Assembly (NCBI GenBank): GCA_037137775.1
Contig: JBAXJQ010000003.1
Coordinates: 920 to 64,919, forward strand
DNA: 64,000 nt
Source: Candidatus Falkowbacteria bacterium
GTDB lineage: Bacteria; Patescibacteriota; Patescibacteriia; Patescibacteriales; GWE2-39-37
Reading direction: 5' to 3'
Shown one piece after another: positions 1-64,000 of this stretch. The notes below the pieces were generated by a model, which saw only the letters and a program-made list of their open reading frames with translations, was not told the origin of the DNA and did no database searches. Both the position numbers and the translations under genes were made by a program. Within the stretch, counting starts at the first letter, position 1, and the number at the start of each line of letters is the position of its first letter.

Positions 1-1
1 G

Positions 2-391
2 ACGGTGTCAATCAATGAAACCAGGTCGCAATTTATTAAAATGGTTATTTACAATCAAGATAACCCAGCAATAAATATACTTGGCGCTAGCGCATTGTTT
101 CAAAAGCAATCGCTTTATTTTCAGGCAGAATTTGGTAAGACTTACGCACTTTATTATGGCAATCAACTTGCCCGGCAACCTAATTATGATCTGAGTACAT
201 ATTTGCAGTATCTTGAGCCAAACAAGGCGATGTCAGCCGCTTTGGCCGCAGAAGCGACCAACGTGCAGTATCAACCACCAAAGCCGCCCGTTAAGCCCTT
301 AACTGAACGTCAGCCATTACTTTTGCCAGGGGCGATGATACTTTGCGCTGGCTTACTGCTCTTTATGGTCTATCGATTTTTAAAGAAATAG
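2..391 (+). CDS. hypothetical protein, 5'-truncated by the window edge, with a C-terminal membrane anchor
   Basis: The frame is open from the window start. A Pro-rich linker (PPKPPVKP) precedes a hydrophobic C-terminal helix (LLLPGAMILCAGLLLFMVY) and a basic tail. No family recognised. Confidence 0.45.
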   Translation, partial: TVSINETRSQFIKMVIYNQDNPAINILGASALFQKQSLYFQAEFGKTYALYYGNQLARQPNYDLSTYLQYLEPNKAMSAALAAEATNVQYQPPKPPVKPLTERQPLLLPGAMILCAGLLLFMVYRFLKK

Positions 392-404
392 TATTTTAAT
401 TATC

Positions 405-439
405 AAAAAAACACCAATTTATTTAATTGGTGTTTTTTG
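405..439. terminator. bidirectional Rho-independent terminator between convergent genes
   Basis: Perfect stem acaccaatt/aattggtgt (411-419 / 425-433), flanked by an A-run on the 5' side and a T-run on the 3' side. Confidence 0.6.
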
Positions 440-448
440 TAGCTAGGG

Positions 449-3076
449 TTATTTTATAGCTAAAGTGACTTCGTTTTTTTGTCCGATATCGATAACCACT
501 TCTTGCCCTGCTTTAATCTTGCCTTCGATTATTTCCATTGCCAATTCATCTAAAATTTTGGTCTGGATTATGCGTTTTAGCGGACGAGCACCAAAAGTGG
601 GATCATAACCTTTTTCTGAAAGCATCTTTTTAACCTTGGCGCCAACCTTAATGGTTATTTCTTTGTTCTTTAATCGATCAGTAACTTTGTGAATTTCTAG
701 GTCGACAATCTTGGCTAATGCTTCTTTGGACAGGCTACGGAAGATTAGGATTTCGTCGATTCGATTTAAAAATTCCAGTTTGAAGTGATCACGCAATATC
801 TTGTCAATTTTTTCTTTCATTTCCTCGGCGCGCCAATCTTCTTCAGTCTTTTTGGCATCATAATCAGAAAATCCGAGAGTGTGTTCACGAATTATTTCAT
901 TACCCAGGTTAGAAGTCATGATTATAATCGTATTTTTAAAGTTAACAGTTCTGCCTTTAGAGTCGGTAAGTTGTCCGTCGTCAAGGATTTGGAGCAGGAT
1001 ATTAAAGACCTCTGGATGGGCTTTTTCAATTTCGTCGAACAATACAACGCTATACGGTCGTCGCCTGATCCGCTCAGTTAATTGTCCACCCTCTTCGTGG
1101 CCAACATAGCCGGGAGGGGAACCAATAAACTTAGCAACACTATGCTTTTCCATGAATTCGCTCATATCAATTCGGATCATGGCCTGCCGGTCATTAAACA
1201 TAAACTCAGCCAACGCCTTAGCCAGCTCGGTTTTGCCAACACCGGTTGGGCCGACGAATAAGAACGAACCAATTGGTTTGCGTTCTTCACTAATCCCAGC
1301 ACGGGAACGACGTAGAGCATTAGAAAGTTTTTTAATAGCTTCATCTTGGCCAATGACATGTTTACCAAGCTCTTGCTCAGCTTTCGCTAATTTATGAATC
1401 TCACTTTCAAGCATTTTGGTAACTGGCACGCCTGTCCAACGAGAAACTACCTTGGCAATATCTTCTTCGTCAATTTCTTCTTTTAAAATTCGTTGTCCAC
1501 TTTGTTGAATTTTTATCAAGGCGTCTTCTTGCTTTTTTATCTCTCGCTCAAGGCCAGGAATTTTACTATAGCGAATCTCTGCGACTTGGGTTAGATCGTC
1601 GCCGCGACGTTCGATGATTTCAGCTTGCGCCTTAAGTTCATCGATTTTCTTTTTTGATTCACGAATTTTGCTGATTGCTTCTTTCTCATTATGCCAATGC
1701 AATTCAAGCTGGCGTGCCTTTTCATTAAGTTGTGCTAGCTCTTTGTTGATTGTTCTTATTTTGGCAGCAGATTTTTTATCTTTAACAATGCCAGCCTTGG
1801 CAATTTCTAGACGCTTAACTTCACGTCGCAAATCGTCTAACTCCTGAGGGCAAGAATCAATTTCTAGACGTAAAGAAGAGCCAGCTTCATCCATAAGGTC
1901 TACAGCCTTATCTGGTAGAAATCGATCGCTAATGTAGCGACTGGACAAGGTTACAGCCGCGATAATTGCGTCATCCGTAATGCGGACACCGTGGTGGATT
2001 TCGTATTTTTCTTTGATGCCACGTAAAATTGCAATGGCATCTTCTTGGCTAGGTTCGGTTACAAATATCGGCTGAAAGCGACGTTCAAGGGCGGCGTCTT
2101 TTTCAATATAGCGTTGATATTCTTTTGTAGTGGTTGCGCCAACGGCGTGTAGTTCACCTCGAGCCAGGGCAGGCTTTAACATGTTTGAGGCGTCCATGGC
2201 GCCTTCTGACGCACCTGCGCCAACTAAAGTATGCAGCTCGTCAATAAAAAGAATAATTTTACCTTCTTGGCTTTTCACTTCACGTAAGACAGCTTTAAGT
2301 CGATCTTCAAATTCACCTCGGAATTTAGCACCGGCAATTAATGAAGCTAGGTCGAGTGAAACCAATTCCTTGCCTTTGAGACTTTCTGGTACGTCGCCAG
2401 CCACGATACGCTGAGCCAGTCCTTCAACAATTGCAGTTTTGCCAGTACCAGCTTCGCCGATTAACACGGGATTATTTTTAGTGCGGCGAGAAAGCACTTG
2501 CATAATACGACGAATTTCTTCATCACGACCAATAACCGGGTCAAGCTTTTCTGCTCGAGCCATTGCGGTCAGATTGACGGTATATTTTTCTAAGGTTTTA
2601 TGTTTAGTTTCTGGATCTGGATCGGTGATACGCTCTGTGCCACGCAACTCAGCTAAGATTTTAATCACAGAATCATATTCCACCCCGAGTGATAGTAATA
2701 GGTTTTGTGCGCGAGATTTTACACCCAACAAGCCAATGAGAATATGCTCGGTGGAAATAAATTCATCGCCAAGTCGTTCTGCTTCATTTTTAGCATAATC
2801 AAAAACCATGGCTACTTCCGGTGTGCCCTGTACGGTGCCAACTTGGGCATTAACCTCTGATTTCGGTAGTTTATCCAATTCAGCATCAAGACGCTTGGTC
2901 ATGGTCTTGGGGCTGATTTTTAATTTTTCTAAAATTGGACGAACTAGGCTTTCATTTTGTTCTAAAAGGGAAGCGAGCAGATGCAAGGCCTCAATTTGGG
3001 CTTGACCATTTTCTTGGGCAATAATCTGAGCATTAATGATTGCTTCTTGCGATTTATGGGTAAATTTATCGAACAT
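449..3076 (-). CDS. clpB: ATP-dependent chaperone ClpB (class I AAA+ disaggregase)
   Basis: 875 aa. Clp N-domain, two Walker A motifs ([16 protein letters not shown]) and a long coiled-coil middle domain between the two nucleotide-binding domains (NBD1, NBD2). Confidence 0.95.
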
Positions 3077-3103
3077 AAGGTATTTTATTAGTTGTATTAA
3101 TAA

Positions 3104-3130
3104 TTAGCACTCGTAACTATTGACTGCTAA
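3104..3130. promoter_or_regulatory. CIRCE-like HrcA operator upstream of clpB
   Basis: TTAGCACTC-N9-GACTGCTAA against the CIRCE consensus TTAGCACTC-N9-GAGTGCTAA (one mismatch). It lies immediately downstream of the predicted clpB -10 box. Confidence 0.7.
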
Positions 3131-3134
3131 TTTT

Positions 3135-3163
3135 ACTATAGCTAATTTACTAAATGGTGTCAA
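3135..3163 (-). promoter_or_regulatory. sigma70-type promoter of clpB
   Basis: The minus strand reads TTGACA (3163-3158), a 17-nt spacer, then TATAGT (3140-3135). Confidence 0.55.
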
Positions 3164-3164
3164 G

Positions 3165-3224
3165 AAAAAAACATGCGCACCAGGTTTGTATATTACTATT
3201 AATATATACAAATCGAGTGCGCAT
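3165..3224 (-). terminator. Rho-independent terminator after the FabZ-like gene
   Basis: Long hairpin with outer arms atgcgcac/gtgcgcat and inner arms tttgtatat/atatacaaa, followed on the minus strand by a T-run. Confidence 0.6.
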
Positions 3225-3246
3225 TTATTACGTTTTGTGGCGTGGA

Positions 3247-3738
3247 TTAACACTTGAGACCACCTAATCCCTCGATAGTAGCAACTACAATCGGTTTTTC
3301 AGGGCAGTGAATGGTAATTTCAACATCACAGCGGAAGGCACGGCGTTCATTTTTGGGATTAAAACACTTGATAAGCAGGGTTTGACCAGGATATGCTTTT
3401 TGCCGAAACCGAATTTTTTCGTACATGTTGATTTCTGGTCGTTTTTCCATAACCCCATCATTCAAAATGAAGTACAGACAAGCAGCAGTTTGATTGGCCA
3501 TTTCCAGCATGTCAGTACCACGGCAAATGGGAGTGGTGGGAAAATGACCTTGAAAATGGGTTTGTTCTTCCCGCAGGTACCTGACGGTAGTCAGGCTTTG
3601 AGTTGGCGTTTCGCCCACCACGCTAATAATGCCGTCAATCCAAACAGCATCATGACCATGAGGTAATATCCGTTGCAGGATATTTGCCTTGTTGAGGGTA
3701 ATTGATCGCCAGGTGTAAAAATAAAAAGGCAATTCCAT
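3247..3738 (-). CDS. FabZ/FabA-like hotdog-fold dehydratase
   Basis: ILPHGHDAVWIDGI and HFQGHFPTTPICRGTDMLEMANQTAA match FabZ motifs (ILPHRYPFLLVD; HFPGxPxMPGVLxxEAxAQ). Strong SD (AAGGAGGTG) upstream of the ATG. Confidence 0.7.
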   Translation of the reverse strand: MELPFYFYTWRSITLNKANILQRILPHGHDAVWIDGIISVVGETPTQSLTTVRYLREEQTHFQGHFPTTPICRGTDMLEMANQTAACLYFILNDGVMEKRPEINMYEKIRFRQKAYPGQTLLIKCFNPKNERRAFRCDVEITIHCPEKPIVVATIEGLGGLKC

Positions 3739-3846
3739 GGTGCACCTCCTTGGGTGATGCGGCTAAAGCCGGCAAGGGTGGATTAAAAAAGTTCAAAAAC
3801 TATTTTTTTTATATTAAACAATACAAAACAAAAAAACAAGACAGTA

Positions 3847-5031
3847 TTAAGATCTGAATTGGGAAATGAAATCGATCGCTTGACTAACAATAATTGGATC
3901 GGTGGCAAATGAAAGTCTAATATATCCTTCGCTAGATTGGCCAAAGCTTGAACCAGGCACAGCCGCCACGCCAGTTCTATTTAATAAATCTAAACAAAAT
4001 GCAAGATCGGTTTCTTCTGCCTGTTTTTTGGTAGTGATATTTAGCATGAGATAAAATGCACCATCCGGTTTGATATAACTAAGCTCCGATCCATTGGCTA
4101 TAAGGTTGTCTAGTTGTGTAATGATTGCGCTTCTTCGTTCTAAAAAAGCTAACCGCATTTTCTCAACCCCATCTTGTAAGCCGGAAAGTGCAGCCACGGC
4201 AGCGGCTTGACTAATCGAGCTTGGGTTAGAGGCGCTATGACTTTGGAACTCTTCCATCTTGCTAATAATTTCAACTGGTCCGAGGGCATAACCCAAGCGC
4301 CAGCCGGTCATGGCATACGTTTTGGAAACTGCGTTTACAATAATAAGTTTATCACTCAAGTCAGTTGCAGCATTCAATAGGTGTGTTGGTTTATGTTGTG
4401 AAAAATAAATTGATTCATAGACATCATCGCTGATAATGATAATCTCGTGTTTGCGTGCTAAATCGGCAATGGCTTCGATATTTTCTTTTGTTAAAATTTG
4501 TCCGGTCGGATTAGATGGAGAGTTAAGTAAAATTGCTTTAGTTTTCGGCGTAATTGCTTGTGATAGTAGATCAATATCAAATGAAAAATTATTTTTAGGG
4601 CTAAGATTTACTTCAATCAATTTGCCGCCCGCAAGTTCAACTTGGGTTTTGTAGGACACCCAATACGGGCTAAAAACAATTACCTCATCATCCGCATCTA
4701 ATAAAACCTGAAACAAATTATATAAAATTTGTTTACCCCCATTAGCGCAGGTGATTGAATTTAATTGATAGGTAAAATTAAATTCAATTATATATTTTTG
4801 TTGGATGGCGGTTTTTAATTCTTGGGTGCCTCCAGCGGCGGTATATTTCGACTGATTAGTAGTTATGGCCTCAATTGCTTTGGCTTTAACGAGGTCTGGG
4901 GTGTTAAAATCTGGTTCGCCTACGCTCAAATTAAATATTGCCCTGCCTGATTTAGCCAGCTCTTTAGCTAGGTTATTAATTGCCATGGTAGGCGATGGTT
5001 CAAGCAAATGACACCGTTGTGATAATTTCAT
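3847..5031 (-). CDS. class I PLP-dependent aminotransferase (aspartate aminotransferase-like)
   Basis: 394 aa. SKTYAMTGWRLGYA motif containing the PLP-binding lysine, NPSNPTG motif, typical length. Confidence 0.9.
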   Translation of the reverse strand: MKLSQRCHLLEPSPTMAINNLAKELAKSGRAIFNLSVGEPDFNTPDLVKAKAIEAITTNQSKYTAAGGTQELKTAIQQKYIIEFNFTYQLNSITCANGGKQILYNLFQVLLDADDEVIVFSPYWVSYKTQVELAGGKLIEVNLSPKNNFSFDIDLLSQAITPKTKAILLNSPSNPTGQILTKENIEAIADLARKHEIIIISDDVYESIYFSQHKPTHLLNAATDLSDKLIIVNAVSKTYAMTGWRLGYALGPVEIISKMEEFQSHSASNPSSISQAAAVAALSGLQDGVEKMRLAFLERRSAIITQLDNLIANGSELSYIKPDGAFYLMLNITTKKQAEETDLAFCLDLLNRTGVAAVPGSSFGQSSEGYIRLSFATDPIIVSQAIDFISQFRS

Positions 5032-5035
5032 ACTA

Positions 5036-6559
5036 TTATCCTATGCTTTTTCGTAGTTTAGCTGCCTCGACCACGTCTGCATCAAAAGGTAGACCCGCAT
5101 TTTTTTTAAGTAAAATATTGGAGGTTAGGTTGCGATGTAAAAGTTCGTTAACGTTTTTTGGTTGTAAATCCAAGTCAAGAACTTTTTCTACCAACTCAAT
5201 ATCTTTCAATACTTCTTTTAGAGCAGGGTAGTCATGGCTTAAGGCTTTGATATTTTCAATATTAATCATCCGTCCAGCCTTGACAAGCCAATTGCGCATC
5301 GCCGGAAAAGCTTTGTCTAGTAATGGAAGTGATCCGGCTTTTTCAATCTCAGCCAAGGCGCGACCCGTACCAATAAACTCTGGTGGCAGACCCATGGTAT
5401 ACAGTGCGCCAGTGAAACCGATGGCACGGGGCAGTTGAGCTTGGCCAACGCCACGGCTGTAACCGAAGAGACCGATATGCTGAACCCGCGCACGACGTTT
5501 GGGGATGAATGCATTAAATTCGTTAATTAATGGAGCAATTTGCTCAATGGTCTGGCAATAATGATTTTTAAAGTTTTCGGAAAGTTTGATTAAGCCGGTA
5601 ACTTCATCGTCGGTGAAGTCGGCAGCAGTTTGTTTTGGCAACAGCTCTTGGATTTTGGCAACAGCTTGCTGAACTACCTCAAGTGGATAATCGTAGCGGA
5701 AGGCTGATTGGATAGTTAGGGTCTTTGCGCCGGCATACAAATCTAAGATTTCATCAATATTTTCAGGTGTTAAGCCACCACGAAACGGCAGGGAACCGCA
5801 GCCGATAATCGGTGAGATGGCAATGCCAGTTTTTTGTTCCAGGCGAGCAAAATTGCGCAAAGCGATTTTGCAGGCTAGGGCGGCTGGAATAAAGCCAGCA
5901 TTCAAGGCTGGATCAGAGCGGGCAATGAACGTTCGGAGATGGTCGGGTGTGAATTTAAAGACCGCTTTAAATTTTTCCAAATATTCTTCGAGCAAGTCAT
6001 TACTATAAACTAAATCATCAAAGCTCTCAAAAATTGGTACGATATGAACGAAGCCTTCGCCTAGTTCACTATCGCCAAAGACACTTTGTTTGAAGTTGGA
6101 GGTTTTTTGAAAGGTATCTTGAATATAAATTAATTGATCAGCTTGCTTTGTCATTGGCAATATTACCTCAAAGACTGGTGGGGCTTGCAGTTCGAGCGAC
6201 TTGGTGAATTCTGCAGCCGAGAGTATACTCATATAGGCACGTGAAAGTTTGAACGATTTTTCTTCCCAGATATTTGGAATGCGCAGGGTAATATAGACAT
6301 CACGACCAATTTGCTTCTTGGAAAAGAAATCGTAATATTTACTGACTAATTTTTCAATCATAGCTTCGTCGGCAAATTTACCTTCCCAGTCCCACATATA
6401 TTCATCGTTGCCAAGTACAGAGAGATTGTGAAAAAGCTCGTCGACCTCATCTTGGTCGCCAATAAATGGGGTAGTGTGCCAAAATGGCGTTCCAGCATTG
6501 TCCGGGTGTTGGGTGGCCATGACGGCAGGTATCCTGCGATTGGTTAGTGGTGTAAACAT
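5036..6559 (-). CDS. ppcA: archaeal-type phosphoenolpyruvate carboxylase (PepcA family)
   Basis: 507 aa. N-terminal MATQHPDN motif, ARSDPALNAG...ISPIIGCGSLPFRGG...ENIDEIL...QSAFRYD block and C-terminal ...LRKSIG, as I recall them from atPEPC sequences. Far shorter than the roughly 900-aa bacterial Ppc. Confidence 0.9.
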   Translation of the reverse strand: MFTPLTNRRIPAVMATQHPDNAGTPFWHTTPFIGDQDEVDELFHNLSVLGNDEYMWDWEGKFADEAMIEKLVSKYYDFFSKKQIGRDVYITLRIPNIWEEKSFKLSRAYMSILSAAEFTKSLELQAPPVFEVILPMTKQADQLIYIQDTFQKTSNFKQSVFGDSELGEGFVHIVPIFESFDDLVYSNDLLEEYLEKFKAVFKFTPDHLRTFIARSDPALNAGFIPAALACKIALRNFARLEQKTGIAISPIIGCGSLPFRGGLTPENIDEILDLYAGAKTLTIQSAFRYDYPLEVVQQAVAKIQELLPKQTAADFTDDEVTGLIKLSENFKNHYCQTIEQIAPLINEFNAFIPKRRARVQHIGLFGYSRGVGQAQLPRAIGFTGALYTMGLPPEFIGTGRALAEIEKAGSLPLLDKAFPAMRNWLVKAGRMINIENIKALSHDYPALKEVLKDIELVEKVLDLDLQPKNVNELLHRNLTSNILLKKNAGLPFDADVVEAAKLRKSIG

Positions 6560-6775
6560 TGTATAGACTAATATTAAATAAAATAAAAATAGCCCAAAGG
6601 CTTTTTTGCTATGATTAGCATACTAAAAATGATTGTTTTTGTCAAAAATAATTTACCCCAACTATTTAATTGCAAAAGGATAATTCTTTTGTTTCATCCT
6701 TGAAATTTGTCGATGTAAAATATGATTTTTGACTTTTAAAAGAGAGGTTAAAAGTGTTAGCGCTTACTTGATTTT

Positions 6776-7219
6776 TTAAACACCTAAATATTTTTGTATA
6801 TTATTAATATCACCATTTAAATCGAGTGGTTTAGTTAGTTCTACTTCCAATGCATATTTTTGTTGCCTATCTACAGGGTAAAGCAGAAAAATTTTTTTAT
6901 GCAAGAAAAAGGCAATTGCCAATTCCATTAAACTCGATGCCCCCATATATCCCTGAATTTCATTTTTGGGATAATTAACAAATAAGGTGGCGTCACATTT
7001 TTCAATTTTATCAAATCCCTCCCTGAGAAGATTACGATCAAGACAATGCCTTAACTCATCTTCAAAATTTCCCTCAAAAGAAGTTTTTAAGTTTGGGTTA
7101 GCTATGCAATCGTCGATGTCGCTTGGCAATACAACCTCATACTTCATTTGTTCTAAATCATCTTTTGCAAGATACATTTCTTTAGCAAAATGCATGCTGC
7201 CACATATCATTATTTTCAT
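6776..7219 (-). CDS. nucleoside 2-deoxyribosyltransferase-like / DNPH1-like small Rossmann protein (tentative)
   Basis: 147 aa. The N-terminal MKIMICGSMHF strand-loop is typical of this fold. Weak, motif-level call only. Confidence 0.35.
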   Translation of the reverse strand: MKIMICGSMHFAKEMYLAKDDLEQMKYEVVLPSDIDDCIANPNLKTSFEGNFEDELRHCLDRNLLREGFDKIEKCDATLFVNYPKNEIQGYMGASSLMELAIAFFLHKKIFLLYPVDRQQKYALEVELTKPLDLNGDINNIQKYLGV

Positions 7220-7326
7220 AAAATATATTAGGGACTTAAAAAATTCGTACTACGTATCGCGATATTCGACGTTTCAAGAAGCTTAGCGAATTGAAATGTG
7301 GTTTTATCCCTTGCTGATATCGAGTG

Positions 7327-8010
7327 TTATATTTTGTTTGTTTTTAATATTGGTTTTTCGATATTGTTGTTGTCTATTATAACATCAGCAACATCATGGG
7401 GCTTAGCTTCTTCATAATACATAATTTGTCCAGGTATATATCGGTTGTCATAACGTTTAGTAATCTCCTCTTCTGATCCAATTCTGTGTTTGCCAACAGG
7501 GCGATTAATGGCACGTTTTTTTGATTCTTCTAAATCAATTTCAATAAATATTTTGTAATCAAAATATTTAACTAGTTCAGGTCTGAATAAAAAAATGCCT
7601 TCAATTAATATAATTGAATCCTTTGTCGCAATTTCTGTTGGTAAATTTAATTCTGTATCATTGTCTACGCTAAAGTGGGCGGGTTTGTATTCCAACTTGC
7701 CTTCGCTCAGCGGTTTGAGCAATTCATTGATAATAATCTCGTTGTTATATGAGTCTTTGTAAAAACCCTCTGGCGAATTAGCACCCTTGGCATATCTTGT
7801 GCTTCTTGGGTTGTTGAACCCATCGATAGTTACTTTGATGACATTTCGGCCTGATTCTTTGAGTTTGCTCTCTAACTCGGCTGCCATCGTTGTTTTGCCC
7901 GCAGTAGACGCTCCGTCAATTCCAACTAACACAGCTGAGCTTTTGCTAATGGCGAGAATTCGCTGTGACAAGGAATCTATTAGCTCGATTCTGTTTAATT
8001 CTACATTCAT
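7327..8010 (-). CDS. uridine kinase / PRK-family P-loop nucleoside kinase
   Basis: Walker A GIDGASTAGKTT, an IEGIFLF block and a length of about 220 aa. Confidence 0.65.
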   Translation of the reverse strand: MNVELNRIELIDSLSQRILAISKSSAVLVGIDGASTAGKTTMAAELESKLKESGRNVIKVTIDGFNNPRSTRYAKGANSPEGFYKDSYNNEIIINELLKPLSEGKLEYKPAHFSVDNDTELNLPTEIATKDSIILIEGIFLFRPELVKYFDYKIFIEIDLEESKKRAINRPVGKHRIGSEEEITKRYDNRYIPGQIMYYEEAKPHDVADVIIDNNNIEKPILKTNKI

Positions 8011-8020
8011 AAATATTTTG

Positions 8021-8830
8021 CTATATTTTTATTGGCATTTCCGGCACAGCATCTTCGTCGCAGAATACGGTTACGTTAGGATGCAACCAAAGAATTGAGG
8101 CTGGAAATTGAGCTGAAATTTTTTGTGATAAAAAAATCTTAAACGGCTCAACTTTATGAGCGCCATTCACAAGAAGAATAACTTTTTTTGAGCGCATTAT
8201 CTCGCCCATGCCAAGTGTGAGACCATATTTGATTTCATGCTCAGCTTCTTGAGCCATGGTGTGTTTTTTGGTAGTATCTGTCAGCTCGGCAATGTGCGGT
8301 TTTAATTTTAATGAGTCGGTTGGTTCATTAAATCCAAGATGACCGTTAACGCCCATACCCAAAATACATACATCAATATCACCTTCTTTTTCGAGTGCTT
8401 TTGTAACTCGTTCAACTTCTTTGGCTGGGTCTTGTGGGTCACTATCCCAAGAAGTAAATCTTTTAGTTGGAATATTCATTGGTCCCGTTAAGTGCTCCAT
8501 AATGTATTCCAAGCAAGTACATGGGTCATTGTTTGGTACGCCGCCCCATTCATCAAGTCCGATCATGCGGACTTTGTTAAAAATCTTTGGTTCTTTTTTG
8601 GATTTTTCTGCTAATAAATCATATGCCCTTGTCGGAGTAGAACCAGTGGCAAGACTGATCAATAGTTTTGGATTTAGCTTGATTTCTTTAAAAATTTTTT
8701 TAGTTGCAAGCTGGCTCATTTTTTCATAGTCCGAAGCAACTATTAATTCTAAACTTAAATTTCTAACCGTTTTTGTCGTATTAGCCATTTTCTTGTCATG
8801 TTTCTTTGTGGATAGATTTATTGCACTCAT
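8021..8830 (-). CDS. nagB: glucosamine-6-phosphate deaminase/isomerase family protein (NagB/6-phosphogluconolactonase fold)
   Basis: LATGSTP, GLDEW and ILGMGVNGHLGFNEP motifs parallel the NagB motifs GLPTGGTP, NMDEY and GGVGNDGHIAFNEP. The start may be the internal Met (MANTTK). Confidence 0.75.
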   Translation of the reverse strand: MSAINLSTKKHDKKMANTTKTVRNLSLELIVASDYEKMSQLATKKIFKEIKLNPKLLISLATGSTPTRAYDLLAEKSKKEPKIFNKVRMIGLDEWGGVPNNDPCTCLEYIMEHLTGPMNIPTKRFTSWDSDPQDPAKEVERVTKALEKEGDIDVCILGMGVNGHLGFNEPTDSLKLKPHIAELTDTTKKHTMAQEAEHEIKYGLTLGMGEIMRSKKVILLVNGAHKVEPFKIFLSQKISAQFPASILWLHPNVTVFCDEDAVPEMPIKI

Positions 8831-9032
8831 TTTTTTGTTATAAAAATTAAATAATGATTATTCCGTATCCCTTTATATTCAGCTTTAAATCAATTTTGAC
8901 TAACGTAACGCCAATATCTGAAGATTTTGTCCCGTTTCACAAGACTAAACTTTTCATTTTAGGTTAAATTTATTTTAAGACGCTCCACCTAAATCTTCAT
9001 AAATATTAAGGGATAAAAAATAAGACAGAAGG

Positions 9033-9070
9033 AAATTGACACTCATTAATGCATGCATTAGCGTCAATTT
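9033..9070 (-). terminator. imperfect long inverted repeat (possible terminator or operator) downstream of the 174-aa membrane protein gene
   Basis: Outer arms aaattgac/gtcaattt enclose a perfect 14-bp palindrome, taatgcatgcatta. T-rich tract after it on the minus strand. Confidence 0.35.
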
Positions 9071-9145
9071 TCTGTAATAGATGTGGGCTGTTGTGATATG
9101 CCCAGAAATTTCTTTTTTCTTATTGTTTTTGGGGAATTTACTATA

Positions 9146-9670
9146 TTATTTTGTTACAGTAGTATTTCTCTCAACTTGTGCATCTTCAGCTCTCTTTTGT
9201 GCTGCAGCCGCTGCGTCCTTAGCTCTTTTTCTGGATTCTGTAATTGAAGTTGAAGGGTTTAATGATCCTTCTTTTTGGCCAGCAACAGGATAAGGTTTTG
9301 GTTTATCTTTTGTAGTGTCGGATTTATATTGACTCCAGTTATAATTTTTATTTAGATAAAATTCTGCAAGCGGTTTGTATATTTGATAAATTTGCCATGA
9401 CAAATAGCAAATTGCAATAGTCAATATTGCAGAAGATAGAGCAATTTTTTTGTTAGCAAGGTCAGAGTTTCCACTTGGCAATGATTTTTCTTTTGCAGAC
9501 TCCTTTATTTTAAGTACGCTGCCAACAATCATAAGCATGACTCCAATCAACAACACTGGCACTAAAATTATATATAGGCCGCTTAAAGCGTACGCTAGAG
9601 AAAAAAAATAACTAAATAATACTACAGGCAGAGCTAGGCATAAACCTATTATTTGTTTTTTGTTTAACAT
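9146..9670 (-). CDS. hypothetical membrane protein (3 predicted TM helices, basic C-terminal tail)
   Basis: Hydrophobic segments in the translation. No recognisable family. Confidence 0.5.
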   Translation of the reverse strand: MLNKKQIIGLCLALPVVLFSYFFSLAYALSGLYIILVPVLLIGVMLMIVGSVLKIKESAKEKSLPSGNSDLANKKIALSSAILTIAICYLSWQIYQIYKPLAEFYLNKNYNWSQYKSDTTKDKPKPYPVAGQKEGSLNPSTSITESRKRAKDAAAAAQKRAEDAQVERNTTVTK

Positions 9671-9919
9671 AATGTTTTAAAATTATTTTATTATAATATT
9701 TTTTTGATATTGAGATATTCGACTCGTGCATTTTGCCAAAAAAATTATAAAGTGTATTAAGGAAATTTCTGGGTATTTCGCACAACTCGTTGATTTACGA
9801 AATGTATTCGTATATCATACGGATTTTGTATGTTATACAAAGTCTTGCAAGTTAATTTATAACTTTAGTATACCAAATGGTTGTTAAAATACAACGTTTA
9901 AAGCGAATATTGGGTAAAC

Positions 9920-9958
9920 TTGACAGTATCATTAAATATGATATGTTGTATATACAAC
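9920..9958 (+). promoter_or_regulatory. putative promoter plus palindromic operator of the Rrf2/Fe-S operon
   Basis: TTGACA at 9920-9925. A perfect 14-bp palindrome, GTTGTATATACAAC, at 9945-9958 overlaps the -10/TSS region, 17 nt upstream of the Rrf2 ATG. Confidence 0.45.
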
Positions 9959-9974
9959 CAATTTAGTTGGATAT

Positions 9975-10379
9975 ATGCGATTCTCAACCAAAACCACGTA
10001 CGGCCTTAGGGCATTATTTCATGTCGCTAAAGCTTGGCCTGATGGTCATGTGGCCATTAGCCATATCGCCCAGGCAGAAAAGTTGTCCGCAGCGTATTTG
10101 GAGCGGTTGTTTGCTCGTTTAAAAAAAGCCAAGATCATCACCGCCACTCAAGGAGTCAATGGCGGCTATCAACTGTCTGTCGCACCAAATCAACTTACAA
10201 TCTATCAGGTGATTGCCGCACTTGAAGGCCAGTCAGATTTCTTTTATTGTTGGCTAAAAGATGATAAGATTTATTGTAAGGGCGGCTGTGCCTGCGGAGT
10301 TAATGATGCTATGCGGAAAATCGATTCCGCCATCAACAATTCGCTTTCAGCTATTACCCTGGATAAATTAATTGCTTAG
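9975..10379 (+). CDS. Rrf2-family transcriptional regulator (IscR/NsrR-like) with a Cys cluster
   Basis: N-terminal MRFSTKTTYGLRAL wHTH signature. C-terminal cysteines CWLKDDKIYCKGGCAC. Confidence 0.9.
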   Translation: MRFSTKTTYGLRALFHVAKAWPDGHVAISHIAQAEKLSAAYLERLFARLKKAKIITATQGVNGGYQLSVAPNQLTIYQVIAALEGQSDFFYCWLKDDKIYCKGGCACGVNDAMRKIDSAINNSLSAITLDKLIA

Positions 10380-10386
10380 CTTTTTT

Positions 10387-11142
10387 ATGTTTAAAATTTC
10401 AAGGAGTTTGTTGGTGGTAGTATTTTTATTGTTTTTATTTCATCCCGTTGTTCGCGCCGAGGCATTGCCAGATACGGACCAAGACGGAATTTCGGATCAG
10501 ACTGAGATTGAGCGATATTATACTGATCCAAACTTATTTGATTCTGATGGAGATGGGTATGGGGATGGCGAGGAATTGCGTAAAGGCTTTTCACCATACA
10601 ACGCCAAAGCTGGAGTGAAGCTTGAAAAAAGTGACGCTGACAAAGATGGACTTAATGATCGAATGGAGATTAACTTTCACACAAATCCCATTGTGGCTGA
10701 CACTGATGGAGATGGATATACGGACGGGGAAGAGGTAAAAAATGGCTATGATCCTCTCCATGCTGATGTGAAGTTGGAAAAATTAATTAAAGTGAATTTA
10801 GCCAAACAAGAAGTTGAATATTTTTTAGGCGAGGTGAGATTGGGCAAATTTCGAATTTCCAGCGGTAAACCTTCAATGCCTACGCCAAAAGGCACATTTA
10901 CGATTGATGGCAAGACACCACGAGCCTGGTCTAGGCCGTATGGGTTATGGATGCCGTATTGGATGTCATTAAATCATGGCAAGTTCGGTTTTCATGAATT
11001 GCCAGAGTGGCCAAGCGGCAAAAAAGAGGGTGCTAGCCATATTGGCAAGCCCGTATCGCATGGATGTATTCGTTTGGGTGTAGGCGATGCTAAAACGCTT
11101 TACGATTGGGCACCAGTCGGCACTAAGGTAATTATTTATTAA
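10387..11142 (+). CDS. secreted L,D-transpeptidase (YkuD domain) with N-terminal thrombospondin type-3-like Ca-binding repeats
   Basis: Signal peptide. DTDQDGISD, DSDGDGYGDGEE, DADKDGLND and DTDGDGYTDGEE repeats. Catalytic SHGCIRL motif. ATG at 10387 is preferred over the TTG at 10372. Confidence 0.85.
   Translation: MFKISRSLLVVVFLLFLFHPVVRAEALPDTDQDGISDQTEIERYYTDPNLFDSDGDGYGDGEELRKGFSPYNAKAGVKLEKSDADKDGLNDRMEINFHTNPIVADTDGDGYTDGEEVKNGYDPLHADVKLEKLIKVNLAKQEVEYFLGEVRLGKFRISSGKPSMPTPKGTFTIDGKTPRAWSRPYGLWMPYWMSLNHGKFGFHELPEWPSGKKEGASHIGKPVSHGCIRLGVGDAKTLYDWAPVGTKVIIY
10468..10770 (+). repeat. two tandem coding repeats of about 45 aa (DxDxDG Ca-binding type) inside the L,D-transpeptidase gene
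   Basis: Each unit ends in ...GF/YxPxxAxVKLEK. Seen in the translation. Confidence 0.6.
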
Positions 11143-11148
11143 ACATAT

Positions 11149-11535
11149 ATGTTATATACGGAAAAAGTAATTGAGCATTTTCAGCATCCTCATAATCAAG
11201 GAGTGATTGACGATGCAGACGCTATTGGTCAGGAAGGGAACTTGACCTGTGGTGATGTTATGAAAATATATCTCAAAGTGGGTGAAAATGAAAAAGGGGA
11301 AAAAACAGTAGGTGATATTAAGTTTGAGACGTTTGGTTGTGCGGCTGCAATTGCTGTTTCATCAGCACTGACCGATTATGTTAAAGGCAAGACATTAAAC
11401 GAAGCTGCGGCAGTAACCAAGGATGAAATTGTTCAAGATCTTGGTGGGTTACCTGCGCCGAAAGTGCATTGTTCCATGCTTGGCGTGGATGCACTGCGTC
11501 AAGCGATTACTCAATATCAAACAACTCATAAATAA
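11149..11535 (+). CDS. iscU: Fe-S cluster scaffold, IscU/NifU N-terminal type
   Basis: Three conserved Cys contexts (LTCGD, FGCAAAIA, HCSMLG). 128 aa. Confidence 0.9.
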   Translation: MLYTEKVIEHFQHPHNQGVIDDADAIGQEGNLTCGDVMKIYLKVGENEKGEKTVGDIKFETFGCAAAIAVSSALTDYVKGKTLNEAAAVTKDEIVQDLGGLPAPKVHCSMLGVDALRQAITQYQTTHK

Positions 11536-11546
11536 TAATCATAATT

Positions 11547-11771
11547 ATGAAAGATAAAATTGAAGAAAATTTAGCCAAAATTAGACCGGCCTTGCAAATG
11601 GACGGTGGTGATGTCGAATATGTAGATTTTGATGAAAAAACAGGTGTGCTACGGGTTCGCTTGTTGGGTCATTGCGCGCATTGCCCTATGTCACAAGTAA
11701 CATTGAAGCAGGGCATTGAGGCCACAATTAAGCAGGCTATCCCCGAAGTAACTGCCGTTGAGCAGGTCTAA
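11547..11771 (+). CDS. NifU C-terminal (Nfu-type) Fe-S carrier domain protein
   Basis: 74 aa. DGGDVEYV and CAHCPMS (CxxC) motifs. Confidence 0.8.
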   Translation: MKDKIEENLAKIRPALQMDGGDVEYVDFDEKTGVLRVRLLGHCAHCPMSQVTLKQGIEATIKQAIPEVTAVEQV

Positions 11772-11789
11772 AAAAGTAAACAAAGCCAA

Positions 11790-13019
11790 ATGACATATTT
11801 TGATCATAGCGCCACTACGCCAGTGGACAAGGATATTTTAAAAACAATGTTGCCCTATTTTTCTGGCAATTTTGGTAATGCCTCATCTATTCACCAATAT
11901 GGCCAAAAAGCTATGGAGGGGGTAGAGTATGGTCGTCAAATCGCAGCGAAATACTTTAATTGCCAGCCTGATGAAATTGTTTTTACCGGTGGTGCAACGG
12001 AAGCTAATAACTTGGCAATTCGTGGCTTAATCGCTGCCATAAAGCGATCCAGCCAGCATATTACGCCCCATGTCATAACTTCGGTAATAGAGCACGACTC
12101 TGTTTTAGAGCCATTTGCACAGCTTGAACGTGAGGGCACAGCCGTAACTCACATTCCTGTTGACTCAAAAGGGGTAATTATTTTTGAAAAATTAGAAGCC
12201 GCCATAAAAGATAATACCGTCTTAATTTCGATTATGTATGTTAATAGCGAGGTGGGTAGTATTCAACCAATTAGACAAATTGGTAAGTTGGTTCGGAAAA
12301 TTAATGAACAGCGGCAGAAGAAATGGGAACAAACCATTCCAGCTGATCGAACAGCTAAGCCATATCGCTTATATTTTCATACTGATGCAACGCAAGCGAT
12401 TAATTTTTTACCTAGCGATGTAAAAGAATTCAATTTGGACATGCTCTCTATGTCCGCTCACAAGATTTATGGTCCCAAGGGTGTAGGTTTGCTCGTGATA
12501 AAACAGGGCACACCATTAACTGCATTGCAGCTTGGCGGTCATCATGAAAATAATCGTCGTAGTGGCACTTTGAATGTGCCTGGTATTGTTGGACTAGGCA
12601 AGGCGTTAGAAAATTTAACCAATGAAAACATAGCCAAGCAAAATAAAAAAATTGCTGTCTTGCGTAATCGTTTAGTTAAGGGGGTGAAAAAACTAGTACC
12701 AAACGTAACACTAAATACGGACATTAAAAATGCAACGCCTGGGCATGCTCATTTTTCTTTTCATGGTATAGAAGGGGAGTCGATTTTAATTTCCTTGGAT
12801 TTAGCCGGAGTTGCAGTTTCTACTGGGTCTGCTTGTGCTTCAAATAGTCTTAAGGCCTCCCATGTGTTAATTGCGATGGGTATTCCAGTGGAAATCGCTC
12901 ACAGCTCTATCCGGTTTACGTTAGGCAAACACAACAAAAAAAGTGATGTTGATCACCTTTTAACCGTTTTACCTGATATTATTTCAAGACTACGCAATAT
13001 GGCGCCCAAGCTAGATTAA
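11790..13019 (+). CDS. cysteine desulfurase (NifS/IscS family, PLP-dependent)
   Basis: SAHKIYGPKGVG (PLP lysine) and active-site STGSACAS loop. 409 aa. Confidence 0.92.
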   Translation: MTYFDHSATTPVDKDILKTMLPYFSGNFGNASSIHQYGQKAMEGVEYGRQIAAKYFNCQPDEIVFTGGATEANNLAIRGLIAAIKRSSQHITPHVITSVIEHDSVLEPFAQLEREGTAVTHIPVDSKGVIIFEKLEAAIKDNTVLISIMYVNSEVGSIQPIRQIGKLVRKINEQRQKKWEQTIPADRTAKPYRLYFHTDATQAINFLPSDVKEFNLDMLSMSAHKIYGPKGVGLLVIKQGTPLTALQLGGHHENNRRSGTLNVPGIVGLGKALENLTNENIAKQNKKIAVLRNRLVKGVKKLVPNVTLNTDIKNATPGHAHFSFHGIEGESILISLDLAGVAVSTGSACASNSLKASHVLIAMGIPVEIAHSSIRFTLGKHNKKSDVDHLLTVLPDIISRLRNMAPKLD

Positions 13020-13318
13020 TGAAAAGGGGATTCAAAAGTTTCTGGTAAATCGCTGAGTGCATTTTTCTCAGCGATTTTTTGTTCAACCTGATTAAAGGCA
13101 ACAGTATTAATTTTATCGCCAGATGACATAATTTGCATGGTCATTAGTTCTGATGATAAGTCGATTGACCGCCAAGCATTTTCATAGATAAAACTACCGG
13201 TAAAAAATAATGCGGTACCTGAAATAATGGTAATTAAAAAATAGATTACCAATAATGATTTTTTATACGTTAATTTTGTTAGAAATTTTTTCATCATATT
13301 ATTTCCAAAAGGTTTCAA
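13016..13318 (-). CDS. small single-pass membrane protein, last gene of the pilus operon
   Basis: N-terminal TM helix. Overlaps the pilO-like gene by 20 nt. Its stop codon overlaps the convergent cysteine desulfurase stop codon. Confidence 0.4.
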   Translation of the reverse strand: MKPFGNNMMKKFLTKLTYKKSLLVIYFLITIISGTALFFTGSFIYENAWRSIDLSSELMTMQIMSSGDKINTVAFNQVEQKIAEKNALSDLPETFESPFH

Positions 13319-13880
13319 TATCTAAATTCATCGTTACATTATTAGAATCAAAATTACTGTTTACGTCTGATGGCGTAACAACTCCGCCCGAACGAATAAA
13401 ATCAAGTTTGGTAACATTGATTTGGTAATTCATTTTTTCTAAATGTCGTAAAAACTTTATTTGTTGGCGATAAACACCTTCGGAAGTAATTGAAAAAAGT
13501 ACTTTATCACTGTTAGCCTTCGAGTCTGATTTAAGTGAAATTACTGCTTTTAAACTGCTTGAGGCCGCCGAATTTTCCAGAGAAGTAATGAATTGCAATT
13601 GCTCGTTTTTGGGAATAAACATTTGGTCAATAGTAGCGATTTGTGGTTCGATTTTTTTTATGGTTTCAATTGTATTCCGTGATTTCATGGCGGATTGGTA
13701 TTTTTTTTCCATCGCAGTATATTGGCCTAAAATTTCATTTTTTATTTTAGAAATATCAGCCATGCAAGGAGTGATAATCGCATAAGACCCGCCACAGACT
13801 AATATAAAAATCACCAAATTAGTGATAATCACTCTTTTTTTGTTATCCAATTTTTTTATTGCCAGGAACTCTAATTTCAT
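13299..13880 (-). CDS. PilO-like pilus assembly protein (bitopic)
   Basis: One N-terminal TM helix followed by a coiled-coil segment. Position after the pilM and pilN-like genes. No strong motif. Confidence 0.5.
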   Translation of the reverse strand: MKLEFLAIKKLDNKKRVIITNLVIFILVCGGSYAIITPCMADISKIKNEILGQYTAMEKKYQSAMKSRNTIETIKKIEPQIATIDQMFIPKNEQLQFITSLENSAASSSLKAVISLKSDSKANSDKVLFSITSEGVYRQQIKFLRHLEKMNYQINVTKLDFIRSGGVVTPSDVNSNFDSNNVTMNLDIETFWK

Positions 13881-14413
13881 TTTATTGTGGATAAATTATA
13901 TTTGGCAGGAAAAGAAAAGGGAACATTTTCTTTTTGCAGAATGTCGTTTAATGAAAGCTCGAACGGTTCAATGAGTTTGGCAATTTCTAGGCCATTTTTA
14001 AAATCAATTAAATCGGTCCGTGTTTTAGCTACTCCCTTAAGCATGACAATCCCTGTGGCAGCGTCTATGCTGATTGAGTCCAGGTTGATATTGGTGCTAA
14101 TAAAAGTTGATAATGCAAGTAAATATTTAGTCCAAACTGTACGTCCGCGCAAAGCCGTTTCGGCTACACTGATTTTTTGATTATAAGTTTTAACTTTGGA
14201 GTTAAAATTTTCGCCAGAATGTTTGACTAGATTAGTTTGTTCAACCGCTGTTTCGTAGGTAAGTTGTAACACAAGCTTGGCAAGAACAAATAAACTAGAA
14301 ATAACACAAGCAATTATAATTAAAATAAAATTTAATCGGCGCAACAGCATAAATAGGCGTTGCATGGTAACGTCTTTCTTTTTTTCTTGTGAAATAAGGT
14401 TAATAGTCAACAT
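13877..14413 (-). CDS. pilN: PilN-like (fimbrial assembly) protein
   Basis: Conserved N-terminal INLISQEKK motif that typically binds PilM, one TM helix, and translational coupling to the adjacent genes. Confidence 0.6.
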   Translation of the reverse strand: MLTINLISQEKKKDVTMQRLFMLLRRLNFILIIIACVISSLFVLAKLVLQLTYETAVEQTNLVKHSGENFNSKVKTYNQKISVAETALRGRTVWTKYLLALSTFISTNINLDSISIDAATGIVMLKGVAKTRTDLIDFKNGLEIAKLIEPFELSLNDILQKENVPFSFPAKYNLSTIK

Positions 14414-14415
14414 GA

Positions 14416-15570
14416 TTACATTTCGTCTAAAATTATATTGCGCAAAGCAAGGCCAATGGCCGTGGTAAAAATTAATTCGGAATGTTTAGTGGCGATTAAT
14501 TCTTGATTGGAGTCTGAATTTTTTAGGCCCAACTTTAATTGGTACGTTTCTGTTAGTGCTTTATTGATTTTTTCAGGACGATCAGTAATTTGAGCGAGAG
14601 GAGTTGCAATAGACGTTTTAATACCCAATTTTTCTTCCAAGATTTTATCTAAATTTTCAATATTCGATCCTCCTCCACAAAGATAGATTTGTTGGATGCT
14701 ACCTGTCTTAGGGAAATGTGATTGATAAAATGCGATCGTATCTTTAATCTTTTGGATTAAGGCAATAATCGCTTCTGCTAATATTTCCTTGACGATGCCA
14801 TGTGCTTTGGTTTCGTCTAGACCACAAATAATTTTGGCTTTTTCAGCTTGTTCGGGTGATATATTTAAGTTTTCAGCAATTTTATGTGTTACCTCGTCAC
14901 TAGAGAAGGGTAAGCTTACAGAAAAGAGTACGGTTTGCCCAGCAAAAAAGATTAAGCTGGCTCGTTTTGCCCCAATATCAAGAATGGCATATCTAGTATT
15001 TTGCTGGTTAGTCTTATCTCCTTTTTTTGGTTCGGGAATTAAGGCTCTGCAAATGGCTGTTGACTCTAACTCGAGTGCGGATAGTGATAACCCGCAGGAG
15101 TCAAATAAGTTAGTGTAGGCATCAACAATGGTTCTAGGTGCAGCACCAAGAAGTATGGATTGTTTGGTGTTTTGAGTTGATATTATCTGCCAATCGTAAT
15201 AAATTTCTTCAATAGGCAAAGGAATGTGTTTTTCCATTTCAATTTTTACCATTTCGGTCAAATCATTCGGAGTCTGCTCTAATTCAATTAATTTTGTGAA
15301 GGTTTTATTTTCAGGTAAACAAGCCACCACTTCTCGAGAAGTTATGGTGCCATATTTGGGAGTAGCAATTAATTGCTTGATGGCCTTAACAAGCTCATCT
15401 ATTTTTACAATGTCAGCCTCATCAACAATTCCTGGTGCCAAATCAATTTTATTTATGGCTTGTGTTTTAATCTTGTCACCAACTTTGGTTAATTGAAATA
15501 ACTTAATCGAAGTATCGGAAATATCAATGCCGACTGGATAGGATGTTTGTGAAAATCTAAACATAATCAA
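14416..15570 (-). CDS. pilM: type IV pilus assembly protein PilM (actin-like ATPase fold)
   Basis: 384 aa. GIDISDTSIK and ILDIGAKRASL phosphate-loop-like motifs, LCGGGS motif. Confidence 0.85.
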   Translation of the reverse strand: MIMFRFSQTSYPVGIDISDTSIKLFQLTKVGDKIKTQAINKIDLAPGIVDEADIVKIDELVKAIKQLIATPKYGTITSREVVACLPENKTFTKLIELEQTPNDLTEMVKIEMEKHIPLPIEEIYYDWQIISTQNTKQSILLGAAPRTIVDAYTNLFDSCGLSLSALELESTAICRALIPEPKKGDKTNQQNTRYAILDIGAKRASLIFFAGQTVLFSVSLPFSSDEVTHKIAENLNISPEQAEKAKIICGLDETKAHGIVKEILAEAIIALIQKIKDTIAFYQSHFPKTGSIQQIYLCGGGSNIENLDKILEEKLGIKTSIATPLAQITDRPEKINKALTETYQLKLGLKNSDSNQELIATKHSELIFTTAIGLALRNIILDEM

Positions 15571-15615
15571 ATTTATTTTGATTGTATTATACCATTTTTT
15601 GTAAAATGGTGAAAG

Positions 15616-17028
15616 TTATTTCTCTTCCCAGGAGATGAATGCATATTGACCGGTAGTCGGGAAGGAGGGAGGTGGTGCATAAGTGAGTAATGGGTCGTAT
15701 ATAGAATTGGTTATTTTGTAACCATCAATAGTGCTAGCGCCTGAAACCCAGCTCCAGGTCCACGTTTGGTTAGTTAATACACTGCCATACACTTCAATTG
15801 AATTTTTTACACTAGCAGTGTTGTAGCGGTTATGAAAAACTCTTCCGTTTTGTGCTAAAAGTACCCCATCTATAATTAAATTATTCGGTGCACCGCGAAC
15901 CACTTTAATATTTTTTTGGGCAATTAAACCAAGTACATTAGTTCCATCTCTGGCAAGATATTGTAAATTATTTACAATATGAATCGTGCGGCGCTTGTTA
16001 ACATTGTCGGGCAAAGTTGCAGCTACTAATGTTACGCGACCTTTAACGGTACCTTCAACCCAAACATCACCATCGTTCACAAAGATTACGCCGTTTGCAG
16101 GAATGGTGTAATCAGTCGCGATTCCTTCGGTAGTAATGGTTTCCGGGGTATTTACCCAGCTAGTCCAGGTATCGTCAAATTGATTTATATTGCCTACCGC
16201 GCTAACAAGCTTAGCGTCAAAATGACCATTTGCTTTGAAAATAATATGATAGCCTTTGTTTGAACCGGTTGTATTTAATGTTACGCCTGCAATTGACTGT
16301 AAATTGTTTAAATCTGCAGTAATGCTATTAAAATCAACAGTAACTACTGGGTAGCTCCAAAGTGGGCTATTTAGACCAACACCCCAAACTCCAGGACAGG
16401 TGCAATTCGGATTGGACCAGGAACACGGAGCATGGCACGTCGCTTGTGTATTGCACCCATGGCCGCTTTGGCAGACATAGTTTTGTCGAGATGATGCCAC
16501 CAGTGAATCATTGGTACCATCCATTCTAACGCCACCGTTTGAGTGCATTTCACCAACCACACGTTCATTATTACCAAACCAAGCATCGGCATTGGTTAAA
16601 AATGAGAAATGAGCCAACGAGGGAATACCGTATCGAACCTCAACAGCACGGGTTGAGTTTGGATATTCATCCACCCAACCAGTGGATTTTATTTTAACAA
16701 TGGTTGAACCAGTTGGTGGGGGGGTAATTTCTAGCTTAAAGTGGCCTGCCATTGAATTACTGGGATCGGTGTAGTCATGGGTATATGGCCCTGCTATGCC
16801 TGTGCCGTCTTGGAAATCATCTTGATCATGAGCCAGGTGCCAACGATAATAGTTGACTCCTGCCTCTGCGATATGCAATGCTTGCTGTTTGGCAGTTTGT
16901 TGTTTGTATAACCTCATCTCAGAGAAGCTAATACCGGTTAAAGCGGTGGCCATAGAAATAAATAGCATAGTGATAACAAGAACAACTACGAGAATGGTGC
17001 CACTTTGTTTATTGGTTATAATTAGCAT
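15616..17028 (-). CDS. PilX-N-domain pilus-associated protein with a large Cys-rich extracellular region
   Basis: N-terminus KQSGTILVVVLVITMLFISMATAL...SEMRLYKQQ...AGVNYYRW resembles the PilX N-terminal domain. Cys cluster CQSGHGCNTQATCHAPCSWSNPNCTCPG. Confidence 0.6.
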   Translation of the reverse strand: MLIITNKQSGTILVVVLVITMLFISMATALTGISFSEMRLYKQQTAKQQALHIAEAGVNYYRWHLAHDQDDFQDGTGIAGPYTHDYTDPSNSMAGHFKLEITPPPTGSTIVKIKSTGWVDEYPNSTRAVEVRYGIPSLAHFSFLTNADAWFGNNERVVGEMHSNGGVRMDGTNDSLVASSRQNYVCQSGHGCNTQATCHAPCSWSNPNCTCPGVWGVGLNSPLWSYPVVTVDFNSITADLNNLQSIAGVTLNTTGSNKGYHIIFKANGHFDAKLVSAVGNINQFDDTWTSWVNTPETITTEGIATDYTIPANGVIFVNDGDVWVEGTVKGRVTLVAATLPDNVNKRRTIHIVNNLQYLARDGTNVLGLIAQKNIKVVRGAPNNLIIDGVLLAQNGRVFHNRYNTASVKNSIEVYGSVLTNQTWTWSWVSGASTIDGYKITNSIYDPLLTYAPPPSFPTTGQYAFISWEEK

Positions 17029-17031
17029 AAT

Positions 17032-17634
17032 CTAGAGATTATCTTTAAGGTTTCGCAATTGGACGTTAGTATTGACTGAATAATAAATTGGTGCCCGTCC
17101 TGGTGAGAGATCGACTTTTATTGAAACATGAATCATTCTGATTTGTTGGGTGCTACTCGCTGGATTGGCAATTAAATTGCCAGCGGTGTCATAGTACGTA
17201 AATACTGGTGCTCCATTGTTTCGTACGTAATTAATAATCGTACTAGTAGATTCAGCTCCAGTATAAAGCAGTGGCGAACCGGCTGGCTTGATGCTGCCTC
17301 GATAAATAGTTGTACCAGAAAGATAATAATGTAATTTTTCCGTGAGGCTATCGTTGTCGGTATCAGCATAAAAAGTGAGCGAACTAGTACCAACGATTGC
17401 TAAAGGATAATTGCCATTAGCGCTTGGGGCTGTTTCTCGAACCTCCTTAACTAAGGGGTTTAGAGCTTTTCTGGCATTTTGCAAGGCTTCATTTTGTTCG
17501 GTTACAAAAATATTGGTTTTTAAACTGCTAAAAATATAATCGCTGGCAATAATTGACACCGTTAAAAATATTGCCATTACAACCGTAATTTCCAATAAGC
17601 TCATGCCCAAGGTGTATATATTAAATCTTGCCAT
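17032..17634 (-). CDS. type IV pilin-like (minor pilin/pseudopilin) protein
   Basis: Prepilin-type N-terminus MARFNIYTLG/MSLLEITVVMAIFL, with Glu at position +5 after the cleavage-site Gly. Confidence 0.7.
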   Translation of the reverse strand: MARFNIYTLGMSLLEITVVMAIFLTVSIIASDYIFSSLKTNIFVTEQNEALQNARKALNPLVKEVRETAPSANGNYPLAIVGTSSLTFYADTDNDSLTEKLHYYLSGTTIYRGSIKPAGSPLLYTGAESTSTIINYVRNNGAPVFTYYDTAGNLIANPASSTQQIRMIHVSIKVDLSPGRAPIYYSVNTNVQLRNLKDNL

Positions 17635-19685
17635 TAGTTAAAGTTTAGTATAACAATTTGATTGGTGTTGGGATTTAGGTTGATTGGTAGTGTTGGGTTG
17701 GTCATAACAAGGTTATGTAAGACATAGGTCGTACCAATCGTTAAATCATAACTATCCCATTCAATGCCAGTGATAGTGACAAACCCGTTTATATCGGTGG
17801 TGTAGTTTTTTTTAAATTTCAAAATTACCGGATTTTCGCCAATACGCTTGGCACCACTAAGCGTAATAGGAACATCCATTAAATTCGTAGTAGTGCTATA
17901 AGGAGATAAATCTGAACCGTAGATATCAAAATTGCCACTTCGATCATCTTGCCAGACAACATATGGTTTATTTTTATCTTCATTATAGATTATTGAGGGG
18001 CCATATTGAGCCGAGGCACCAGTATTGATATTAGCTCTAATGTCATTAAGCCATAATTTAGTGCCACTCATATCTATTTTTTGAGCGTAAATATCCTGGT
18101 TGCCATTTCGTTCATCGGTCCAAGCGATATATACCGTACCGGAAGCGACAGCTACTGAGGGTGAATATTGGTTGGTGGTGCCACCGTCAGAATTAATTAA
18201 TACATCATTGGTCCATAATTTAGTGCCATTTGAGTCAAAAATCTGTCCGTATATATTTTGATTACCACCGCGATCATCTTGCCAAAATACTAAAAAATTA
18301 TTGGCATCGTTAGTAGCTACAACTGGATTAATTTGGTTTGTTCCATCATTAATAGTGGTGTCACTAACTCGTACTTCCGGAGACCATTGTTCGGTGTGGT
18401 CGTTAGTGTTAATTTTTTGAAGATAGATATCTAAATCGTCGTTGCGGTCGTCCTGCCATACATACCCAAGCAAGCTACCGTCTGGCAGTAAAGCAATTCG
18501 TGGTTTTGACTGGTCTTTGTTATCCGCTGCAGTAAAGATTTTTTTGGTGCCGCTCCATGCATCACTGCCGTCGGCGGTGGATCGCTTGACCAAATAACAG
18601 TCCTGATTGCCACTGGAGTTGTCATTCCAGGCGGCGAATAGGTGATGATTATTATCTAATATGATGTCTGGGTATATTTGGTTATTGGCCGTACCAATGG
18701 CAATGTCGCTACCCCATTCAGCGTGAGAGTTTTCATCATATTTTTGCATATAAATTTTACCATTTGAACCGGAGCGAAAGTCTTGCCAGACAATATACAT
18801 GTTGCCGTGCTCATCCGCGGTAATTCTGGGCATTAATTGATTATCAGTGCCGCTGTCGGTATTAATTTTCCAATTATTGGGTAAATTTTGTGCTATTGCT
18901 TGGATGGTTAAGTTGCTTAAAAGGTCAATACTAAGGGTTAAACTGGTTTTGTCATCAATAATTACGGTTTGATTTGGTAAAGTAGGATTAGGATTGGCGA
19001 CAGTTCTGGGTGAAGTTGAGCTCTGACTATAGCCTGCCTTAGAAACAAGCACGTTATAGCCCTCAACGCTTGGCGTAGCGCCATAAAGCAGTAAGACGCC
19101 CTGAGCATTAGTTTGCGAAGTGAAATTTATGGTTGGCACGGTTGTGCTGTTGGTTACCGTTACATCTGCACCAACAACGGGTTGTCCGCTAGCATTAATG
19201 ACTCTAATTTCTAAAGTGCCCGCATTAGCAATTGTTTCGATCCCCCTGGGTGCTACCGTGGTAGCAAAAAATATGTGCCTTTCGCCAAAAGAGCCAGAAT
19301 AGCTTATTCTAATTCGAATAGATTTATAATCAGTTGGCAAGGTGTCATCGGGCATTCCGCCAAAGGTGCCGTCAAAAGGGTCGTCAACATAAAGCACAAC
19401 CGTGTTCACTTGAAAAATACCATCGGTATTAGAAATTGTTTCATTGCCTGGGATATTACCATGAACAATACCAGTTAAGGTGCCTACCTGATCATAGGGC
19501 AAATTACGAATATATTCTAATTTTTGATCAGCTAATAAGCCTGCTCCCACCCGTAATTTGTTTTCTAGACTAATTTTAATCGCTTGATTAAAAAGGCCAT
19601 AGACTGAAACAAGCACCAAGGCTAAAATCGCCAAAGTAATAATGAGTTCAACTAAGGTGTAACCACCCTGCTTTTTAAAAGTCAT
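17634..19685 (-). CDS. giant pilin-like protein: prepilin N-terminus, Ig-like (CarboxypepD_reg-like) domains and a six-repeat beta-propeller-like region
   Basis: MTFKKQGG/YTLVELIITLAILALV cleavage/methylation motif. Six repeats carry the W-x-D-x-R-x-G-N-x-D-I-Y motif. Confidence 0.75.
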   Translation of the reverse strand: MTFKKQGGYTLVELIITLAILALVLVSVYGLFNQAIKISLENKLRVGAGLLADQKLEYIRNLPYDQVGTLTGIVHGNIPGNETISNTDGIFQVNTVVLYVDDPFDGTFGGMPDDTLPTDYKSIRIRISYSGSFGERHIFFATTVAPRGIETIANAGTLEIRVINASGQPVVGADVTVTNSTTVPTINFTSQTNAQGVLLLYGATPSVEGYNVLVSKAGYSQSSTSPRTVANPNPTLPNQTVIIDDKTSLTLSIDLLSNLTIQAIAQNLPNNWKINTDSGTDNQLMPRITADEHGNMYIVWQDFRSGSNGKIYMQKYDENSHAEWGSDIAIGTANNQIYPDIILDNNHHLFAAWNDNSSGNQDCYLVKRSTADGSDAWSGTKKIFTAADNKDQSKPRIALLPDGSLLGYVWQDDRNDDLDIYLQKINTNDHTEQWSPEVRVSDTTINDGTNQINPVVATNDANNFLVFWQDDRGGNQNIYGQIFDSNGTKLWTNDVLINSDGGTTNQYSPSVAVASGTVYIAWTDERNGNQDIYAQKIDMSGTKLWLNDIRANINTGASAQYGPSIIYNEDKNKPYVVWQDDRSGNFDIYGSDLSPYSTTTNLMDVPITLSGAKRIGENPVILKFKKNYTTDINGFVTITGIEWDSYDLTIGTTYVLHNLVMTNPTLPINLNPNTNQIVILNFN
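17910..18833 (-). repeat. six tandem coding repeats of about 50 aa (WQDDRxGNxDIY type, beta-propeller-like)
   Basis: IVWQDFRSGSNGKIY, AAWNDNSSGNQDCY, YVWQDDRNDDLDIY, VFWQDDRGGNQNIY, IAWTDERNGNQDIY and VVWQDDRSGNFDIY in the translation. Confidence 0.65.
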
Positions 19686-19686
19686 A

Positions 19687-20814
19687 TTAAATCGCTGAAG
19701 TCATGGTGTACATTGGCATTAAAATGGCGACAGCCATGGCGCCAACGCCACAGCCTAAAACTAAAATTAGAACAGGCTCAATTATTGACGGTAGATTAGT
19801 CATAACTTCATCTATCTCGTCTTCATAAAATTCTGCAAGTTCGACTAAAATATTATCCAGTTCACCAGTTTGCTCACCAATGGCAATCATCTGAATTACA
19901 ATTGGCGGAAATAGTTTGGGATAGGTGGCAATAACCTCATTGATTGGCGTGCCTTTTTTGATTTTTTCAGCAATTTCTTCTACGGCGTTACGGTAATGAA
20001 TGTTGCCCAATACGGTCGCTGTTATTTGAAAGGTTTTTATAATCATAATATCAGTTTTAAGCAACGAACTGATTGTGCGGGAAAATTTAGCAAGATTAAC
20101 TTTTTTAATTATTTTACCAAAAATAGGTAGTTTAATGAGAAATAGGTCAAAATAATATTTGCCCGACTTAGTTTGTATGGTTTTTATAAAAGTAAAAATT
20201 GTAACCACGCTAATAATCAAGCAGAGCAGGGTATTCTTGGTAAGAAAATCACTTACGGCGATTAAAATTTTGGTGGGTAATGGCAGGGAAGCTCCTGCTT
20301 CTTTAAGCATGCCAGTTAGTTGTGGCACGATAATGAGCATCATAAAAATTCCAATGCCAACCATGGCAAACATAATAACTGCAGGATAGGTCATAGCACC
20401 TTTTATTTTGGAAACTAACTCGTGATGCTTTTTCATTTGGAGATACAGTTGCGCCAAAACGCTTTCAAGCTTACCGGAAATTTCACCCGCTTCGATCATA
20501 TTGATAAAAAGTTCACCAAATATTTTTTGGTTTAACTTTAAACTGTCCGTCAGCGTTTTACCTTTTTCTACTGCTTGAGCGGTTTCGGTAATGATGAGAG
20601 CAAATTTTTTATTTTCCGCCTGCTTGGCCAGTGTTTGTAGTGCGGTTAATATCGAAACGCCAGCCTTAAGCATAATGCCAAGATTTTGTACAAAAAATAA
20701 TTTTTCATTCGATGGTACCCGAGAAAATTTTAACAAAAAATCATCAACCGTCATTGATTTTTTTATCGTTAGTTCGAGTTGTTGCGGTTGTACAGAGTTG
20801 GGATTAAAAACCAT
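19687..20814 (-). CDS. pilC: type IV pilus platform protein PilC (GspF family)
   Basis: 375 aa. Duplicated T2SSF domains and 3 TM segments. Translationally coupled to pilB. Confidence 0.9.
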   Translation of the reverse strand: MVFNPNSVQPQQLELTIKKSMTVDDFLLKFSRVPSNEKLFFVQNLGIMLKAGVSILTALQTLAKQAENKKFALIITETAQAVEKGKTLTDSLKLNQKIFGELFINMIEAGEISGKLESVLAQLYLQMKKHHELVSKIKGAMTYPAVIMFAMVGIGIFMMLIIVPQLTGMLKEAGASLPLPTKILIAVSDFLTKNTLLCLIISVVTIFTFIKTIQTKSGKYYFDLFLIKLPIFGKIIKKVNLAKFSRTISSLLKTDIMIIKTFQITATVLGNIHYRNAVEEIAEKIKKGTPINEVIATYPKLFPPIVIQMIAIGEQTGELDNILVELAEFYEDEIDEVMTNLPSIIEPVLILVLGCGVGAMAVAILMPMYTMTSAI

Positions 20815-20815
20815 A

Positions 20816-22597
20816 TCATTCTTTAGTTACACGAACAATTTCTTCGATCGTGGTAATACCATTCTTGGCTTTAATATAGCCATCTTCTGCCATGGTGAGC
20901 ATTTTTTGGGCGATTGCTTCTTTCATAATATCGCTTTCAGTAGCTTTTTTTAAGATCAGCTCAGAAATTTCTGGAGTAATTTCTAGCACTTCGTAAATAC
21001 CCACACGTCCTTTATAGCCAGAGTCATTGCATTGTTTACATCCCTTGCCATGATAAAATAGTAATGATTCCAGATTTTTACTGCCAACAATTACTTTTTC
21101 TCTGATCATGGTTTTGATGATGGTATCGATATCAAATTGCTGACGTAAATCTTCAATCGTTTGTTTGTCTAAATTATAACTTTGAATGCAATTTGGACAG
21201 ATTTTTCTGACTAAGCGCTGAGCAATAATTAAATTTGTAGTCGTTGCCACTAAAAAGGAGGGTACACCCATATCGGAAAGACGGGGTAAGGTATTAATGG
21301 CATCGTTGGTGTGTAAGGTAGAGAGTACTAAATGTCCGGTCATAGCAGCATTAATGGCGATTTCGGCGGTTTCTTGGTCTCGGATTTCACCCACCATAAT
21401 AATATCGGGATCTTGACGTAAAAATGCACGCAAGCCTGAGGCAAAGGTAAAACCGATTTTAGCATTAACTTGAGACTGATTTACATGAGGCATGCGATAT
21501 TCAATTGGGTCTTCTATGGTTGAAATATTAACCTCAGGTGTGTTTAGGATATTAAGTACGGTATAGAGCGTCGTTGATTTACCAGAACCTGTCGGGCCGG
21601 TAACTAAAACCATGCCGTGTGGCTTTGAAATATTATTTTTAAGGGTTTCAAGCGCCGATGGCTGCATGCCTAATTGCTCTAAGGTGAGAATTTGAGCTTT
21701 TTCACGTAACAGACGCATTACGATTTTTTCTCCATCAAACGTAGGAATTATTGAAACGCGGAAAGAAACTTTATAATCTTTGTTGTGGATTTTAAAGCGA
21801 CCGTCTTGTGGTAGGCGATGTTCATCCACTTTAAGATTGGATAAGATTTTAATACGTGCTGCAATGCCTGATTGAATATTTTTTGGCAAAGTCATAACGT
21901 TGCGTAAAATGCCGTCAATACGATAGCGCACGTTAACTTCTTTTTCTTCCGGTTCGATATGAATATCGCTTGCGTCTTCAAAAATAGCATATTCAAGCAG
22001 TGTATCCACTACGCGAACGACTGGTAGATTAGTTGCAAGTTTTTTTAAATCTTCATTGCTTTGACCCTCTTTCGTGTCGTTTTCAAGAATATCGATTTCA
22101 GCTTTTAAGCTTTTGTGGTATTGATTAATGGCGAATTGAATACTTTCCGGTGTAGTAAAATAAAGCTTTGGCTCTAATTCGGTTTTTTTCTTGATGAAAT
22201 CGAGAATTTCAATATCATTCGGATCAAGCGTAGCCAGCATGATTTGAGTTGGTGAGCTATCAAAGGCAATAATTTGATGCGTGCTAGCAATCGCTTCTGG
22301 TAGATAAAACAAAACATCTTTACGAATCGTTTGCTTTTTTAAATTAATAAACGGCAATTTGAAAAAATCCGCAGCTTTTTCATAGAGTGCGGCTTGGTTG
22401 ATAATTTTTTTTTCAGCCAGATAATCTTCAATGTTTTTGCCGCCTTCTTTGGCCTCGTTGGCTAAACGGTCAAAATTTTCAGGGGGTAAAATATTGGCAA
22501 AGTTAAGCACTTCGCGAATCTGTTCTGATTTGAGCATGTTAATGGTTGCAATTTCAAGTAATGCTCTGATTATACCATTTATTGCAAATTTGACCAA
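20816..22597 (-). CDS. pilB: type IV pilus assembly ATPase PilB (GspE family)
   Basis: Walker A GPTGSGKST, Asp/His boxes and a tetracysteine motif (CPNC...CKQC). The true start is possibly the Met at 22537. It ends in the only TGA stop I saw in the window. Confidence 0.92.
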   Translation of the reverse strand: MVKFAINGIIRALLEIATINMLKSEQIREVLNFANILPPENFDRLANEAKEGGKNIEDYLAEKKIINQAALYEKAADFFKLPFINLKKQTIRKDVLFYLPEAIASTHQIIAFDSSPTQIMLATLDPNDIEILDFIKKKTELEPKLYFTTPESIQFAINQYHKSLKAEIDILENDTKEGQSNEDLKKLATNLPVVRVVDTLLEYAIFEDASDIHIEPEEKEVNVRYRIDGILRNVMTLPKNIQSGIAARIKILSNLKVDEHRLPQDGRFKIHNKDYKVSFRVSIIPTFDGEKIVMRLLREKAQILTLEQLGMQPSALETLKNNISKPHGMVLVTGPTGSGKSTTLYTVLNILNTPEVNISTIEDPIEYRMPHVNQSQVNAKIGFTFASGLRAFLRQDPDIIMVGEIRDQETAEIAINAAMTGHLVLSTLHTNDAINTLPRLSDMGVPSFLVATTTNLIIAQRLVRKICPNCIQSYNLDKQTIEDLRQQFDIDTIIKTMIREKVIVGSKNLESLLFYHGKGCKQCNDSGYKGRVGIYEVLEITPEISELILKKATESDIMKEAIAQKMLTMAEDGYIKAKNGITTIEEIVRVTKE

Positions 22598-22707
22598 GTG
22601 GTGTTCTGATGCATTGATGTTTTTATTTTGTGTTTATTTTTTTAAATGGGTATGCTAGACTTAATTAAGATTAAAATCGTGTCGACTGATTGGATTAATT
22701 TTGTTTT

Positions 22708-23127
22708 ATGGCTAAAATAGAAAAATTTAATGTAATTTGGCATCAGTTTCATTCAATAAGGGTCACTATTGTGGATGCCATAGTTTGGATTTGGTCGATG
22801 AATTTTGTTCGATGGATTGTAGGTGGTACTTTGTTTATAAATGTAATAATTTGGCTAATAGCTTTTTTGGAATTTCGTCGCATACCCTATAATCAAGTTG
22901 TGCTTCATTATAATGTTGATTATGGCGTAGACTATTTAGGTGAAACAAATAAAATTTTTTTTGTGCCATTGATTGGCATAATTATCATCTTGGTTAATTT
23001 AGTAGTTATAGGTATCTGTCAGCGTCAAGAAAAATTTATTCATTATGTAGCTCTTTATGGCGCTTTGGTTGCGAATATTGTATTGCTAATTGCTCAGGGG
23101 TTGTTATATCGATTTAATCTAAGATAA
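22708..23127 (+). CDS. hypothetical 4-TM membrane protein, first gene of the mur/fts cluster
   Basis: Hydrophobic helices. 2-nt gap to mraY. No family recognised. Confidence 0.45.
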   Translation: MAKIEKFNVIWHQFHSIRVTIVDAIVWIWSMNFVRWIVGGTLFINVIIWLIAFLEFRRIPYNQVVLHYNVDYGVDYLGETNKIFFVPLIGIIIILVNLVVIGICQRQEKFIHYVALYGALVANIVLLIAQGLLYRFNLR

Positions 23128-23129
23128 TT

Positions 23130-24179
23130 ATGACAAATATTTATTTGGTAAAAATATTGTTGTTGTCCGCGGGTGCATTTATATTAGCTGCTAGTTGGAA
23201 TCCATTTTTGTTACGTTTTTTGCGAAAATATAATATGGGTAAGCAGATCCGGAATGGTGGTAATACGCCGATTTTTAGCGAGCTGCATGCCGGCAAGGCT
23301 GGTACGCCAACCATGGGAGGTTTGTTGATTTGGGTAACCGTCTTGGTAATGACGTTAACAATATATTATAGTTCTAAGTTATTTGGTTGGCCTTGGCTTG
23401 AATTTGCAAATTTTTTATCACGAAAAGAGACTTTGATGCCTCTCGGTGTTTTAGTTGCGACCGCATTAGTCGGCTTATTTGATGATTGGCTTGATGTTCG
23501 CCGTAAAGGCGTTTTGGGCGGCGGCGGCTTAACAATTAAACACCGGTTATTGATTTATACCTTAATTGCAGCATTTGGTGCGTGGTGGTTTTATTTTAAA
23601 TTAGATTGGGACACGTTTCATATTCCATTTTATGGTGACATCCAGCTTGGTTGGTCATATATTATTATCTTTATATTTGTAATTGTAGCAACCGCTTTTT
23701 CTGTAAACGAAACTGATGGTTTGGATGGATTAGCTGGTGGCACGTTACTTACTTCATTTGCTGCCTATGGCTTAATTGCCTTTATTGAACAACGTTACGA
23801 TTTGGCTACTTTTTGTGGGGTAATTGTGGGGGCTCTGTTGGCGTTTCTTTGGTTTAATATTACCCCGGCAAAATATTTTATGGGCGATACTGGCGCGATG
23901 AGTCTTGGAGTTACTTTGGGTGTAATTGCCATGTTGACCAATAGTGCATTGATTCTACCCCTAGTTGGTTCAATTTTTGTTTTAGAGTCTTTTTCTGTAA
24001 TTATTCAGCTCATCTCTAAAAAAATTCGGGGTAAAAAAGTGTTTATATCCTCACCCATACATCACCATTTTGAAGCCAAGGGTTGGACCGAAGCTAACAT
24101 TGTTATGCGTTTTTGGGTCATCGCTCAAATATCTGCCGCTTTGGGTTTGGTACTTTTCTTGCTTGATAAGCAGTTTTAA
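23130..24179 (+). CDS. mraY: phospho-N-acetylmuramoyl-pentapeptide transferase
   Basis: NETDGLDGLAGG and HHHFE motifs. Polytopic, 349 aa. Confidence 0.95.
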   Translation: MTNIYLVKILLLSAGAFILAASWNPFLLRFLRKYNMGKQIRNGGNTPIFSELHAGKAGTPTMGGLLIWVTVLVMTLTIYYSSKLFGWPWLEFANFLSRKETLMPLGVLVATALVGLFDDWLDVRRKGVLGGGGLTIKHRLLIYTLIAAFGAWWFYFKLDWDTFHIPFYGDIQLGWSYIIIFIFVIVATAFSVNETDGLDGLAGGTLLTSFAAYGLIAFIEQRYDLATFCGVIVGALLAFLWFNITPAKYFMGDTGAMSLGVTLGVIAMLTNSALILPLVGSIFVLESFSVIIQLISKKIRGKKVFISSPIHHHFEAKGWTEANIVMRFWVIAQISAALGLVLFLLDKQF

Positions 24180-24184
24180 CTTTC

Positions 24185-25318
24185 ATGAAGTTTTTAAATA
24201 ATTTTTGGCGAAGCACGGTAAAACTTGGTGAGCCTGATTGGCCGCTCTTGTTTACGGCTGGTGCAATTGTTATTTTTGGAATTATTATGTTAACCAGCGC
24301 CTCTGGCGCCTTTGCGTATTCCCGTTATAATGATGGCTATTATTTTATTCGACATCAATTAAGCGCCTTGGTGGTTGGATTATTACTCTTTGCCATATTC
24401 TATAAGATTGATTATCATTTGTGGCGCAAATATGCCAGTGCATTTTTAGTGCTAAGCGGTTTATTGTTACTTATCGTTTTTATCCCCGGTTTAGCTTCTA
24501 GTGCCAACACGAAGGCGCATAGCTGGATTTCAATTTTTGGCTTTTCGTTGCAAACCTCTGAATTTGTTAAATTGTTTTTATTGATTTATCTCGCGGCCTG
24601 GTTTGAATCTAACGCGGGCAAGTTGACTAATTTTTCCGAGGGGGTGATGCCTTTATTTGTTATTTTGACTGTTGTGGGTGTATTATTATTGAAGCAACCT
24701 GACTTTGGCACGTTATCAATCGTTATCGCTATGGTTTTGGCAGCTTGGTATGTAGCTGGTGCTAAGTTGACTCACATTATTGCGCTATTTTTATTTGGTG
24801 CATTGGTTATCGGCTTATTAATTACAAAATCTGATTATCAGGCCAAGCGAATCGATTGTTTTTTGCACCCAGAGGTAAATAGCCAGCAAGAATGCTATCA
24901 AATAAAACAAGCTTTAATTGCCATCGGCTCAGGTGGGTGGTTTGGCCGAGGTTTTGGTGCCTCCCGACAAAAATTAATGTTTTTGCCAGAAGTTTCCGGC
25001 GATGCAATTTTCCCAATTATCGGTGAAGAGTTGGGGTTTGTTTTTGGATCGGCACTAGTCTGTTTATTTTTATTTTTATTTTTTCGGGGCTTTATAGTGG
25101 CGGAACGGGCGCCTGATTTATTCGGTCAGATTTTAGCCATAGGTGTAGTAAGTTGGTTTGCGATTCAGGCGTTCATAAATATTGGTGGTATGGTAAACAT
25201 TATGCCGATGACTGGTGTCCCTTTACCTTTTGTAAGTAGCGGTGGGTCAGCAGTGATGGCTGGCATGGCAGCATTAGGCCTCCTATTGCAAATTAGCCGT
25301 CAGGTAAAAAGAAGATAA
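24185..25318 (+). CDS. ftsW: SEDS-family peptidoglycan polymerase (FtsW/RodA)
   Basis: 10-TM profile. Q(P)SEFVKL-like and PFVSSGGS motifs. Position between mraY and murG. Confidence 0.85.
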   Translation: MKFLNNFWRSTVKLGEPDWPLLFTAGAIVIFGIIMLTSASGAFAYSRYNDGYYFIRHQLSALVVGLLLFAIFYKIDYHLWRKYASAFLVLSGLLLLIVFIPGLASSANTKAHSWISIFGFSLQTSEFVKLFLLIYLAAWFESNAGKLTNFSEGVMPLFVILTVVGVLLLKQPDFGTLSIVIAMVLAAWYVAGAKLTHIIALFLFGALVIGLLITKSDYQAKRIDCFLHPEVNSQQECYQIKQALIAIGSGGWFGRGFGASRQKLMFLPEVSGDAIFPIIGEELGFVFGSALVCLFLFLFFRGFIVAERAPDLFGQILAIGVVSWFAIQAFINIGGMVNIMPMTGVPLPFVSSGGSAVMAGMAALGLLLQISRQVKRR

Positions 25319-25322
25319 TAAT

Positions 25323-26393
25323 ATGCAAGTAAAAAAAAATAATCGAATGATTTTTTTTTCAGGTGGCGGTTCTGGCGGTTCGGTTATGCCATTGTTGGCA
25401 ATAATCGAATCATTGCAAGCGACTGATTTAGATTTGCAATTTTGTTGGTTCGGCACTAAATCTGGCGTTGAACAGCAAATGGTCAGCGAGGTCTTAGTGC
25501 CATACATTTCATTGCCAGCAGGGAAGTGGCGACGATATTTTACCTGGCGAAATGTAACAGATGTGGTATTCATTTTTAGTGGGTTCGTAGTCTCAATATA
25601 TTATATTTTTAAATTTAGTCCTAAACTGGTTGTAACAGCCGGTAGCTTTGTTAGCGTGCCATTGGCTTGGGCAGCCTGGCTTTGTCGAGTTCCGATTATT
25701 GCACACCAACAAGACGTGCTACCTGGCTTAGCCAATCGTTTAATGGCACCAACGGCTTCAGTTATTTCAGTTGTATTAGCCAGCTCATTAGTTGATTATG
25801 GATTTAAAGCGAGGCATCTTGGCAATCCTTTGCGTCAGGCATTTTTGCGAAGCGCACAAGCGGAAGATGATTTTTTAAAAACAAATAGTCCGGAAATCTT
25901 AATATTGGGTGGAGGACAGGGAGCGAGCGGTTTAAATGACATAATAGAATCTACATTGCCGGAATTAGTAAAGTTTTGTAGTGTTACCCATATCACGGGC
26001 AAGGGTAAAAAACTTCACACCATTGTATCGGGCTACACGGCACACGAGTTTGTAACCGCCACTGAAATGGCAAGATTGATTAAAAAATCAGATGTAGTCA
26101 TTTCTCGGGCTGGCTTAAGTACGTTGTCTGAGTTGGCTTATTTATCAAAGCCTGTCATGCTAGTTCCGATGCCTAATAGTCATCAAGAAATCAATGCGAA
26201 ATACTTTAGTGATCATGGGGCTGCAATACTTTTAGATCAAATAAATATGGATACAAAACTGTTTGTATTACAAATTAAATCATTACTTGAAGATAACGAC
26301 AAAAAACATAAAATCGGTTACACCCTTCACAATCTTTTTCCCAAAGAAAGCAATCAAGCCTTTGTGACTTTAGTCAAATCATTTTTATCCTAG
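25323..26393 (+). CDS. murG: undecaprenyl-PP-MurNAc-pentapeptide GlcNAc transferase
   Basis: N-terminal glycine-rich loop SGGGSGGSV, GT28 architecture and dcw-cluster context. Confidence 0.9.
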   Translation: MQVKKNNRMIFFSGGGSGGSVMPLLAIIESLQATDLDLQFCWFGTKSGVEQQMVSEVLVPYISLPAGKWRRYFTWRNVTDVVFIFSGFVVSIYYIFKFSPKLVVTAGSFVSVPLAWAAWLCRVPIIAHQQDVLPGLANRLMAPTASVISVVLASSLVDYGFKARHLGNPLRQAFLRSAQAEDDFLKTNSPEILILGGGQGASGLNDIIESTLPELVKFCSVTHITGKGKKLHTIVSGYTAHEFVTATEMARLIKKSDVVISRAGLSTLSELAYLSKPVMLVPMPNSHQEINAKYFSDHGAAILLDQINMDTKLFVLQIKSLLEDNDKKHKIGYTLHNLFPKESNQAFVTLVKSFLS

Positions 26394-26396
26394 CCT

Positions 26397-27845
26397 ATGG
26401 AGTTAAAAAATATTAAACAAGCCTATTTTATCGGTATTAAAGGTGTTGGCATGGCTATGTTAGCGCAATCTTTACATGATCGTGGTGTGCGTATCTCTGG
26501 CAGTGATGTGGCTGAGGATTTTGCTACGACCAAAGACACTCTTATTCGCATGCAGACTGAAATTAAAGCTCCCTTTGCGGAGCAGAATGTACCTAGCGAT
26601 GTTGACTTGATTGTGTATTCTAGTGCGTACAATAGTCAAAACAATCCAGAAGTTGCCAAGGCAGTAATTGGAAAAACCAGAGCGATTCCGTATGCAGTTG
26701 CCTTATCTGAGTTGTTTAATCAAAATTTCGGTATCGCTGTTGCTGGTACGCATGGTAAAACCACCACCAGTGCCTGGCTTGGCTACGTCTTAGATCGATC
26801 GGGCCTGCAGCCAAGTGTGTTAACCGGCACCTATATCCCCCAGTTTAATGGCGCAGCTTTAACGGGCACCTCTGATTATTTTGTAATGGAGGCAGATGAG
26901 TATCAAAACAAACTACAATATTTACGACCTCGAGGAGTATTATTAAATAATGTTGAATATGATCACCCAGATTATTTTTCAACAGAAGAAGCCTATCAAC
27001 AGGCATTTACTGATTTTGTAAAAAAAATTCCACCGAAAGGATTTTTGGTGGTAAATTTTGACGATGAATTTTTACGCACTTCAATTCGTGATTATTGTGT
27101 TGGTCGAATTATTAGTTATGGCATAGAAAACAAGGCTGATTTCGAAGCATATGATTTTCAAACAACAGCCGAAGAAACTTATTTTAAAGTTAGAATGAAT
27201 GAAAATGAAGGTGAAGCTGCATTCAAAGATAAGAAGCTTAATTATAAATATTTAGCCGAACAACAAGAACTTGGCACGTTTCATGTAAAACTACTTGGTC
27301 AACATAATGTTTCAAATGCTTTGGCAGTTATTGCGACGGCGATAGAATTGGGAGTTGAATTGGTTGATATCCGACGTCATTTGGCTGAATTTTCTGGTGC
27401 TGCCCGCAGGATGCAGTATTTGGGAGAATTTCGACAAGCGCCGATCATTGATGATTATGCACATCATCCAACCGAAATACTCGCTACTCTCTCTGCGTTA
27501 CGTCAACGGTATTCTAGTAAACGCTTAGTTGCCGTGTTTCATCCGCATACCTTTTCTCGCACGAAAGCCTTGTTGGCTGACTTTGCGGAGAGTTTTGGGC
27601 AAGTTGATGAGTTGATTGTGCTTGATATTTTTGGCAGCGCCCGTGAACAGCAGGGAACGATTCATAGTTCAGATTTAATAAAGGCAATTGAACAAGCAAT
27701 TAATAAACCAAAAGCAATACGATATATTCCAACACTTGAAGAAGCTGCAAAATATTTACGAGGCACACTTGGACGAAATGATGTTTTAGCCTTGCTTGGT
27801 GCCGGTGATGCTTTTCGCATCGGGGAAGATTTAATAGATAAATAA
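26397..27845 (+). CDS. murC: UDP-N-acetylmuramate--L-alanine ligase
   Basis: FIGIKGVGMAMLA...SGSD N-domain and GTHGKTTT P-loop. Confidence 0.9.
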   Translation: MELKNIKQAYFIGIKGVGMAMLAQSLHDRGVRISGSDVAEDFATTKDTLIRMQTEIKAPFAEQNVPSDVDLIVYSSAYNSQNNPEVAKAVIGKTRAIPYAVALSELFNQNFGIAVAGTHGKTTTSAWLGYVLDRSGLQPSVLTGTYIPQFNGAALTGTSDYFVMEADEYQNKLQYLRPRGVLLNNVEYDHPDYFSTEEAYQQAFTDFVKKIPPKGFLVVNFDDEFLRTSIRDYCVGRIISYGIENKADFEAYDFQTTAEETYFKVRMNENEGEAAFKDKKLNYKYLAEQQELGTFHVKLLGQHNVSNALAVIATAIELGVELVDIRRHLAEFSGAARRMQYLGEFRQAPIIDDYAHHPTEILATLSALRQRYSSKRLVAVFHPHTFSRTKALLADFAESFGQVDELIVLDIFGSAREQQGTIHSSDLIKAIEQAINKPKAIRYIPTLEEAAKYLRGTLGRNDVLALLGAGDAFRIGEDLIDK

Positions 27846-27848
27846 AGT

Positions 27849-28505
27849 ATGAAAAAATTTTTGGATTTAGACAATATTGAAGCTGTAATTTTTGATATGG
27901 ACGGCACAATGATTGACAATATGACTACTCACAAAGCTGCATGGAAAGAATTTTGTTTGCGAAAAGAGATTAGATTAACCGATGAAGATTTTAAAAAGAA
28001 AATTTCAGGATTACGCAATGATCAAATATTTGTTAATCTTTTTGGTCAAAACTTAACAAAAGAACAAATAAAGAGTTATGCTCAAGAAAAGGAATCGGTT
28101 TATCGTGAACTTTATCGGCCAATAATTCACGAAGTAGCTGGTTTATCGGAGTTGCTTAAAAGAATCCATCAAAAAAATATTCGTCTAGCGGTGGCAACCA
28201 CAGCCCCGGTGGATAATCGTAATTTTGCCTTCGAAGCATTGGGCAACCGTAATGTGTTCGAGGTGGTATTGGGTGAGGAGAGTGTGACCAAGGGTAAGCC
28301 CGATCCAGAAATTTATTTAAAAACAGCCGATTTATTACAAGTTAGACCTAATGGTTGTTTGGTTTTTGAAGATACTCCAGTTGGGGTTAAATCTGCATTA
28401 AATGCAGGCATGAGAGTTGTTGGAATTGCTACCTCGCATTCGTTTGATGAATTGTCAGCCGCAGAATTAGTAGTAACAAATTTTTTAGATATTGAGCTTA
28501 GATAA
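27849..28505 (+). CDS. HAD-superfamily hydrolase (beta-phosphoglucomutase/phosphatase subfamily IA)
   Basis: DMDGTMIDN motif I, a conserved motif II Thr, and KGKPDP...FEDTPVG for motifs III and IV. Confidence 0.85.
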   Translation: MKKFLDLDNIEAVIFDMDGTMIDNMTTHKAAWKEFCLRKEIRLTDEDFKKKISGLRNDQIFVNLFGQNLTKEQIKSYAQEKESVYRELYRPIIHEVAGLSELLKRIHQKNIRLAVATTAPVDNRNFAFEALGNRNVFEVVLGEESVTKGKPDPEIYLKTADLLQVRPNGCLVFEDTPVGVKSALNAGMRVVGIATSHSFDELSAAELVVTNFLDIELR

Positions 28506-28510
28506 AAATT

Positions 28511-29452
28511 ATGACAGATATTTCTCAAGAATTTATTACTAACGAGCCATTATCTAGTCACTCTACTTTTCATATTGGTGGGGCAGCCAAGTATTTCATA
28601 GTTGTCAAAACCAATGTAGCGCTAATCGAGGCAATTAAGTGGGCAAAAGCAAACCAAACGAAATTTTTAATTTTAGGTGGTGGTAGTAATATTTTATTTA
28701 GCGATGCTGGATTTGATGGTTTAGTGATAAAAAATCAGGCCAACCATCTTGAAGTTCGTGATGATACCATATTTTGTGAAGGTGGGGTTAATCTTGGACA
28801 GATTCTGGCAAGTTCGATTAATCGAGGCCTAACTGGCCTTGAATGGATGGTGCGGTTACCAGGAACTGTGGGCGGGGCAGTGCGTGGTAATGCAGGGCAC
28901 TTGGCAGTGTCCGTACGAGATGTGTTAACCGAGGTGACCGTATACAATTACGAAACAGATGAAAAATTTATATTAACGAACAATGAGTGTGGTTTTGGCT
29001 ATCGAACCAGTCGCTTTAAGGATGAACCACTCGTTGTGTTGTCAGCGACGTTTGCGGTTCAATTAGCAGATTCGGATAATGTTCGAGCTAAAATCATTGA
29101 AGACTTGAGTGTTTTGGTTAAACAGCAGCCTCCTGACCCCAGTGCTGGCTGCACCTTTAAAAATATTCAAATGGCCGATTATCCTGAATTTGATCACACT
29201 GTTTTGACAGAAGCTGAAACAGTTGGAGCATATCGAAACGGCAAACTAAGCACTGCCTGGCTGATTGACCGCGAAGGCTTTAAGGGAAAAAAAATTGGTG
29301 GGGCGAGGGTGAGTGAAATGCATGCCAGCTATATCATTAATACAGAAAAAAAGGCCACGGCCAGTGATGTTTTAATGCTGATTAGCCTCATAAAGCAAAG
29401 AATTCGCACGCAATACGGCGTGCAATTACTTGAAGAGATAATTATACTGTAA
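28511..29452 (+). CDS. murB: UDP-N-acetylenolpyruvoylglucosamine reductase
   Basis: FAD-binding GGGSNILF motif and C-terminal MurB domain. 313 aa. Confidence 0.92.
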   Translation: MTDISQEFITNEPLSSHSTFHIGGAAKYFIVVKTNVALIEAIKWAKANQTKFLILGGGSNILFSDAGFDGLVIKNQANHLEVRDDTIFCEGGVNLGQILASSINRGLTGLEWMVRLPGTVGGAVRGNAGHLAVSVRDVLTEVTVYNYETDEKFILTNNECGFGYRTSRFKDEPLVVLSATFAVQLADSDNVRAKIIEDLSVLVKQQPPDPSAGCTFKNIQMADYPEFDHTVLTEAETVGAYRNGKLSTAWLIDREGFKGKKIGGARVSEMHASYIINTEKKATASDVLMLISLIKQRIRTQYGVQLLEEIIIL

Positions 29453-29535
29453 TACGGGTGATTTTGAATATGTATATATAATTTAATTAAATATTAGCTA
29501 TTTTTTAGCTAATAGCTTGTATTACAAAACTGTTA

Positions 29536-29564
29536 TTGACTTATTTAAATCTTTATGCTATATT
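29536..29564 (+). promoter_or_regulatory. sigma70-type promoter upstream of the sigma-region-4 protein gene
   Basis: TTGACT (29536-29541), 17-nt spacer, TATATT (29559-29564). It would give a 5'UTR of about 100 nt. Confidence 0.5.
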
Positions 29565-29673
29565 ATAAAAGCTAAAATACAAATCAGTAAATTAGTCAAA
29601 TCAAGAACGTAGGTTCGACTAATTATTTTTATACATTAACGATAATTGCGCTTGTCCAGTTAATTATCGCCAT

Positions 29674-30906
29674 ATGGCATTAGAACAATCATCCAATCAA
29701 GACGGAAAATCAATTCTCGATCAGATTATCGACAACAACCAGACTGAGCAAGTCGCTCGATTGGATGCGGTTGAAATTACCGAGGCTTTATTCGCCTATC
29801 TGAATGAGCGCGAACAAGATGTCTTGCGTCGTCGTTTTGGCCTACAGGGCACAGAAAAAGAAACACTGGAAAACATTGGTAGCGCTCATAAATTAACTCG
29901 AGAGCGAATTAGACAAATTGAAACGACTGGAGTAAAAAAACTACGTCAACTTCAAGACATTGAAACCCATATTAGTCGTTTACGGCGGGTAATCAATCAA
30001 TTAATGGAAGAGCATGGTGGCATAATGGAAAAACAATATCTTTTGGATAATTTGGTAAATTTTTCAGCCGGTGGTTTTTCTGCCAAAAATGAAGAGATTC
30101 TTAAGCACAAGAATCACTTGGAATTTTTAATTTCCCGACTTTTACACGATCATTTTGAAGAAGTAAATAATTCCAAGCATTTTAGAGAAGCATTTAAATT
30201 AAAGTTTCAAATATTAGATCATCTTGAAGAACTTGCTACCGAATTGGTTGCTAAAATCAAGGAGGCCAAGCAGTTGTTTAAGACCGAAGAAATAATCGAA
30301 GAAATTAAACAGCTCGCTAGCTATAAGGCCAATCAGTCAAAGTTTGACCTGCATTACAATTTAGATATAAGCAATATCTTAAAAAGTGATCATTTTTTAG
30401 AAAAAAGCGACCTGGTTAATCAGAACAAAGCTATTTACGCGGTTTTACGTGCCTCAAAACATGTCCAACAAAATAAATTTGGTAACTGGGGATTGGCGGA
30501 TTGGCGAGAGGTTAAGCCTAAAACTATTAATGACAAGATTTATTTGATATTAAAAAACGAGGGCAAGCCTTTGCATTTTGTTGATATTGCAGACCAAATA
30601 AACAAAATAAGCTTTGATGGCAAACCAGCCAATGCCGCGACGGTTCACAATGAATTAATTTTAGACGATAAGTATGTCTTGGTTGGTCGGGGTTTGTATT
30701 CTTTAAAAGAGTGGGGCTACAAACGGGGTACCGTAGCAGATGTGATTAAAGAAATTTTGTCTCAATCTGGCCAGGGCTTGACCCGCGATCAAATCATTGA
30801 TCGAGTTTTAGCGCAACGTGTTGTTAAAAAGGCCACAATTATACTTGCATTAATGGATAAAAATATATTTAGACGCGAAGGTGAAAAATATTTTGTAAAT
30901 AGCTAA
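29674..30906 (+). CDS. sigma-70 region 4 domain protein with C-terminal HARE-HTH-like winged helix domain(s)
   Basis: EREQDVLRRRFGL...ETLENIGSAHKLTRERIRQIETTGVKKLR matches sigma region 4. KPLHFVDIADQI...DDKYVLVGRGLYSLKEWGY resembles the N-terminal (HARE-HTH) domain of RNA polymerase delta. No sigma region 2 is visible. Confidence 0.7.
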   Translation: MALEQSSNQDGKSILDQIIDNNQTEQVARLDAVEITEALFAYLNEREQDVLRRRFGLQGTEKETLENIGSAHKLTRERIRQIETTGVKKLRQLQDIETHISRLRRVINQLMEEHGGIMEKQYLLDNLVNFSAGGFSAKNEEILKHKNHLEFLISRLLHDHFEEVNNSKHFREAFKLKFQILDHLEELATELVAKIKEAKQLFKTEEIIEEIKQLASYKANQSKFDLHYNLDISNILKSDHFLEKSDLVNQNKAIYAVLRASKHVQQNKFGNWGLADWREVKPKTINDKIYLILKNEGKPLHFVDIADQINKISFDGKPANAATVHNELILDDKYVLVGRGLYSLKEWGYKRGTVADVIKEILSQSGQGLTRDQIIDRVLAQRVVKKATIILALMDKNIFRREGEKYFVNS

Positions 30907-30930
30907 ATGATTTTATAGCGTTATCTCTAT

Positions 30931-30956
30931 AAAAGCGACCCAGTTGGGTCGCTTTT
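30931..30956 (+). terminator. Rho-independent terminator
   Basis: aaaagcgaccc / agtt loop / gggtcgctttt. Confidence 0.65.
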
Positions 30957-30982
30957 GCATTTCGGGATTAAAATGGTATAAT
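30955..30982 (+). promoter_or_regulatory. promoter of the membrane protein/ATPase pair
   Basis: TTGCAT, 16-nt spacer, extended -10 TGgTATAAT (TATAAT at 30977-30982). Confidence 0.5.
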
Positions 30983-31005
30983 AATAACGCTTTTAAACTG
31001 ATATT

Positions 31006-32556
31006 ATGCAAGGTGATTTTGTAATAGATTTAACGAGAATTTACGCTTTTTTTGATTTGCCAGCTGATGAAATATTTTGGCGAACATTTATTTATATTGG
31101 CTGGATTCCCATAGCCATCACTTTATTGTGGGGTTTTTTTGAAATTTGGGTGTTGTATTTAAATAACAAGTGGTTTGCTCAGCAAAAATTTATATTTTTA
31201 GCTATAGATATTCCCCAAACTAACATGCAATCACCTAAGGCCGTAGAGAATTTTTTCACCTATTTAGCCGGTGCTCATAGTAGTTTAAATTTAATTGATA
31301 TGTACTGGGATGGTAAATTTCAATTGTCTTTTAGTTTGGAAATAGTTAGCATGGAAGGATATACGCAATTCGTTATCCGAACACCAGAACAATTCCGTCA
31401 ATTGGTCGAATCCGGCATATACTCACAATATCCAGATGCTGAGATTACAGAAATTAATGACTATACAATCGGTTTTCCTCGTAAATTTCCGGATGAAGAA
31501 TATGATGTGTGGGGTGGTGAGTTTATTATGGCTAAAAACTCAGCTTATCCCATAAAAACATATAAAGATTTTGAGCATATTTTTGGCGAACCAGAAACCA
31601 CTTTTCGTGACCCAATGGCCAGCTTAATGGATTTGTGTGGCAGTCTTGGTACGGGTGAATATTTATGGTATCAAATAATTCTAATTCCAATTGATTTTAG
31701 TTGGGTTGAAATCGGGGCAAAAGAAATAAGCAAGATTTTAAAAGAAAAATCTAAAGTCAAGGTAACGCTGGCAAATAAAATTATTGATGGCATGGTCGGT
31801 CTTGTTGATGCTGCAGTGGGTACCTTTTTGACGTTTGGCGCTGAAGCGGCTAAAACTGATGATTCGTTAAAAATGATGAATTTAAAACCACAGGAGAAAA
31901 AACAGATTGAAATGATTCAGGAGAAAATTAGCAAGCTTGGGTTTAAATTTAAAATACGTATGGTCTATATGGCTAGAAAAGAGGTAAAAAATAATCCTAA
32001 AGTAGTAAACGGCTTTGTCGGCTTCATGAAACAGTTTGCGTATAATGATTTAAATAACCTTAAGCCAGACTCTTCCTTGACAGCCACCACCACTTCATAC
32101 ATGTTTAAAGATAGTCGTTTAATTGATCGTAAAAATCGAATCGTAAACAATTACATGAATCGAAGTGGAAATGGGCGAACCCCTGGGTATATGAATATTG
32201 AGGAGTTGTCAACGATTTGGCATTTTCCGATTGATAGCGTGGTTAAAGCACCATTAGTACAAAAGGCAAGCGGACGCAAGGCCGAGGCACCAATCACGTT
32301 ACCGCTTGGCATGATGCCAGACGCGGCCAATGAATCCGATGTCATATTTCAAGTCGTCGATCGCGAGTTAAAAACAACCACACCGCAAACAACCTCGGCC
32401 TCAGAATTGGATGAAGATATCTTTGACATTACACCCAGGGATGATGTATCGGAAGAGTTGTTCTTACCTAGCCATGCGCCACAGGCACCTACACAATCAG
32501 TGCAAAATAAATCAACCGCGCAAGACGTGCCTCCACCTAATTTACCATTTGTTTAA
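31006..32556 (+). CDS. hypothetical membrane protein (N-terminal TM hairpin, large soluble domain, disordered acidic/Pro-rich tail)
   Basis: TM segments FIYIGWIPIAITLLWGFFEIWVL. No family recognised. 9-nt gap to the downstream ATPase gene. Confidence 0.5.
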   Translation: MQGDFVIDLTRIYAFFDLPADEIFWRTFIYIGWIPIAITLLWGFFEIWVLYLNNKWFAQQKFIFLAIDIPQTNMQSPKAVENFFTYLAGAHSSLNLIDMYWDGKFQLSFSLEIVSMEGYTQFVIRTPEQFRQLVESGIYSQYPDAEITEINDYTIGFPRKFPDEEYDVWGGEFIMAKNSAYPIKTYKDFEHIFGEPETTFRDPMASLMDLCGSLGTGEYLWYQIILIPIDFSWVEIGAKEISKILKEKSKVKVTLANKIIDGMVGLVDAAVGTFLTFGAEAAKTDDSLKMMNLKPQEKKQIEMIQEKISKLGFKFKIRMVYMARKEVKNNPKVVNGFVGFMKQFAYNDLNNLKPDSSLTATTTSYMFKDSRLIDRKNRIVNNYMNRSGNGRTPGYMNIEELSTIWHFPIDSVVKAPLVQKASGRKAEAPITLPLGMMPDAANESDVIFQVVDRELKTTTPQTTSASELDEDIFDITPRDDVSEELFLPSHAPQAPTQSVQNKSTAQDVPPPNLPFV

Positions 32557-32565
32557 CAATATTGT

Positions 32566-34266
32566 ATGGAAAATAACGAAATTGTAGTATTTGCCGAGAC
32601 TACCTATCGCAACATGCGGCGTAAGTTTGGTATTAAAACTGATGATCGGCGCCGACACATGTATTTTATTGGCAAAACCGGTATGGGTAAATCCACAATT
32701 TTAGAAAATATGATTGTGGAAGATATTCGCGCTGGTCGCGGCGTAGCTGTAGTTGATCCTCATGGCGACTTGGCTGAAAAAATAATTCAGTATATTCCTG
32801 CCGATCGGCTTAACGATGTAATTTATTTTAATCCAGCAGATATTGAATATCCGATTGCTCTTAATGTAATTGAACAGGTTGAGCCCCATTTACGGCATCT
32901 TGTTGCTTCTGGTTTAATTGGCGTATTTCAAAAGCTGTGGGCTGATTCTTGGGGTCCTCGATTAGAATATATTTTGCGTAATACTATCTTGGCGATTTTG
33001 GATTACCCGGGCTCAACTTTGCTTGGCGTGATTCGAATGCTGAGTGATAAAAAATTCCGCAAAAAGGTAATTGAAAAAATCAGTGATCCAGTGGTAAAAT
33101 CGTTTTGGGTGAATGAATTTGCCAGTTATGCGGATAAGTTTGCTTCCGAAGCAGTTTCTCCGATTCAAAACAAGGTGGGTCAATTTTTATCAAGTTCTTT
33201 AATGCGCAATATCGTGGGACAAGTGAAATCTTCAATCAGTTTGCGAGAAGTAATGGATGGAAAAAAGATTCTCATCATGAATTTAAGCAAGGGTCGAATC
33301 GGTGAGGATAACTCTTCATTGATTGGCGCTATGATGATTACTAAAATTCAATTGGCGGCCATGAGTCGAGTTGATATCCCTGAGCGGGATCGTCAGGATT
33401 TTTATTTGTATATTGATGAGTTTCAAAATTTTACTACCGATAGTTTTACTAATATTTTATCAGAGGCGAGAAAATATCATTTAAATTTAATTTTGGCGCA
33501 TCAATATATTGAGCAGTTGGGTGAAAAAGTGGAGCCGGCAGTATTTGGCAATGTGGGTACGTTTATTATTTTTCGCATCGGTGCTGCTGATGCGGAAAAA
33601 CTAGGCCCAGAACTCACGCCGACATTTACTGAAGAGGATATGTTAAATTTACCCAAATATCATTTTTATATTAAATTAATGATTGATGGTGTTACCTCTG
33701 CTCCATTTTCTGCTCAAGGCTTACCTCCTTTAACTGAAACAGAAAAAACGGGTAACTTTGATAAAGTTATACGAATTTCACGCGAACGTTACGCAAAGAG
33801 TCGAGATATTGTTGAGGAAAAAATTAGACGTTGGCACGAATCAGATGATGACGACGAGCCAAAACCAGTTATTACAACCATTGCCACTGAAACCACAACC
33901 CAACCGCCATCGTCTGAGTTAGTGGCAGCTCCCATAAGCACTGAACAACCAAATCGTCCTCGAATAGTTATTTCTAGTGCCAAGTCTGAATCTAATCGCC
34001 CAGCGCAAAGTACTATTACAACTGAGGTAAAAGAAAAAAAATCGTTCGATACTAATTGTAACCGATGCGGCAAAGCAACTAAGGTATTTTTTGAGCCGGA
34101 CGGAGTCAGACCCATTTTTTGCAAAGAGTGCTTACAACAATTACGAGATGAAAAAAATCGTGAAGTCGATACACGTCGCATGCAAAAACAAGCCGAACTA
34201 GCCAAGCTTTCTTCTAATCAGATAAAAACCGACGAAACAACAACCGCCTCTTCACCTTTAAATTAA
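32566..34266 (+). CDS. VirD4/TraD/TrwB-like (type IV coupling protein-like) P-loop ATPase with a C-terminal CxxC-N17-CxxC zinc ribbon
   Basis: Walker A GKTGMGKST, VDPHGDL, Walker B YIDEFQNF and an ARKYHLNLILAHQY block. Tail CNRCGKATKVFFEPDGVRPIFCKEC follows a low-complexity linker. Confidence 0.75.
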   Translation: MENNEIVVFAETTYRNMRRKFGIKTDDRRRHMYFIGKTGMGKSTILENMIVEDIRAGRGVAVVDPHGDLAEKIIQYIPADRLNDVIYFNPADIEYPIALNVIEQVEPHLRHLVASGLIGVFQKLWADSWGPRLEYILRNTILAILDYPGSTLLGVIRMLSDKKFRKKVIEKISDPVVKSFWVNEFASYADKFASEAVSPIQNKVGQFLSSSLMRNIVGQVKSSISLREVMDGKKILIMNLSKGRIGEDNSSLIGAMMITKIQLAAMSRVDIPERDRQDFYLYIDEFQNFTTDSFTNILSEARKYHLNLILAHQYIEQLGEKVEPAVFGNVGTFIIFRIGAADAEKLGPELTPTFTEEDMLNLPKYHFYIKLMIDGVTSAPFSAQGLPPLTETEKTGNFDKVIRISRERYAKSRDIVEEKIRRWHESDDDDEPKPVITTIATETTTQPPSSELVAAPISTEQPNRPRIVISSAKSESNRPAQSTITTEVKEKKSFDTNCNRCGKATKVFFEPDGVRPIFCKECLQQLRDEKNREVDTRRMQKQAELAKLSSNQIKTDETTTASSPLN

Positions 34267-34276
34267 TTAAAAAGAC

Positions 34277-34957
34277 ATGATAGAACTTCATAGTTATTTT
34301 AATCGTTCCTGGACAAGCGTAGACAATATGTTTCAAGGTGATCACTGGTACTATAACATAAGAATTAATGATTATCAGTTAATAACCATAGCCTGGAATT
34401 TAGGATTAATTCTAGTGCCGTGGTTTTTTGGCTGGGTCATTATTATGTTATATCGTCGAACCGGTTTAGCGACTTGGTGGGCAAAAATTTTTGGCTTGGT
34501 TTTATTTTTATTTTGGCTATTATTCATTCCCAATGCTATTTATGTAGTAAGTGATGTACGGCATTTGGCCAATTATTGCGAAGTGGCTAACAAATTTAGT
34601 GTTTGTGAACAAAATGTTTGGATGATTTTGTTTTTTTATGTGTACGCCACGATTGGATGGGTAAGTTTTGTTTATATTGTTAATCAATTGAAAAATTTTA
34701 TCGCCGATGTGTATGGACAATTACTGGCTGAAGTCTGGTGTGTCTTATTAATGCCGTTTGTATCGCTTGGTTTTCTTTTGGGTTTGGTACAGCGCTGGAA
34801 TAGTTGGGAAGCGTTTATGTACCCGTTAAATTTAAAGGCCGATATTGTATCTTATACGAACGATGTGCATCGCTTTACAAATTGGCTAATATTTACTATA
34901 TTTCTCTATATTTTATATTGGTCAGGAAATGTAATCTTTCGGCCGCGTAATTCATAA
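34277..34957 (+). CDS. polytopic membrane protein, DUF1361-like (tentative)
   Basis: Five to six TM helices. The IPNAIYVVSDVRHL motif is reminiscent of DUF1361. Confidence 0.4.
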   Translation: MIELHSYFNRSWTSVDNMFQGDHWYYNIRINDYQLITIAWNLGLILVPWFFGWVIIMLYRRTGLATWWAKIFGLVLFLFWLLFIPNAIYVVSDVRHLANYCEVANKFSVCEQNVWMILFFYVYATIGWVSFVYIVNQLKNFIADVYGQLLAEVWCVLLMPFVSLGFLLGLVQRWNSWEAFMYPLNLKADIVSYTNDVHRFTNWLIFTIFLYILYWSGNVIFRPRNS

Positions 34958-34963
34958 TTATAC

Positions 34964-36502
34964 ATGATAGATTTTCTTAAAGTTGGCAAAGCAAGCGACT
35001 TAACTGGCCGGGATCGAGTTATTTATCGGTTACTTGAAATGTTGCCGGCATTTTTGTCATGGACCACACTAATCGGTCTTGTTATTCTTTCGGCGTTACA
35101 ACCAATTTGGGTGGCCTATTTTATATTAGCCTTTGATGTCTATTGGTTATTATTAGTGCTGTATTTAAGTATCCACCTTATCGCTGCCTATCGGCATTTT
35201 AAGAAAAATTTAACCATTGATTGGCGAGGCAGGCTTATTGCCTTGCCAAACCCTATTGATCGACCTGGTCGTGACTCGATTTGGCATTTTGTTTTTTTAC
35301 CTACCTATAATGAAGGTCTTGATGTCATGCGCCCAACTTTTCAGGCCTTGTTAGACGCAGGGTATCCAACTGACCGAATGATTTTAGTTTTAGCCATCGA
35401 AGGTCGGGCTGGTATAGAAGCACAAGAACGGGCAAATAAAATAAAACAAGAATTTGGCTATAAATTTTACCGTTTTATTATCACGGTGCATCCAAATTTA
35501 GAAGGTGAGTTAAAGGGTAAGGGTGCAAACCAAGCCTGGGCAGCAGTTGAGGTAAAACGAGATGTAATTGATAAAGAGGGGTTTGATTACAAGTCAATTC
35601 TAGTAACAATACTAGATATCGACACAATTTTGCCGCCCGGTTATTTTGACTTACTAACGTATAAATTTTTAACGGTTGAAAATCCTTATCACGCCAGTTA
35701 TCAACCAATTCCATTGTATTTTAATAATATTTGGCAGGCACCATTTTTTTCCCGTGTCGCTGCTTCGTCTAACACTTTTTGGCAGATGATGCAACAAATC
35801 AGACAAGAGAAGTTGGCCACCTATTCTTCGCATTCAATGACCTGGCAAGCATTATCAGATATTGGTTTTTGGTCTACAAAAATGGTTAGCGAGGATTCAC
35901 GAATATTTTGGCATTGTTATTGTTATTACAATGGCGATTATCGAGTCGAACCATTGCATTTTCCAGTTTCAATGGATGCCACGATGGACTCTAATTTTAT
36001 TAAGACTGCCCAGAGTTTATATAAACAGCAACGTCGCTGGGGTTGGGGAGTGGAAAATGTGCCCTACTTAATATTTAATTTTATCAAACGCTATAAAACC
36101 TTGCCCAAACGTCGCACTATGTCTTTAATTTTTGTTCAGATTTATGGGTTTCACTCTTGGGCAACGAACGCGCTTATCATTGCCGTGGTCGGTTGGATGC
36201 CAATGCTTCTTGGTGGCGACCGTTTTAACTCCTCGGTGCTATCTGGCAATTTACCATATGTAGCTAGAACGCTTATGACTATTGCCATGCTTGGGCTAGT
36301 CGTATCCGCGGTGATTTCAACCTTGTTATTGCCACCACCACCAAAAAATTATGGGTGGCACAAACGTCTAGCCATGGTTTTGCAATGGCTTATATTGCCT
36401 GTTAGTATAATAATTTTTGGCTCTATACCTGGTTTAGCCGCTCAAACCAGATTATTTTTTGGTCGGTACCTTGGATTTTTTGTTACTCCTAAGGCGAGAT
36501 AA
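34964..36502 (+). CDS. membrane-embedded processive family-2 glycosyltransferase (cellulose/chitin/hyaluronan synthase-like)
   Basis: PTYNE, KGKGANQAWA, ILDIDT, SEDSR and QQRRWGWG (QxxRW) motifs, flanked by N- and C-terminal TM helices. Confidence 0.8.
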   Translation: MIDFLKVGKASDLTGRDRVIYRLLEMLPAFLSWTTLIGLVILSALQPIWVAYFILAFDVYWLLLVLYLSIHLIAAYRHFKKNLTIDWRGRLIALPNPIDRPGRDSIWHFVFLPTYNEGLDVMRPTFQALLDAGYPTDRMILVLAIEGRAGIEAQERANKIKQEFGYKFYRFIITVHPNLEGELKGKGANQAWAAVEVKRDVIDKEGFDYKSILVTILDIDTILPPGYFDLLTYKFLTVENPYHASYQPIPLYFNNIWQAPFFSRVAASSNTFWQMMQQIRQEKLATYSSHSMTWQALSDIGFWSTKMVSEDSRIFWHCYCYYNGDYRVEPLHFPVSMDATMDSNFIKTAQSLYKQQRRWGWGVENVPYLIFNFIKRYKTLPKRRTMSLIFVQIYGFHSWATNALIIAVVGWMPMLLGGDRFNSSVLSGNLPYVARTLMTIAMLGLVVSAVISTLLLPPPPKNYGWHKRLAMVLQWLILPVSIIIFGSIPGLAAQTRLFFGRYLGFFVTPKAR

Positions 36503-36541
36503 CATAGCCTCGCCAAAGAAATTCTGCTATACTAGTGAATA

Positions 36542-36973
36542 ATGAAACAATCACGTCATTCAGGCCTAATCAGCCGTTTTTTACATAACCAAAAAGTTAT
36601 TTTGGTGGGTCTATTATTCATTTTAGGCTGTCTTTTAGTCCCAGTAATACAAAATTATTCTACCAGACAAAAAGTTAATCATGAAATTGTGTCTCTTGAA
36701 AACGAGATTAAAGCCAATGAAAAACGCAAGACTGATTTAGAAAAGTTTATCACGTATTTACATACCAATGAGTTTGTTGAAGAGCAGGCACGGTTAAATT
36801 TGGCTTTGAAAAAGCCCGGAGAAACCGTGTTAGTTGTTAATAATCATAATGTTTCTAGTTCGATTAGCCAGTCACAAAATTTATTAAAACTTATCGATCA
36901 GCCTGATTTAAAAACCGAAACAATAGTCATACTTTCAAATCCGCAACGTTGGTTTAACTATTTTTTTCATTAA
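36542..36973 (+). CDS. FtsB/DivIC-like septum formation initiator (bitopic coiled-coil protein)
   Basis: One TM helix, then a coiled coil (IVSLENEIKANEKRKTDLEKFI) and a ...EEQARLNLALKKPGE motif typical of the family. Confidence 0.55.
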   Translation: MKQSRHSGLISRFLHNQKVILVGLLFILGCLLVPVIQNYSTRQKVNHEIVSLENEIKANEKRKTDLEKFITYLHTNEFVEEQARLNLALKKPGETVLVVNNHNVSSSISQSQNLLKLIDQPDLKTETIVILSNPQRWFNYFFH

Positions 36974-36976
36974 AAT

Positions 36977-37915
36977 ATGAATGAACCGGAAATAGTGCCA
37001 ATAATTTCAAAAAATACTCCTCCTGATTTAGAAACACGTCGTCAGGCAGTATTATTAGAGATAGCTTCAGCTGAAAAAATCACGACTAAACCAGGTGATG
37101 TTGCTATTGATTTTTTAAACAAAGCCAAACCTGAGAACAAGCCTTCAGTGCCGATTGCAGCGTTACCCCTAGTCGCTCAGAAGCCAGTTAAACCATTGGT
37201 TAAACGTGGCGCTTGGGGAAATTTGATCTGGATAATATTACCAAGTATTTCATCTTTTATTATATTGTATAGTCTTTGGTGCCTTAGTTTATATTTGTTT
37301 GCTCCTACTGGGGCTTGGGTTAGTCGCTTAAGCCAGGCTATGCCCGTTCCGGTAATATTTAGTCGATACGGCGTTATTAACTACAATGAATATTTACAGA
37401 TATTTAACGCCATATCTTCTACCCGTCCTGATAATAAACAATTGGCAATAAAATTTGCAATGGAACAACGGATTTTAACTGTTTTGGCAGATGAGCATGG
37501 CATTGCGGCAAATCAATTTAATACGCCAATTGAATTTATAAATGCTCTGGCTCAATCAATTATTACTGATCGAGAATACAATAGTCTTGCTTTTTCAAAG
37601 GTTTTGCAAGTTAAACATGAGGTAGAGCAAGGCATTCCCTTGGTAACCGCGGCAGGAAATAATGAATTAACGGCGGAGCAGAGTACTGGTACTCCAGCTG
37701 AGTTGGTTAAACAATTTGGTCAATCGCTATGGACAATTTCAGAAGGTAGAATTAGTGATGTTATCGTTGCCGGTGACGGTTTATATTTAGTACAACTATT
37801 GGGTAAGTCTGCTGAGTCCCTTACTATTGCTTATGTTCATGTCACGCCAAAAACATTAGAAAAAGTATTGGCCGATCGCTACGCCCAAGCAAAAATTATA
37901 AATCTATTGCGGTAG
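36977..37915 (+). CDS. hypothetical membrane-anchored protein, possibly with a degenerate parvulin/PrsA-like C-terminal domain
   Basis: Central TM helix. The C-terminal ...ISEGRISDVIVAGDGLYLVQLLGK weakly resembles a PpiC-type fold. Confidence 0.35.
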   Translation: MNEPEIVPIISKNTPPDLETRRQAVLLEIASAEKITTKPGDVAIDFLNKAKPENKPSVPIAALPLVAQKPVKPLVKRGAWGNLIWIILPSISSFIILYSLWCLSLYLFAPTGAWVSRLSQAMPVPVIFSRYGVINYNEYLQIFNAISSTRPDNKQLAIKFAMEQRILTVLADEHGIAANQFNTPIEFINALAQSIITDREYNSLAFSKVLQVKHEVEQGIPLVTAAGNNELTAEQSTGTPAELVKQFGQSLWTISEGRISDVIVAGDGLYLVQLLGKSAESLTIAYVHVTPKTLEKVLADRYAQAKIINLLR

Positions 37916-37934
37916 TTATTAGTGAAATTATTTG

Positions 37935-38007
37935 AGCCGAGAATGGGACTCGAACCCACGACCTACGCGTTACGAGTGCGTTGCTCTACCAGCTGAGCTA
38001 TCTCGGC
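37935..38007 (-). tRNA. tRNA-Thr (anticodon CGU)
   Basis: Minus strand GCCGAGATAGCTCAGCTGGTAGAGCA...CTCGTAA...GGTTCGAGTCC...TCTCGGCT. Cloverleaf folded by hand. CCA not encoded. Confidence 0.9.
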
Positions 38008-38021
38008 AATTATAAGGACTG

Positions 38022-38092
38022 AGCGGGTAACGGGAATCGAACCCGTACCTCAACCTTGGGAAGGTCGCGTTCTACCATTAAACCATACCCGC
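38022..38092 (-). tRNA. tRNA-Gly (anticodon CCC)
   Basis: Minus strand GCGGGTATGGTTTAATGGTAGAAC...TTCCCAA...GGTTCGATTCC...TACCCGCT. Cloverleaf folded by hand. Confidence 0.9.
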
Positions 38093-38121
38093 TTGGTAAA
38101 ATCATTTTAGAATGTTATAAT
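38093..38121 (+). promoter_or_regulatory. promoter predicting a leaderless mRNA for the DPBB-PBP5 gene
   Basis: TTGGTA (38093-38098), 17-nt spacer, TATAAT (38116-38121), then 6 nt to the ATG at 38128. No SD is possible at that spacing. Confidence 0.4.
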
Positions 38122-38148
38122 TGTAATATGAAGCATCAAAATAGTCAA
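38120..38148 (-). promoter_or_regulatory. promoter of the tRNA-Gly/tRNA-Thr operon
   Basis: The minus strand reads TTGACT (38148-38143), 17-nt spacer, TACAAT (38125-38120). It overlaps the first codons of the divergent PBP gene. Confidence 0.5.
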
Positions 38149-39744
38149 AAGGCTTTAACCATAGCCTTGTTTTTAGTTTTTGTTTTAATTTTAGCCCCGA
38201 TTGCTCAGGCTGCTGATGCGAGTAGCACACCATTGGTCAATGTTGACACGACCTTACCGCCGTTGGCAGTTTCGGGATTAACCCTAGCTTTGTTGCCAGA
38301 TGAATCAACAAATAGGGAGACTACTCTTAATGGCCTTATTTTTAATTTTGGTCAAATAAAGAATACCGCCTCGCTATTAGTAAATATTTCTACTTCTACG
38401 CCAACCACCTCACCTTGGCAATTAAAATTAAGCAGTTTGGTTTATACTATTAAAATTGATCAACCCTTAACAACCAGCTCAAGTTTTACCGTTAGTCAAA
38501 CAAATGCAAAAGCGCATACCAATTATTATTCCTTTATGATGCTTGATGCCAAGGGTCAAAATTGGCTACCGATTGTTACAAAAGATGATCCACTAAAACG
38601 GACGCATACTGCTGTTTTTTCTCAGTCAAAAGTTACCCTGGCTATTTTCGAATACCCAGGCTTAATCGTTTCTGGTAAGGCTAGTTGGTATAAATATAAA
38701 GCTGGCTTGTTCGCGGCCTCTCCGGATTTTCCTAAAGGCTCAAAATTACGGGTTTATAATTTGGACGCACCGGCAAAATACGTTGATGTAACAATTAATG
38801 ATTATGGTCCAGATCGCGTGTTGCATCCTGACCGAGTTTTGGATTTGGATAAAGAGGCATTTAGACGAATTGCACCAACCGGCCAGGGCATGGCTCGAAT
38901 TGCAGTAATGCCATTAAACATTGTTAACGTAAAAAATAATTATTGGTTTAATACCGTGCCTGCTTTTTCCGCAAGTCTTAAAATTACCAGTAAAAGCGCT
39001 GTAGTTATAGATGCTAAAACCAATCGGATTTTGTGGACAAAGAATGCTACGACCTCTTTACCGATTGCCAGTTTATCTAAGGTGATTAGTGCCTATGTTT
39101 TTTTAGAAACCAAACCGACGTTCAATCGAGTAGTGGCGTATAGTGTTAAAGATGAAAACTACAATTACCTGTATGCCAACAAGGGTGATGTTGCCCGATT
39201 AAAAGTAAAGGATGGTGAAAAGATGACGGTGGAAAACTTGTTTTATTCTGCTTTAGTTGGATCAGCAAATAATGCGGTTGAGAGTTTAGTGCGCGTTAGT
39301 GGACTTACGCGTGAACGCTTTATTGCCCGTATGAATGAGGTCGCGAGCGAATGGGGTGCGGTTTCATCCCACTTCGTTGAACCGACAGGACTTTCACCAG
39401 AAAACGTGAGTTCCGCTCTTGATTATGCTATAATGAGTAACAAGGCATTGTCGCATCCGATTATAGAAAAAGCCACCAAAGTAAAATCGTATTCGTTTAA
39501 GACTATAACCACCAAAGAACAGCACACGATTAGAAACACCAATCAGTTAATCCGTGACAATCGATTACGTATTACCGGAAGTAAGACAGGTTTTTTATAT
39601 GAATCTTTATATTGTCTTTTGACCAGGGCTGAGGATGCCAAAAACCATAGCGTTTTAGTAGTTACTTTGGGTACGCCAAGTCGTGAGGCGAGTTTTGCGG
39701 AAACCGAGGTTTTGGCTAGAATGGGTTTAAACCAAATTCAATAA
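38128..39744 (+). CDS. secreted fusion of an RlpA-like double-psi beta-barrel domain and a D-alanyl-D-alanine carboxypeptidase (PBP5/S11) domain
   Basis: Signal peptide. SGKASWYKYK...GSKLRVYNL...VDVTINDYGPD (DPBB). SLSK (SxxK), SAN (SxN) and KTG motifs. The start was moved from 38056 because that extension overlaps tRNA-Gly. Confidence 0.8.
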   Translation: MKHQNSQKALTIALFLVFVLILAPIAQAADASSTPLVNVDTTLPPLAVSGLTLALLPDESTNRETTLNGLIFNFGQIKNTASLLVNISTSTPTTSPWQLKLSSLVYTIKIDQPLTTSSSFTVSQTNAKAHTNYYSFMMLDAKGQNWLPIVTKDDPLKRTHTAVFSQSKVTLAIFEYPGLIVSGKASWYKYKAGLFAASPDFPKGSKLRVYNLDAPAKYVDVTINDYGPDRVLHPDRVLDLDKEAFRRIAPTGQGMARIAVMPLNIVNVKNNYWFNTVPAFSASLKITSKSAVVIDAKTNRILWTKNATTSLPIASLSKVISAYVFLETKPTFNRVVAYSVKDENYNYLYANKGDVARLKVKDGEKMTVENLFYSALVGSANNAVESLVRVSGLTRERFIARMNEVASEWGAVSSHFVEPTGLSPENVSSALDYAIMSNKALSHPIIEKATKVKSYSFKTITTKEQHTIRNTNQLIRDNRLRITGSKTGFLYESLYCLLTRAEDAKNHSVLVVTLGTPSREASFAETEVLARMGLNQIQ

Positions 39745-39747
39745 ATT

Positions 39748-40428
39748 ATGATCCAATTTATCAACGTCAGTAAAACTTATGCGAAAAATATTAAGGCATT
39801 GGATCATGTTTCTTTTCGTATCAAACCCGGAGAATTTGTTTCCGTGGTGGGGCAGTCAGGCTCAGGTAAAACTACTATAATCAAGGCGTTGATTTGTGAA
39901 GAGCGAATAACAGAGGGACAGATTATTGTTGGCGATTGGGATATTACCAATATTCGCAAAAGCGAAATTCCAATTTTACGTCGTCAAATCGGGGTTATTT
40001 TTCAGGACTTTAAATTGCTGACCACTAAGACGTTGTATGAAAACGTAGCATTTGCTTTACAGGTTTGCGGTCAGCCACCGAAGAAAATAAAAACCATTGT
40101 GCCACAAGTGTTAAAAATCGTTAATCTTGAAGCAAAAATGAATCGGTATCCTCACGAAGTATCTGGTGGGGAACAACAGCGTGCGGCTATTGCGCGAGCC
40201 TTAGTTCATCGACCCAAGATTCTCTTGGCTGATGAACCGACTGGAAATTTAGATTCTATAAACGCTGAAGAAATCATCGAGCTACTGTTACGCATTAATC
40301 GGTTTGGTACTACCGTGGTTTTGGTGACGCATAACCGTGAGACGGTTAATCGTTTGCAAAAGCGAGTTATCACTATTGAGAATGGCCTCTTAGTCAGCGA
40401 CCAAGCAGTTGGTAAATATATGCTTTAA
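39748..40428 (+). CDS. ftsE: cell division ABC ATPase FtsE
   Basis: GQSGSGKTT Walker A, VSGGEQQR signature, LLADEPTGNLD Walker B. 226 aa, immediately upstream of ftsX. Confidence 0.9.
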   Translation: MIQFINVSKTYAKNIKALDHVSFRIKPGEFVSVVGQSGSGKTTIIKALICEERITEGQIIVGDWDITNIRKSEIPILRRQIGVIFQDFKLLTTKTLYENVAFALQVCGQPPKKIKTIVPQVLKIVNLEAKMNRYPHEVSGGEQQRAAIARALVHRPKILLADEPTGNLDSINAEEIIELLLRINRFGTTVVLVTHNRETVNRLQKRVITIENGLLVSDQAVGKYML

Positions 40429-40432
40429 TTCT

Positions 40433-41347
40433 ATGTTCTTTATCTCATTGTTGCGTGTAATAAAATTCAGTGTTCAAGATATTATTAGAAATTTTTGGTT
40501 ATCATTTGTAACCATTATTATTTTGGTTTTATCATTATCTTTAATCAACATAGTTTTAATTGTTCAACTAGTTACCCAATCCGCTATTACTTCGGTTAAG
40601 GATAAAATTGATATCGTGGTGGATATTAATAACACGGCAGAAGAAGCTCAGATTTTAGAGTTGCGTGATCAAATTGCAAAACTGGAAAGAGTGCGTCGGG
40701 TGGATTATATCACTAAGGCCAAGGCGCTTGAAGATTTTCGTAAAAAGTATGAGAATCAGCCGAATGTTTTGCAAGCGTTGAGGGTAATTAATAAAAACCC
40801 GATTGGCGCCTCGCTTTTAATAAAAGCCAAGGATATTAATCAATTTGATAGCTTGATAACGGATTTAAATAAGATTACCAACCCAATTATTGAAAAACGT
40901 GACGTAGATGACCCAAGGGACATGTTGGGTAAAATTAATGTTATTGCGGACAAGATAAACAAAGTTGGCTATGCGATTAGTATTATATTTATTATCATTA
41001 CCGTTTTAGTAGTCTACAATTCGATTCGAGTCGCTATTTATACCCACAAGCGAGAGATTAAGATTATGCGCCTGGTCGGTGCCTCAAATTGGTTCATTCA
41101 GTCTCCATTTTTACTTTCGAGTGTTATTTACACTTTGCTTGGTATAGGTATAACCCTGGGGTTATTTTACCCCTTTGTAAACCTACTCCAGCCCTATCTC
41201 GAATATTTTATTAACGACTATCAAATTAATCTCGTTTCATATCTTCATGCAAATTTTTGGCGGATATTTGGCACGGAATTTTTAATTGCTGCCTTGGTTA
41301 ACTTACTCGCCAGTTGGGTGGCTGTTCGGAAATATTCCCGTAATTAA
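40433..41347 (+). CDS. ftsX: cell division permease-like protein FtsX
   Basis: TM1, extracellular domain, then 3 C-terminal TM helices. KIMRLVGASNWFI motif. ATG at 40433 is preferred over the overlapping start at 40409. Confidence 0.85.
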   Translation: MFFISLLRVIKFSVQDIIRNFWLSFVTIIILVLSLSLINIVLIVQLVTQSAITSVKDKIDIVVDINNTAEEAQILELRDQIAKLERVRRVDYITKAKALEDFRKKYENQPNVLQALRVINKNPIGASLLIKAKDINQFDSLITDLNKITNPIIEKRDVDDPRDMLGKINVIADKINKVGYAISIIFIIITVLVVYNSIRVAIYTHKREIKIMRLVGASNWFIQSPFLLSSVIYTLLGIGITLGLFYPFVNLLQPYLEYFINDYQINLVSYLHANFWRIFGTEFLIAALVNLLASWVAVRKYSRN

Positions 41348-41380
41348 ATTCAATTTTACAATTTTCTCCAAAAAATACAT

Positions 41381-41410
41381 AACCCCTCGATTGCTCGAGG
41401 GTTTATTTGT
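41381..41410 (+). terminator. Rho-independent terminator after ftsX
   Basis: Stem ccctcg/cgaggg with a 6-nt loop, followed by TTTATTTGT. Confidence 0.55.
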
Positions 41411-41485
41411 GAAGTGGTAAATGGTTTAGGTTTGTTCAACTGGAATCAAATCAAAACTGAGATATAGGACTCAGAAACCTTGAAC

Positions 41486-41514
41486 TTGACATAAATCATT
41501 AAAAATGCTATGAT
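41486..41514 (+). promoter_or_regulatory. sigma70-type promoter
   Basis: TTGACA (41486-41491), 17-nt spacer, TATGAT (41509-41514). Confidence 0.5.
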
Positions 41515-41549
41515 TTTTAATCTTTAGGTAGTAATTTTAGCAAAAAAAT

Positions 41550-43610
41550 GTGTTTGTTATGCTGGTTTATTTGAAGACAAGAATAAAATCTAAAAAATAT
41601 TATATCTTAGCCATAATTTTAGTAATTATGGCCAGTTTATTTTGCAGTAATATTAGCCTTGCTAATGGCCAAAAAGAGGATTTTCCTAAGGTGGCGAGTT
41701 ATTATTTGCAACCTAATGTGCCCAAGCGTGATTATGCTGGTTTAGCTAAATTTGACCTAGTGGTCTTGGATGTGGACACACAAACCATTGATCCGAGTCT
41801 ATTTAGCACCCTACGTAGCCTTAATCCTGATATTCAAACATTTGCCTATATCCCAAGTCAAAGCGTTAATATAGAAGATTTGAGCTCTTGGGCACGTTTT
41901 CGTAATATTACTCGAGATAATGCTGAGGCAAAAAATCGCTGGCTTAAAGATTCAAATGGAGATTATGTTTATTTTTCGAATACCTGGCCAACGATTAAAT
42001 TTGTTGATATTGGTAAAGGGTGGAGTGATGATCTTTCAGATTTAGCCAAAAACGATGTCATGAGCCGTGGCGTTTGGGACGGTATATTTTACGATATGGT
42101 TTTTGCAAATTTAAGCTGGCTTAATAATGGCAATATCGATCTAAATCAAGATGGCAAGCCAGATTCATCTGCCAGCGTCAATGCGTATTGGCAAAAAGAG
42201 TCCAATAAATTAATCGAAAAGACTAGGACAAAAACGAATGCGCCGGTTATTGCCAATATTGATATTCCAGAGACCTACGCAACCAAGCTGGATGGTTACA
42301 TGATGGAAAACTTTCCAGCGGGATGGATGGGTGCAGGCGCCTGGGGAAGGTTGGAAACGCTGTATCAAGGGCGTAATGGCCAAAACAAGTTAGATATCAT
42401 AAACGTGACGGCGGGTAATCGTTACAAACAGGATGATTATCAAAAAATGCGTTTTGGATTAGCCAGCACCTTAATGGGGGACGGCTACTTTGCCTATGAC
42501 TATGGTGATCAGAATCATGCCCAAACCTGGTGGTACGATGAATATGATGTCAAATTAGGCAAGGCCAAATCTTCCCCCAAAAACTTAACCTCAAATAATG
42601 GTAATCAAATTACCTCTGGTTTATGGCGTAGGGATTTTGAAAAAGGTGTTGCTGTGGTAAACAGTTCTAACGAAACCAAGACGTATTCCTTTGGCAATGA
42701 AGAGTTTACTAAAATTAAAGGCAGCCAAGATCCGAGAACAAATGATGGTAGTCGGGTAAACTATGTAAAATTAAAACCGAAAGACGGCGTGGTGTTGTTA
42801 AAACCTTTTGTGCCAACGCCAACAATTATCAATGCCACGTTTGATAACGGGGCCTTTATTCGAGCATTTAGCTCCAGTGGAAAAAAGGTTATGAACGGTT
42901 TTTTTGCCTATCAGGATGGCTTTGCCGGTGATGTGTCAATTTTTCAAGGCGATATTGATGCTGATGGTCAGAGTGAAACGATTGTAAATGGTAAGGGTAA
43001 AGTTGAAGTGTTTAAGGGCAAGAAAAAAATTGGTAGCTTTGCACCTTACGGTGTTAATTTTAAAAAATCAATTTCTTTTGCCGTGGCAGATATTAATAAT
43101 GACAATATAAAAGAAATTATCACCGGCCCAGGCGCAGGTGGTGGTCCACAAGTTAAAATCTATTCAATTAAAGGTAAGGAATTGTCTGGTGGATTTTTCG
43201 CTTATGATAAAAAATTTCGCGGAGGGGTAACAGTAGCGGCTAGTGATATTAATGGCGACGGCAAAATAGAGATTATTACTGGCCCAGGTGATGGCGGTGC
43301 GCCTGAGGTTAAAGTGTTTGATCTTAAAGGCAAAGCGATTCGGAAATCAGTCTTTGTTTATGATAAAGCTTATCGTAGTGGTGTGAGTGTGGCCACTGGG
43401 GATGTAAATGGAGATAATATACCTGAAATAATTGTTAGCCCAATCAAAGGCGGTCCACAAGTTAAGGTTTTTAATCGAGATTTTCGATTGCTTGATCAAT
43501 TTTTTGCCTATGACAAACAACAGCGTTCGCGCATTCGCGTGCTTGCCAGTGATATTAATAAAGACGGCACTGATGAAATATTGGTGGGCACTGTTAATTT
43601 TATCCAATAA
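41550..43610 (+). CDS. secreted putative glycoside-hydrolase-like TIM-barrel (GHL15-like) fused to FG-GAP/VCBS-type beta-propeller repeats
   Basis: Signal/anchor helix. N-terminal domain FPKVASYYL...KFDLVVLDVD.... C-terminal repeats DIDADGQSE, DINNDNIKEIITGPGAGGGPQVKIY, DINGDGKIEIITGPGDGGAPEVKVF, DVNGDNIPEIIVSP..GGPQVKVF and DINKDGTDEILVG. The start is GTG 41550 or ATG 41559. Confidence 0.65.
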   Translation: MFVMLVYLKTRIKSKKYYILAIILVIMASLFCSNISLANGQKEDFPKVASYYLQPNVPKRDYAGLAKFDLVVLDVDTQTIDPSLFSTLRSLNPDIQTFAYIPSQSVNIEDLSSWARFRNITRDNAEAKNRWLKDSNGDYVYFSNTWPTIKFVDIGKGWSDDLSDLAKNDVMSRGVWDGIFYDMVFANLSWLNNGNIDLNQDGKPDSSASVNAYWQKESNKLIEKTRTKTNAPVIANIDIPETYATKLDGYMMENFPAGWMGAGAWGRLETLYQGRNGQNKLDIINVTAGNRYKQDDYQKMRFGLASTLMGDGYFAYDYGDQNHAQTWWYDEYDVKLGKAKSSPKNLTSNNGNQITSGLWRRDFEKGVAVVNSSNETKTYSFGNEEFTKIKGSQDPRTNDGSRVNYVKLKPKDGVVLLKPFVPTPTIINATFDNGAFIRAFSSSGKKVMNGFFAYQDGFAGDVSIFQGDIDADGQSETIVNGKGKVEVFKGKKKIGSFAPYGVNFKKSISFAVADINNDNIKEIITGPGAGGGPQVKIYSIKGKELSGGFFAYDKKFRGGVTVAASDINGDGKIEIITGPGDGGAPEVKVFDLKGKAIRKSVFVYDKAYRSGVSVATGDVNGDNIPEIIVSPIKGGPQVKVFNRDFRLLDQFFAYDKQQRSRIRVLASDINKDGTDEILVGTVNFIQ
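42837..43607 (+). repeat. five to six FG-GAP-like coding repeats
   Basis: A D-x-N/D-x-D-G-x-x-E-I-I motif recurs every 50 aa or so in the translation. Confidence 0.6.
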
Positions 43611-43626
43611 CCGATAAAATAAAAAT

Positions 43627-45450
43627 ATGAAACGACACAAACAACAAGCACTACAACCATATCGGCCAACTGAAATTGTTATCGGCGACCAAGAAAGCGG
43701 CGCTCTTGTTACTCGAGATGGCATTAAAACTGGTAAAAACGGTAATATTTTTATTGGTAAAATGAGCGTAGTGATGCAACCGTTGTTTGACCGGCATGAA
43801 AAATATTATAAAAAAAGTAAATTTCATCTCTGGGCAGATGTAATTATATTAGTTGCAATTCTTGGCTTAATAGCCACTGACGTAGCAATTCAATTTTGGC
43901 AACCAAAAGTTGAGCCAGAATTATCAATTGCATTAACCAATGATCCGTTTGTTTCCGGCGCCAAAAATGAATTAGCCATCTCGTACAGTAATAAAAATAC
44001 CACCTTAGATAACGTCACCTTAACGGTGTTTTTTCCCAAAGGATTCACCACAATTCAAGCCGAACCGCAAGATAAGTATAATCAAGAAACACACACGTTT
44101 ACCCTTGGCCAACTACCTCGTGGTGCGTATGGTTCAGTTAATGTTGTGGGCAAAGCCTGGGTTGCAACTGGCCAAGAGCTAAGATTTTCAGCAGTCTTAA
44201 ATTATGCCAGCGGTAAAAAAGAGGGTAGCGTATCCGCAACCCGTATTTTACCTGTAAAGATTTCGGCAGTTACTGCTGAATTACAACTGCCCAGTCAAAT
44301 TTTTCGCAACATAGCGTTTCCTGTAAAAATTAGCGTAGCCAATCAAGGTGAGAACAAGGTTGAAAATGTAACCTTTGATTTTGGTTCAGATTGGATTATT
44401 GCTGGCGAATCTGTTGTTCAAAAGAAAGTCATCGTGCTTAAATCGCTTGACGTGAATGAGAAAAAAGAACTTTCGATTATGGTTAAGAAAAACACCCCTC
44501 GATTAGTGAATGAACTGAAGGGAGTAATTAAACTGCGCTACCAAGGTCAAGAGCTTGCACAAGGCATAGTTAGACAACAGATTGCAGAAACAGAGCCGAA
44601 AATTAGTTTGCATTTTGCTGATCTGTCTAAAGTTGCCCTTATTGGCAGCAGGTATCAACTTGGGGTGACTATTGCCAACGAGGATGTGAAATCTATGCAT
44701 GATATCACTTTGGCAATCAGCTCTAATAATCCTACAATTTTAGTTAAAAATATATTATCAACAGAAACATCAGGTTTAAAGATAGACAATGCTAAAATAA
44801 TTATTGATAAACTTGAGGCTGGGCAAGAAAAGAAATTATTACTAGATTTGGTATTAGCTAAAACCAATACCGCATACAATCAAAATGTTATATTAAACGG
44901 TAGTGTGTCAGTTACCATTGATGGTCAGATTATTGTCATCGAGCAGTCTTCTCCCTCAATTGATCTAGCCTCAGAATTAACCGTAAAGTCGGTCGCTTAT
45001 TACTATGGACCACAAGGAGATCAGCTTGGCATCGGACCGTTGCCACCGATTGTCGGCCTGCCAACCAAATATTGGATTTTTTGGCAAGCAGACAACAGCG
45101 GTAATGCAATAAATAAATTTGTTATGACGGCTAAATTACCCGAGAATGTTACCTTTACTGGTAATAAAAGTTTACTTGCGGGTAAGTTAGTTTATGACGA
45201 AAAAACCAGACAGGTAAGCTGGTTGGTTGATAGTTTAGATAAGACCGGTGGTGATTATAAAATCGGATTTGAGATTAGTATAACGCCAACCGCCATTGAT
45301 AAAGGTAAAATTTTACCATTGTTAAGTAGTGCCATTTATGAGGGTGTTGATGACTTTGCTCAAATAAATTTAAATGGCAGATTAGAATCGCTTAGTACAA
45401 ATCTTGATTTTGACAATATGGCTCATGGCCTGGGTAGGGTTTCAGAATAA
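43627..45450 (+). CDS. membrane-anchored surface protein with DUF11/CARDB-like Ig-fold repeats
   Basis: Short cytoplasmic N-terminus, one TM helix (LWADVIILVAILGLIATDVAIQFW), then beta-rich segments such as ...ISYSNKNTTLDNVTLTVFFPKGFT.... Confidence 0.5.
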   Translation: MKRHKQQALQPYRPTEIVIGDQESGALVTRDGIKTGKNGNIFIGKMSVVMQPLFDRHEKYYKKSKFHLWADVIILVAILGLIATDVAIQFWQPKVEPELSIALTNDPFVSGAKNELAISYSNKNTTLDNVTLTVFFPKGFTTIQAEPQDKYNQETHTFTLGQLPRGAYGSVNVVGKAWVATGQELRFSAVLNYASGKKEGSVSATRILPVKISAVTAELQLPSQIFRNIAFPVKISVANQGENKVENVTFDFGSDWIIAGESVVQKKVIVLKSLDVNEKKELSIMVKKNTPRLVNELKGVIKLRYQGQELAQGIVRQQIAETEPKISLHFADLSKVALIGSRYQLGVTIANEDVKSMHDITLAISSNNPTILVKNILSTETSGLKIDNAKIIIDKLEAGQEKKLLLDLVLAKTNTAYNQNVILNGSVSVTIDGQIIVIEQSSPSIDLASELTVKSVAYYYGPQGDQLGIGPLPPIVGLPTKYWIFWQADNSGNAINKFVMTAKLPENVTFTGNKSLLAGKLVYDEKTRQVSWLVDSLDKTGGDYKIGFEISITPTAIDKGKILPLLSSAIYEGVDDFAQINLNGRLESLSTNLDFDNMAHGLGRVSE

Positions 45451-45480
45451 AAAACAACCCCAATAAAATTGGGTTGTTTT
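45451..45480. terminator. bidirectional Rho-independent terminator
   Basis: Stem aaaacaaccc/gggttgtttt with A- and T-runs on the two sides. Confidence 0.6.
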
Positions 45481-45507
45481 TATATGTAACCTGATGGTAA
45501 TTTCTGG

Positions 45508-45630
45508 TTAGCGTTTTTTTCGTTTGGCAGCACGCTCTTCAAGCATAACCCGTTTAACCTCTAATCGTTTTTGGGTCTTGTGCGGATGAGAGGTTTTTTT
45601 GCTACCAACGCCAGTGTCTCTTTTGGCCAT
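45508..45630 (-). CDS. unannotated 40-aa highly basic protein (MAKRDTGVGSKKTSHPHKTQKRLEVKRVMLEERAAKRKKR)
   Basis: ATG to TAA, below the ORF-track size cut-off. A candidate promoter (TTGATT, 17-nt spacer, TAAAGT) lies upstream on the minus strand and a terminator lies downstream. The composition is like a small ribosome- or nucleic-acid-associated protein, but no family was recognised. Confidence 0.35.
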   Translation of the reverse strand: MAKRDTGVGSKKTSHPHKTQKRLEVKRVMLEERAAKRKKR

Positions 45631-45829
45631 ACATAGAAATAATGAATAATAGTAACTTTAGCTTAAAAATTGAAATAAATCAAGCCAGTAAGATTAGCCT
45701 AAATAATTGATTGACTTTTTTTACTTTTCATGCTAGGGTATAGAGGTGTAAAAAAATGTTTTACAAAGAGAGGTAGTCGAGCTTTCAAAAAATATTTATT
45801 TTCCATTTATAAACCAATCATACAAAATC

Positions 45830-46027
45830 ATGAACGGAGTTATCAAAAAGAAGACTGACAAAGGTTTTGGCTTTATCACCGTTGACGGTGAGAGCAAAGA
45901 TCTTTTCTTTCACAGCAATTCTTTGGTCGGTGTTACATTTGACCAGATCAATGAAGGTGACCGCGTCACTTTCGATTCTGAGCAATCGCCAAAAGGACCA
46001 AACGCAGTCAATGTTAAGCTTGCTTAA
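45830..46027 (+). CDS. cspA: cold-shock protein (CspA family, S1-like CSD)
   Basis: KGFGFI (RNP1) and DLFFH (RNP2) motifs. 65 aa. Confidence 0.95.
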   Translation: MNGVIKKKTDKGFGFITVDGESKDLFFHSNSLVGVTFDQINEGDRVTFDSEQSPKGPNAVNVKLA

Positions 46028-46090
46028 TATTTTCTCATAACAAAAAACCGCCGGTATATTTACCGGCGGTTTTTTGTTATGAGAAAATAT
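46027..46090. terminator. perfect 30-bp-arm inverted repeat (bidirectional terminator core accgccggta/taccggcggt)
   Basis: 46027-46056 is the exact reverse complement of 46061-46090, with a 4-nt loop. It sits between convergent cspA and the ABC exporter gene. Confidence 0.7.
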
Positions 46091-46097
46091 AGTTTAA

Positions 46098-47867
46098 CTA
46101 TTCTTCATCCTCAACAAATTGTAAATCATGTAGTTTACGATAAGTAGGACTGGTAATGATAAGTTCTGAATGCTTGCCAATAGCCTCGATGCCGCCTTTA
46201 GCAAAAACCAAAATCATGTCTGCGTGAATAACAGTAGACAGTCGGTGGGCGATAATGAATGAAGTGCGGTTTTTTATTAAGGCGTCCGTTGCTTTGGTTA
46301 TTAGGCGCTCACTTTCTGTGTCCAAATGACTTGTTGCTTCGTCTAAAATTAATATTCTTGGATCGCGTAAAACAGCTCGGGCAATGCCGATTCGTTGACG
46401 TTCACCACCTGAGAGTTTTATGCCGCGTTCGCCTACAACTGTCTGATAGCCATTTTCTAATTTAAGAATAAAGTCATGTGCTAGGGCTGTCTTGGCAGCC
46501 CCAGCAATTAGTTTACTTGAAATTTTGGTCTGTCCGTACGCGATATTTTCTGCAATGGTGCGAGAAAAAAGATCAACTTCTTGAGGTACAACTGCAATTT
46601 GTTTACGTAGGCTTTCTTGGGTGGCATCACGAATATCGACATTATCAATAAAGATGCCGCCTTTTTGTGGATCATAGGAACGGAGAAGTAAGTTGATAAA
46701 TGTAGTTTTGCCGCTACCAGATCGTCCAACTAGAGCACAAGTGGTTCCTGCCGGCACCATAACATTGATATGTTTAAGCGCGTATTGATTATCGCCTCGA
46801 TATGAAAAAGATACATTTTTAAATTCTACCCCAGTTTTTAATGGGAGTAGTTTTATGGCATTCGGTTTGTCCATAATATGAACCGACTCGTCAAAAATGG
46901 ATAATAACCGTTCAACTCGAGTGAGGTTGCGTCTAATGCGAGTAAACAAGGCTCCTAGGTTTGAAAGTGGTTGGTAGGCCATACTTTGTAAGGTAATATA
47001 CAAAACAAATTGACCAATAGTAGCAGTACCGTTCATTACAAAATATGCACTTAGGGTTAAGACCGCTACACGACCAATGGCTGATATGATAGTTTGAATG
47101 TTTTCTACCCTCTCCCAGAGCCGTTCCGCGCCGTATTAAATTTCTCGAGCATTAATCATCAAGCGTTGATGATTTTTGGTTTCAATTTCTTCTTGTGAAA
47201 ACTTTTTAACGGTTAATACATTGCCCGCTACATCATAAAGCTCCTTGGAGATTGTTTCAAAAGCATCGTTTGATTGTTGCTCGGTTTGATATATTTTATT
47301 GGCAATGTGATGAGTGGCCAAGAGATAAATCGGAAAGGGGATGAGCACGGCAAGTGCCACCCAGACATTTTCATACAAGAGGGCAATAAAGGCGCCAAAA
47401 AATATAATGAGAGGTGGTATAATCGCTTGACCGATTAAATCGAAGATAATGGTATAAAAAGACACTCCGCCACGTTCAATTCGGCCGATTATCTGTCCGC
47501 TAGAGGCACTATGATGAAATAGAGAGTGGAGTTGGAGATATTTTTCAAAAGCCTTACTACGTAAATCATCTTCAACCTTGGTCACCATTACAAAGAGGTG
47601 GTAGTTGTAGTTAGAGTGGAGCATACTACTAATTACTGACAAACCAAGTATGCCCAGGGCACAGTAAGACAAGGTTTGCCAAGGCAAGACTCCGGGGTGG
47701 CTAATAAATTTAGTTAGAGTATCGATAAGCGTGCGTGAAACAAACGGCACAAGAATGCTGGCAAACTGAGAGATTGTGATAAGGACAAGTAAAAAAACAA
47801 TCGTTTTTTTACGATGTTTTAGATATAACAAGACGCGTAAAAGAGTTGAAGGTTGTTTGTTGGTCAT
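46098..47867 (-). pseudogene. ABC exporter (fused TMD-NBD, MsbA/type I exporter-like) interrupted by one in-frame TAA
   Basis: ORFs 47136-47867 (TMD part) and 46098-47036 (TMD end plus NBD, with GRSGSGKTT, LSGGERQR and ILILDEATS) are in the same frame. The 99 nt between them contain no stop. The only interruption is TAA at 47136-47138, giving 589 sense codons in total. Confidence 0.75.
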
Positions 47868-48052
47868 CTAAGTATAAATATTAATTTATTATATCATATA
47901 AATTTAATCAGAAAAAACATCACCACTCCTGATTACTGGGTGGCGATAGATTATGTTGTGAAAGACATTATCTACCATCGGCTTCATCTAAGCAATCCCC
48001 CAAAATTTAATGCACAGGTACAAACATTTAATATTCTTACAAAAATAAATAT

Positions 48053-48082
48053 TTGTAAAGTTAGAAAATTTGCCTTTATAAT
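48053..48082 (+). promoter_or_regulatory. candidate promoter of the plus-strand structured RNA
   Basis: TTGTAA (48053-48058), 18-nt spacer, TATAAT (48077-48082). Confidence 0.45.
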
Positions 48083-48089
48083 TTTTTCA

Positions 48090-48245
48090 TTTTATTGGCT
48101 CGGGGATAGGGATTTACCCCTACGCTACCGCTTCGGGGCATAAACTCCCGCCCGCCTGACGTTAGTCGGGCAGGTCTCATCCCATTCTCTAGCACGGTAA
48201 TATAAAACAACACCACGCTTTCGCTTAGGTGTTGTTTTATATTTT
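48090..48245 (+). ncRNA. candidate structured small RNA of unknown class
   Basis: GC-rich island in AT-rich DNA. Closing helix 48098-48113 / 48179-48193 (14 of 15 pairs, 2 of them G-U). Hairpins 48134-48150 and 48154-48171. All 4 wobble pairs are G-U only on the plus strand. Promoter upstream and terminator downstream. Confidence 0.45.
48204..48238. terminator. bidirectional terminator hairpin shared by the sRNA candidate (+) and tRNA-Gln (-)
   Basis: 11-bp stem aaaacaacacc/ggtgttgtttt with U-rich tracts following it on both strands. Confidence 0.65.
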
Positions 48246-48246
48246 G

Positions 48247-48317
48247 CTCGGGGATAGGGATTCGAACCCCAATTGACGGGACCAAAACCCGCTGTCCTAC
48301 CATTAGACGATCCCCGA
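48247..48317 (-). tRNA. tRNA-Gln (anticodon UUG)
   Basis: Minus strand TCGGGGATCGTCTAATGGTAGGAC...TTTTGGT...TGGGGTTCGAATCCCTATCCCCGAG. Cloverleaf folded by hand. CCA not encoded. Confidence 0.9.
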
Positions 48318-48341
48318 ATATATTTATGTAAGCTATGTTAC

Positions 48342-48370
48342 AGAATACAATAGCTTTATTTTATTGTCAA
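48342..48370 (-). promoter_or_regulatory. promoter of tRNA-Gln
   Basis: The minus strand reads TTGACA (48370-48365), 17-nt spacer, TATTCT (48347-48342). Confidence 0.5.
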
Positions 48371-48390
48371 AAAATGTTCAGTTGAAACGC

Positions 48391-48420
48391 GAAAAGAGGA
48401 AGGATAAATCCTTCTCTCTT
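48391..48420 (-). terminator. terminator of the small-ORF transcription unit
   Basis: The minus strand reads aagagaGAAGGA-uuua-UCCUUCcucuuuuc: 11 bp with one bulge, followed by a U-run. Confidence 0.5.
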
Positions 48421-48432
48421 TGTGTGATATAG

Positions 48433-48591
48433 CTAGATGGAAGTGGTGGCAATGTGGTCAAGTTGTTGGTTGATAATGGTCAACAGCTTCAACACAATGG
48501 CGATCACTTGATCTGCTATATCGGGAAGGGCTATCTTGAGCACTAGAATGACTAGTAGGAGTGATAGCGCTCCCGAGATTGCTTTAAACAT
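48433..48591 (-). CDS. unannotated 52-aa hydrophobic peptide (MFKAISGALSLLLVILVLKIALPDIADQVIAIVLKLLTIINQQLDHIATTSI)
   Basis: ATG to TAG, bracketed by a strong promoter plus structured leader upstream and a terminator downstream. No SD. Below the ORF-track cut-off. Confidence 0.35.
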   Translation of the reverse strand: MFKAISGALSLLLVILVLKIALPDIADQVIAIVLKLLTIINQQLDHIATTSI

Positions 48592-48721
48592 AGGATTAGT
48601 ATGTTTATGAAAGGGAAGCGCCGTCGACTAGTCGGCTCAAAGACGCGGAGTGATTGCGTCACCCTTCCTGCCTCTGACCCTGCGGGCAAAAGTAGGAAGG
48701 CATAGCCAGATTGTTAAGGTT
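48592..48721 (-). promoter_or_regulatory. GC-rich structured 5' leader (riboswitch-like or independent ncRNA), class unknown
   Basis: Hairpins GACGC-N9-GCGUC and GCCG...CGGC. The segment AGGAAGGG can pair either with the upstream CCUUCCU or with the downstream CCCUUUC, and these two pairings are mutually exclusive. Confidence 0.4.
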
Positions 48722-48727
48722 CGTAGT

Positions 48728-48756
48728 ATAATAGCACAAAGTTTTATTATTGTCAA
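48728..48756 (-). promoter_or_regulatory. near-consensus sigma70 promoter driving the structured leader and small ORF
   Basis: The minus strand reads TTGACA (48756-48751), 17-nt spacer, TATTAT (48733-48728). Confidence 0.6.
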
Positions 48757-48773
48757 GATTGTAATTTATTTCG

Positions 48774-48802
48774 TAGACAAGGTGGCTAAGCTTTGGTACA
48801 AT
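48774..48802 (+). promoter_or_regulatory. promoter of pyrG
   Basis: TAGACA (48774-48779), 17-nt spacer, extended -10 TGgTACAAT (TACAAT at 48797-48802). Confidence 0.5.
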
Positions 48803-48847
48803 AGAGAAAATGTAGCAATCCGCGACTAAAATATTTATTTGATATAC

Positions 48848-50512
48848 ATGGCAAAAGCAAAAGAAACTACTCGTAAAACAAAGTATATCTTTGTAGTTGG
48901 TGGCGTTATGTCCGGCGTCGGCAAAGGCATTACTGCGGCATCAATTGGCCGCATTTTAATTGGTCGTGGTTTTAAAGTGAGCGCCACCAAGATTGATCCG
49001 TATGTGAACGTTGATGCAGGTACTATGAATCCGACCGAGCACGGTGAGGTGTTTGTAACTGAGGATGGTGACGAAACCGACCAAGACATTGGCAACTATG
49101 AACGATTTTTGAATAAAGATATTTATCGGGAGAATTACATGACCACTGGCCGAGTGTACCTCTCGGTCATTAATCGTGAACGAAATTTGGAATATCATGG
49201 TGCGTGTGTCCAAGTTGTGCCTCATATTCCATTGGAGGTAATTAGTCGCATTCAGCACGCGGCTGATAAAAGCAAGGCCGAGATTATGATTGTGGAGATT
49301 GGTGGCACTGTAGGAGAATATGAAAATATTTTATTTTTAGAAGCAATTCGGTTATTGAAAATAAAACAGCCCAAAGACGTGATGACGGTAATGGTTAGTT
49401 ATGTGCCAGTGCCAGGTAAGGTGGGTGAGATGAAAACCAAGCCAACCCAACACGCGGTGCGAACGGTAAACGGGGCTGGGATTCAGCCGGATATCATCGT
49501 TGCCCGCAGCGAAGTGCCCATGGATCGTAAGCGAAAAGAAAAAATTTCAATGTTTTGTAACGTCTCTGAAGATTGTGTAATTAGTGCTCCAGACGTTGAT
49601 TCGATTTATGATGTACCAATTAATTTTGAAAAAGATGATTTAGGTGATGTGGTCTTAAAAAAACTTGGCTTAAAATCTCGGGGTAAGGATTTGGTTGATT
49701 GGAAGGCAATGGTAGACAAGATGAAGCATTATAAAAAGGAAGTGAAAATTGGCATTGTGGGTAAATATTTTAAAACCGGTGATTTTAATCTCTCGGATTC
49801 TTACATTTCTGTCATTGAAGCCTTGAAGCATGGCGGCATGGCTAATAATATTAAAGTAAATTTAACCTGGATTAACACGGAAGAAATTGAAGAACAAGGG
49901 GTAAGGTTTTTAAAACAATTTGACGGCATCGTAGTGCCACAGGGCTGGGGATCACGGGGTAGTGAGGGTAAGATTACAACGATTAAATATTGCCGTGAAC
50001 ACAAGATGCCCTATTTTGGTTTATGTTACGGTATGCAAATGGCGGTTATCGAATTTTCACGTAATGTGTGCAAGCTGAAAGACGCCAACAGTGAAGAAGT
50101 CAATCCCAAAACTGAACATCCGGTAATCCATCTAATGGAGGAGCAAAAAGAATTGATTGCTAAAAAACAATACGGTGGTACCATTCGACTAGGCGGTTGG
50201 CCGTGTAAATTAGTTAAGGGGACACATCTCGCCAAAATTTATGCCAAGAAATTTGGTCAAGAAAATATTGTTTCCGAACGACACCGTCATCGTTATGAGT
50301 ATAATAATGACTATCGAGAACAATTGGAAAAAGCCGGTTTGGTTGTGGCTGGGACTTCACCGGACAATAAATTGGTCGAAGCCGTAGAGATTACCGACCA
50401 CCCATTTTTTATTGGCACTCAGTTTCATCCAGAGTATATTTCGCGTCCGCTCGACCCTCATCCTCTGTTTGTAGATTTTGTAAAGGTTTGTAGCTCACTT
50501 AAACATAAATAA
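48848..50512 (+). CDS. pyrG: CTP synthase
   Basis: N-terminal KYIFVVGGVMSGVGKG, C-terminal glutamine amidotransferase domain (GLCYGMQ, HRHRYE). ATG at 48848 is preferred over the TTG at 48839. Confidence 0.95.
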   Translation: MAKAKETTRKTKYIFVVGGVMSGVGKGITAASIGRILIGRGFKVSATKIDPYVNVDAGTMNPTEHGEVFVTEDGDETDQDIGNYERFLNKDIYRENYMTTGRVYLSVINRERNLEYHGACVQVVPHIPLEVISRIQHAADKSKAEIMIVEIGGTVGEYENILFLEAIRLLKIKQPKDVMTVMVSYVPVPGKVGEMKTKPTQHAVRTVNGAGIQPDIIVARSEVPMDRKRKEKISMFCNVSEDCVISAPDVDSIYDVPINFEKDDLGDVVLKKLGLKSRGKDLVDWKAMVDKMKHYKKEVKIGIVGKYFKTGDFNLSDSYISVIEALKHGGMANNIKVNLTWINTEEIEEQGVRFLKQFDGIVVPQGWGSRGSEGKITTIKYCREHKMPYFGLCYGMQMAVIEFSRNVCKLKDANSEEVNPKTEHPVIHLMEEQKELIAKKQYGGTIRLGGWPCKLVKGTHLAKIYAKKFGQENIVSERHRHRYEYNNDYREQLEKAGLVVAGTSPDNKLVEAVEITDHPFFIGTQFHPEYISRPLDPHPLFVDFVKVCSSLKHK

Positions 50513-50517
50513 TTTCT

Positions 50518-50850
50518 ATGTCAAACGTAGTAACCTTAACGGCAGAAAATTTTGAGGCCGAAGTATTAAAATCAGAGCTACCAGTGTTGGTTGATTTCTG
50601 GGCGCCTTGGTGTGGTCCATGTCGAATGATGGCACCAATTATTGATGAATTGGCCACCAAACATGCAGGCAAGATTAAGATTGCTAAATTAGATGTAAAC
50701 GAGTCCGAACATCAAGCCTTGGCAGATAAATATGGTATTCAAGGCATCCCTACGCTTAAAGTATTTAAAAATGGCGAGGTGGTAAAGGAGTTGGTTGGCT
50801 TTAAACCAAGCGAAGCCTTGGAAAATGAGCTGGCAGAATTTGTAGCTTAA
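50518..50850 (+). CDS. trxA: thioredoxin
   Basis: WAPWCGPC active site. 110 aa. Confidence 0.92.
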   Translation: MSNVVTLTAENFEAEVLKSELPVLVDFWAPWCGPCRMMAPIIDELATKHAGKIKIAKLDVNESEHQALADKYGIQGIPTLKVFKNGEVVKELVGFKPSEALENELAEFVA

Positions 50851-50939
50851 ATTTGGCTAATATTAAGGTTGGTGGACAAAAATCGATTTTTAGGCTATCA
50901 TAAAGACAGCGATAATAATTTATTAAGTTAAAGAACACT

Positions 50940-51098
50940 ATGGAAGCATATTGCGTCAAGTGTAAAGAGAAGCGAGAAATGACCGAAGCCCAGGAAGTTG
51001 AAATGAAGGGCAAGGGCACCGTTGTTCGCAGGGCGATGAAAGGTAAATGCCCAACCTGCAGCACGGCCATGTTCCGTATTTTAGGCAAAGCTGCTTAA
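50940..51098 (+). CDS. unannotated 52-aa zinc-ribbon protein (DUF5679-like)
   Basis: MEAYCVKCKEKREM...KGKCPTCSTAMFRILGKAA has two CxxC pairs. A terminator follows at 51117-51150. Preferred over the 95-aa antisense ORF at 50801-51088. Confidence 0.55.
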   Translation: MEAYCVKCKEKREMTEAQEVEMKGKGTVVRRAMKGKCPTCSTAMFRILGKAA

Positions 51099-51116
51099 GA
51101 TTTTCAAACATATTAT

Positions 51117-51150
51117 AAAAACCAGCCCTGGATTCGGGCTGGTTTTTTGT
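51117..51150 (+). terminator. Rho-independent terminator
   Basis: aaaaaccagccc / tggattc loop / gggctggttttt, followed by a T-run. Confidence 0.65.
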
Positions 51151-51188
51151 TTTATGAAATTATGGTATAATATAAGTAACACTACCCT

Positions 51189-51590
51189 ATGATTTTAGTA
51201 TATGTAATTGAAGATAATATATTGCAGAGCCAGGCATTATCTGCCCAACTATCTTTGGCTGGTATGAAATTTATATTACCGAATCATTTTGGCTCAATTG
51301 ACTATCAATTACAAGAAATACGTTGTCATCAGCCCCAAGTTATATTATTAAATCCTAAAATTAAAGCACTGGATGGTTGGGAGATGCTTAGTCAAATTTC
51401 TAGTCATAACGACACCAGACACATCCCAGTAGTTGGCTATCACCATCAGGCTGACGGTCAAATGGCCAAAAAATTTATTTTGCTGGGCGGAAAAGCGTTT
51501 TATCAACACAATTCCTCGACCGTTGAAGCGATACCCAAATATATTATAAAAATTTATACCAATTTACAAAAAATTCATGAAACTATATAA
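51189..51590 (+). CDS. stand-alone receiver (REC)-like domain protein with a degenerate phospho-acceptor site
   Basis: The beta1 strand and acidic pair VYVIEDN are present. At the end of beta3 the sequence VILLNPKIKALDGWEM has Asn where the phospho-accepting Asp normally sits. The conserved T and K positions are also not recognisable. Confidence 0.6.
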   Translation: MILVYVIEDNILQSQALSAQLSLAGMKFILPNHFGSIDYQLQEIRCHQPQVILLNPKIKALDGWEMLSQISSHNDTRHIPVVGYHHQADGQMAKKFILLGGKAFYQHNSSTVEAIPKYIIKIYTNLQKIHETI

Positions 51591-53505
51591 ATCAAAACTG
51601 TTTTACGTTTTTATTTTTTTTGTGTTGGCTGGTGGGGGGTATTTTTATTATCAAAGTAGTCAGAATAAATTACCTGTATTCACCACAGTAGCTGCGCAAA
51701 ATGGGAGACTAATACAAACCGTAAGCGAAACCGGCTCAATAAAAACATCGAATGGTATTAATTTAAATTTTTTAGCTAATGGTAAATTGGCAAAAAAATC
51801 AGTTAAAATTGGCGATAAGGTAAAAAAGGATCAGGTGTTGGCAGAGTTGGATTATTCTAATGTGTTAATACAACAAAAACAAGCACAAGCCAGTCTAGCT
51901 GTTGCTCAGGCCAACTTGTCTAAAATCTCAAATGGAGCAAGCGCGCAAGACATTGCGGTGTCAGCGTCCAATGTTAAACAAGCTCAAAATGCTTACCAGA
52001 ATGCCAAAACCGATTTGCAAAAAACACAAAAAACCACAATTGAAAATATTGCCCAAGCAAATAAAATGTTAGCCGATTTGGAGGCGACGGATAAAAATCG
52101 TTCCACCGCTGGCCAGGCAGTATTAGCCGCGGAAACTGCTTTGGCAAATGTTGATAAAACGTATCGACAGAATTTAATCAATCGTAAGGCAACCCTGTTG
52201 GCTTCAATTGAAAATCAGAATGTAACCATGCAAGGCTCAATTGATACGATTAATCGGGCATTGACTGATGAAAACGCTAAAGATACTTTAAGCGTGCAGG
52301 ATGCGAGTCAGTTGGCCAGTGCCAAAATAAATTATAATTTAGCACAAATAGCCTTAACACAATCGAAATCCAATCTTACAATCGCTATAGTAGATGAGAC
52401 TAAAATTGCCGATGCTTCAATTTCGGCATTATCAGCCTTAAATCAGGTATTAACTACTTTAAATTATACGTTTAATGCTTTAGCAAAATCATTGGTTAGT
52501 ACTAAATTTCCACAAAGCCAGTTAGATACGTTAAAAGCAACCATATCTACCCAGCAAGCCACCATCAATGCAGGTATTAGTGCGCTTCAAGCGAATAAAA
52601 ATAATTATGAGGATACGGTAGTGGCTTATTCGACTAGCTTGGCTTCAGCCCAGGCCGGATATGACCAGGCTATGGCCGCGCTGACCAGTGCGATTAAAGC
52701 GGCCAAAAATGCCACAACTAATACTCAATTAGCCAGTGAACAGCAAGTGCAATCGGCAAAAAGTCGTGGCGATGCTGCATATCAGGCCTGGCAATATGCT
52801 GAAGCACAATTGCAAAAAACAACTGCCAAGGCACGTCCTGAAGATATTAGGTTAGCTGAAGCGCAGATTTCCCAGGCGCAGGCCAGTGTGGATGCCATCA
52901 GTAATCAAATCGCTAATAGTATTATCAAAGCACCGATTGATGGGGAAATTACACAAGTCAATTATGAAATCGGTGAGCAGCCAGTTGTTACCAAGCCGGT
53001 AATTACCATGCTAAGCCAGGGTAAGTTTGAAATTGAGGTTGATATTTCGGAGGCAGATATTACCAAAGTCAAACAAGGTAATTTTGCTAAAGTTACCTTT
53101 GATGCCTTTGGTGATGGCATTGTTTTTAACGCCGAGGTGATGTTTGTTGAGCCGGCGCAGACCGTTATTCAGGACGTGGTTTACTATAAAAGCGTAGTAG
53201 ATAATTTAACGTTGGCTACTTCAACTACCATTGGAACCAGTACTGATTATCTTGCTCAAATTAGGCCAGGCATGACTGCTAATGTAATCATCACTACTGC
53301 CACCAGGGATAATACGTTAATCGTGCCAACCAGGGCAATTGTTGATCGAGGCGGATTAAAATATACTCGATTACTACTAGACAAAAAAGCAGTTGAAGTA
53401 CCGGTGGTTTTGGGTTTGCGCGGTGATGAAGGCTTGGTTGAGATTCTTGGTGGGGTAAAGGTTGGTGATTTAGTGATTACTTCAAGTCTGACTACGGCAA
53501 AATAG
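51577..53505 (+). CDS. HlyD/MacA-family periplasmic adaptor (membrane fusion protein) with an unusually long Ala/Gln-rich coiled coil
   Basis: N-terminal TM helix, lipoyl-like half motifs (GDKVKKDQVLAELD ... APIDGEITQV), a coiled coil of about 330 aa, and a beta-barrel C-terminus. Confidence 0.8.
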   Translation: MKLYKSKLFYVFIFFVLAGGGYFYYQSSQNKLPVFTTVAAQNGRLIQTVSETGSIKTSNGINLNFLANGKLAKKSVKIGDKVKKDQVLAELDYSNVLIQQKQAQASLAVAQANLSKISNGASAQDIAVSASNVKQAQNAYQNAKTDLQKTQKTTIENIAQANKMLADLEATDKNRSTAGQAVLAAETALANVDKTYRQNLINRKATLLASIENQNVTMQGSIDTINRALTDENAKDTLSVQDASQLASAKINYNLAQIALTQSKSNLTIAIVDETKIADASISALSALNQVLTTLNYTFNALAKSLVSTKFPQSQLDTLKATISTQQATINAGISALQANKNNYEDTVVAYSTSLASAQAGYDQAMAALTSAIKAAKNATTNTQLASEQQVQSAKSRGDAAYQAWQYAEAQLQKTTAKARPEDIRLAEAQISQAQASVDAISNQIANSIIKAPIDGEITQVNYEIGEQPVVTKPVITMLSQGKFEIEVDISEADITKVKQGNFAKVTFDAFGDGIVFNAEVMFVEPAQTVIQDVVYYKSVVDNLTLATSTTIGTSTDYLAQIRPGMTANVIITTATRDNTLIVPTRAIVDRGGLKYTRLLLDKKAVEVPVVLGLRGDEGLVEILGGVKVGDLVITSSLTTAK

Positions 53506-53508
53506 ACT

Positions 53509-54222
53509 ATGCTAATAAAAATTACAAACTTGAATAAAACGTATTTAACTGGCGAATTACAAACGCCAGTTTTGTCTGACATCAATATTGAAATTGATAA
53601 CGGTGAGTTCGTTTCAATTATGGGACCGTCTGGTTCGGGTAAATCAACCTTAATGCATATTTTGGGGTTTTTAGATCGGCCAACTTCTGGCCACTATTTT
53701 TTTGACGGTAAAGACGTGAGCGGTTTAGTTGATGACGAATTAGCCTTGTTGCGCAATGAAAAAGTAGGTTTTGTCTTTCAAGCGTTTAATTTACTGCCAC
53801 GCACCACGGTTTTAGAAAACGTAAAATTACCGTTGCTTTATGCCGAGGGTAAAATTGATACCGAAGAACGTTCAAAAGAAGTCTTGGAAAGTGTAGGCCT
53901 TTCACATCGATTAAAATATTTTACTAATCAAATCTCTGGCGGCGAGAAACAGCGCGTAGCTATTGCCCGTGCATTGGTTAATCACCCATCAGTCATCTTT
54001 GCGGATGAACCGACCGGTAATCTTGATTCAAAATCAGGTGTTCAAATTATGGCCATATTGCAAAAATTGAATCAAGAAGGCAAGACCATAATATTAGTTA
54101 CACACGAAACCTATACTTCGGAGCACGCAAAACGGATTATCCGTATTCGAGATGGCCGCATTGAATCAGACGAGCCTGTTTTAAATCGTCGTTTTGCCAG
54201 TGAAGATGAATTATTGAAATAA
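53509..54222 (+). CDS. MacB/LolD-type ABC ATPase
   Basis: GPSGSGKST, ISGGEKQR and IFADEPTGNLD motifs. 237 aa. Confidence 0.92.
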   Translation: MLIKITNLNKTYLTGELQTPVLSDINIEIDNGEFVSIMGPSGSGKSTLMHILGFLDRPTSGHYFFDGKDVSGLVDDELALLRNEKVGFVFQAFNLLPRTTVLENVKLPLLYAEGKIDTEERSKEVLESVGLSHRLKYFTNQISGGEKQRVAIARALVNHPSVIFADEPTGNLDSKSGVQIMAILQKLNQEGKTIILVTHETYTSEHAKRIIRIRDGRIESDEPVLNRRFASEDELLK

Positions 54223-54226
54223 TCCG

Positions 54227-55480
54227 ATGTTCAGGACAGTTCTTCATTCATTTCAAACATCATACCGCGCCTTACAAGCTAATAAGGGGCGGAGTCTTTT
54301 AACTATGCTTGGGATTATTATTGGTGTTGGGGCGGTTATTGTGATTATGTCTGTTGGCGCCGGCGCACAAAGTTTAATATTATCTCAAGTAAAAAGCCTT
54401 GGCTCTAACTTGATCGGTGTGTTGCCAGGTAAATCTGATAGTAACGGTCCGCCTTCTTCGGTGCTTGGGATTGTGATTACAACACTAACCTACGATGATG
54501 CTCGAGCGATGCTAAATAAGTCTCGGATTCCGCACATTGTAAGTAATGTGGCCTATACCAAGGGGTATGGCACGTTGTCTTGGGATGCGAATACTTATGA
54601 AACAAATCTTTCCGGCTCAACCGTGGGTTATTTATCAACTGAGGGTGGGGAGGTAGCCGAAGGTCGTTTTTTTACCGAGGACGAAGAACGTAATTTGTCA
54701 CGCTATGTTGTTTTGGGTAGTACGGTAAAAAAAGAACTATTTGGTGAATCTGTGGCAGTGGGGCAGAGAATTAAAGTGAATAAAAAAAGTTTTGAGGTGA
54801 TTGGCGTTATGAAAGAGCGCGGTTCGGTGGCATTTCAAAATTATGATGATCAAGTTTTCATTCCAATTTTAACCATGCAAAAATTGGTTGCCGGTGTGGA
54901 TAATCTCGGCTTAATCAGAATAAAGGTTGATGATCAGGTAAATATTCCAGAAACTATCGACGAGGTGGCTCAGCTATTGCGTGAACGGCACAATATTTCT
55001 GATCAAACGGGCAAGGATGATGATTTTACTGTGGTTAATGCTGCTCAGGCGTTGGACATGCTTAAGACCATAACCAATGCCTTGCGCTATTTTTTAGCTG
55101 CAATTGCTGCCTTGTCTTTAATAGTTGGCGGTATTGGTATAATGAATATTATGTTAGTAGCCGTATCCGAACGGACGCGTGAAATTGGTTTGCGTAAAGC
55201 AGTCGGCGCTAACAATGCTGATATTCGAATCCAATTTCTTTTCGAGGCAATAATCATTACTTTTCTGGGCGGCATTTTAGGTATTATTGGGGGCAGTACA
55301 TTGTCATTTCTCATTTCCATAGTGGCAAATAAATTAGGGTATGATTGGCAATTTTATATCTCGCTCAATTCAATTATTTTAGCAGTGGTGGTGTCCGTTT
55401 CAATTGGTATTATTTTTGGCTTGTTTCCCGCTGTTAAGGCCAGCAAACTGCATCCGATTGAGGCTTTGCGTTATGAATAG
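54227..55480 (+). CDS. MacB/FtsX-family ABC permease (paralog 1)
   Basis: TM1, large extracytoplasmic MacB_PCD-like domain, then 3 C-terminal TM helices. SERTREIGLRKAVGA motif. Confidence 0.88.
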   Translation: MFRTVLHSFQTSYRALQANKGRSLLTMLGIIIGVGAVIVIMSVGAGAQSLILSQVKSLGSNLIGVLPGKSDSNGPPSSVLGIVITTLTYDDARAMLNKSRIPHIVSNVAYTKGYGTLSWDANTYETNLSGSTVGYLSTEGGEVAEGRFFTEDEERNLSRYVVLGSTVKKELFGESVAVGQRIKVNKKSFEVIGVMKERGSVAFQNYDDQVFIPILTMQKLVAGVDNLGLIRIKVDDQVNIPETIDEVAQLLRERHNISDQTGKDDDFTVVNAAQALDMLKTITNALRYFLAAIAALSLIVGGIGIMNIMLVAVSERTREIGLRKAVGANNADIRIQFLFEAIIITFLGGILGIIGGSTLSFLISIVANKLGYDWQFYISLNSIILAVVVSVSIGIIFGLFPAVKASKLHPIEALRYE

Positions 55481-55483
55481 TCT

Positions 55484-56743
55484 ATGAAAATATTAGCCGT
55501 TAGTAAATTATCTGTTAATGCTTTAATTGGTAACAAGACGAGAACCTTGTTGACTGTTTTGGGTATGGTTATCGGGATTGCGGCAGTAATTATTGTTTTT
55601 AGCGCTGGTGAGGGAATTAAATCTTTGATATTGGGACAGGTGGAGTCATTTGGTACTGATATAATTCAAACTGAACCGCGCTTGCCATCAAACAAGCCAA
55701 CTGCGGCCAAAAACGCCCAGTATAGTCAGGCAATTGCTCAAGGAGTGCAGGTGGTATCTTTGAAGTTAACTGATATGGACAAGATTAATCGGTTGCCAAA
55801 TATTAAAGGTAGTTACGCATCTTTAACCGGTCAAGCATTGGTTAGTTATCAAGCCGAAGCAAAAAAAGCAATTTTGTATGGTGTTAGCCCATATTTTATC
55901 AATGTTGGCACTTTTCAACTTTCATCCGGTAGATTTTATGAAGAAGAGGAGGATAAAAGTCTGGCGCAAGTGGTGGTGTTGGGTAGTGGCATCAAAACCA
56001 AATTATTTGGCGATTCCGAAGCAGTGGGAAAAATGATTCAAGTAAAAAAAGAAAAATACGAAGTCGTAGGCGTGATGAAAGAACGTGGTTCATCCGGCTT
56101 TATTAGTTTCGACGATTTTGTGTATATACCGACTAGAACCATGCAGAAACGGATATTGGGTATAAACCACGTCCTCTCAATCACCAGTCAATTAGCCGAT
56201 GTGTCTAAAGCTGAATCCACCGCAGAAGATATTAGATTTACTTTACGAGAAAGTCATAAAATAGATAACCCCACCAAAGATGATTTTCGTGTTTCCACCG
56301 TGGCAGAGCTGATGGCGACGTTGGGGGTTATTACTGGTGCGATTACCTTGTTATTGTTAGCGATTGTTGCAATTTCCTTAGTAGTTGGCGGCATTGGCAT
56401 TACTAATATTATGTATGTCATCGTAACTGAACGAACCTCGGAGATTGGCTTACGCAAGGCGGTTGGCGCTAAATATCGAGACATTTTGCTCCAATTTTTA
56501 ATTGAGTCGGTGTTAATTACGTTATTAGGCGGTATTATCGGTATTATCATTGGCGTAGCCATATCATATTTAATTGCTATAGTGGCCAGTCGAGCGCTTG
56601 GCCTTGAATGGAAATTTGTGGTGCCAATTAGCGGTTTTATTACGGCTCTTGTATTTTCTGTAGTATTTGGCATAGTTTTTGGTGTATACCCAGCGCGTAA
56701 GGCGGCGAAACTTAATCCAATTGACGCGTTACGAACAGAATAA
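55484..56743 (+). CDS. MacB/FtsX-family ABC permease (paralog 2)
   Basis: Same architecture as paralog 1. TERTSEIGLRKAVGA motif. Confidence 0.88.
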   Translation: MKILAVSKLSVNALIGNKTRTLLTVLGMVIGIAAVIIVFSAGEGIKSLILGQVESFGTDIIQTEPRLPSNKPTAAKNAQYSQAIAQGVQVVSLKLTDMDKINRLPNIKGSYASLTGQALVSYQAEAKKAILYGVSPYFINVGTFQLSSGRFYEEEEDKSLAQVVVLGSGIKTKLFGDSEAVGKMIQVKKEKYEVVGVMKERGSSGFISFDDFVYIPTRTMQKRILGINHVLSITSQLADVSKAESTAEDIRFTLRESHKIDNPTKDDFRVSTVAELMATLGVITGAITLLLLAIVAISLVVGGIGITNIMYVIVTERTSEIGLRKAVGAKYRDILLQFLIESVLITLLGGIIGIIIGVAISYLIAIVASRALGLEWKFVVPISGFITALVFSVVFGIVFGVYPARKAAKLNPIDALRTE

Positions 56744-56744
56744 T

Positions 56745-58946
56745 ATGAATAATGAACAACTAAAAATTGCCGTTATACACGATCATATGGAATGGCCGGG
56801 TGGTGGAGAACGCACCGCGTTAATTATGGCTTTGGATTTGGGCGCTGATTTTATTACCGCTTATGCTAATCCCAAGGCATATCCCGAACATCAGGCCGAA
56901 TTGGGTGATAGGTTAAAAGTGTTATCCAGAACGATAGAAACCAAGCGGGTGTTTCGATATTTTTGGACAAGAAAAGTGTTTCGTCGCAATCATCATTTGC
57001 TCGATGGATATGATATTTTAATTGCCTCTGGTCAAGCTGCCAGCGAGGTGGTAACTAATTATGGTTCAAGTAAGGCAAGGCGTTTACTCTATTGTCACAC
57101 GCCGCCACGGCGGGTATATGATTTATTTGAATCTAGTCGCCAAATGTATCCCTTTTATTTACGTTTCGCTTATTCTTTTTTTACGAAACGGTGGGATAAG
57201 TTGTATCGTCGGGCGCTATCGCGTTTCGATTATATCATTAGCAATAATCATAATATCACCGAGCGTTTAGCCAAGTATACCGGGTTTTGGGCGAATGAAG
57301 AAATTCCCCCACCAATCATTACTGCTAATTACGCTAATCTAGGGCAGGGTGATTATTTTTTATCCTGGGGCAGAGTTGATGAGCAGAAAAGAATCGAATT
57401 GATTATTGAGGCGTTTGCTCGGATGCCAGAGCAAAAATTAATTGTTGCTTCTGGTGGGCCACGTTTAGAGGCAGTTAAACAATTAGCGCGTGGTCATAAA
57501 AATATTACAATTGTTGGTTGGGTGTCTGACGATGAGCTAAAAAAATTAGTAGGCAATTGCCAAGCCGCTATTTATATTCCGGTCGATGAGGATGCAGGCA
57601 TGACTCAACTTGAAGCCAACGCTGCCGGAAAACCAGTTATTGGCGTAGACGAGGGCGGGCTACGGGATACTATTATTGAAGGGGTTACCGGCACTAAAAT
57701 AAAGGCTAATCCGACGGCCGACGATATAATTATAGCGGTTCAACAGTTTACCCCAGAATGGTGTCAGTCACAAAGTGAAAAGTGTTTAGCGCATGCTAAA
57801 AAATACGATCGTGAAATATTTAGTCAAAAAATTAAAAGTGCAGTATCAAATTTGTCACCAGAGAGAAAAGTGCTTGCAATTGATGCTTCGCGTTGGGAAG
57901 ATCCACGTCAGCCTGGCAAGGGCGAACGGAGTGGTGTTGAGGTTTATTCGCGCGAGATTATAACCGCTTTAGTGCAAGCTGTTTCGGGCAAGCCGGATTT
58001 ACGACTAGAACTAATTACGCCAAGGTTAATAATTGAGTTACCGCGTCAAGTTCAAAAAGTGTTACCTGGTGGCAAACGATGGACAATTACCGTTTTAGAT
58101 AAGTATTTAGCGTATCGTCGTCCAAATTATTTTCTGACCCCTAGTTATTATTTACCACGGCATTCCCCGGAAAATAGTATTGCCGTAGTGCATGATATTA
58201 AATTCAAAACCGATCCGGAGCGCTATTCACTAACTGACCGACTATGGCAAGGCGTTACTACAAGATATAATCTTCATCGCGCAAAAAGAATCATTGCAGT
58301 TTCGCAAGCTACTAAAGACGATTTGGTAATGCACTACGGATGTCAGCCTAACGACGTTGTGGTCGTGCCCATGGGATATACACGCTGGATTATTGGCAAT
58401 GACAAAAACACAAGAACCAACACAATTTTATATGTTGGTCGGATTGATAAGAAAAAATCAATTTCGATATTAATAGCTGCCTTTGCTCAAATTTATAAAA
58501 AATATCCGAATTGGCGTTTAGTGCTGGCCGGTAAACCAGGATTTGGATCTGAAGAAATTTTGGCCATGCCGTCTAAACTTGGCGTTGAAGCGGCGGTAAT
58601 ATTTTTAGGCTATATTTCAGATGCCCAAAAAAAGCAATATCTTTTAGATGCGGCTATTTTCGTCCAGCCTAGCGCAACTGAGGGCGCCGCCATACCGTTA
58701 CTCGAAGCCTGGGACGCAGCAACACCAGGAATCGTTGCCGATACACCTGTTATGCGGGAAATTGGTAGTAAAGGCGTAGTTTATTTTAAGCCAGAGGACG
58801 CCTACTCTTTGGCTCAAAAAATTGAAGAATTAATAAATAATATAAAATTAGGCGAGGAGATAGTTGTAACCGGACAAAAAAAATTAGCTTCTATGAGTTG
58901 GCCAGAAATTTGCCAGCAGATACTTAAAATCTTTTTAGAAAAGTAG
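56745..58946 (+). CDS. fusion of two GT-B family-4-type (GT4) glycosyltransferase modules
   Basis: Two complete GT-B units, each with an E-x7-E-type C-terminal motif (EDAGMTQLEANAAGKPV; TEGAAIPLLEAWDAATPG). ATG at 56745 is preferred over 56679, which overlaps the upstream permease gene. Confidence 0.8.
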   Translation: MNNEQLKIAVIHDHMEWPGGGERTALIMALDLGADFITAYANPKAYPEHQAELGDRLKVLSRTIETKRVFRYFWTRKVFRRNHHLLDGYDILIASGQAASEVVTNYGSSKARRLLYCHTPPRRVYDLFESSRQMYPFYLRFAYSFFTKRWDKLYRRALSRFDYIISNNHNITERLAKYTGFWANEEIPPPIITANYANLGQGDYFLSWGRVDEQKRIELIIEAFARMPEQKLIVASGGPRLEAVKQLARGHKNITIVGWVSDDELKKLVGNCQAAIYIPVDEDAGMTQLEANAAGKPVIGVDEGGLRDTIIEGVTGTKIKANPTADDIIIAVQQFTPEWCQSQSEKCLAHAKKYDREIFSQKIKSAVSNLSPERKVLAIDASRWEDPRQPGKGERSGVEVYSREIITALVQAVSGKPDLRLELITPRLIIELPRQVQKVLPGGKRWTITVLDKYLAYRRPNYFLTPSYYLPRHSPENSIAVVHDIKFKTDPERYSLTDRLWQGVTTRYNLHRAKRIIAVSQATKDDLVMHYGCQPNDVVVVPMGYTRWIIGNDKNTRTNTILYVGRIDKKKSISILIAAFAQIYKKYPNWRLVLAGKPGFGSEEILAMPSKLGVEAAVIFLGYISDAQKKQYLLDAAIFVQPSATEGAAIPLLEAWDAATPGIVADTPVMREIGSKGVVYFKPEDAYSLAQKIEELINNIKLGEEIVVTGQKKLASMSWPEICQQILKIFLEK

Positions 58947-58966
58947 TTTTTACTGATTGATTTTTC

Positions 58967-58995
58967 TTGTAAAAATATTCGATTCGTGGTAAAAT
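58967..58995 (+). promoter_or_regulatory. candidate promoter of the DUF4012 gene
   Basis: TTGTAA, 17-nt spacer, extended -10 TGgTAAAAT. Confidence 0.45.
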
Positions 58996-59016
58996 ATTGT
59001 CATAAAAAACAAGATC

Positions 59017-61032
59017 ATGTTTCGTTATTCACGTTCAAATCATCCTAATTTTGTTAAACTCTACCACCAGGCAGAGCAGTTTTATCAAAATTTACCGTTA
59101 ATCAAAAAAACCCGTCGCCAAAAGCGACTATTTTTTGTATTGCGAGTCACTGCTTATTGTGCGACCGCATTATTTTTGTTCTTATTTTTATTTGCTGCCA
59201 TTAATTTTCTCCAATATAAATTAATTTATGGTCAAGCAGTTAGCGGACGTAATAGCTTAACTGAGGCAATCGCACTAATTAAGATCGGCGATTATAAAAA
59301 TGCTAGCATTAAAGCAGCACGGGCAAATGCAGATTTGAGCAGTGCCTTTGCCAATTTACAACAAAACGAAGATTCAATTGTGGTTAAGTTGATTACACCT
59401 ATTCGTCACGAAGTGGGACAAGTAAAAGTGTTAGTTGGCGCTGCCAGCATGCTTGCTCAATCGACTGTTATTGCCACTAGCTTTGGTCAAGAATTGACTG
59501 GCTTATTAGAAAATAGCAAACAACTTACTTATGCTTCATTAACCAAGGAAGAAAAAAGGCGGGTTTTGGCACGTTTATCACAATCCGCGCCAGAATTGGC
59601 TGGCATTAAAGCGAATTTAAGCTTGGCAGTAATGAATTTAAACCAAATCGATTACTATGGGGTGTTGTGGCCGTTTATGGATAAGATAACTGAGATAAAA
59701 AAACAATCAATTCTTGCGATCGATGTTTTAGACAAGTTCGCACCAATTAGCCAAGTGTTGCCTGAATTGTCTGGGTATCCTAATTCAGCAACCTATTTAG
59801 TACTATTTCAAAATAACGATGAGCTGCGTCCCACTGGTGGTTTTTTGGGTACCTATGGCATTGCTCAAATCGACTTGGGTGATATAACGCGTTTTGATAC
59901 TCATGACATATACCACATTGATATGCCGGTGAGCGAAAAGCTAAACATCGCTCCACCAGAGCCATTAAAACAATATCTTAACAAGAAGTGGTATATGCGT
60001 GATGCTAACTGGTCACCTGACTGGCCAACCTCAGCACGGCAAATTGAGTGGTTTTATCAAACCGAAAACAGAATGCTTGCACCTAAGGATAACATTAATA
60101 AATTTGATGGTAAATTTACTGGAGTAATTGCTATTACCCCAAAATTAGTCACCGATCTACTTGAGCTGTCTGGCCCGATAATTATTGATGGGCAAGAATA
60201 TAACAGTGTCAACTTTGTTGATTTGCTACAATATCGAGTAGAAAAAGGCTATGTTCAGCTCGGCGTTTCCTCTTGGCAACGCAAGGAAGTGATTGGTCGA
60301 ATCTTAAGTGAACTTAAAATTCGACTATTAAACCTGCCGGTAGAAAAATGGCAAACCATTTTTGATACGCTAACCAAAAATTTGGCGCAAAAGAACATTC
60401 AAATGTATTCTAATAATCAGGCCGTGTATGGTATTTTTAATGAGCAGGGTTGGACAGGTAGCATGTCGCAAACTACGGGGGATTATCTCATGGTGGTAGA
60501 CGCAAACATGGCCAGTTTAAAAACTGATCGAGTTATCGATCGAGCAATACGATATCAAATAGCGGAGCAAAATAATGAACTTCATTCCACGGTAATAGTA
60601 CAATACGCTCATAAGGGTCAGCAAGCAGATTGGAAAACCAGTAAATACAAATCATATACCAGAATCTATTTACCAGCTGGAGTGACGATTAAAAAGTCTA
60701 ACGGTTGCACCAAGCCAATTGAGATTTCATCAGAATTAAACAAAACTGTTATCGGTTGTTTGGTGGAAGTTGACTTTGGGCAGATAACAACCATTGGCCT
60801 TGAGTATGATTTGCCGACCAATATGGTTGAGGCAGTAAAAAAAGGGGATTATACGCTTTACGTTCAACGTCAGGCTGGCAATGATATAAAAGATTTTACA
60901 TTTGACGCCAGCTTTAAAAATAGTATAAAATCATACAATCCAGTTGGGTTATCAGTTCAGTGGTTTTATGGCAACCGAATCAACTGGCAAACTGATTTAT
61001 TAACAGACAAATTATTCACCCTTACCTTCTAA
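59017..61032 (+). CDS. DUF4012-domain membrane-anchored protein
   Basis: N-terminal TM helix. The NNDELRPTGGFLGTYG motif is characteristic of DUF4012 as I recall it. Confidence 0.65.
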   Translation: MFRYSRSNHPNFVKLYHQAEQFYQNLPLIKKTRRQKRLFFVLRVTAYCATALFLFLFLFAAINFLQYKLIYGQAVSGRNSLTEAIALIKIGDYKNASIKAARANADLSSAFANLQQNEDSIVVKLITPIRHEVGQVKVLVGAASMLAQSTVIATSFGQELTGLLENSKQLTYASLTKEEKRRVLARLSQSAPELAGIKANLSLAVMNLNQIDYYGVLWPFMDKITEIKKQSILAIDVLDKFAPISQVLPELSGYPNSATYLVLFQNNDELRPTGGFLGTYGIAQIDLGDITRFDTHDIYHIDMPVSEKLNIAPPEPLKQYLNKKWYMRDANWSPDWPTSARQIEWFYQTENRMLAPKDNINKFDGKFTGVIAITPKLVTDLLELSGPIIIDGQEYNSVNFVDLLQYRVEKGYVQLGVSSWQRKEVIGRILSELKIRLLNLPVEKWQTIFDTLTKNLAQKNIQMYSNNQAVYGIFNEQGWTGSMSQTTGDYLMVVDANMASLKTDRVIDRAIRYQIAEQNNELHSTVIVQYAHKGQQADWKTSKYKSYTRIYLPAGVTIKKSNGCTKPIEISSELNKTVIGCLVEVDFGQITTIGLEYDLPTNMVEAVKKGDYTLYVQRQAGNDIKDFTFDASFKNSIKSYNPVGLSVQWFYGNRINWQTDLLTDKLFTLTF

Positions 61033-61059
61033 TCTTGGCCATTTGGCCATAAAACTATC

Positions 61060-62067
61060 ATGTTTTTGAAACGAATTGGCATCGATTTGGGCACTACCTA
61101 TACCCTTGTTCATCTCCCGAAACGGGGTATTGTTATAAATGAGCCTAGCGTGGTCGCCTTATCGGTAATAGATAAGAAGATTTTGGCTGTAGGCAATGAA
61201 GCTAAAGACATGCTTGGTCGCACGCCTGATTCGATTATTGCCTTAAAACCGCTTAAGGATGGTGTTATAGCCGATTATCGGGCTACTGAGGCCATGCTAC
61301 GGTATTTTATCAATAAATCTTTAGGCGGCATTCGTTTGTTTCGCCCTGAAGTGATGGTGGCCGTGCCAGCTGGTATTTCCTCAACCGAACGCAGAGCGGT
61401 TATTGATGCTACTATTGCTGCTGGCGCTAAGGCAGCGTATATCATAAAAGAGCCAGTCGCTGCGGCTATTGGTGCAGATATTCCGATTGGATCAGCCTCG
61501 GGCCACATGATTATCGATATTGGCGGCGGTACAGCTGAAATGGCGGTTATCTCTTTGGGTGGTATCGTTGCTTCGACATCAGTTCGAGTGGGCGGAATTC
61601 GTTTTGATAACGCGATTATCGATTATATACGGCGCAAGTACAGCCTCTCTATCGGTGAACGCACGGCTGAGGAAGTTAAAATAAATATTGGTTCGGCACT
61701 CTATCTTGAAAACAAATTAACTATGGAGATTCGCGGTCGTGATATCATTACTGGTCTCCCGCGCAGCATTATGGTAACCAGCAATGACGTAACCGAGGCG
61801 CTGCAAAATGAGCTTGAGGCAATTATCAACGCGGTAAAAAAAGTTTTGCACGACACGCCACCGGAGCTTTCTTCTGATATAATGGATAAGGGTATGGTCT
61901 TGTCCGGCGGCAGTTCGCTTTTGCGCAATATCGATCAACTGCTCTCACGTGCCACTGGAGTGCCAGCCTATGTGGCCAATGATGCATTGCTTTGCGTAGC
62001 CAAAGGCACCGGTATCGCCTTGGAAAATCTTGATTCATATAAGCGTAGCATCTTAGCTACTAAATAA
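61060..62067 (+). CDS. mreB: rod-shape-determining actin homolog MreB
   Basis: IGIDLGTTYT, DIGGGTAE and VLSGGSSLLRNID motifs. 335 aa. Confidence 0.93.
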   Translation: MFLKRIGIDLGTTYTLVHLPKRGIVINEPSVVALSVIDKKILAVGNEAKDMLGRTPDSIIALKPLKDGVIADYRATEAMLRYFINKSLGGIRLFRPEVMVAVPAGISSTERRAVIDATIAAGAKAAYIIKEPVAAAIGADIPIGSASGHMIIDIGGGTAEMAVISLGGIVASTSVRVGGIRFDNAIIDYIRRKYSLSIGERTAEEVKINIGSALYLENKLTMEIRGRDIITGLPRSIMVTSNDVTEALQNELEAIINAVKKVLHDTPPELSSDIMDKGMVLSGGSSLLRNIDQLLSRATGVPAYVANDALLCVAKGTGIALENLDSYKRSILATK

Positions 62068-62071
62068 TTAT

Positions 62072-63361
62072 ATGTTAATAGGTATTGACGCAAGTCGGGC
62101 GAATCGTAAGCAAAAAAGCGGCACAGAATGGTATGCCTATCATGTGATTAAACAACTAGCCATCCTTGATTCAGAGAATCAGTATGTTCTATATACCGAC
62201 AAGCCGCTCGAGCCACATCTTTGTAATTTAACCGATCAGGGTGAATGTCCCGTAGTTGAGTGCGATCGTTTTGGTCGACAAGCAATCGTTTCTCCTCATA
62301 ATAATTTTTCGGCCAAAGTTCTTCGTTGGCCGTTTCGTTTTTTTTGGACTCTTGGCCGTTTATCACTGGAGATGCTTTTTTATCGACCGAATATACTATT
62401 TGTTCCTTCTCATGTATTACCGCTTATTCACCCTAAAAAGTCGATTGTTACTATTCATGACGTTGGATATGCTCGGGAAAAACAATTATATCCTAACGAA
62501 GCAATTCGGGCGAACGAGCGGCTTCGCGGTAGACGAATTGAATGGTTGGTTCGCTTTTTGACCGGCGGTAGATACGGCGCTAATATCCATGATTACTTTA
62601 CTTGGTCGACGAATTATACCTTGGCACATGCCAAAAAAATCATTTGCGTTTCTGAGTTTACCCGTTTTGAACTAAATGAAGTTTATCAGTCTGAAAAAAA
62701 AATAAAGAAATGGCAAGAGCTATTAGTTATCCCAAATGGTTATGATGATAAGCGATATAACAAGCATCAACTCGATTTCGATCGTGTCAGTGAAGTGTTG
62801 GCTAAATATGGTATCGAGCCGCCCTATCTTTGTTATTTAGGACGGCTTGAACGTAAAAAAAATACGATTAACTTACTAGCTGCTTTTGCGGAAATAAAAC
62901 GTGCTAAACCAGATTTGTCGTTAGCGTTACTTGGAAGTGCTAGTTTTGGTTATGATGAAATTAATTATACTATTAGTGAATATAAATTAGATCACTCGGT
63001 CATCACTCCCGGTTGGACCGATGAAGACGATGTGCCGTCATTACTAGCTGGTGCTGCAGCATTTGTTTTCCCTTCAAAATACGAAGGCTTCGGTATTCCA
63101 GTATTGCAAGCCATGGCTTGTGGTACGCCGGTAGCGGCGGCAGATATCCCGCCGCTCCACGAAGTTGGTGGCAATGCGGTAGCATATTTTAATCCAAATG
63201 ATAGTCATGACATGGCTCAAACAATTATTCAATTGCTCGACAACAAGGCTGAACAGTTAGATAAAATTAAACAAGGATACATTCAGGCATCAAAATATAG
63301 TTGGCAAAAAACCACCCTGCAACTAGTACAATTATTTAATCGGATGCACCATGAAAAGTAA
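62072..63361 (+). CDS. family-4-type (GT4) glycosyltransferase
   Basis: SKYEGFGIPVLQAMACGTPV motif. The N-terminus IGIDASR is paralogous to the second module of the fused glycosyltransferase at 56745-58946. Confidence 0.85.
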   Translation: MLIGIDASRANRKQKSGTEWYAYHVIKQLAILDSENQYVLYTDKPLEPHLCNLTDQGECPVVECDRFGRQAIVSPHNNFSAKVLRWPFRFFWTLGRLSLEMLFYRPNILFVPSHVLPLIHPKKSIVTIHDVGYAREKQLYPNEAIRANERLRGRRIEWLVRFLTGGRYGANIHDYFTWSTNYTLAHAKKIICVSEFTRFELNEVYQSEKKIKKWQELLVIPNGYDDKRYNKHQLDFDRVSEVLAKYGIEPPYLCYLGRLERKKNTINLLAAFAEIKRAKPDLSLALLGSASFGYDEINYTISEYKLDHSVITPGWTDEDDVPSLLAGAAAFVFPSKYEGFGIPVLQAMACGTPVAAADIPPLHEVGGNAVAYFNPNDSHDMAQTIIQLLDNKAEQLDKIKQGYIQASKYSWQKTTLQLVQLFNRMHHEK

Positions 63362-64000
63362 CACGATACTTATAAAAACCGTTAGTATATTTTGGCTTTG
63401 TTGCCTTTTTTTTGATTTGTTCGGGGCAGAGGCGGCGCAAATAAATTCAAATAATCAGATTTTTTTGTATAGATATGGCAATAATCCGACATTGTTTAGC
63501 ACAACCAATCCTAATAAATCTATTATTAAAGACAGCGACAAATTGGCTTGGTTTGAGCCTGACTATCCAATTAAAGCAGCCATGCTACCCAATGATACTT
63601 ATTTTTCAAAACAATGGTATTTAAATAAAATTAAAGCACCAGAAGCGTGGAATACCGTGCGTAATAACAACAATATAATTATTGCCGTAATTGATTCTGG
63701 AGTTGATATCGGCCATGAGGATTTGGTTAATAATATTTGGCAAAATCAAGTTGAGATAGCAGCCAATGGCCAAGACGATGATAATAATGGATTTATTGAT
63801 GATACAAATGGGTGGGATTTTGTGGACAATACTAACGATCCACGACCAAAATTCGAACCTGGCTATACCGATGAAGTTAATCACGGCACGTTGGTAGCGG
63901 GATTAATCGCAGCCGAGGGGAATAATGCAACCGGTGTAACCGGTGTAGTTTGGCGCGCTAAAATTATGGCGTTGCGCGTTTTAGATGATAAAGGCGAGGG
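63351..64000 (+). CDS. secreted subtilisin-like (S8) serine protease, 3'-truncated by the window edge
   Basis: Absent from the ORF track because no stop falls in the window. Signal peptide, Asp-box AVIDSGVD and His-box NHGTLVAG. Starts 11 nt inside the upstream gene. Confidence 0.8.
   Translation, partial: MKSNTILIKTVSIFWLCCLFFDLFGAEAAQINSNNQIFLYRYGNNPTLFSTTNPNKSIIKDSDKLAWFEPDYPIKAAMLPNDTYFSKQWYLNKIKAPEAWNTVRNNNNIIIAVIDSGVDIGHEDLVNNIWQNQVEIAANGQDDDNNGFIDDTNGWDFVDNTNDPRPKFEPGYTDEVNHGTLVAGLIAAEGNNATGVTGVVWRAKIMALRVLDDKGE

What the first reader, a model, noticed from the sequence alone, without database searches (positions are those of the whole stretch)
13016..22597. Compact nine-gene type IV pilus operon with no secretin, major pilin, prepilin peptidase or retraction ATPase in the window
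The operon runs pilB, pilC, a 683-aa pilin-like gene, a 200-aa pilin-like gene, a 470-aa PilX-N-domain gene, pilM, a pilN-like gene, a pilO-like gene and a 100-aa TM protein gene. These are tightly packed, with several overlapping stop and start codons. No PilQ or PilP is present, which is consistent with a monoderm envelope. The structural genes in the operon are all large accessory pilins rather than a short PilA. In ultrasmall episymbiotic bacteria, type IV pili are the proposed machinery for host attachment and DNA uptake. This operon, with its unusual tip-type proteins, is therefore a candidate host-interaction system. The operon's last gene ends in a stop codon that overlaps the stop codon of the convergent cysteine desulfurase gene, and there is no intervening terminator.
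Basis: partly seen in the sequence, partly recalled or inferred. Interest (0 to 1): 0.55.

Follow-up and report, generated by a model that had tools for sequence, protein, structure and literature searches.

The report
Patescibacterial type IV pilus operon
This is a real nine-gene type IV pilus assembly operon from an ultrasmall Falkowbacteria (CPR/Patescibacteria) genome; the gene set is conserved across hundreds of related species, and its three large "pilins" look like the pilus-tip complex, one of them folding like ComZ, the DNA-binding tip pilin of Thermus.

Summary
Nine tightly packed minus-strand genes (13016-22537/22597) encode PilB, PilC, three pilin-like proteins, PilM, PilN, PilO and a ~92-aa membrane protein. 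The 64-kb window contains no secretin, PilT, prepilin peptidase or short pilin. The source is a Candidatus Falkowbacteria MAG.

The operon is not unusual for this group. The same nine genes, in the same order and between the same neighbours (mraY cluster, NifS/NifU), recur in relatives whose large pilin is only 38-51% identical. The pilin triad occurs in at least 558 GTDB species.

The three pilins are a minor-pilin set of the GspI/J/K (PilV/W/X) type:
- **683-aa protein:** a modular pilin carrying a six-bladed, sialidase-fold beta-propeller. This middle module is swapped between lineages.
- **200-aa protein:** a canonical minor pilin.
- **470-aa protein:** keeps Gly-1 but lacks Glu+5, as GspK does. 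Its high-confidence model matches only Thermus ComZ (Foldseek E 7e-10), a beta-solenoid tip pilin that binds DNA. It is better conserved than PilM/N/O.

The major pilin must be encoded elsewhere; Woesebacteria relatives have a short PilA next to the triad.

Verdict: a known kind of system. The added lead is a conserved ComZ-like cap, which points to DNA capture as well as host adhesion.

The parts
20816..22537 (-). pilB: extension ATPase (573 aa from ATG 22537; the ORF runs up to TTG 22597)
   Evidence: T2SSE E 8e-134 plus MshEN domain. TIGR02538 PilB 583 bits versus ComGA 264 and PilT family 190. Walker A GPTGSGKST and a CxxC...CxxC motif are visible in the translation. Public gene call is 573 aa.
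22569..22596 (-). Promoter-like site upstream of pilB (TGGTCA-16-TATAAT with TG)
   Evidence: Best minus-strand consensus match in the region, 10 of 12. The number of sites in the region is not above the shuffled controls, so this is only a hint.
19687..20814 (-). pilC: inner-membrane platform protein
   Evidence: Two T2SSF stretches, E 1.5e-52. PilC and GspF NCBIfam models E 1e-84.
17634..19685 (-). 683-aa modular minor pilin (GspI/PilV-like position). Pilin domain 1-~145, Ig-like CarboxypepD_reg domain ~156-265, six-bladed beta-propeller ~283-592, C-terminal beta-sandwich ~606-682.
   Evidence: G|YTLVE prepilin site. N_methyl, CarboxypepD_reg, BNR_4 and TIGR04275 repeats. AF2 pLDDT 89.5. Foldseek best matches are sialidase, pseudaminidase and GH145 six-bladed propellers, E 1e-10. 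Six regular W-x-D-x-R...D-I-Y-x-Q blades. Profile hits the CylK propeller at E 1.5e-11.
17032..17634 (-). 200-aa minor pilin (GspJ/PilW-like position)
   Evidence: G|MSLLE site. 35 of 39 orthologues match N_methyl. Orthologues hit minor-pilin models (ComGE 29, ComGF 19, GspJ 17, GspI 15 of 39) far more often than major-pilin models (GspG 4, PilA 2, ComGC 2).
15616..17028 (-). 470-aa ComZ-like cap pilin (GspK/PilX position). N-terminal helix 9-67, four-strand pilin sheet 82-134, beta-solenoid ~143-443, last strand 463-469.
   Evidence: PilX_N E 2.5e-5. GspK N-terminus E 4.3e-5. Gly-1 (G10) conserved in at least 90% of the family, with no Glu+5. AF2 pLDDT 93.3. The only significant PDB matches are ComZ 6QVI, E 6.9e-10 and 6.9e-9; ice-binding-protein solenoids come next.
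15586..15613 (-). Promoter-like site in the only sizeable intergenic gap, before pilM
   Evidence: TTCACC-16-TATAAT with TG, 10 of 12. Consensus match only.
14416..15570 (-). pilM: actin-like cytoplasmic alignment protein
   Evidence: PilM_2 E 1.4e-44. TIGR01175 E 1.5e-54, above its cutoff.
13877..14413 (-). pilN
   Evidence: No hit for the window copy itself. 29 of 33 orthologues match PF05137 PilN. The family starts with a conserved M-I-x-L-N-L-L motif, which resembles the PilM-binding INLLP peptide of PilN (own knowledge).
13299..13880 (-). pilO
   Evidence: No hit for the window copy. 17 of 33 orthologues match PF04350 PilO and 4 match T2SSM_b. The L002 orthologue carries PilO in the precomputed Pfam table.
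13016..13297 (-). Ninth gene: ~92-aa bitopic membrane protein of unknown family, conserved after pilO
   Evidence: An orthologous small gene follows pilO in 31 distinct loci. Shared features are a TM helix, an FLYxNFYQTI motif and a C-terminal (N/D)PF with invariant Phe. No Pfam or PDB relative.
13016..13019 (.). TTAA in which the stop codons of the ninth gene and the convergent cysteine desulfurase gene overlap
   Evidence: Read directly from the sequence. In relatives the two genes lie 66-83 nt apart, so the overlap is particular to this genome.

Best explanation
The locus encodes the assembly machine and the tip (priming) complex of a monoderm-type type IVa-like pilus of a Falkowbacteria cell.

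Proposed mechanism:
1. PilB, on the PilC platform and held by PilM-PilN-PilO plus the small ninth membrane protein, polymerises a major pilin that is encoded elsewhere in the genome.
2. Assembly starts from a three-protein minor-pilin complex that ends up at the pilus tip.
3. The 470-aa protein is the cap. It keeps Gly-1, lacks Glu+5 and carries a ComZ-like beta-solenoid.
4. The 200-aa (J-like) and 683-aa (I-like) pilins sit beneath it.
5. The 683-aa pilin exposes a lineage-specific six-bladed propeller. This most likely acts as a lectin-like adhesin for a host-cell surface glycan.
6. The strongly conserved ComZ-like cap binds a ligand common to all these lineages, most likely extracellular DNA, as ComZ does in Thermus.

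What is shown: gene identities, conserved synteny, domain architectures and fold matches.
What is inferred: the tip location, the order of subunits, the ligands, and the existence of pilA, pilD and pilT elsewhere in the genome.
For: Machine genes:
- Pfam and NCBIfam hits for PilB, PilC and PilM.
- Orthologue hits for PilN and PilO.

Conservation:
- The same nine genes, in the same order and with the same neighbours, occur in L002, L003 and L005, where the large pilin is 38-51% identical.
- The triad is found in all 80 loci kept, out of at least 558 species.

Tip-complex reading:
- Two canonical prepilins plus one Gly-1/no-Glu+5 protein.
- GspK and PilX_N hits for the 470-aa protein.
- The 200-aa family matches minor-pilin models.

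ComZ likeness:
- Foldseek E 6.9e-10, probability 1.0, covering nearly the full length of both proteins. The next hits are ice-binding-protein solenoids. These are the same neighbours reported for ComZ's solenoid (PMC6561018).
- The secondary-structure order (4 strands, solenoid, last strand) fits ComZ's insertion point between the penultimate and last strands.

Conserved cap versus variable adhesin:
- Over 32 complete loci, the 470-aa protein shows median 42.8% identity over 99% of its length. PilM shows 31.4%, and the 683-aa pilin 36.7% over only 40% of its length.
- The middle module of the first pilin is a propeller, LVIVD repeats, DUF2341 or absent, depending on lineage.
- One locus carries two tandem triads with different first pilins.

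Published analogue:
- In Saccharibacteria TM7x, PilV/W/X minor pilins include a propeller-bearing PilX2 needed for host binding (PMC12206443).
- Patescibacteria are naturally competent through ComEC (PMC10633639).

Major pilin elsewhere: Woesebacteria loci with the same triad carry a 152-166-aa GFTLIELLVVI pilin next to it.
Against: - No sequence-level similarity to ComZ was found (profile against PDB).
- The Foldseek TM-scores are low (0.32-0.33) and the rmsd is high, so the domain arrangement may differ from ComZ.
- The family's invariant residues (E55, Y60, Y61, W63, H162, N164, D170) are not the lysines implicated in ComZ DNA binding. They would suit a sugar-binding, metal-binding or catalytic site equally well.
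- In Southlakia, comEC is dispensable while T4P genes are essential. T4P essentiality there is therefore not due to competence.
- No competence genes lie next to the triad in the loci read.
- The major pilin, PilD and PilT of this genome were not seen, and whether the pilus retracts is unknown.
- The loci compared were selected by similarity to the 470-aa protein, which inflates its apparent conservation somewhat.
- The propeller shows only periodic, structural conservation. Its glycan-binding role rests on fold analogy alone.
Confidence: 0.6

Rival explanations
1. The pilus is purely a host-attachment and motility organelle. The ComZ-like solenoid is only a structural cap or another adhesin, for example binding or cutting polysaccharide, and has no role in DNA uptake.
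For: - In Saccharibacteria, T4P drive twitching motility and host binding. T4P-2 pilin mutants transform normally, and comEC is dispensable while T4P are essential.
- Beta-solenoids are typically carbohydrate-active or ice-binding folds.
- The invariant His/Asn/Asp/Tyr/Trp cluster of the family resembles a sugar or metal site more than a DNA-binding patch.
Against: - The only significant structural relative is a demonstrated DNA-binding competence pilin.
- A tip protein kept at about 40% identity or more across classes that presumably have different hosts argues for a host-independent ligand.
- Competence genes are enriched in Patescibacteria, and T4P work with Com proteins.
Confidence: 0.3
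2. The operon is self-sufficient. The 200-aa pilin is the major filament subunit, so no separate pilA is needed.
For: It has a canonical G|MSLLE site and a size within the range of major pilins. No short pilin lies within 10 kb in any Falkowbacteria-type locus.
Against: - Its orthologues match minor-pilin or pseudopilin models far more often than major-pilin models.
- It always sits between the I-like and K-like genes.
- Woesebacteria loci with the same 200-aa orthologue also have a separate, highly conserved 152-166-aa PilA-type pilin.
Confidence: 0.07
3. The locus encodes a type II secretion-like pseudopilus or a Com-type competence pseudopilus, rather than an extended type IV pilus.
For: GspE, GspF, GspK and ComG-type models score on several proteins. 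The minor pilins are pseudopilin-like.
Against: - PilB scores best on the PilB model (583 bits, against 264 for ComGA) and has the long N-terminal MshEN region.
- PilM-PilN-PilO are present. From my own knowledge, Com systems lack them and T2SS use GspL/M/C instead.
- No secretin or GspC/D/L is present.
- Cryo-ET shows real T4P filaments on Saccharibacteria.
Confidence: 0.03

Closest known systems
Type IV pili of Saccharibacteria (Nanosynbacter lyticus TM7x T4P-1/T4P-2; Southlakia epibionticum), PMC12206443 and PMC10633639
   Same: - Patescibacterial, monoderm-type T4aP-like machine: PilB, PilC, PilM, PilN, PilO and no secretin.
- Minor pilins of PilV/W/X type with pseudopilin-like N-termini.
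- The large tip pilin lacks a predicted PilD site.
- One minor pilin carries a beta-propeller implicated in host binding.
   Different: - Here the triad is inserted between pilC and pilM, and pilA, pilD and pilT are absent from the window.
- In TM7x the propeller sits on PilX2 (seven blades, RCC1 repeats). Here it sits on the I/V-like pilin (six blades, sialidase fold).
- That paper reports low conservation of pilins across Patescibacteria, whereas the 470-aa family here is conserved over its full length.
- Whether TM7x PilX1 belongs to the 470-aa family was not tested.
ComZ-PilA2 competence tip pilins of Thermus thermophilus (PDB 6QVI/6QVF; PMC6561018)
   Same: - The 470-aa model's only significant PDB match.
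- GspK-like pilin domain with a large, ice-binding-protein-like beta-solenoid that appears inserted before the last strand.
- No canonical PilD/Glu5 signature.
- Encoded directly after other minor pilin genes.
   Different: - No detectable sequence similarity; 13% identity in the structural alignment; low TM-score.
- Thermus is diderm with a PilQ secretin, and comZ is followed by the major pilin gene pilA4.
- ComZ is dispensable for piliation. Here the triad is the only minor-pilin set in the operon.
- DNA binding by the 470-aa protein is untested.
Core minor (pseudo)pilin tip complexes: T2SS GspI-GspJ-GspK and T4aP PilV-PilW-PilX (with FimU/GspH)
   Same: - Three adjacent pilin-like genes.
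- The last one is large, has Gly-1 but no Glu+5, and hits GspK and PilX_N models.
- The first two have canonical prepilin sites and hit GspI, GspJ, PilV and ComG minor-pilin models weakly.
   Different: - The HMM matches are weak and mostly confined to the N-terminal helix.
- No GspH/FimU-like fourth member and no PilY1.
- The K-type insert is a beta-solenoid rather than GspK's alpha-helical domain.
- The I-type member carries ~540 extra residues.
Modular type IV pilins of Streptococcus sanguinis (PilB vWA module, PilC lectin module; PMC8179133)
   Same: A pilin module with a functional binding module grafted on C-terminally; proposed tip location and adhesion role; monoderm host (abstract listed).
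   Different: Different grafted folds (Ig-like domain plus six-bladed propeller plus beta-sandwich). Different machinery context: from my own knowledge, S. sanguinis lacks PilMNO.

Membership tests
Type IVa pilus machinery (monoderm form) | PilB-type extension ATPase | tested here: met
   T2SSE E 8e-134. TIGR02538 583 bits is the best-scoring model, although below its equivalog cutoff of 675.65.
Type IVa pilus machinery (monoderm form) | PilC platform protein with two T2SSF domains | tested here: met
   PF00482 with 2 stretches, E 1.5e-52.
Type IVa pilus machinery (monoderm form) | PilM-PilN-PilO alignment subcomplex | tested here: met
   PilM is above its TIGR01175 cutoff. PilN and PilO are met through orthologues only, 29 of 33 and 17 of 33; the window copies themselves score nothing.
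Type IVa pilus machinery (monoderm form) | Major pilin (short PilA-type prepilin) | tested here: not met
   None in the 64-kb window, nor within 10 kb in Falkowbacteria-type loci. Present beside the triad in Woesebacteria loci. The rest of this genome could not be searched.
Type IVa pilus machinery (monoderm form) | Prepilin peptidase PilD | tested here: not met
   No Peptidase_A24-like ORF in the window. Whole genome not testable. Two proteins carry canonical G|xxxxE sites, which implies a peptidase exists.
Type IVa pilus machinery (monoderm form) | Retraction ATPase PilT | tested here: not met
   No second T2SSE-family ORF in the window. No PilT-sized T2SSE paralogue within 10 kb in any of 86 loci. 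Elsewhere in the genome not testable. PilT is reported as widely conserved in Patescibacteria.
Diderm T4aP / T2SS | Secretin (PilQ/GspD) and PilP/GspC | tested here: not met
   Absent from the window and from all related loci read. Whole genome not testable.
Com-type competence pseudopilus (ComGA-GG) | ComGA-type short ATPase, ComGB, ComGC major pilin and no PilMNO | tested here: not met
   ComGA model scores 264 bits, below its cutoff of 300 and far below the PilB score. PilM, PilN and PilO are present.
GspI/J/K - PilV/W/X core minor pilin complex | K-type cap: Gly-1 retained, Glu+5 absent, large inserted domain | tested here: met
   G10 conserved in at least 90% of the family, with no Glu at +5. 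GspK and PilX_N N-terminal hits. ~300-residue beta insert.
GspI/J/K - PilV/W/X core minor pilin complex | I- and J-type partners with canonical prepilin sites encoded adjacently | tested here: met
   G|YTLVE and G|MSLLE. The order is invariant in 80 loci. Which gene is I-type and which is J-type rests on weak HMM hits only.
GspI/J/K - PilV/W/X core minor pilin complex | Formation of a heterotrimer through the N-terminal helices at the filament tip | not testable with these tools
   No multimer prediction or experiment was available.
ComZ-like tip pilins | Pilin (GspK-like) domain with a triangular beta-solenoid inserted before the last strand | tested here: inconclusive
   [not shown]
ComZ-like tip pilins | Sequence homology to ComZ | tested here: not met
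   The family profile against all PDB sequences finds no ComZ hit at E up to 10.
ComZ-like tip pilins | Binds dsDNA and a neighbouring minor pilin | not testable with these tools
   Requires biochemistry.
Sialidase / GH33-like six-bladed propeller enzymes | Catalytic Arg triad, Tyr/Glu nucleophile pair and Asp-boxes | tested here: inconclusive
   The fold matches. Conserved residues, however, are the periodic blade motif W-x-D-x-R...D-I-Y-x-Q, not an aperiodic active-site set. No structural superposition of active sites was possible.

The most novel reading that the evidence does not exclude
The 470-aa protein represents a pan-Patescibacterial tip cap outside Saccharibacteria. It would be an ancient ComZ-type receptor, or even an enzyme given its invariant His/Asn/Asp/Tyr/Trp cluster and six-cysteine loop, that captures extracellular DNA at the pilus tip. 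The type IV pilus would then be the front end of nucleic-acid scavenging in organisms that cannot make nucleotides. Lineage-specific modules on the neighbouring pilin would set host specificity.
Probability: 0.3. Interest if true: 0.7.

Novelty: new member of a known kind. Interest (0 to 1): 0.42.

Why it matters
- Type IV pili are among the few surface machines shared by nearly all Patescibacteria. In Saccharibacteria they are essential and are implicated in motility and host binding. Their tip proteins are named as priority targets for understanding host attachment (PMC11665869).
- This locus shows that large parts of the radiation share one fixed tip set: a variable modular pilin, a 200-aa pilin and a strongly conserved 470-aa cap. 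Lineages named in the record titles include Falkow-, Paceibacter, Kuenen-, Magasanik- and Woesebacteria.
- The cap's only structural relative is a DNA-receptor pilin. This gives a concrete hypothesis that can be tested with recombinant protein.
- No paper in the searchable library links ComZ or solenoid pilins with Patescibacteria.
- The operon as such, however, is an ordinary member of a known system type.

Tried and rejected
1. **Major pilin of Falkowbacteria.** I queried the protein database with the Woesebacteria short pilin. There were 4106 hits, but the top 120 all appear to be close relatives of the query (at least 62% identical); the few that carry names are Woesebacteria or Beckwithbacteria, and none is named Falkowbacteria. 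The location remains unresolved.
2. **Whole-genome search for pilT, pilD, comEC or a secretin.** This was not possible.
3. **Sequence-level link between the 470-aa family and ComZ.** None was found.
5. **Family assignment for the ninth, ~92-aa protein.** Pfam, NCBIfam and PDB profiles give nothing credible. The SecDF_plasm hit at E 3.6e-4 covers the TM segment only.
6. **Competence genes next to stand-alone triads in Magasanikbacteria-type loci.** RecA, FtsK and RuvB occur nearby in some loci, but nothing is consistent.
7. **Supplementary tables of the TM7x paper.** Searched for per-lineage pilT and pilD presence in Falkowbacteria; only a genome list was found.
8. **Horizontal-transfer island.** Rejected. 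GC content is 0.36-0.41, like the rest of the window, and the genomic position is conserved across relatives.
9. **Promoter and terminator scans.** These gave only consensus-level hints, with site counts not above shuffled controls.

Full report
**1. Observation**

The region 13016-22597 holds nine co-oriented minus-strand ORFs. Profile searches identify most of them:
- PilB: T2SSE E 8e-134, MshEN domain, and TIGR02538 as the best model.
- PilC: two T2SSF stretches.
- A 683-aa protein with a prepilin N-terminus (N_methyl), a CarboxypepD_reg domain and beta-propeller repeats.
- A 470-aa protein with PilX_N and GspK N-terminal similarity.
- PilM: above the TIGR01175 cutoff.

The 200-aa protein and the PilN-, PilO- and ~100-aa proteins give no significant hit themselves. 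Junctions are 1-4 nt apart or overlapping, except for a 45-nt gap before pilM. The last gene and the convergent cysteine desulfurase gene share TTAA at 13016-13019, and there is no terminator-like site there.

A six-frame scan for G|xxxxE prepilin N-termini finds only the 683-aa and 200-aa proteins in the whole window. Reading every other ORF and running Pfam on the unclear ones reveals no secretin, no second T2SSE ATPase and no Peptidase_A24.

Minor corrections:
- pilB most likely starts at ATG 22537 (573 aa). That is the public gene call, and the best promoter-like site (22596-22569, extended -10) lies inside the longer TTG ORF.
- The last gene is 92-93 aa.

**2. Source and conservation**

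The 683-aa protein is found, identical, on NCBI assembly GCA_964484025.1 and is named as Candidatus Falkowbacteria. Three diverged relatives, whose large pilin is 38-51% identical and which include contigs of 772 kb and 922 kb, have the following layout:
- the same nine genes in the same order;
- on one side, a divergent small TM gene followed by mraY-ftsW-murG;
- on the other side, NifS-NifU-Rrf2.

In one of these relatives the precomputed Pfam table recognises PilN and PilO. Scanning orthologue sets confirms this: 29 of 33 match PilN and 17 of 33 match PilO. 35 of 39 orthologues of the 200-aa protein carry the N_methyl motif.

A scan of one genome per GTDB species with the 470-aa family profile found at least 558 species that encode a relative. 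The 80 best loci carry record titles from several candidate phyla, including Falkow-, Kuenen-, Magasanik-, Woese-, Paceibacter, Kerfeld- and Gribaldobacteria.

In every one of these loci the order is the same: [variable first pilin, 176-1322 aa] then [~200 aa] then [~455-515 aa].
- The full nine-gene layout is typical of Falkowbacteria- and Paceibacter-type loci.
- Magasanikbacteria loci have the triad alone.
- Woesebacteria loci arrange the machine genes around it and add a short (152-166 aa) GFTLIELLVVI pilin.
- One locus has two tandem triads.

So the operon is real, under selection, and the norm for this part of the radiation rather than a curiosity of this genome.

**3. The three pilins**

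The 683-aa and 200-aa proteins have canonical prepilin sites (G|YTLVE, G|MSLLE). The 470-aa family keeps Gly-1 in at least 90% of members but has no Glu+5. From my own knowledge, and as discussed for ComZ in PMC6561018, that is the signature of cap subunits such as GspK.

Orthologues of the 200-aa protein hit minor-pilin or pseudopilin models (ComGE 29, ComGF 19, GspJ 17, GspI 15 of 39). They rarely hit major-pilin models.

*683-aa protein.* AlphaFold2 with a 67-sequence alignment gives a confident model (pLDDT 89.5) with these parts:
- a long N-terminal helix and pilin sheet;
- an Ig-like domain;
- a six-bladed propeller;
- a C-terminal beta-sandwich.

Foldseek matches the propeller to sialidase, pseudaminidase and GH145 six-bladed propellers at E about 1e-10. 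The six blades repeat a W-x-D-x-R...D-I-Y-x-Q motif, and the conserved residues of the family are this periodic motif. I therefore see no sign of a sialidase active site and read the propeller as a binding module. That reading is an inference.

Across lineages the pilin domain plus CarboxypepD_reg part is constant, while the middle module varies. It is this propeller, twelve LVIVD repeats, DUF2341, or nothing.

*470-aa protein.* With 70 sequences the model has pLDDT 93.3. It shows helix 9-67, four strands at 82-134, about 300 residues of short regular strands, and a final strand at 463-469.

Its only significant PDB matches are the two chains of ComZ from Thermus thermophilus (6QVI; E 6.9e-10 and 6.9e-9; probability 1.0; ~550 aligned columns). 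Ice-binding-protein solenoids follow at E 0.04-1.

The ComZ paper describes exactly this combination (PMC6561018):
- a GspK-like pilin domain;
- a triangular solenoid resembling FfIBP, inserted between the penultimate and last strands;
- no predicted PilD site;
- binding to the neighbouring pilin PilA2 and to dsDNA;
- a proposed role as a tip DNA receptor.

**4. Conservation pattern**

Over 32 loci that carry all the components, median identity to the window proteins is:

| Protein | Median identity | Note |
|---|---|---|
| PilB | 57% | |
| PilC | 48.5% | |
| 470-aa cap | 42.8% | over 99% of its length |
| 683-aa pilin | 36.7% | over only 40% of its length |
| 200-aa pilin | 34.4% | |
| PilM | 31.4% | |
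| PilN | 27.9% | found in 20 of the 32 loci |
| PilO | 26.0% | found in 16 of the 32 loci |

The loci were chosen by similarity to the 470-aa protein, so its rank is somewhat inflated. An exhaustive HMM search finds 2971 50%-identity cluster representatives at E up to 1e-3, and 404 at E up to 1e-30.

A surface tip protein that is better conserved than the cytoplasmic PilM suggests a ligand shared by lineages that presumably have different hosts. The module-swapping first pilin looks like the host-specific part.

**5. Ninth gene**

A small gene follows pilO in 31 distinct loci. It encodes a basic N-terminus, one TM helix, an FLYxNFYQTI motif, a helical stretch and a C-terminal (N/D)PF with an invariant Phe. 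It has no Pfam, NCBIfam or PDB relative.

I treat it as a lineage-specific partner of the PilMNO subcomplex. Its function is unknown.

**6. Mechanism proposed**

Shown:
- a complete extension machine (PilB, PilC, PilM, PilN, PilO);
- a conserved three-member minor-pilin set with one GspK/ComZ-type member and one modular member.

Inferred, from the established model of GspIJK and PilVWX priming complexes:
- The triad nucleates assembly on PilC.
- It is pushed outwards by a major pilin encoded elsewhere and ends up at the tip.
- The solenoid cap is on top, and the propeller is displayed laterally.

Inferred functions:
- The cap captures DNA, by analogy with ComZ. This fits the enrichment of competence genes in Patescibacteria and the natural competence shown so far for Saccharibacteria.
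- The propeller binds host-surface glycans, by analogy with TM7x PilX2 and the lectin-like minor pilins.

Points against a DNA-only reading:
- In Southlakia, T4P are essential but comEC is not.
- TM7x T4P-2 pilin mutants transform normally.
- The invariant residues of the 470-aa family (E55, Y60, Y61, W63, H162, N164, D170, plus a six-cysteine loop at 186-211) look as much like a sugar-binding, metal-binding or catalytic site as like a DNA-binding patch.

**7. Comparison with known systems**

*Saccharibacterial T4P.* This is the closest published system. It has the same kind of machine and PilV/W/X minor pilins, including a propeller-bearing one. However, its main locus also carries pilT, pilA and pilD, in a different order. 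Its authors found pilins poorly conserved across Patescibacteria, unlike the 470-aa family here.

*Other relatives.*
- The cap's closest structure is Thermus ComZ.
- The overall logic is that of GspI/J/K.
- The 683-aa protein fits the concept of modular pilins described for Streptococcus sanguinis.

*Membership.*
- The locus qualifies as a monoderm-type T4aP-like system on PilB, PilC, PilM, PilN and PilO.
- The major pilin, PilD and PilT criteria are not met within the window and could not be tested genome-wide.
- It is not a Com system: the ATPase scores best as PilB, and PilMNO are present.
- It is not a diderm T2SS or T4aP, because no secretin was seen.

**8. Novelty and verdict**

Type IV pili in Patescibacteria, their monoderm gene set and their large tip pilins are all published. 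The operon is therefore a new member of a known kind.

What appears unreported in the searchable literature is a widely conserved ComZ-like solenoid cap and the fixed triad with a module-swapping first pilin. No paper combines ComZ, or solenoid plus pilin, with Patescibacteria terms.

This is a useful and testable lead rather than a surprise, hence moderate interest.

Noticed in passing
window 31006-34266 (+): A 516-aa membrane protein with no Pfam hit is followed by a 566-aa ATPase. The ATPase has TrwB_AAD_bind, DUF87 and TraG-D_C domains and a C-terminal treble-clef zinc finger. Together they look like a type IV secretion coupling-protein-like pair. A distinctive T4SS has been described in Patescibacteria (bioRxiv 10.1101/2025.01.22.634366, listed).
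   Followed up: no
window 15616-17028 (-), residues 51-68, 159-171 and 186-211: The 470-aa family has an invariant polar/aromatic cluster: E55, Y60, Y61 and W63 in the helix, and H162, N164 and D170 in the motif HSNGG[IV]RMDG. It also has a conserved six-cysteine loop, CxxxxxCxxxxxCxxxCxxxxxxCxC. This looks like a ligand-binding or catalytic site but could not be placed on the model.
   Followed up: partly
window 13016-13297 (-), and the gene after pilO in 30 related loci: A small bitopic protein family with an FLYxNFYQTI motif and a C-terminal (N/D)PF with invariant Phe always follows pilO. It has no known family.
   Followed up: partly
L051 1256-~12000 (JACPXH010000003.1, Candidatus Parcubacteria): Two complete pilin triads lie in tandem (1322/249/463 aa and 625/216/455 aa). 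The first pilin of copy one carries 12 LVIVD repeats. This suggests alternative tip complexes for one machine.
   Followed up: partly
L062 (CP066693.1, Woesebacteria chromosome) 5341-14988: A different arrangement of the same parts: a 159-aa PilA-type pilin, PilO and a PilM-PilN fusion (474 aa) on one strand; the triad on the other; then an unknown 226-aa gene, PilC and PilB. A sortase gene lies nearby. The short pilin family is very strongly conserved: the top 120 hits are at least 62% identical.
   Followed up: partly
window 22708-23127 (+), and the orthologous gene in many loci: A 113-170-aa multi-TM protein with no credible Pfam hit is always divergent from pilB and directly upstream of mraY. 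The position of the pilus operon between the mraY/ftsW/murG cluster and the Rrf2-NifU-NifS cluster is conserved across distant relatives.
   Followed up: partly
window 46098-47867 (-): An ABC exporter appears split into a 243-aa transmembrane half and a 312-aa ATPase half, separated by about 100 nt. It may be a frameshifted pseudogene or a split gene.
   Followed up: no
window 61060-62067 (+): An MreB homologue, judged by eye from the translation. It lies between a DUF4012 protein gene (Pfam) and a gene that looks like a glycosyltransferase by eye.
   Followed up: no
window 41550-43610 (+): A 686-aa protein combining a GHL15 putative glycosyl hydrolase domain with FG-GAP repeats. It is followed by a 607-aa DUF11-containing protein. 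Both are possible further surface or host-interaction proteins.
   Followed up: no

Follow-up and report, generated by a model that had tools for sequence, protein, structure and literature searches.

Patescibacteria have tiny genomes, and the routes by which they gain genes are little known. Among the integrative elements described from other bacteria, tycheposon-type islands integrate at tRNA genes, so that a full and a partial tRNA copy flank the element; successive integrations push older elements outwards and give scattered partial tRNA copies, and a minority of the elements use large serine recombinases (bioRxiv 10.1101/2020.12.28.424599). The sites on which such recombinases work have been modelled for the A118/LI integrase, where a half-site consists of a distal 7–9-bp motif and a proximal motif, and attB and attP differ by 5 bp in the position of the distal one (PMC3783163). 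Specifically, attP has the zinc-ribbon-domain motif of serine-integrase sites 5 bp further from the crossover than attB does (PMC3783163).

The locus studied here lies in a stretch of 64,000 nucleotides, called the window throughout. The 148 bp from 48098 to 48245 are likely to be a gene-less miniature cassette that integrated site-specifically at the 3' end of a tRNA-Gln gene, the two identical 17-mers at its borders being the att-type duplication. Like tycheposons and other elements that integrate at tRNA 3' ends, the units to which it was compared are site-specific at the tRNA and lie between one full and one partial copy of it. Unlike tycheposons, they measure 150–230 bp, carry no gene, contain a conserved covarying core and have the recombinase outside the unit; moreover, they alternate with single-gene cassettes ending in a 27-nt site, the hosts are Patescibacteria and the target is tRNA-Gln. 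The miniature gene-less units, the covarying core and the alternation with single-gene cassettes set the family apart. A targeted search of the full-text literature found no description of it, the tycheposon preprint being the nearest analogue, and the family is apparently undescribed. The features of the window are listed below (coordinates, strand, and what each feature is).

48053–48082, plus strand: promoter-like sequence TTGTAA-18-TATAAT (consensus scan, 10/12), in the flank and outside the inserted unit
48098–48114, minus strand: distal 17-nt core copy, the putative attR-type repeat (exact repeat)
48115–48173, minus strand: GC-rich body of the short form (alignment and folds)
48174–48193, minus strand: left end of the structured part, GCTAGAGAATGGGATGAGAC as read on the minus strand (alignment with L037, L028 and L012; family listings)
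48199–48243, no strand assigned: hairpin with a perfect 16-bp inverted repeat, 48199–48214 with 48228–48243 (100% complementary)
48246–48262, minus strand: proximal 17-nt core copy, AATCCCTATCCCCGAGC in the minus-strand reading (exact repeat and position in the tRNA alignment)
48247–48317, minus strand: tRNA-Gln(UUG) gene (ARAGORN and Rfam tRNA model, 58.4 bits)
48342–48370, minus strand: promoter-like site of tRNA-Gln, TTGACA-17-TATTCT (consensus scan, 10/12; a consensus match alone)

The 64-kb window contains two exact copies of the 17-mer GCTCGGGGATAGGGATT, at 48098–48114 and 48246–48262, in the same orientation and with 17 of 17 bases identical. The initial annotation had pointed out this exact copy of the tRNA-Gln 3' end, and allowing up to three mismatches still gave just these two matches (chance expectation 0.02). 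The proximal copy spans the end of the T-loop, the 3' strand of the T-stem, the 3' strand of the acceptor, G73 and the next base; the distal copy is followed by CA on the minus strand and reads ...GAGCCA. Neither ARAGORN nor the Rfam model RF00005 called a tRNA at the element, the gene at 48247–48317 alone being called. On the minus strand, the proposed layout runs from tRNA-Gln ending in the core through the hairpin, the inverted copy of the 3' end, the GC-rich body and the direct core to the original flank. The insertion would have duplicated 17 bases of the tRNA-Gln 3' end, with the two copies now flanking the unit, and the 3' end of tRNA-Gln(UUG) would be the insertion target and act as an attB-like left half.

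The hairpin at 48199–48243 has A-/T-rich flanks, is of the bidirectional intrinsic-terminator type and forms the first part of the inserted unit. A terminator hairpin had been reported here with an 11-bp stem; it exists, and with its perfect 16-bp inverted repeat it is stronger than claimed. Its position, and its occurrence in every unit, point to an element-borne replacement terminator: brought in by the element, it would take over termination of the tRNA-Gln transcript. The segment beyond it is GC-rich, as noted initially, with 59% GC vs. 21–39% in neighbouring 100-nt intergenic windows. Its 3' arm (48174–48193) repeats the tRNA 3' end in inverted, degenerate form, as suspected from the start; it matches the ..GGGGATTCGAAC of long-form members of the family and pairs with 48098–48113. 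The stretch 48147–48173 forms an extra 28-nt hairpin that is missing, in the alignment, from the closest relatives L037 and L028.

The plus-strand minimum-energy fold reproduced the reported closing helix (48098–48113 with 48179–48193, 14 pairs), the two inner hairpins and the four G-U pairs. This closing helix arises where the imperfect inverted ends of the unit pair with each other; the G-U pairs of the plus strand are, on the tRNA strand, A-C mismatches within a degenerate inverted repeat. Restricted to the GC-rich part, the fold had a modest z-score of -2.7, with 3 of 200 shuffles folding as well. Rfam searches of the window gave no match at gathering thresholds and no credible one up to E 10 (tRNAs and hairpin noise only), and long-form members likewise matched no family at the gathering thresholds or, in L087, at a permissive E of up to 5.

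The 148-bp unit contains no ORF, and the search for further copies within the 64-kb window returned this single one. Like MITEs, the units are small and non-coding, have imperfect terminal inverted repeats and are presumably moved in trans. Unlike MITEs, they use one fixed target and are not dispersed, their 17-nt repeat is the tRNA end and not a short target-site duplication, and they carry their own terminator hairpin. From the suggestion of a tRNA-derived miniature inverted-repeat element we retained the imperfect inverted ends made of the tRNA segment, and dropped the dispersal.

The homologous regions downstream of tRNA-Gln, whose comparison had been proposed with the initial annotation, were collected by scanning one genome per species for the T-arm and 3' end of tRNA-Gln. 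The scan yielded 75 stretches, almost all from Patescibacteria. In 13–14 of the 75, a second and sometimes a third direct copy of the core lay on the tRNA strand within about 450 bp downstream of tRNA-Gln, and the covariance model added 4 loci in which units are cut off by the locus ends. A metagenome scan contributed 22 contigs with 30 more units; scans of viral contigs gave nothing relevant. Overall, at least 17 other Patescibacteria species genomes and the 22 metagenome contigs have a unit downstream of tRNA-Gln, on the tRNA strand. In Falkowbacteria and related Patescibacteria such units stand alone or form arrays together with cargo-gene cassettes. Outside the window, copies were seen solely in arrays anchored at tRNA-Gln.

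The order on the tRNA strand is constant: an AT-rich perfect hairpin, a leader, a GC-rich body and a perfect direct core. In all family members this hairpin comes straight after the core. The leader has 10–20 nt and ends in ..GGGGATTCGAAC or GGGATGAGAAC, which repeats the T-loop and T-stem of the tRNA in inverted form and sometimes reaches further. Every left boundary ends in GAGC, and the members, always in the same orientation as tRNA-Gln, have bidirectional terminator hairpins on both sides.

The product of the neighbouring pyrG gene is identical to a protein that NCBI assigns to Candidatus Falkowbacteria. Judged by PyrG, the closest relatives of the window are Falkowbacteria or other Patescibacteria. 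Contigs with identical PyrG were identical across the region and offered no variation for a synteny comparison. At 82–88% PyrG identity the neighbourhoods were rearranged, with L006 and L007 still having the tRNA and a long-form unit. These two are the closest relatives with long contigs (PyrG 87–88% identical); their tRNA carries the variant CCCTGTCCCC, and the distal core copy has the identical variant. A long-form unit occupies the site in L006 and L007 instead of the short form, and L008 has none.

Insertion is seen most directly where empty and occupied sites share a flank. At the empty sites L027 and L032, tRNA-Gln is in both cases directly followed by CAACGTAGATTAAGCGAGG... (CAACGTAGATTAAGCGAGGTTAAAGC...). 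L018 has a precise 424-bp insertion, consisting of two tandem units, inside the repeated tRNA end, after which the L027/L032 flank continues for more than 60 nt; its outermost core has decayed to AATTCCTATCCTCGAGC, with two substitutions. The same relation was found for L056 vs. L075, for L031 or L059 vs. L062 or L047, and for L036 vs. L085, so for the family the boundaries lie inside the repeat and the flanks match. None of the related loci compared has the window's own flank at an empty site, and we therefore infer the insertion at this exact locus from the family. An att-site scar had been among the original alternatives; an insertion flanked by a duplication of the tRNA 3' end is what we find, with the small element still in place and not excised.

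Arrays were found as well. In L087, tRNA-Gln is followed by four units with genes for a PEP-utiliser domain, a small protein and an inositol monophosphatase between them; L090 has three units, and in both L020 and L090 one unit is present twice. The cargo genes are co-oriented with the tRNA, and most cargo cassettes end in the 27-mer GTTCCAAyyrTATCCCArnCnCSGAGC (32 copies). This 27-mer corresponds to the tRNA end, GTTCGAA joined to TCCCTATCCCCGAGC (GTTCGAA, then TCCC..GAGC), with 5 bp added between the two blocks. Like integron cassettes, the cassettes are co-oriented, mostly single-gene or gene-less, and arrayed at one fixed site, and like attC the stems of the cassette-end sites are conserved more in structure than in sequence. 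Unlike integrons, the arrays had no IntI tyrosine recombinase beside them in a crude motif screen, their repeat of 17–27 nt is tRNA-derived, and the junction sequence is strongly conserved; unlike attC, the unit ends lacked RYYYAAC/GTTRRRY core sites on inspection. The same crude screen gave no convincing tyrosine recombinase motif in 149 + 279 ORFs neighbouring the arrays.

Large serine recombinase genes (Resolvase + Recombinase + Zn_ribbon_recom) were associated with the site at 8 loci. In L014, L027, L030, L036, and L048 the gene adjoins or overlaps the 3' end of tRNA-Gln, the ORF running into the tRNA on the opposite strand. In L085 and L099 it adjoins the distal core of a unit, and in L088 it lies further along an array. 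Remnants of the recombinase C-terminus were found beside tRNA-Gln at at least 8 further loci, and a rolling-circle Rep of the G2P type (PF23343) accompanies the recombinase at tRNA-Gln at 6 loci. With the search filters off, no unit-like structure was detected inside these recombinase-Rep elements. The window had no recombinase gene by tblastn with both recombinase types and none among the ORFs up to about 6 kb from the element; as the unit itself has no ORF, it is non-autonomous at best. tRNA-Gln appears to be a recurrent insertion hotspot that receives single-gene cassettes, serine-recombinase/rolling-circle-Rep elements and an abundant non-coding unit with a covarying fold.

Co-location at at least eight loci suggests that the recombinases are linked to the units. 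Large serine recombinases, which have elements of their own at this tRNA-Gln site, would move the units in trans, and the tRNA 3' end would serve as an attB-type half-site with the crossover at or beside the terminal ..GAGC; we consider the chances of this mechanism as a whole to be about even. The GAGC at the end of all left boundaries suggests a crossover there. The 5-bp difference between the 27-mer and the tRNA end fits the attB/attP motif-shift relation (PMC3783163), and, as in the A118/LI model, recombinase genes adjoin the site. An attP equal to the attB half-site plus a 5-bp shift was found for the cargo cassettes (32 copies) and not for the structured units as duplex. Unlike in the A118/LI model, these units have no distal motif at either spacing: GTTCSAA was absent from the right end of the unit at the attP and the attB spacing in duplex DNA, which leaves recognition of the unit by a serine recombinase unexplained. 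The crossover dinucleotide, the right half-sites and the recombinase activity are putative here. A further difference from canonical serine integrases is that the tandem arrays would need repeated use of an attL-like site; those enzymes are not known to re-use attL. Neither an excised circle nor an attP junction turned up.

The long form was analyzed in a set of 34 distinct sequences of about 170 nt. It folds into a three-way junction, in which the closing helix P1 pairs 5' GGGGAUUCG with 3' CG(A/G)-bulge-AAUCCCU, P2 is a long arm with internal hairpins, P3 is a hairpin, and the junctions are conserved and purine-rich. In P2 and P3, 88% of cells were paired vs. 33–43% with the partners slid, 109 double-change cells were observed vs. 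34 ± 4.5 in shuffles, and the covariation score was 0.43 vs. 0.07–0.09 for slid partners; fitting the alignment to the model works in favour of the structure, but the slid controls remained far lower. Selection acts on this three-way junction of the long form. The tRNA strand, 61% purine, folded better than its complement in 33 of 34 long forms with RNA parameters (mean difference 9.4 kcal/mol) and in 34 of 34 with DNA parameters. Wobble cells numbered 39 G-U vs. 28 A-C, an asymmetry that is not significant; a strand assignment from wobble pairs was rejected for this reason, and fold energies and architecture were used instead. The 5' leader and 3' tail form no conserved acceptor-like stem in most members (helix 1 is 59% paired), so the element is not tRNA-like beyond its ends.

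Run over 624 kb, the family covariance model hit 48098–48193 of the window on the minus strand (26.3 bits, E = 1.7e-5). L037, with 94% identity over 49 nt, and L028 resemble the window copy most closely, and an alignment of the three showed a common layout of hairpin, leader, body and core. The L028 copy stands after tRNA-Gln(CUG), the L037 copy after a cargo gene/cassette about 0.8 kb from tRNA-Gln(CUG), and the window copy after tRNA-Gln(UUG); hence, one element occurs in different contexts. By layout and alignment, 48098–48245 is classed as a short-form member of the family; the short form is represented by four sequences, and the score of the window copy against the long-form model is low. 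It has lost, or never had, the long-form three-way-junction core. The covariation looked for in homologous regions is present in P2 and P3 of the long form, and the short form of the window lacks that core. The window copy is probably an ordinary short-form insertion, and inert.

The initial annotation had favoured a plus-strand small RNA of about 150 nt, transcribed from TTGTAA-18-TATAAT to the hairpin, whose 5' arm would base-pair with tRNA-Gln, or with its precursor, at the 3' end. The locus does offer a promoter-like match 16 nt upstream, a bidirectional hairpin downstream, a plus-strand fold that is stable and contains G-U pairs in its closing helix, and 17 nt of perfect complementarity to the tRNA 3' end. 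The promoter string is present at 10/12; it lies outside the inserted unit and belongs to a flank specific to the window. Other members have a terminator hairpin or the native flank after their distal core and show no counterpart of the string; in the short forms L028 and L037 it is likewise absent. Such matches are common in this AT-rich 2.5-kb region (12 observed vs. 6.1 ± 2.9 in shuffles), which makes the string weak evidence, and it is probably not part of the feature. The hairpin lies immediately 3' of tRNA-Gln and belongs to the inserted unit in all members; other members, always oriented as tRNA-Gln, are bracketed by terminator hairpins on both sides. The wobble pairs had been taken to favour the plus strand, an argument that fails in energy terms, as the two strands of the window copy fold equally well (minus -40.4, plus -40.2 kcal/mol); in nearly all long forms the tRNA strand is the better one. 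Since the att duplication accounts for the complementarity, and Rfam gave no match, we regard a plus-strand sRNA as very improbable. For annotation, the insertion accounts for GC-rich "orphan RNA-like" segments beside tRNA-Gln and calls for caution with antisense sRNA calls. A decayed, immobile tandem duplicate of tRNA-Gln appears even more far-fetched: a weak tRNA alignment does extend beyond the 17-mer (e.g., GGGGT-AAATCCC vs. GGGGTTCGAATCCC), but the resemblance is limited to the 3' 17–25 nt, the 5' end is inverted and not direct, no tRNA was called at the element, and dozens of genomes share the architecture, with sites both empty and occupied and with a core that is conserved and not tRNA. 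A tRNA pseudogene or unusual tRNA on either strand was rejected by the tRNA models and the family comparisons.

Two further readings concern the fold and not the insertion, and can coexist with a site-specific cassette at tRNA-Gln: the long-form fold could act as a folded single-stranded recombination or replication site, or as a tRNA-strand RNA. In the latter case, the structured body would be functional cargo, a stable non-coding RNA expressed, e.g., by read-through or from a weak internal promoter, with the cassette as its vehicle. At its 3' end this RNA would imitate tRNA-Gln in the T-stem and acceptor 3' strand, and the strong covariation in two long-form helices, the recurrent GGAA (GNRA-type) hairpin loops, the purine-rich junctions, the better-folding sense strand, the GC-rich body in an AT-rich genome and the terminator-type hairpin after each unit would all suit an RNA. 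A strong bidirectional terminator hairpin also stands directly before each unit, however, and leaves 10–20 nt with no recognisable promoter; on the tRNA strand, the T-rich, -10-like strings before the units lie in the hairpin tails alone and are not convincing. As most members lack an acceptor-like leader/tail stem, the tRNA models do not call the element, the G-U and A-C cells are not significantly asymmetric, and short forms, the window copy included, lack the conserved core, we deem an RNA cargo unlikely. We are equally doubtful about a folded single-stranded DNA, serving as a recombination site or as the origin of a mini rolling-circle replicon supplied by the hotspot Rep. Precedents for folded single-stranded recombination sites are integron attC and CTX phage attP. 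Here, the tRNA strand folds better with DNA parameters throughout, the stems are conserved in structure and not in sequence, GCGAAGC-type mini-hairpin motifs are present, and the units are insulated from transcription on both sides; folding also puts GGGGATTCG beside CGA-AATCCCT, giving a duplex that resembles the target T-loop/T-stem DNA, and Rep and recombinase genes meet at tRNA-Gln at the 6 loci named above. Against this, serine recombinases are known to act on duplex sites, and the Rep-recombinase elements contained no unit-like structure.

Taking the site-specific cassette as the basis, a bolder reading joins these points. The core of about 150 nt, i.e., the closing helix from the tRNA T-arm with two covarying arms, may be a new structured element that is active in its own site-specific insertion. 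It may act as a folded single-stranded attachment/replication site mimicking the tRNA-Gln target duplex, or as an RNA made from the tRNA strand, which uses a free 3' tail, identical to the acceptor 3' strand, to direct a recombinase to the tRNA gene; with the 27-nt cassette ends added, it would constitute an integron-like serine-recombinase cassette system on tRNA-Gln in Patescibacteria. Taken jointly, these proposals are speculative and we would not expect them to hold in full. Should the fold play a part in recombination or replication, the unit would represent a structured DNA or RNA element of a new type, and the recombinases with their sites might serve as tools.

An intron in the T-loop was also considered and was rejected, as the unit is without a tRNA 5' half. 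The one paper found on tRNA introns of Patescibacteria deals with group I introns at position 35/36 of tRNA-Asn and tRNA-Asp and has no bearing on this locus.

Elements encoding a large serine recombinase and a rolling-circle Rep (PF23343, G2P-like) lie directly at the tRNA-Gln 3' end in the comparison loci L030, L048, L014, L027, L036, and L088, where tRNA-Gln is traversed on the opposite strand by the recombinase ORF. At least eight other loci carry tRNA-Gln flanked by C-terminal remnants of the recombinase. The arrangement in L030 is as follows:

L030 1898-3547, (-), large serine recombinase
L030 4031-4870, (-), rolling-circle Rep

At three loci, ~320 nt of additional sequence interrupts the serine recombinase gene, which runs uninterrupted in L085; both tblastn pieces include residues 146-157. 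The inserted stretch is possibly an intron, or else a small insertion of some other kind.

L036 ~1692-2014, insertion in the recombinase gene
L099 ~1501-1823, insertion in the recombinase gene
L088 ~9637-9959, insertion in the recombinase gene

Most cargo-gene cassettes downstream of tRNA-Gln are closed by a conserved 27-mer, GTTCCAAyyrTATCCCArnCnCSGAGC (32 copies; L028, L029, L075, L078, and L085-L103), each copy being followed by an A-rich hairpin. The 27-mer matches the tRNA 3' end except for 5 inserted bp. Other cassette ends of related sequence were also present, for example GTTCTAA-N5-TCCCTCCAGGCGAGC.

L085 3423-3449, 27-mer, example copy
L087 4796-4822, 27-mer, example copy

In the window, the inserted unit (48098-48245) is immediately adjoined by an ABC exporter (46098-47867, (-)) in two ORFs separated by a 100-nt gap; the alternatives are a pseudogene with a frameshift and a gene that is split in two.

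47136-47867, (-), exporter membrane-domain ORF
46098-47036, (-), exporter ATPase ORF

A second GC-rich patch (48600-48710, 55% GC), located between a 52-aa ORF and pyrG, folded no better than shuffled sequences (z = -1.0 and -1.5) and had no Rfam match.

One of the gene-less units found 3' of tRNA-Gln is present twice in the array of L020, and likewise one in that of L090 (7811-7982 and 8598-8769), with the hairpin identical or nearly so between copies. Because unit and hairpin recur together within one array, the sequences suggest recent duplication or repeated integration of one element. In L095 (~2700-2795), a unit follows a fragment that resembles part of a tRNA 3' end, GGTCGTCGGTTCGAATCCGACCCCGGGAGC, at which no tRNA was called. 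Between two cores (direct copies of the tRNA-Gln 3' end) in L061 (1845-2138), a GIY-YIG nuclease ORF is accompanied by a mere unit remnant.

Follow-up and report, generated by a model that had tools for sequence, protein, structure and literature searches.

A small membrane-protein gene of a Candidatus Falkowbacteria bacterium with a predicted mRNA fold that hides the start codon

With moderate confidence, and on the strength of sequence comparison and computed RNA folds, we propose that an autonomous gene of a Candidatus Falkowbacteria bacterium encodes a conserved membrane protein with two helices and about 52 residues, the translation of which would be controlled in cis by the fold of its own mRNA. 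The gene occupies positions 48391–48756, on the minus strand, of the window, by which we mean the whole stretch of 64 000 nt that was analysed. Judged from folding models and by analogy, the best reading of its mRNA is a cis-acting translational lock in the style of type I toxins. A leader that buries the start codon is chiefly known from the mRNAs of small toxins; for this RNA or this protein such an arrangement is uncatalogued.

The transcription unit and its protein

The gene has its own signals for beginning and ending transcription. The promoter (48728–48756, minus strand) consists of TTGACA at 48756–48751, a 17-nt spacer and a TG-extended −10 element, TGcTATTAT, at 48736–48728; in promoter scoring of the window the two hexamers, with TATTAT at 48733–48728, gave 11 of 12 matches with the TG present, and the predicted transcription start lies near 48721. 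An intrinsic terminator, made of the stem GAAGGAU-UUAU-CCUUC and a following U-run, lies at 48391–48420 (minus strand). A preliminary description of this DNA had proposed a monocistronic unit with a near-consensus minus-strand promoter and a terminator of a hairpin and U-run; each of these proposals held, and all the sequence features that it listed lie on the minus strand where it had placed them. Its statement that the leader is the most GC-rich intergenic stretch did not hold, since leader GC is 0.55 and positions 48100–48199 have a GC of 0.59.

The combination of promoter, leader of 93–166 nt, ORF and terminator recurs at 12 loci in eight clades of Falkowbacteria-like CPR bacteria. A TTGAC(A/T)-17-TAnnnT promoter stands at the equivalent position in 11 homologous loci, ten of which have the upstream TG, and a strong terminator follows immediately 3′ of the stop codon in all homologues. 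The genomic positions of the unit are unrelated among the 12 loci, and it has been relocated between relatives whose PyrG proteins are 88% identical. Synteny of the tRNA-Gln to pyrG interval is not kept across 80 GTDB Falkowbacteria/Parcubacteria pyrG loci (65–75% PyrG identity), and none of these has a DNA homologue of the region; the homologous loci came to light only by way of more closely related PyrG proteins and afterwards by way of the peptide. Two loci carry irregular forms, a decayed partial duplicate of the leader in L090 and a leaderless copy adjoining a truncated gene in L088. There is no further copy of the unit within the 64-kb window, and tblastn against phage and plasmid collections returned no match. 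These two observations suit a chromosomal housekeeping gene no less than a toxin module.

The coding sequence (48433–48591, minus strand), the ATG of which is the first start codon after an in-frame TAG, encodes MFKAISGALSLLLVILVLKIALPDIADQVIAIVLKLLTIINQQLDHIATTSI. This is a membrane-type peptide of fewer than 60 residues with two hydrophobic or amphipathic helices, predicted as helix 2–21, Pro23 and helix 23–50, and an AlphaFold model (pLDDT 94) shows a helix-Pro-helix hairpin. A single-sequence, word-indexed protein search returned only the protein itself, and a full HMMER scan was needed to reach its homologues, which are about 50–56 residues long, fall into at least 26 clusters (50% identity) and share the consensus MFKAISGALSLxLxILVLRxALPEVAxLLxxIIxKxLxxxNxxLD. 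The dN/dS of the ORF homologues is 0.11–0.42, and the numbers of variable columns at codon positions 1, 2 and 3 are 35/45, 18/45 and 43/45. On this comparative evidence the 52-aa ORF is a genuine protein-coding gene under purifying selection, and the earlier view of it as a real small hydrophobic ORF is upheld by the clusters, the dN/dS values and the synonymous excess. It had been called unannotated; the public record of a Candidatus Falkowbacteria MAG lists it as hypothetical protein WCK11_01275. The family has no sequence match in Pfam, NCBIfam or PDB, and the model has no Foldseek match in PDB. An independent non-coding RNA, another of the early suggestions, is excluded as the sole reading of the locus by the conservation of the ORF at the protein level.

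Leader elements and their pairing with the coding sequence

The leader elements described here are all on the minus strand. The transcript begins with B0, a single-stranded A/U-rich end, AACCUUAACAAUCU (48708–48721), which is unpaired in MFE structures, is kept as (G)UCCCUUAAAAAUUG in the aligned relatives and may serve ribosomes as a standby site or an RNase as a point of entry. In the P1/P2 arm (48662–48700), B1 (CCUUCCU, 48700–48694) pairs with B2 (AGGAAGG(G), 48669–48662) and closes the variable hairpin P2 (48692–48671); the B1:B2 pairing probability in the window is 0.98–1.0 at all transcript lengths. RNAalifold retains P1 and P2 with compensatory changes, and P1 is retained in L094, L097 and L098 though their sequences differ. 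The hairpins P3 (GACGC-N9-GCGUC, 48642–48660) and P4 (GCCG/CGGC, 48620–48636), both of which had been named beforehand, are present in the fold, and the P4 loop, ACUAGUCGA, contains the conserved GUCGAC (48628–48623). P3 is variable, with other hairpins in L087 and L089 and a weak or absent one in the L084 clade. The P4 stem covaries when read by eye across loci (GCCG/CGGC, AUCGG/CCGAU, CCGG/CCGG, CGGG/CCCG and CAUCGGG/CCUGAUG). The conserved nucleotides of the leader number about 40 and lie in blocks (B0, B1, B2, the P4 loop and B4), and with the compensatory changes they confirm the conservation of the leader.

The proposal of mutually exclusive pairings in the leader stands in part. The purine tract AGGAAGGG (48669–48662) is complementary both to CCUUCCU (48700–48694) and to the proposed downstream partner, B4 (CCCUUUC, 48609–48615), and the complementarity of B1 and B4 to B2 is kept across clades where B2 has changed to GUGAGGC, GGCCGGGG, CGGGGGU or CUGGAAG. 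B2:B4 pairing is present in the leader-alone MFE structures of L087, L097 and L099, and in L087 and L099 it is the closing stem of a three-way junction that carries P3 and P4. Duplex matrices across clades do not always rank the cognate pair first; the permutation counts are 9/120 for B2:B4 and 2/120 for B2:B1. What did not stand is the occupancy of B2:B4, the predicted probability of which is about zero in the window; that of the open form is about zero in the window, the L084 clade and the L089 clade. Instead, the main predicted switch, absent from the preliminary description, is between P4 and a helix that joins the leader to the coding sequence. Other roles for these segments were considered and rejected: GGAAGGG as a Shine-Dalgarno site lies 70–90 nt from the AUG in an SD-less genome, and neither 5′–3′ end pairing of B0 with the terminator arm nor base-pairing between the GUCGAC loop and the remaining conserved blocks is consistent across clades.

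The long-range helix, LR, is an imperfect pairing of 22–42 bp between the 3′ third of the leader and codons ~3–19. Its 5′ strand in the window is UUUGAGCCGACUAGUCGACGGCGCUUCCCUU (48611–48641, minus strand), its 3′ strand is 48535–48584 (minus strand; +8 to +57 of the coding sequence, codons 3–19), and about 25 of its pairs are expected in the ensemble. The C-run of B4 is paired with the Gly7 codon in the predicted ground state. A weak AU hairpin at the tip of LR, P5 (UAAACAU(A)/(U)AUGUUUA, 48585–48607, minus strand), holds the AUG at 48591–48589. As the computed transcript of the window is lengthened, the probability of P4, which is 0.76 for the leader by itself, has dropped to 0.10 by +24 and is 0.00 by +36, and the probability that the AUG is unpaired is 0.00 from +12 on; the predicted displacement of P4 comes with the synthesis of codons ~8–12. 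LR was found independently in the MFE structures of the window, L084/85/92/93, L087, L089/90, L094 and L098, and together with P5 it is predicted to bury the AUG in seven of eight clade representatives.

The register of LR differs between clades, and column-wise covariation statistics are therefore weak; recoding and cross-clade duplex tests replaced them for this helix. When synonymous codons were drawn uniformly, with genome codon usage ignored, the native codons paired with their own leader better than 98–100% of recodings in all eight cases tested, and only 3 of 300 recodings of the window sequence paired equally well. The corresponding counts for total MFE were 4/200, 0/200, 2/200, 0/200 and 1/200 in five clades, and the test was not significant in L084 (48/200), L098 (53/200) and L099 (87/200). 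Equal codon positions are matched by differing leaders (UUUGAGC:GCUCAAG, GCCAA:UUGGU, GCGAAG:CUUCGC, CCGGAG:UUCUGG against CCGGGA:UCCUGG, and AUCACGAU:AUCGUGAU). RNAalifold recovers P1/P2 and part of LR, with double changes in 11 of 30 pairs, and AUGUUUAAAGCA is invariant at the nucleotide level in eight aligned homologues despite saturated dS elsewhere.

The mRNA as a whole is far more structured than its surroundings. The folding z-score of the 330-nt window transcript is −6.8 to −11.0, depending on the shuffle set, and the full transcripts of 11 of the 12 homologues range from −6.5 to −11.4 (L099, −3.1); 160 background windows of the same 64 kb have a mean of −0.49, a standard deviation of 1.33 and a minimum of −5.1. 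The window leader alone is marginally structured (z = −1.9), and the signal comes from leader and coding sequence together. The ORF and terminator alone reach z = −7.4, and the coding sequence holds a second structured domain, a long hairpin closed by GAUAUAGCAGAU/AUCUAGCUAUAUC (48426–48522, minus strand) with the stop codon in its stem.

In the absence of a Shine-Dalgarno sequence, the accessibility of the start site is a determinant of translation initiation. An SD-like 4-mer is present in only 2 of 45 long ORFs of the host. Because its genome is without Shine-Dalgarno sites, initiation is probably governed by start-site accessibility. The anti-SD motif is detected in only 48% of Parcubacteria and is missing in a subgroup (PMC9297842).

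A predicted translational lock and its alternatives

According to folds computed on 12 loci, the local leader hairpins P1/P2, P3 and P4 would form first during transcription. After about 25–35 nt of the coding sequence had been made, the 3′ arm of P4 and the CU tract B4 would pair with codons ~3–19, and LR would displace P4 and clamp the weak AU hairpin holding the AUG. Since LR replaces P4 and clamps this hairpin, the mature mRNA is predicted to be poorly translatable. In the open form that we infer, P4 would stand, B2 would be paired with B4 and not with B1, and the first codons would be freed. The shift between the two forms may be kinetic, with translation only while the mRNA is nascent; it may follow processing, either at the 5′ end to remove B1 or by RNase III cutting the long helix; or it may be driven in trans, through binding of an RNA or a protein to the conserved single-stranded 5′ end or to the RGUCRA loop of P4. 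More tentatively, it would represent a new kind of self-locking mRNA, found in an SD-less organism, where the leader hides the start codon by means of the gene's own first 19 codons and a conserved four-segment switch (B1:B2 / B4:CDS against B2:B4 / P4) is released by processing or an effector. CPR bacteria would then have their first described RNA-controlled module of a small-toxin-like (or ligand-sensing) type.

The closest systems are tisB/istR-1, zorO/orzO and dinQ/agrB of E. coli, aapA1/IsoA1 and aapA3/IsoA3 of Helicobacter pylori, and hok/Sok, and we compared our mRNA with the type I toxin mRNA architecture of published accounts (PMC5416894, PMC6733600, PMC8594479). Type I toxin mRNAs are described by long structured 5′ UTRs, buried start sites, metastable hairpins and highly structured coding sequences (PMC8594479, PMC5416894). 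Like them, the present mRNA is monocistronic, encodes a hydrophobic peptide of fewer than 60 residues behind a structured 5′ UTR of 100–170 nt, ends at a strong terminator and is unusually structured throughout; its primary transcript is also predicted to bury the initiation region by pairing with a distant segment, and a transient local hairpin is predicted to form first in transcription. In contrast to them, the buried part is an SD-less, AU-rich start region with its AUG and not an SD sequence, the sequestering partner is the first 19 codons in place of the 3′ end or an anti-SD, the loci revealed no antitoxin RNA, the host is a CPR bacterium, and the protein has no sequence similarity to any catalogued family.

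The early suggestion of a type I toxin-like peptide with a regulatory 5′ UTR thus remains the closest analogue as regards the small hydrophobic peptide and the predicted sequestered start, but no sigma-70-type antisense promoter keeps its position from clade to clade, and the window has none; an antitoxin RNA may be encoded in trans. A full type I toxin-antitoxin module, with a putative membrane-damaging toxin, an inert folded primary transcript, a translatable processed form and an unseen antisense or trans sRNA, is by analogy conceivable and, in our judgement, doubtful. The size, hydrophobicity and helical hairpin of the peptide agree with it, as do the structured 5′ UTR, start-site burial, metastable hairpin and structured coding sequence; so do a promoter and terminator of its own in a unit that shifts position between relatives with 88% identical PyrG, the decayed leader duplicate in L090 and the leaderless copy beside a truncated gene in L088. 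In the L084 and L089 clades only, the antisense strand carries an extended −10 without a −35 some 55 nt beyond the stop codon, an element that could mark an antitoxin, yet an antitoxin promoter is neither conserved across clades nor seen in the window. Moreover, the family shows moderate conservation and purifying selection across 26 or more clusters, the 64-kb window has a single copy, the phage and plasmid collections have none, and no paper in the literature library searched combines Patescibacteria and type I toxins.

The leader had also been likened to the expression platform of a riboswitch or attenuator, with which the alternative-pairing scheme is formally shared (1:2/3:4 against 2:3 in the trp attenuator and translational riboswitches; here B1:B2 plus B4/P4-3′:CDS against B2:B4 plus P4, with complementarity kept across clades). 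Unlike those platforms, this one has no conserved leader peptide, leader terminator or Rfam match and, among the eight clades compared, no evident conserved aptamer core. Rfam 15 returned only tRNAs for the window and six homologous loci; there was no match on 48391–48760 at the gathering threshold or at E ≤ 10, nor on the leaders of L084, L085, L087, L089, L092 and L093 at E ≤ 1, and no known riboswitch class is therefore recognized in the window or at these six homologous loci. ARAGORN found no tmRNA, and SRP RNA, 6S, RNase P and tmRNA were rejected as identities of the GC-rich leader by eye, by Rfam and by ARAGORN. A 14-codon uORF (AUG..UGA, 48703–48659) spans B1 to B2 in the window and has no equivalent in L084, L087 or L089; a conserved uORF, or a start-stop after B2, was rejected as not conserved. 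With no terminator-like site inside the leader and no conserved leader peptide, transcription attenuation is unlikely. We give little credence to a new ligand- or ion-sensing leader, where a small molecule would bind P1-P2-P3-P4 and move B2 between B1 and B4 to gate the start site. Riboswitches often lie upstream of small membrane transporters, and the blocks of about 40 conserved nucleotides, the complementarity of both B1 and B4 to B2 even when B2 changes, and the B2:B4 three-way junction of L087 and L099 are what such a sensor might look like. Yet P2 and P3 are free in length and sequence (P3 is nearly lost in the L084 clade), the B2 tract is replaced in L094, L097 and L098, as a ligand-binding core seldom would be, the leader is bound to a single gene family and pairs with its codons, the window leader alone is weakly structured, and Rfam is silent at the thresholds above. 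As P2 and P3 vary freely and the conserved bases mostly pair with one another or with the coding sequence, nothing points to a ligand pocket, an assessment made on conserved blocks and hypervariable P2/P3 in eight clades, a number too small for a firm consensus.

Equally improbable, in our estimate, is that there is no switch, and that the extreme folding merely stabilizes an abundant housekeeping mRNA or keeps translation of a small structural membrane protein constitutively low. This would accord with the consensus promoter and strong terminator, a structure that spans the whole coding sequence beyond the start region, purifying selection on the protein, its single copy in the 64-kb window and the negligible predicted occupancy of the open conformer. 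It would, however, leave unexplained why the P4 5′ arm and B1/B4 are kept as same-strand competitors across clades, why AUGUUUAAAGCA is nucleotide-invariant, and why the single-stranded 5′ end and the P4 loop motif are conserved.

Implications for CPR bacteria

The CPR, or Patescibacteria, account for much of bacterial diversity, and their genomes are tiny. We know of no cis-regulatory RNA or small-protein regulator described in them, and the literature library searched likewise yielded none. Searches of leaders only, by Rfam or by leader z-scores, overlook elements whose partner strand lies in the coding sequence. The unit would add a new small-protein family to Pfam and a new RNA family to Rfam, and its 52-aa peptide is a candidate type I toxin or cell-envelope regulator in episymbiotic bacteria. 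As a structured, putatively strongly expressed mRNA, it may offer a tractable example of post-transcriptional control in organisms without Shine-Dalgarno-based initiation.

The transcription unit, its protein and its surroundings

The unit occupies the minus strand of a Candidatus Falkowbacteria (CPR/Patescibacteria) genome, with pyrG (plus strand, start 48848) on one side and tRNA-Gln (48317–48246) on the other. As the preliminary description held, a promoter at 48756–48728 (TTGACA, a 17-nt spacer and a TG-extended TATTAT; 11 of 12 matches) precedes a 52-codon ORF at 48591–48433, whose ATG is the first start past an in-frame TAG, and a terminator follows at 48420–48391. The leader between promoter and ORF contains no internal terminator. 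Two details needed correction: the public record does annotate the ORF, as a hypothetical protein, and the leader, with a GC content of 0.55, is surpassed as the most GC-rich intergenic stretch by 48100–48199 (0.59).

On comparative grounds, the ORF is a genuine gene. A word-indexed protein search with the 52-aa peptide matched only the protein itself, and the proposed comparison of tRNA-Gln-to-pyrG intergenic regions found no DNA homologue at 80 GTDB pyrG loci, since the unit is not kept in synteny with pyrG. In closer relatives by PyrG (87–88% identity) there is a 53-aa homologue (MFKAMSGALSLLL...), located 1.4–3.5 kb from pyrG, which likewise adjoins tRNA-Gln. The HMM route, also suggested at the outset, was productive: 5 further loci, 2 further proteins and 26 clusters (50% identity) came from scanning metagenomes with a peptide profile, from a profile search of proteins and from running HMMER in full over 1.84 billion representatives. 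The family consensus is MFKAISGALSLxLxILVLRxALPEVAxLLxxIIxKxLxxxNxxLD, with M1, P23 and L37 invariant. Pairwise dN/dS over codons 1–45 is 0.11–0.42; the third position varies in 43 of the 45 codons and the second in 18 of 45. AlphaFold with 28 sequences predicts helix 2–21, a break at Pro23 and helix 23–50 (pLDDT 94). The family has no match in Pfam, NCBIfam, PDB sequences or Foldseek-PDB, and was not found in phage and plasmid collections.

Eleven loci have enough upstream DNA for comparison: the window and, among relatives' loci (L numbers), L084, L085, L092, L093, L087, L089/90/91, L094-96, L097, L098 and L099. At all of them, TTGAC(A/T), a 17-nt spacer and a TAnnnT −10 hexamer precede the ORF, with TG upstream of the −10 everywhere except L097; the leader is 93–166 nt long and a strong terminator lies directly past the stop codon. 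The flanking genes vary (pyrG, a 254-aa protein of unknown function, a tyrosine recombinase, tRNA-His, a TauE-like protein and others). Kept whole while its flanking genes differ, the unit is an autonomous module.

The unit is directly upstream of tRNA-Gln in the window, L084, L085 and L093; in L092 tRNA-Gln is also downstream, beyond a hemerythrin gene. It stands beside tRNA-His in L087, and in the P0129 clade (L094–L096, 1–966) it directly follows a gene for a tyrosine recombinase (Phage_integrase/XerC-like). Such surroundings, the recombinase and both tRNAs, are typical neighbourhoods of integrating elements. L090 and L091 carry at 1450–1540, ~370 nt upstream of the full unit, a partial second leader copy with no ORF behind it (the 5′ half, segments B0-B1-P2-B2, ending in GGAAGGAAGG); this is probably a duplicate that has since decayed, a hint at duplication or movement of the unit. 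In L088 (1–320) the homologue lacks both promoter and leader. A truncated gene, whose translation resembles by eye a PQQ-dependent sugar dehydrogenase, runs directly up to its ATG in a different frame, and the first codons of the homologue are ATGTTCAAAGCC versus the otherwise invariant ATGTTTAAAGCA; either the locus has truly been rearranged or the metagenome contig is chimeric.

Neighbouring elements were also recorded. Directly past the unit's terminator, a second near-consensus promoter (TTGACA-17-TATTCT, 48342–48370, minus strand) drives tRNA-Gln. In L084, L085 and L093 its −10 region is palindromic, which creates an antisense extended −10, and the tRNA-Gln precursor leader contains an additional small hairpin that has a U-run (AACCACCUCGUGGUUUUUU). 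A structured, GC-rich element (48095–48232, minus strand) follows directly on tRNA-Gln and a terminator-like hairpin; it is ~105 nt in size in the window and ~165–190 nt in relatives (L084 880–1050, z = −6.3; L085 3050–3215; L093 1455–1640), and has no Rfam match. Among the sequences examined it is single-copy and always tRNA-Gln-linked. Its hairpins differ between L084 and L085 by many compensatory changes (GAUGUUGCUC/GAGCAACAUC versus GAGGCUGCUC/GAGCGGCCUC), and its end repeats exactly the final 17–22 nt of the tRNA-Gln gene; this copy follows the tRNA's own A/G difference between species. The element could be what is left of one that had inserted at the tRNA 3′ end (att duplication), or else a tRNA-linked RNA of no known kind. 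An MsbA-like ABC exporter (46098–47867, minus strand) is divided between two ORFs ~100 nt apart, one of 243 aa for the membrane domain and one of 312 aa for the ATPase, as in the independent assembly L081; either the exporter is naturally encoded by two genes or it is a pseudogene.

Anatomy of the leader

The leader starts with B0, a predicted single-stranded, A/U-rich block, (G)UCCCUUAAAAAUUG. Helix P1 joins a CU tract, B1, to a purine tract, B2 (CUGGAAGGG in four clades), and closes the hypervariable hairpin P2; the variable hairpin P3 lies 3′ of both. P4 is a hairpin of 4–7 bp with the loop RGUCRA (GUCGAC in most), and its stem covaries (GCCG/CGGC, AUCGG/CCGAU, CCGG/CCGG, CGGG/CCCG, CAUCGGG/CCUGAUG). 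A second CU tract, B4 (CCCUUYUY), follows 3′ of P4, then an A-rich spacer of 16–29 nt and AUGUUUAAAGCA, which is nucleotide-invariant in 8 of 8 aligned homologues while synonymous sites elsewhere are saturated. Both hairpins reported earlier are present in the window (GACGC-N9-GCGUC at 48660–48642 and GCCG..CGGC at 48636–48620), as is the purine tract AGGAAGGG (48669–48662), complementary to CCUUCCU (48700–48694) and to CCCUUUC (48615–48609). The recommended Rfam search, run on the window's unit (up to E ≤ 10) and on the homologous leaders of L084, L085, L087, L089, L092 and L093 (E ≤ 1), returned no match for any of them.

The suggestion that B2 has alternative partners stands in part: complementarity is conserved where B2 has changed, but the predicted probability of B2:B4 is ~0 in the window, as in the L084 and L089 clades. 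Clades with an altered B2 have both B1 and B4 altered to match: L094 (B2 GUGAGGC, B1 GCCUCAC, B4 GCCUCC), L097 (GGCCGGGG, CCCGGCC, CCCGG), L098 (CGGGGGU, CCCUCG, AUCCUCG) and L099 (CUGGAAG, a weak B1, CUUCCAG). The leader-alone minimum free energy (MFE) structure contains B2:B4 in L087, L097 and L099. Permutation of the five B2 types gave 9/120 for B2:B4 and 2/120 for B2:B1, a result that is suggestive, not decisive. The RNA has a formal four-segment layout, B1:B2 with (P4-3′/B4):CDS versus B2:B4 with P4. A 14-codon uORF in the window (48703–48659, minus strand; AUG CCU UCC ... GAA GGG UGA) spans exactly B1 to the end of B2; it was not found in other clades, was rejected as a conserved feature and is probably fortuitous.

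Predicted pairing between leader and coding region

The leader had been described as structured, but alone it hardly exceeds shuffles in stability (z = −1.9). Between its predicted TSS and its terminator, the transcript has z = −8.1, −6.8 or −11.0, varying with the shuffle set, against a background of 160 330-nt windows drawn from the two strands of the 64-kb stretch (mean −0.49, sd 1.33), whose minimum of −5.1 is the adjoining tRNA-Gln region. The folding signal resides in the whole transcript, the most structured stretch of the 64-kb window. Full-length z is −6.5 to −11.4 in 11 of 12 homologues and −3.1 in L099.

In all clades but L097 and L099, the MFE structure pairs codons ~3–19 with the leader segment that begins just past P3 and runs through B4, with 22–25 expected long-range pairs in core clades and >40 in L094. 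This helix is predicted to enclose P5, a weak AU hairpin containing the AUG (UAAACAU/AUGUUUA in the window). It uses homologous codon positions and a leader strand that differs between clades: UUUGAGC pairs with GCUCAAG (V17-L18-K19) in the window, GCCAA with UUGGU in L084, GCGAAG with CUUCGC in L087 and AUCACGAU with AUCGUGAU in L098. CCGGAG:UUCUGG in L087 corresponds to CCGGGA:UCCUGG in L089, and two synonymous changes in L085 convert U-A to U.G and U.G to U-A.

Native codons out-pair 98–100% of 300 synonymous recodings with their own leader in all eight sequences first tested. Scored by total MFE over 200 recodings, the test gave 4/200 for the window, 0/200 for L087, 2/200 for L089, 0/200 for L094 and 1/200 for L097, and no significance for L084, L098 and L099. 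RNAalifold on an 8-sequence alignment independently recovers P1/P2 and part of the long-range helix; 11 of the 30 pairs carry double changes. Predicted folding by transcript length keeps P1 at a probability of ~1 throughout. P4 is formed and the spacer open in the leader-only prediction, the AUG is paired once +8 to +12 is added, and P4 is lost at +24 to +36 nt of coding region, where the long-range helix replaces it.

A proposed translational lock and its alternatives

A Shine-Dalgarno (SD)-like 4-mer occurs at −18 to −5 in only 2 of the 45 longest ORFs of the window, and the regions upstream of its long ORFs are A/U-rich; the host appears to initiate translation without SD pairing. These SD-poor ORFs fit the detection of an anti-SD motif in just 48% of Parcubacteria and its absence from a subgroup (PMC9297842). 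GGAAGGG, 70–90 nt away from the AUG, was rejected as a ribosome-binding site, given that distance and the scarcity of SD sites.

We interpret the predicted folds as a cis-acting translational lock. The mature mRNA would hide its SD-less start region within the long leader-CDS helix, P4 and perhaps B2:B4 would represent an early or open form, and release may be kinetic, or dependent on processing or a trans factor. The riboswitch first proposed from the alternative pairings of B2 is improbable; conservation in its putative core is poor, and the leader is coupled to codons of its own gene. The other rival is a static fold that stabilises or attenuates without any switch.

By analogy, the closest known systems are the type I toxin mRNAs tisB, zorO, dinQ, hok and aapA1/3, whose primary transcripts are inert via long-distance pairing and whose metastable hairpins block premature translation (PMC5416894, PMC6733600, PMC8594479). 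The unit's predicted peptide and mRNA folding agree with those of type I toxins. No antisense promoter is conserved among the homologous loci; all that the antisense strand offers is extended −10 motifs lacking a −35, immediately beyond the terminator in two of the clades. Membership of the type I toxin family cannot be claimed from these predictions. The underlying principle, a self-sequestering mRNA, is already known. What is new, by Rfam 15, Pfam, NCBIfam and the literature searched, is the RNA, the protein family, the SD-less setting, the CPR host and a sequestering partner that consists of the first 19 codons.
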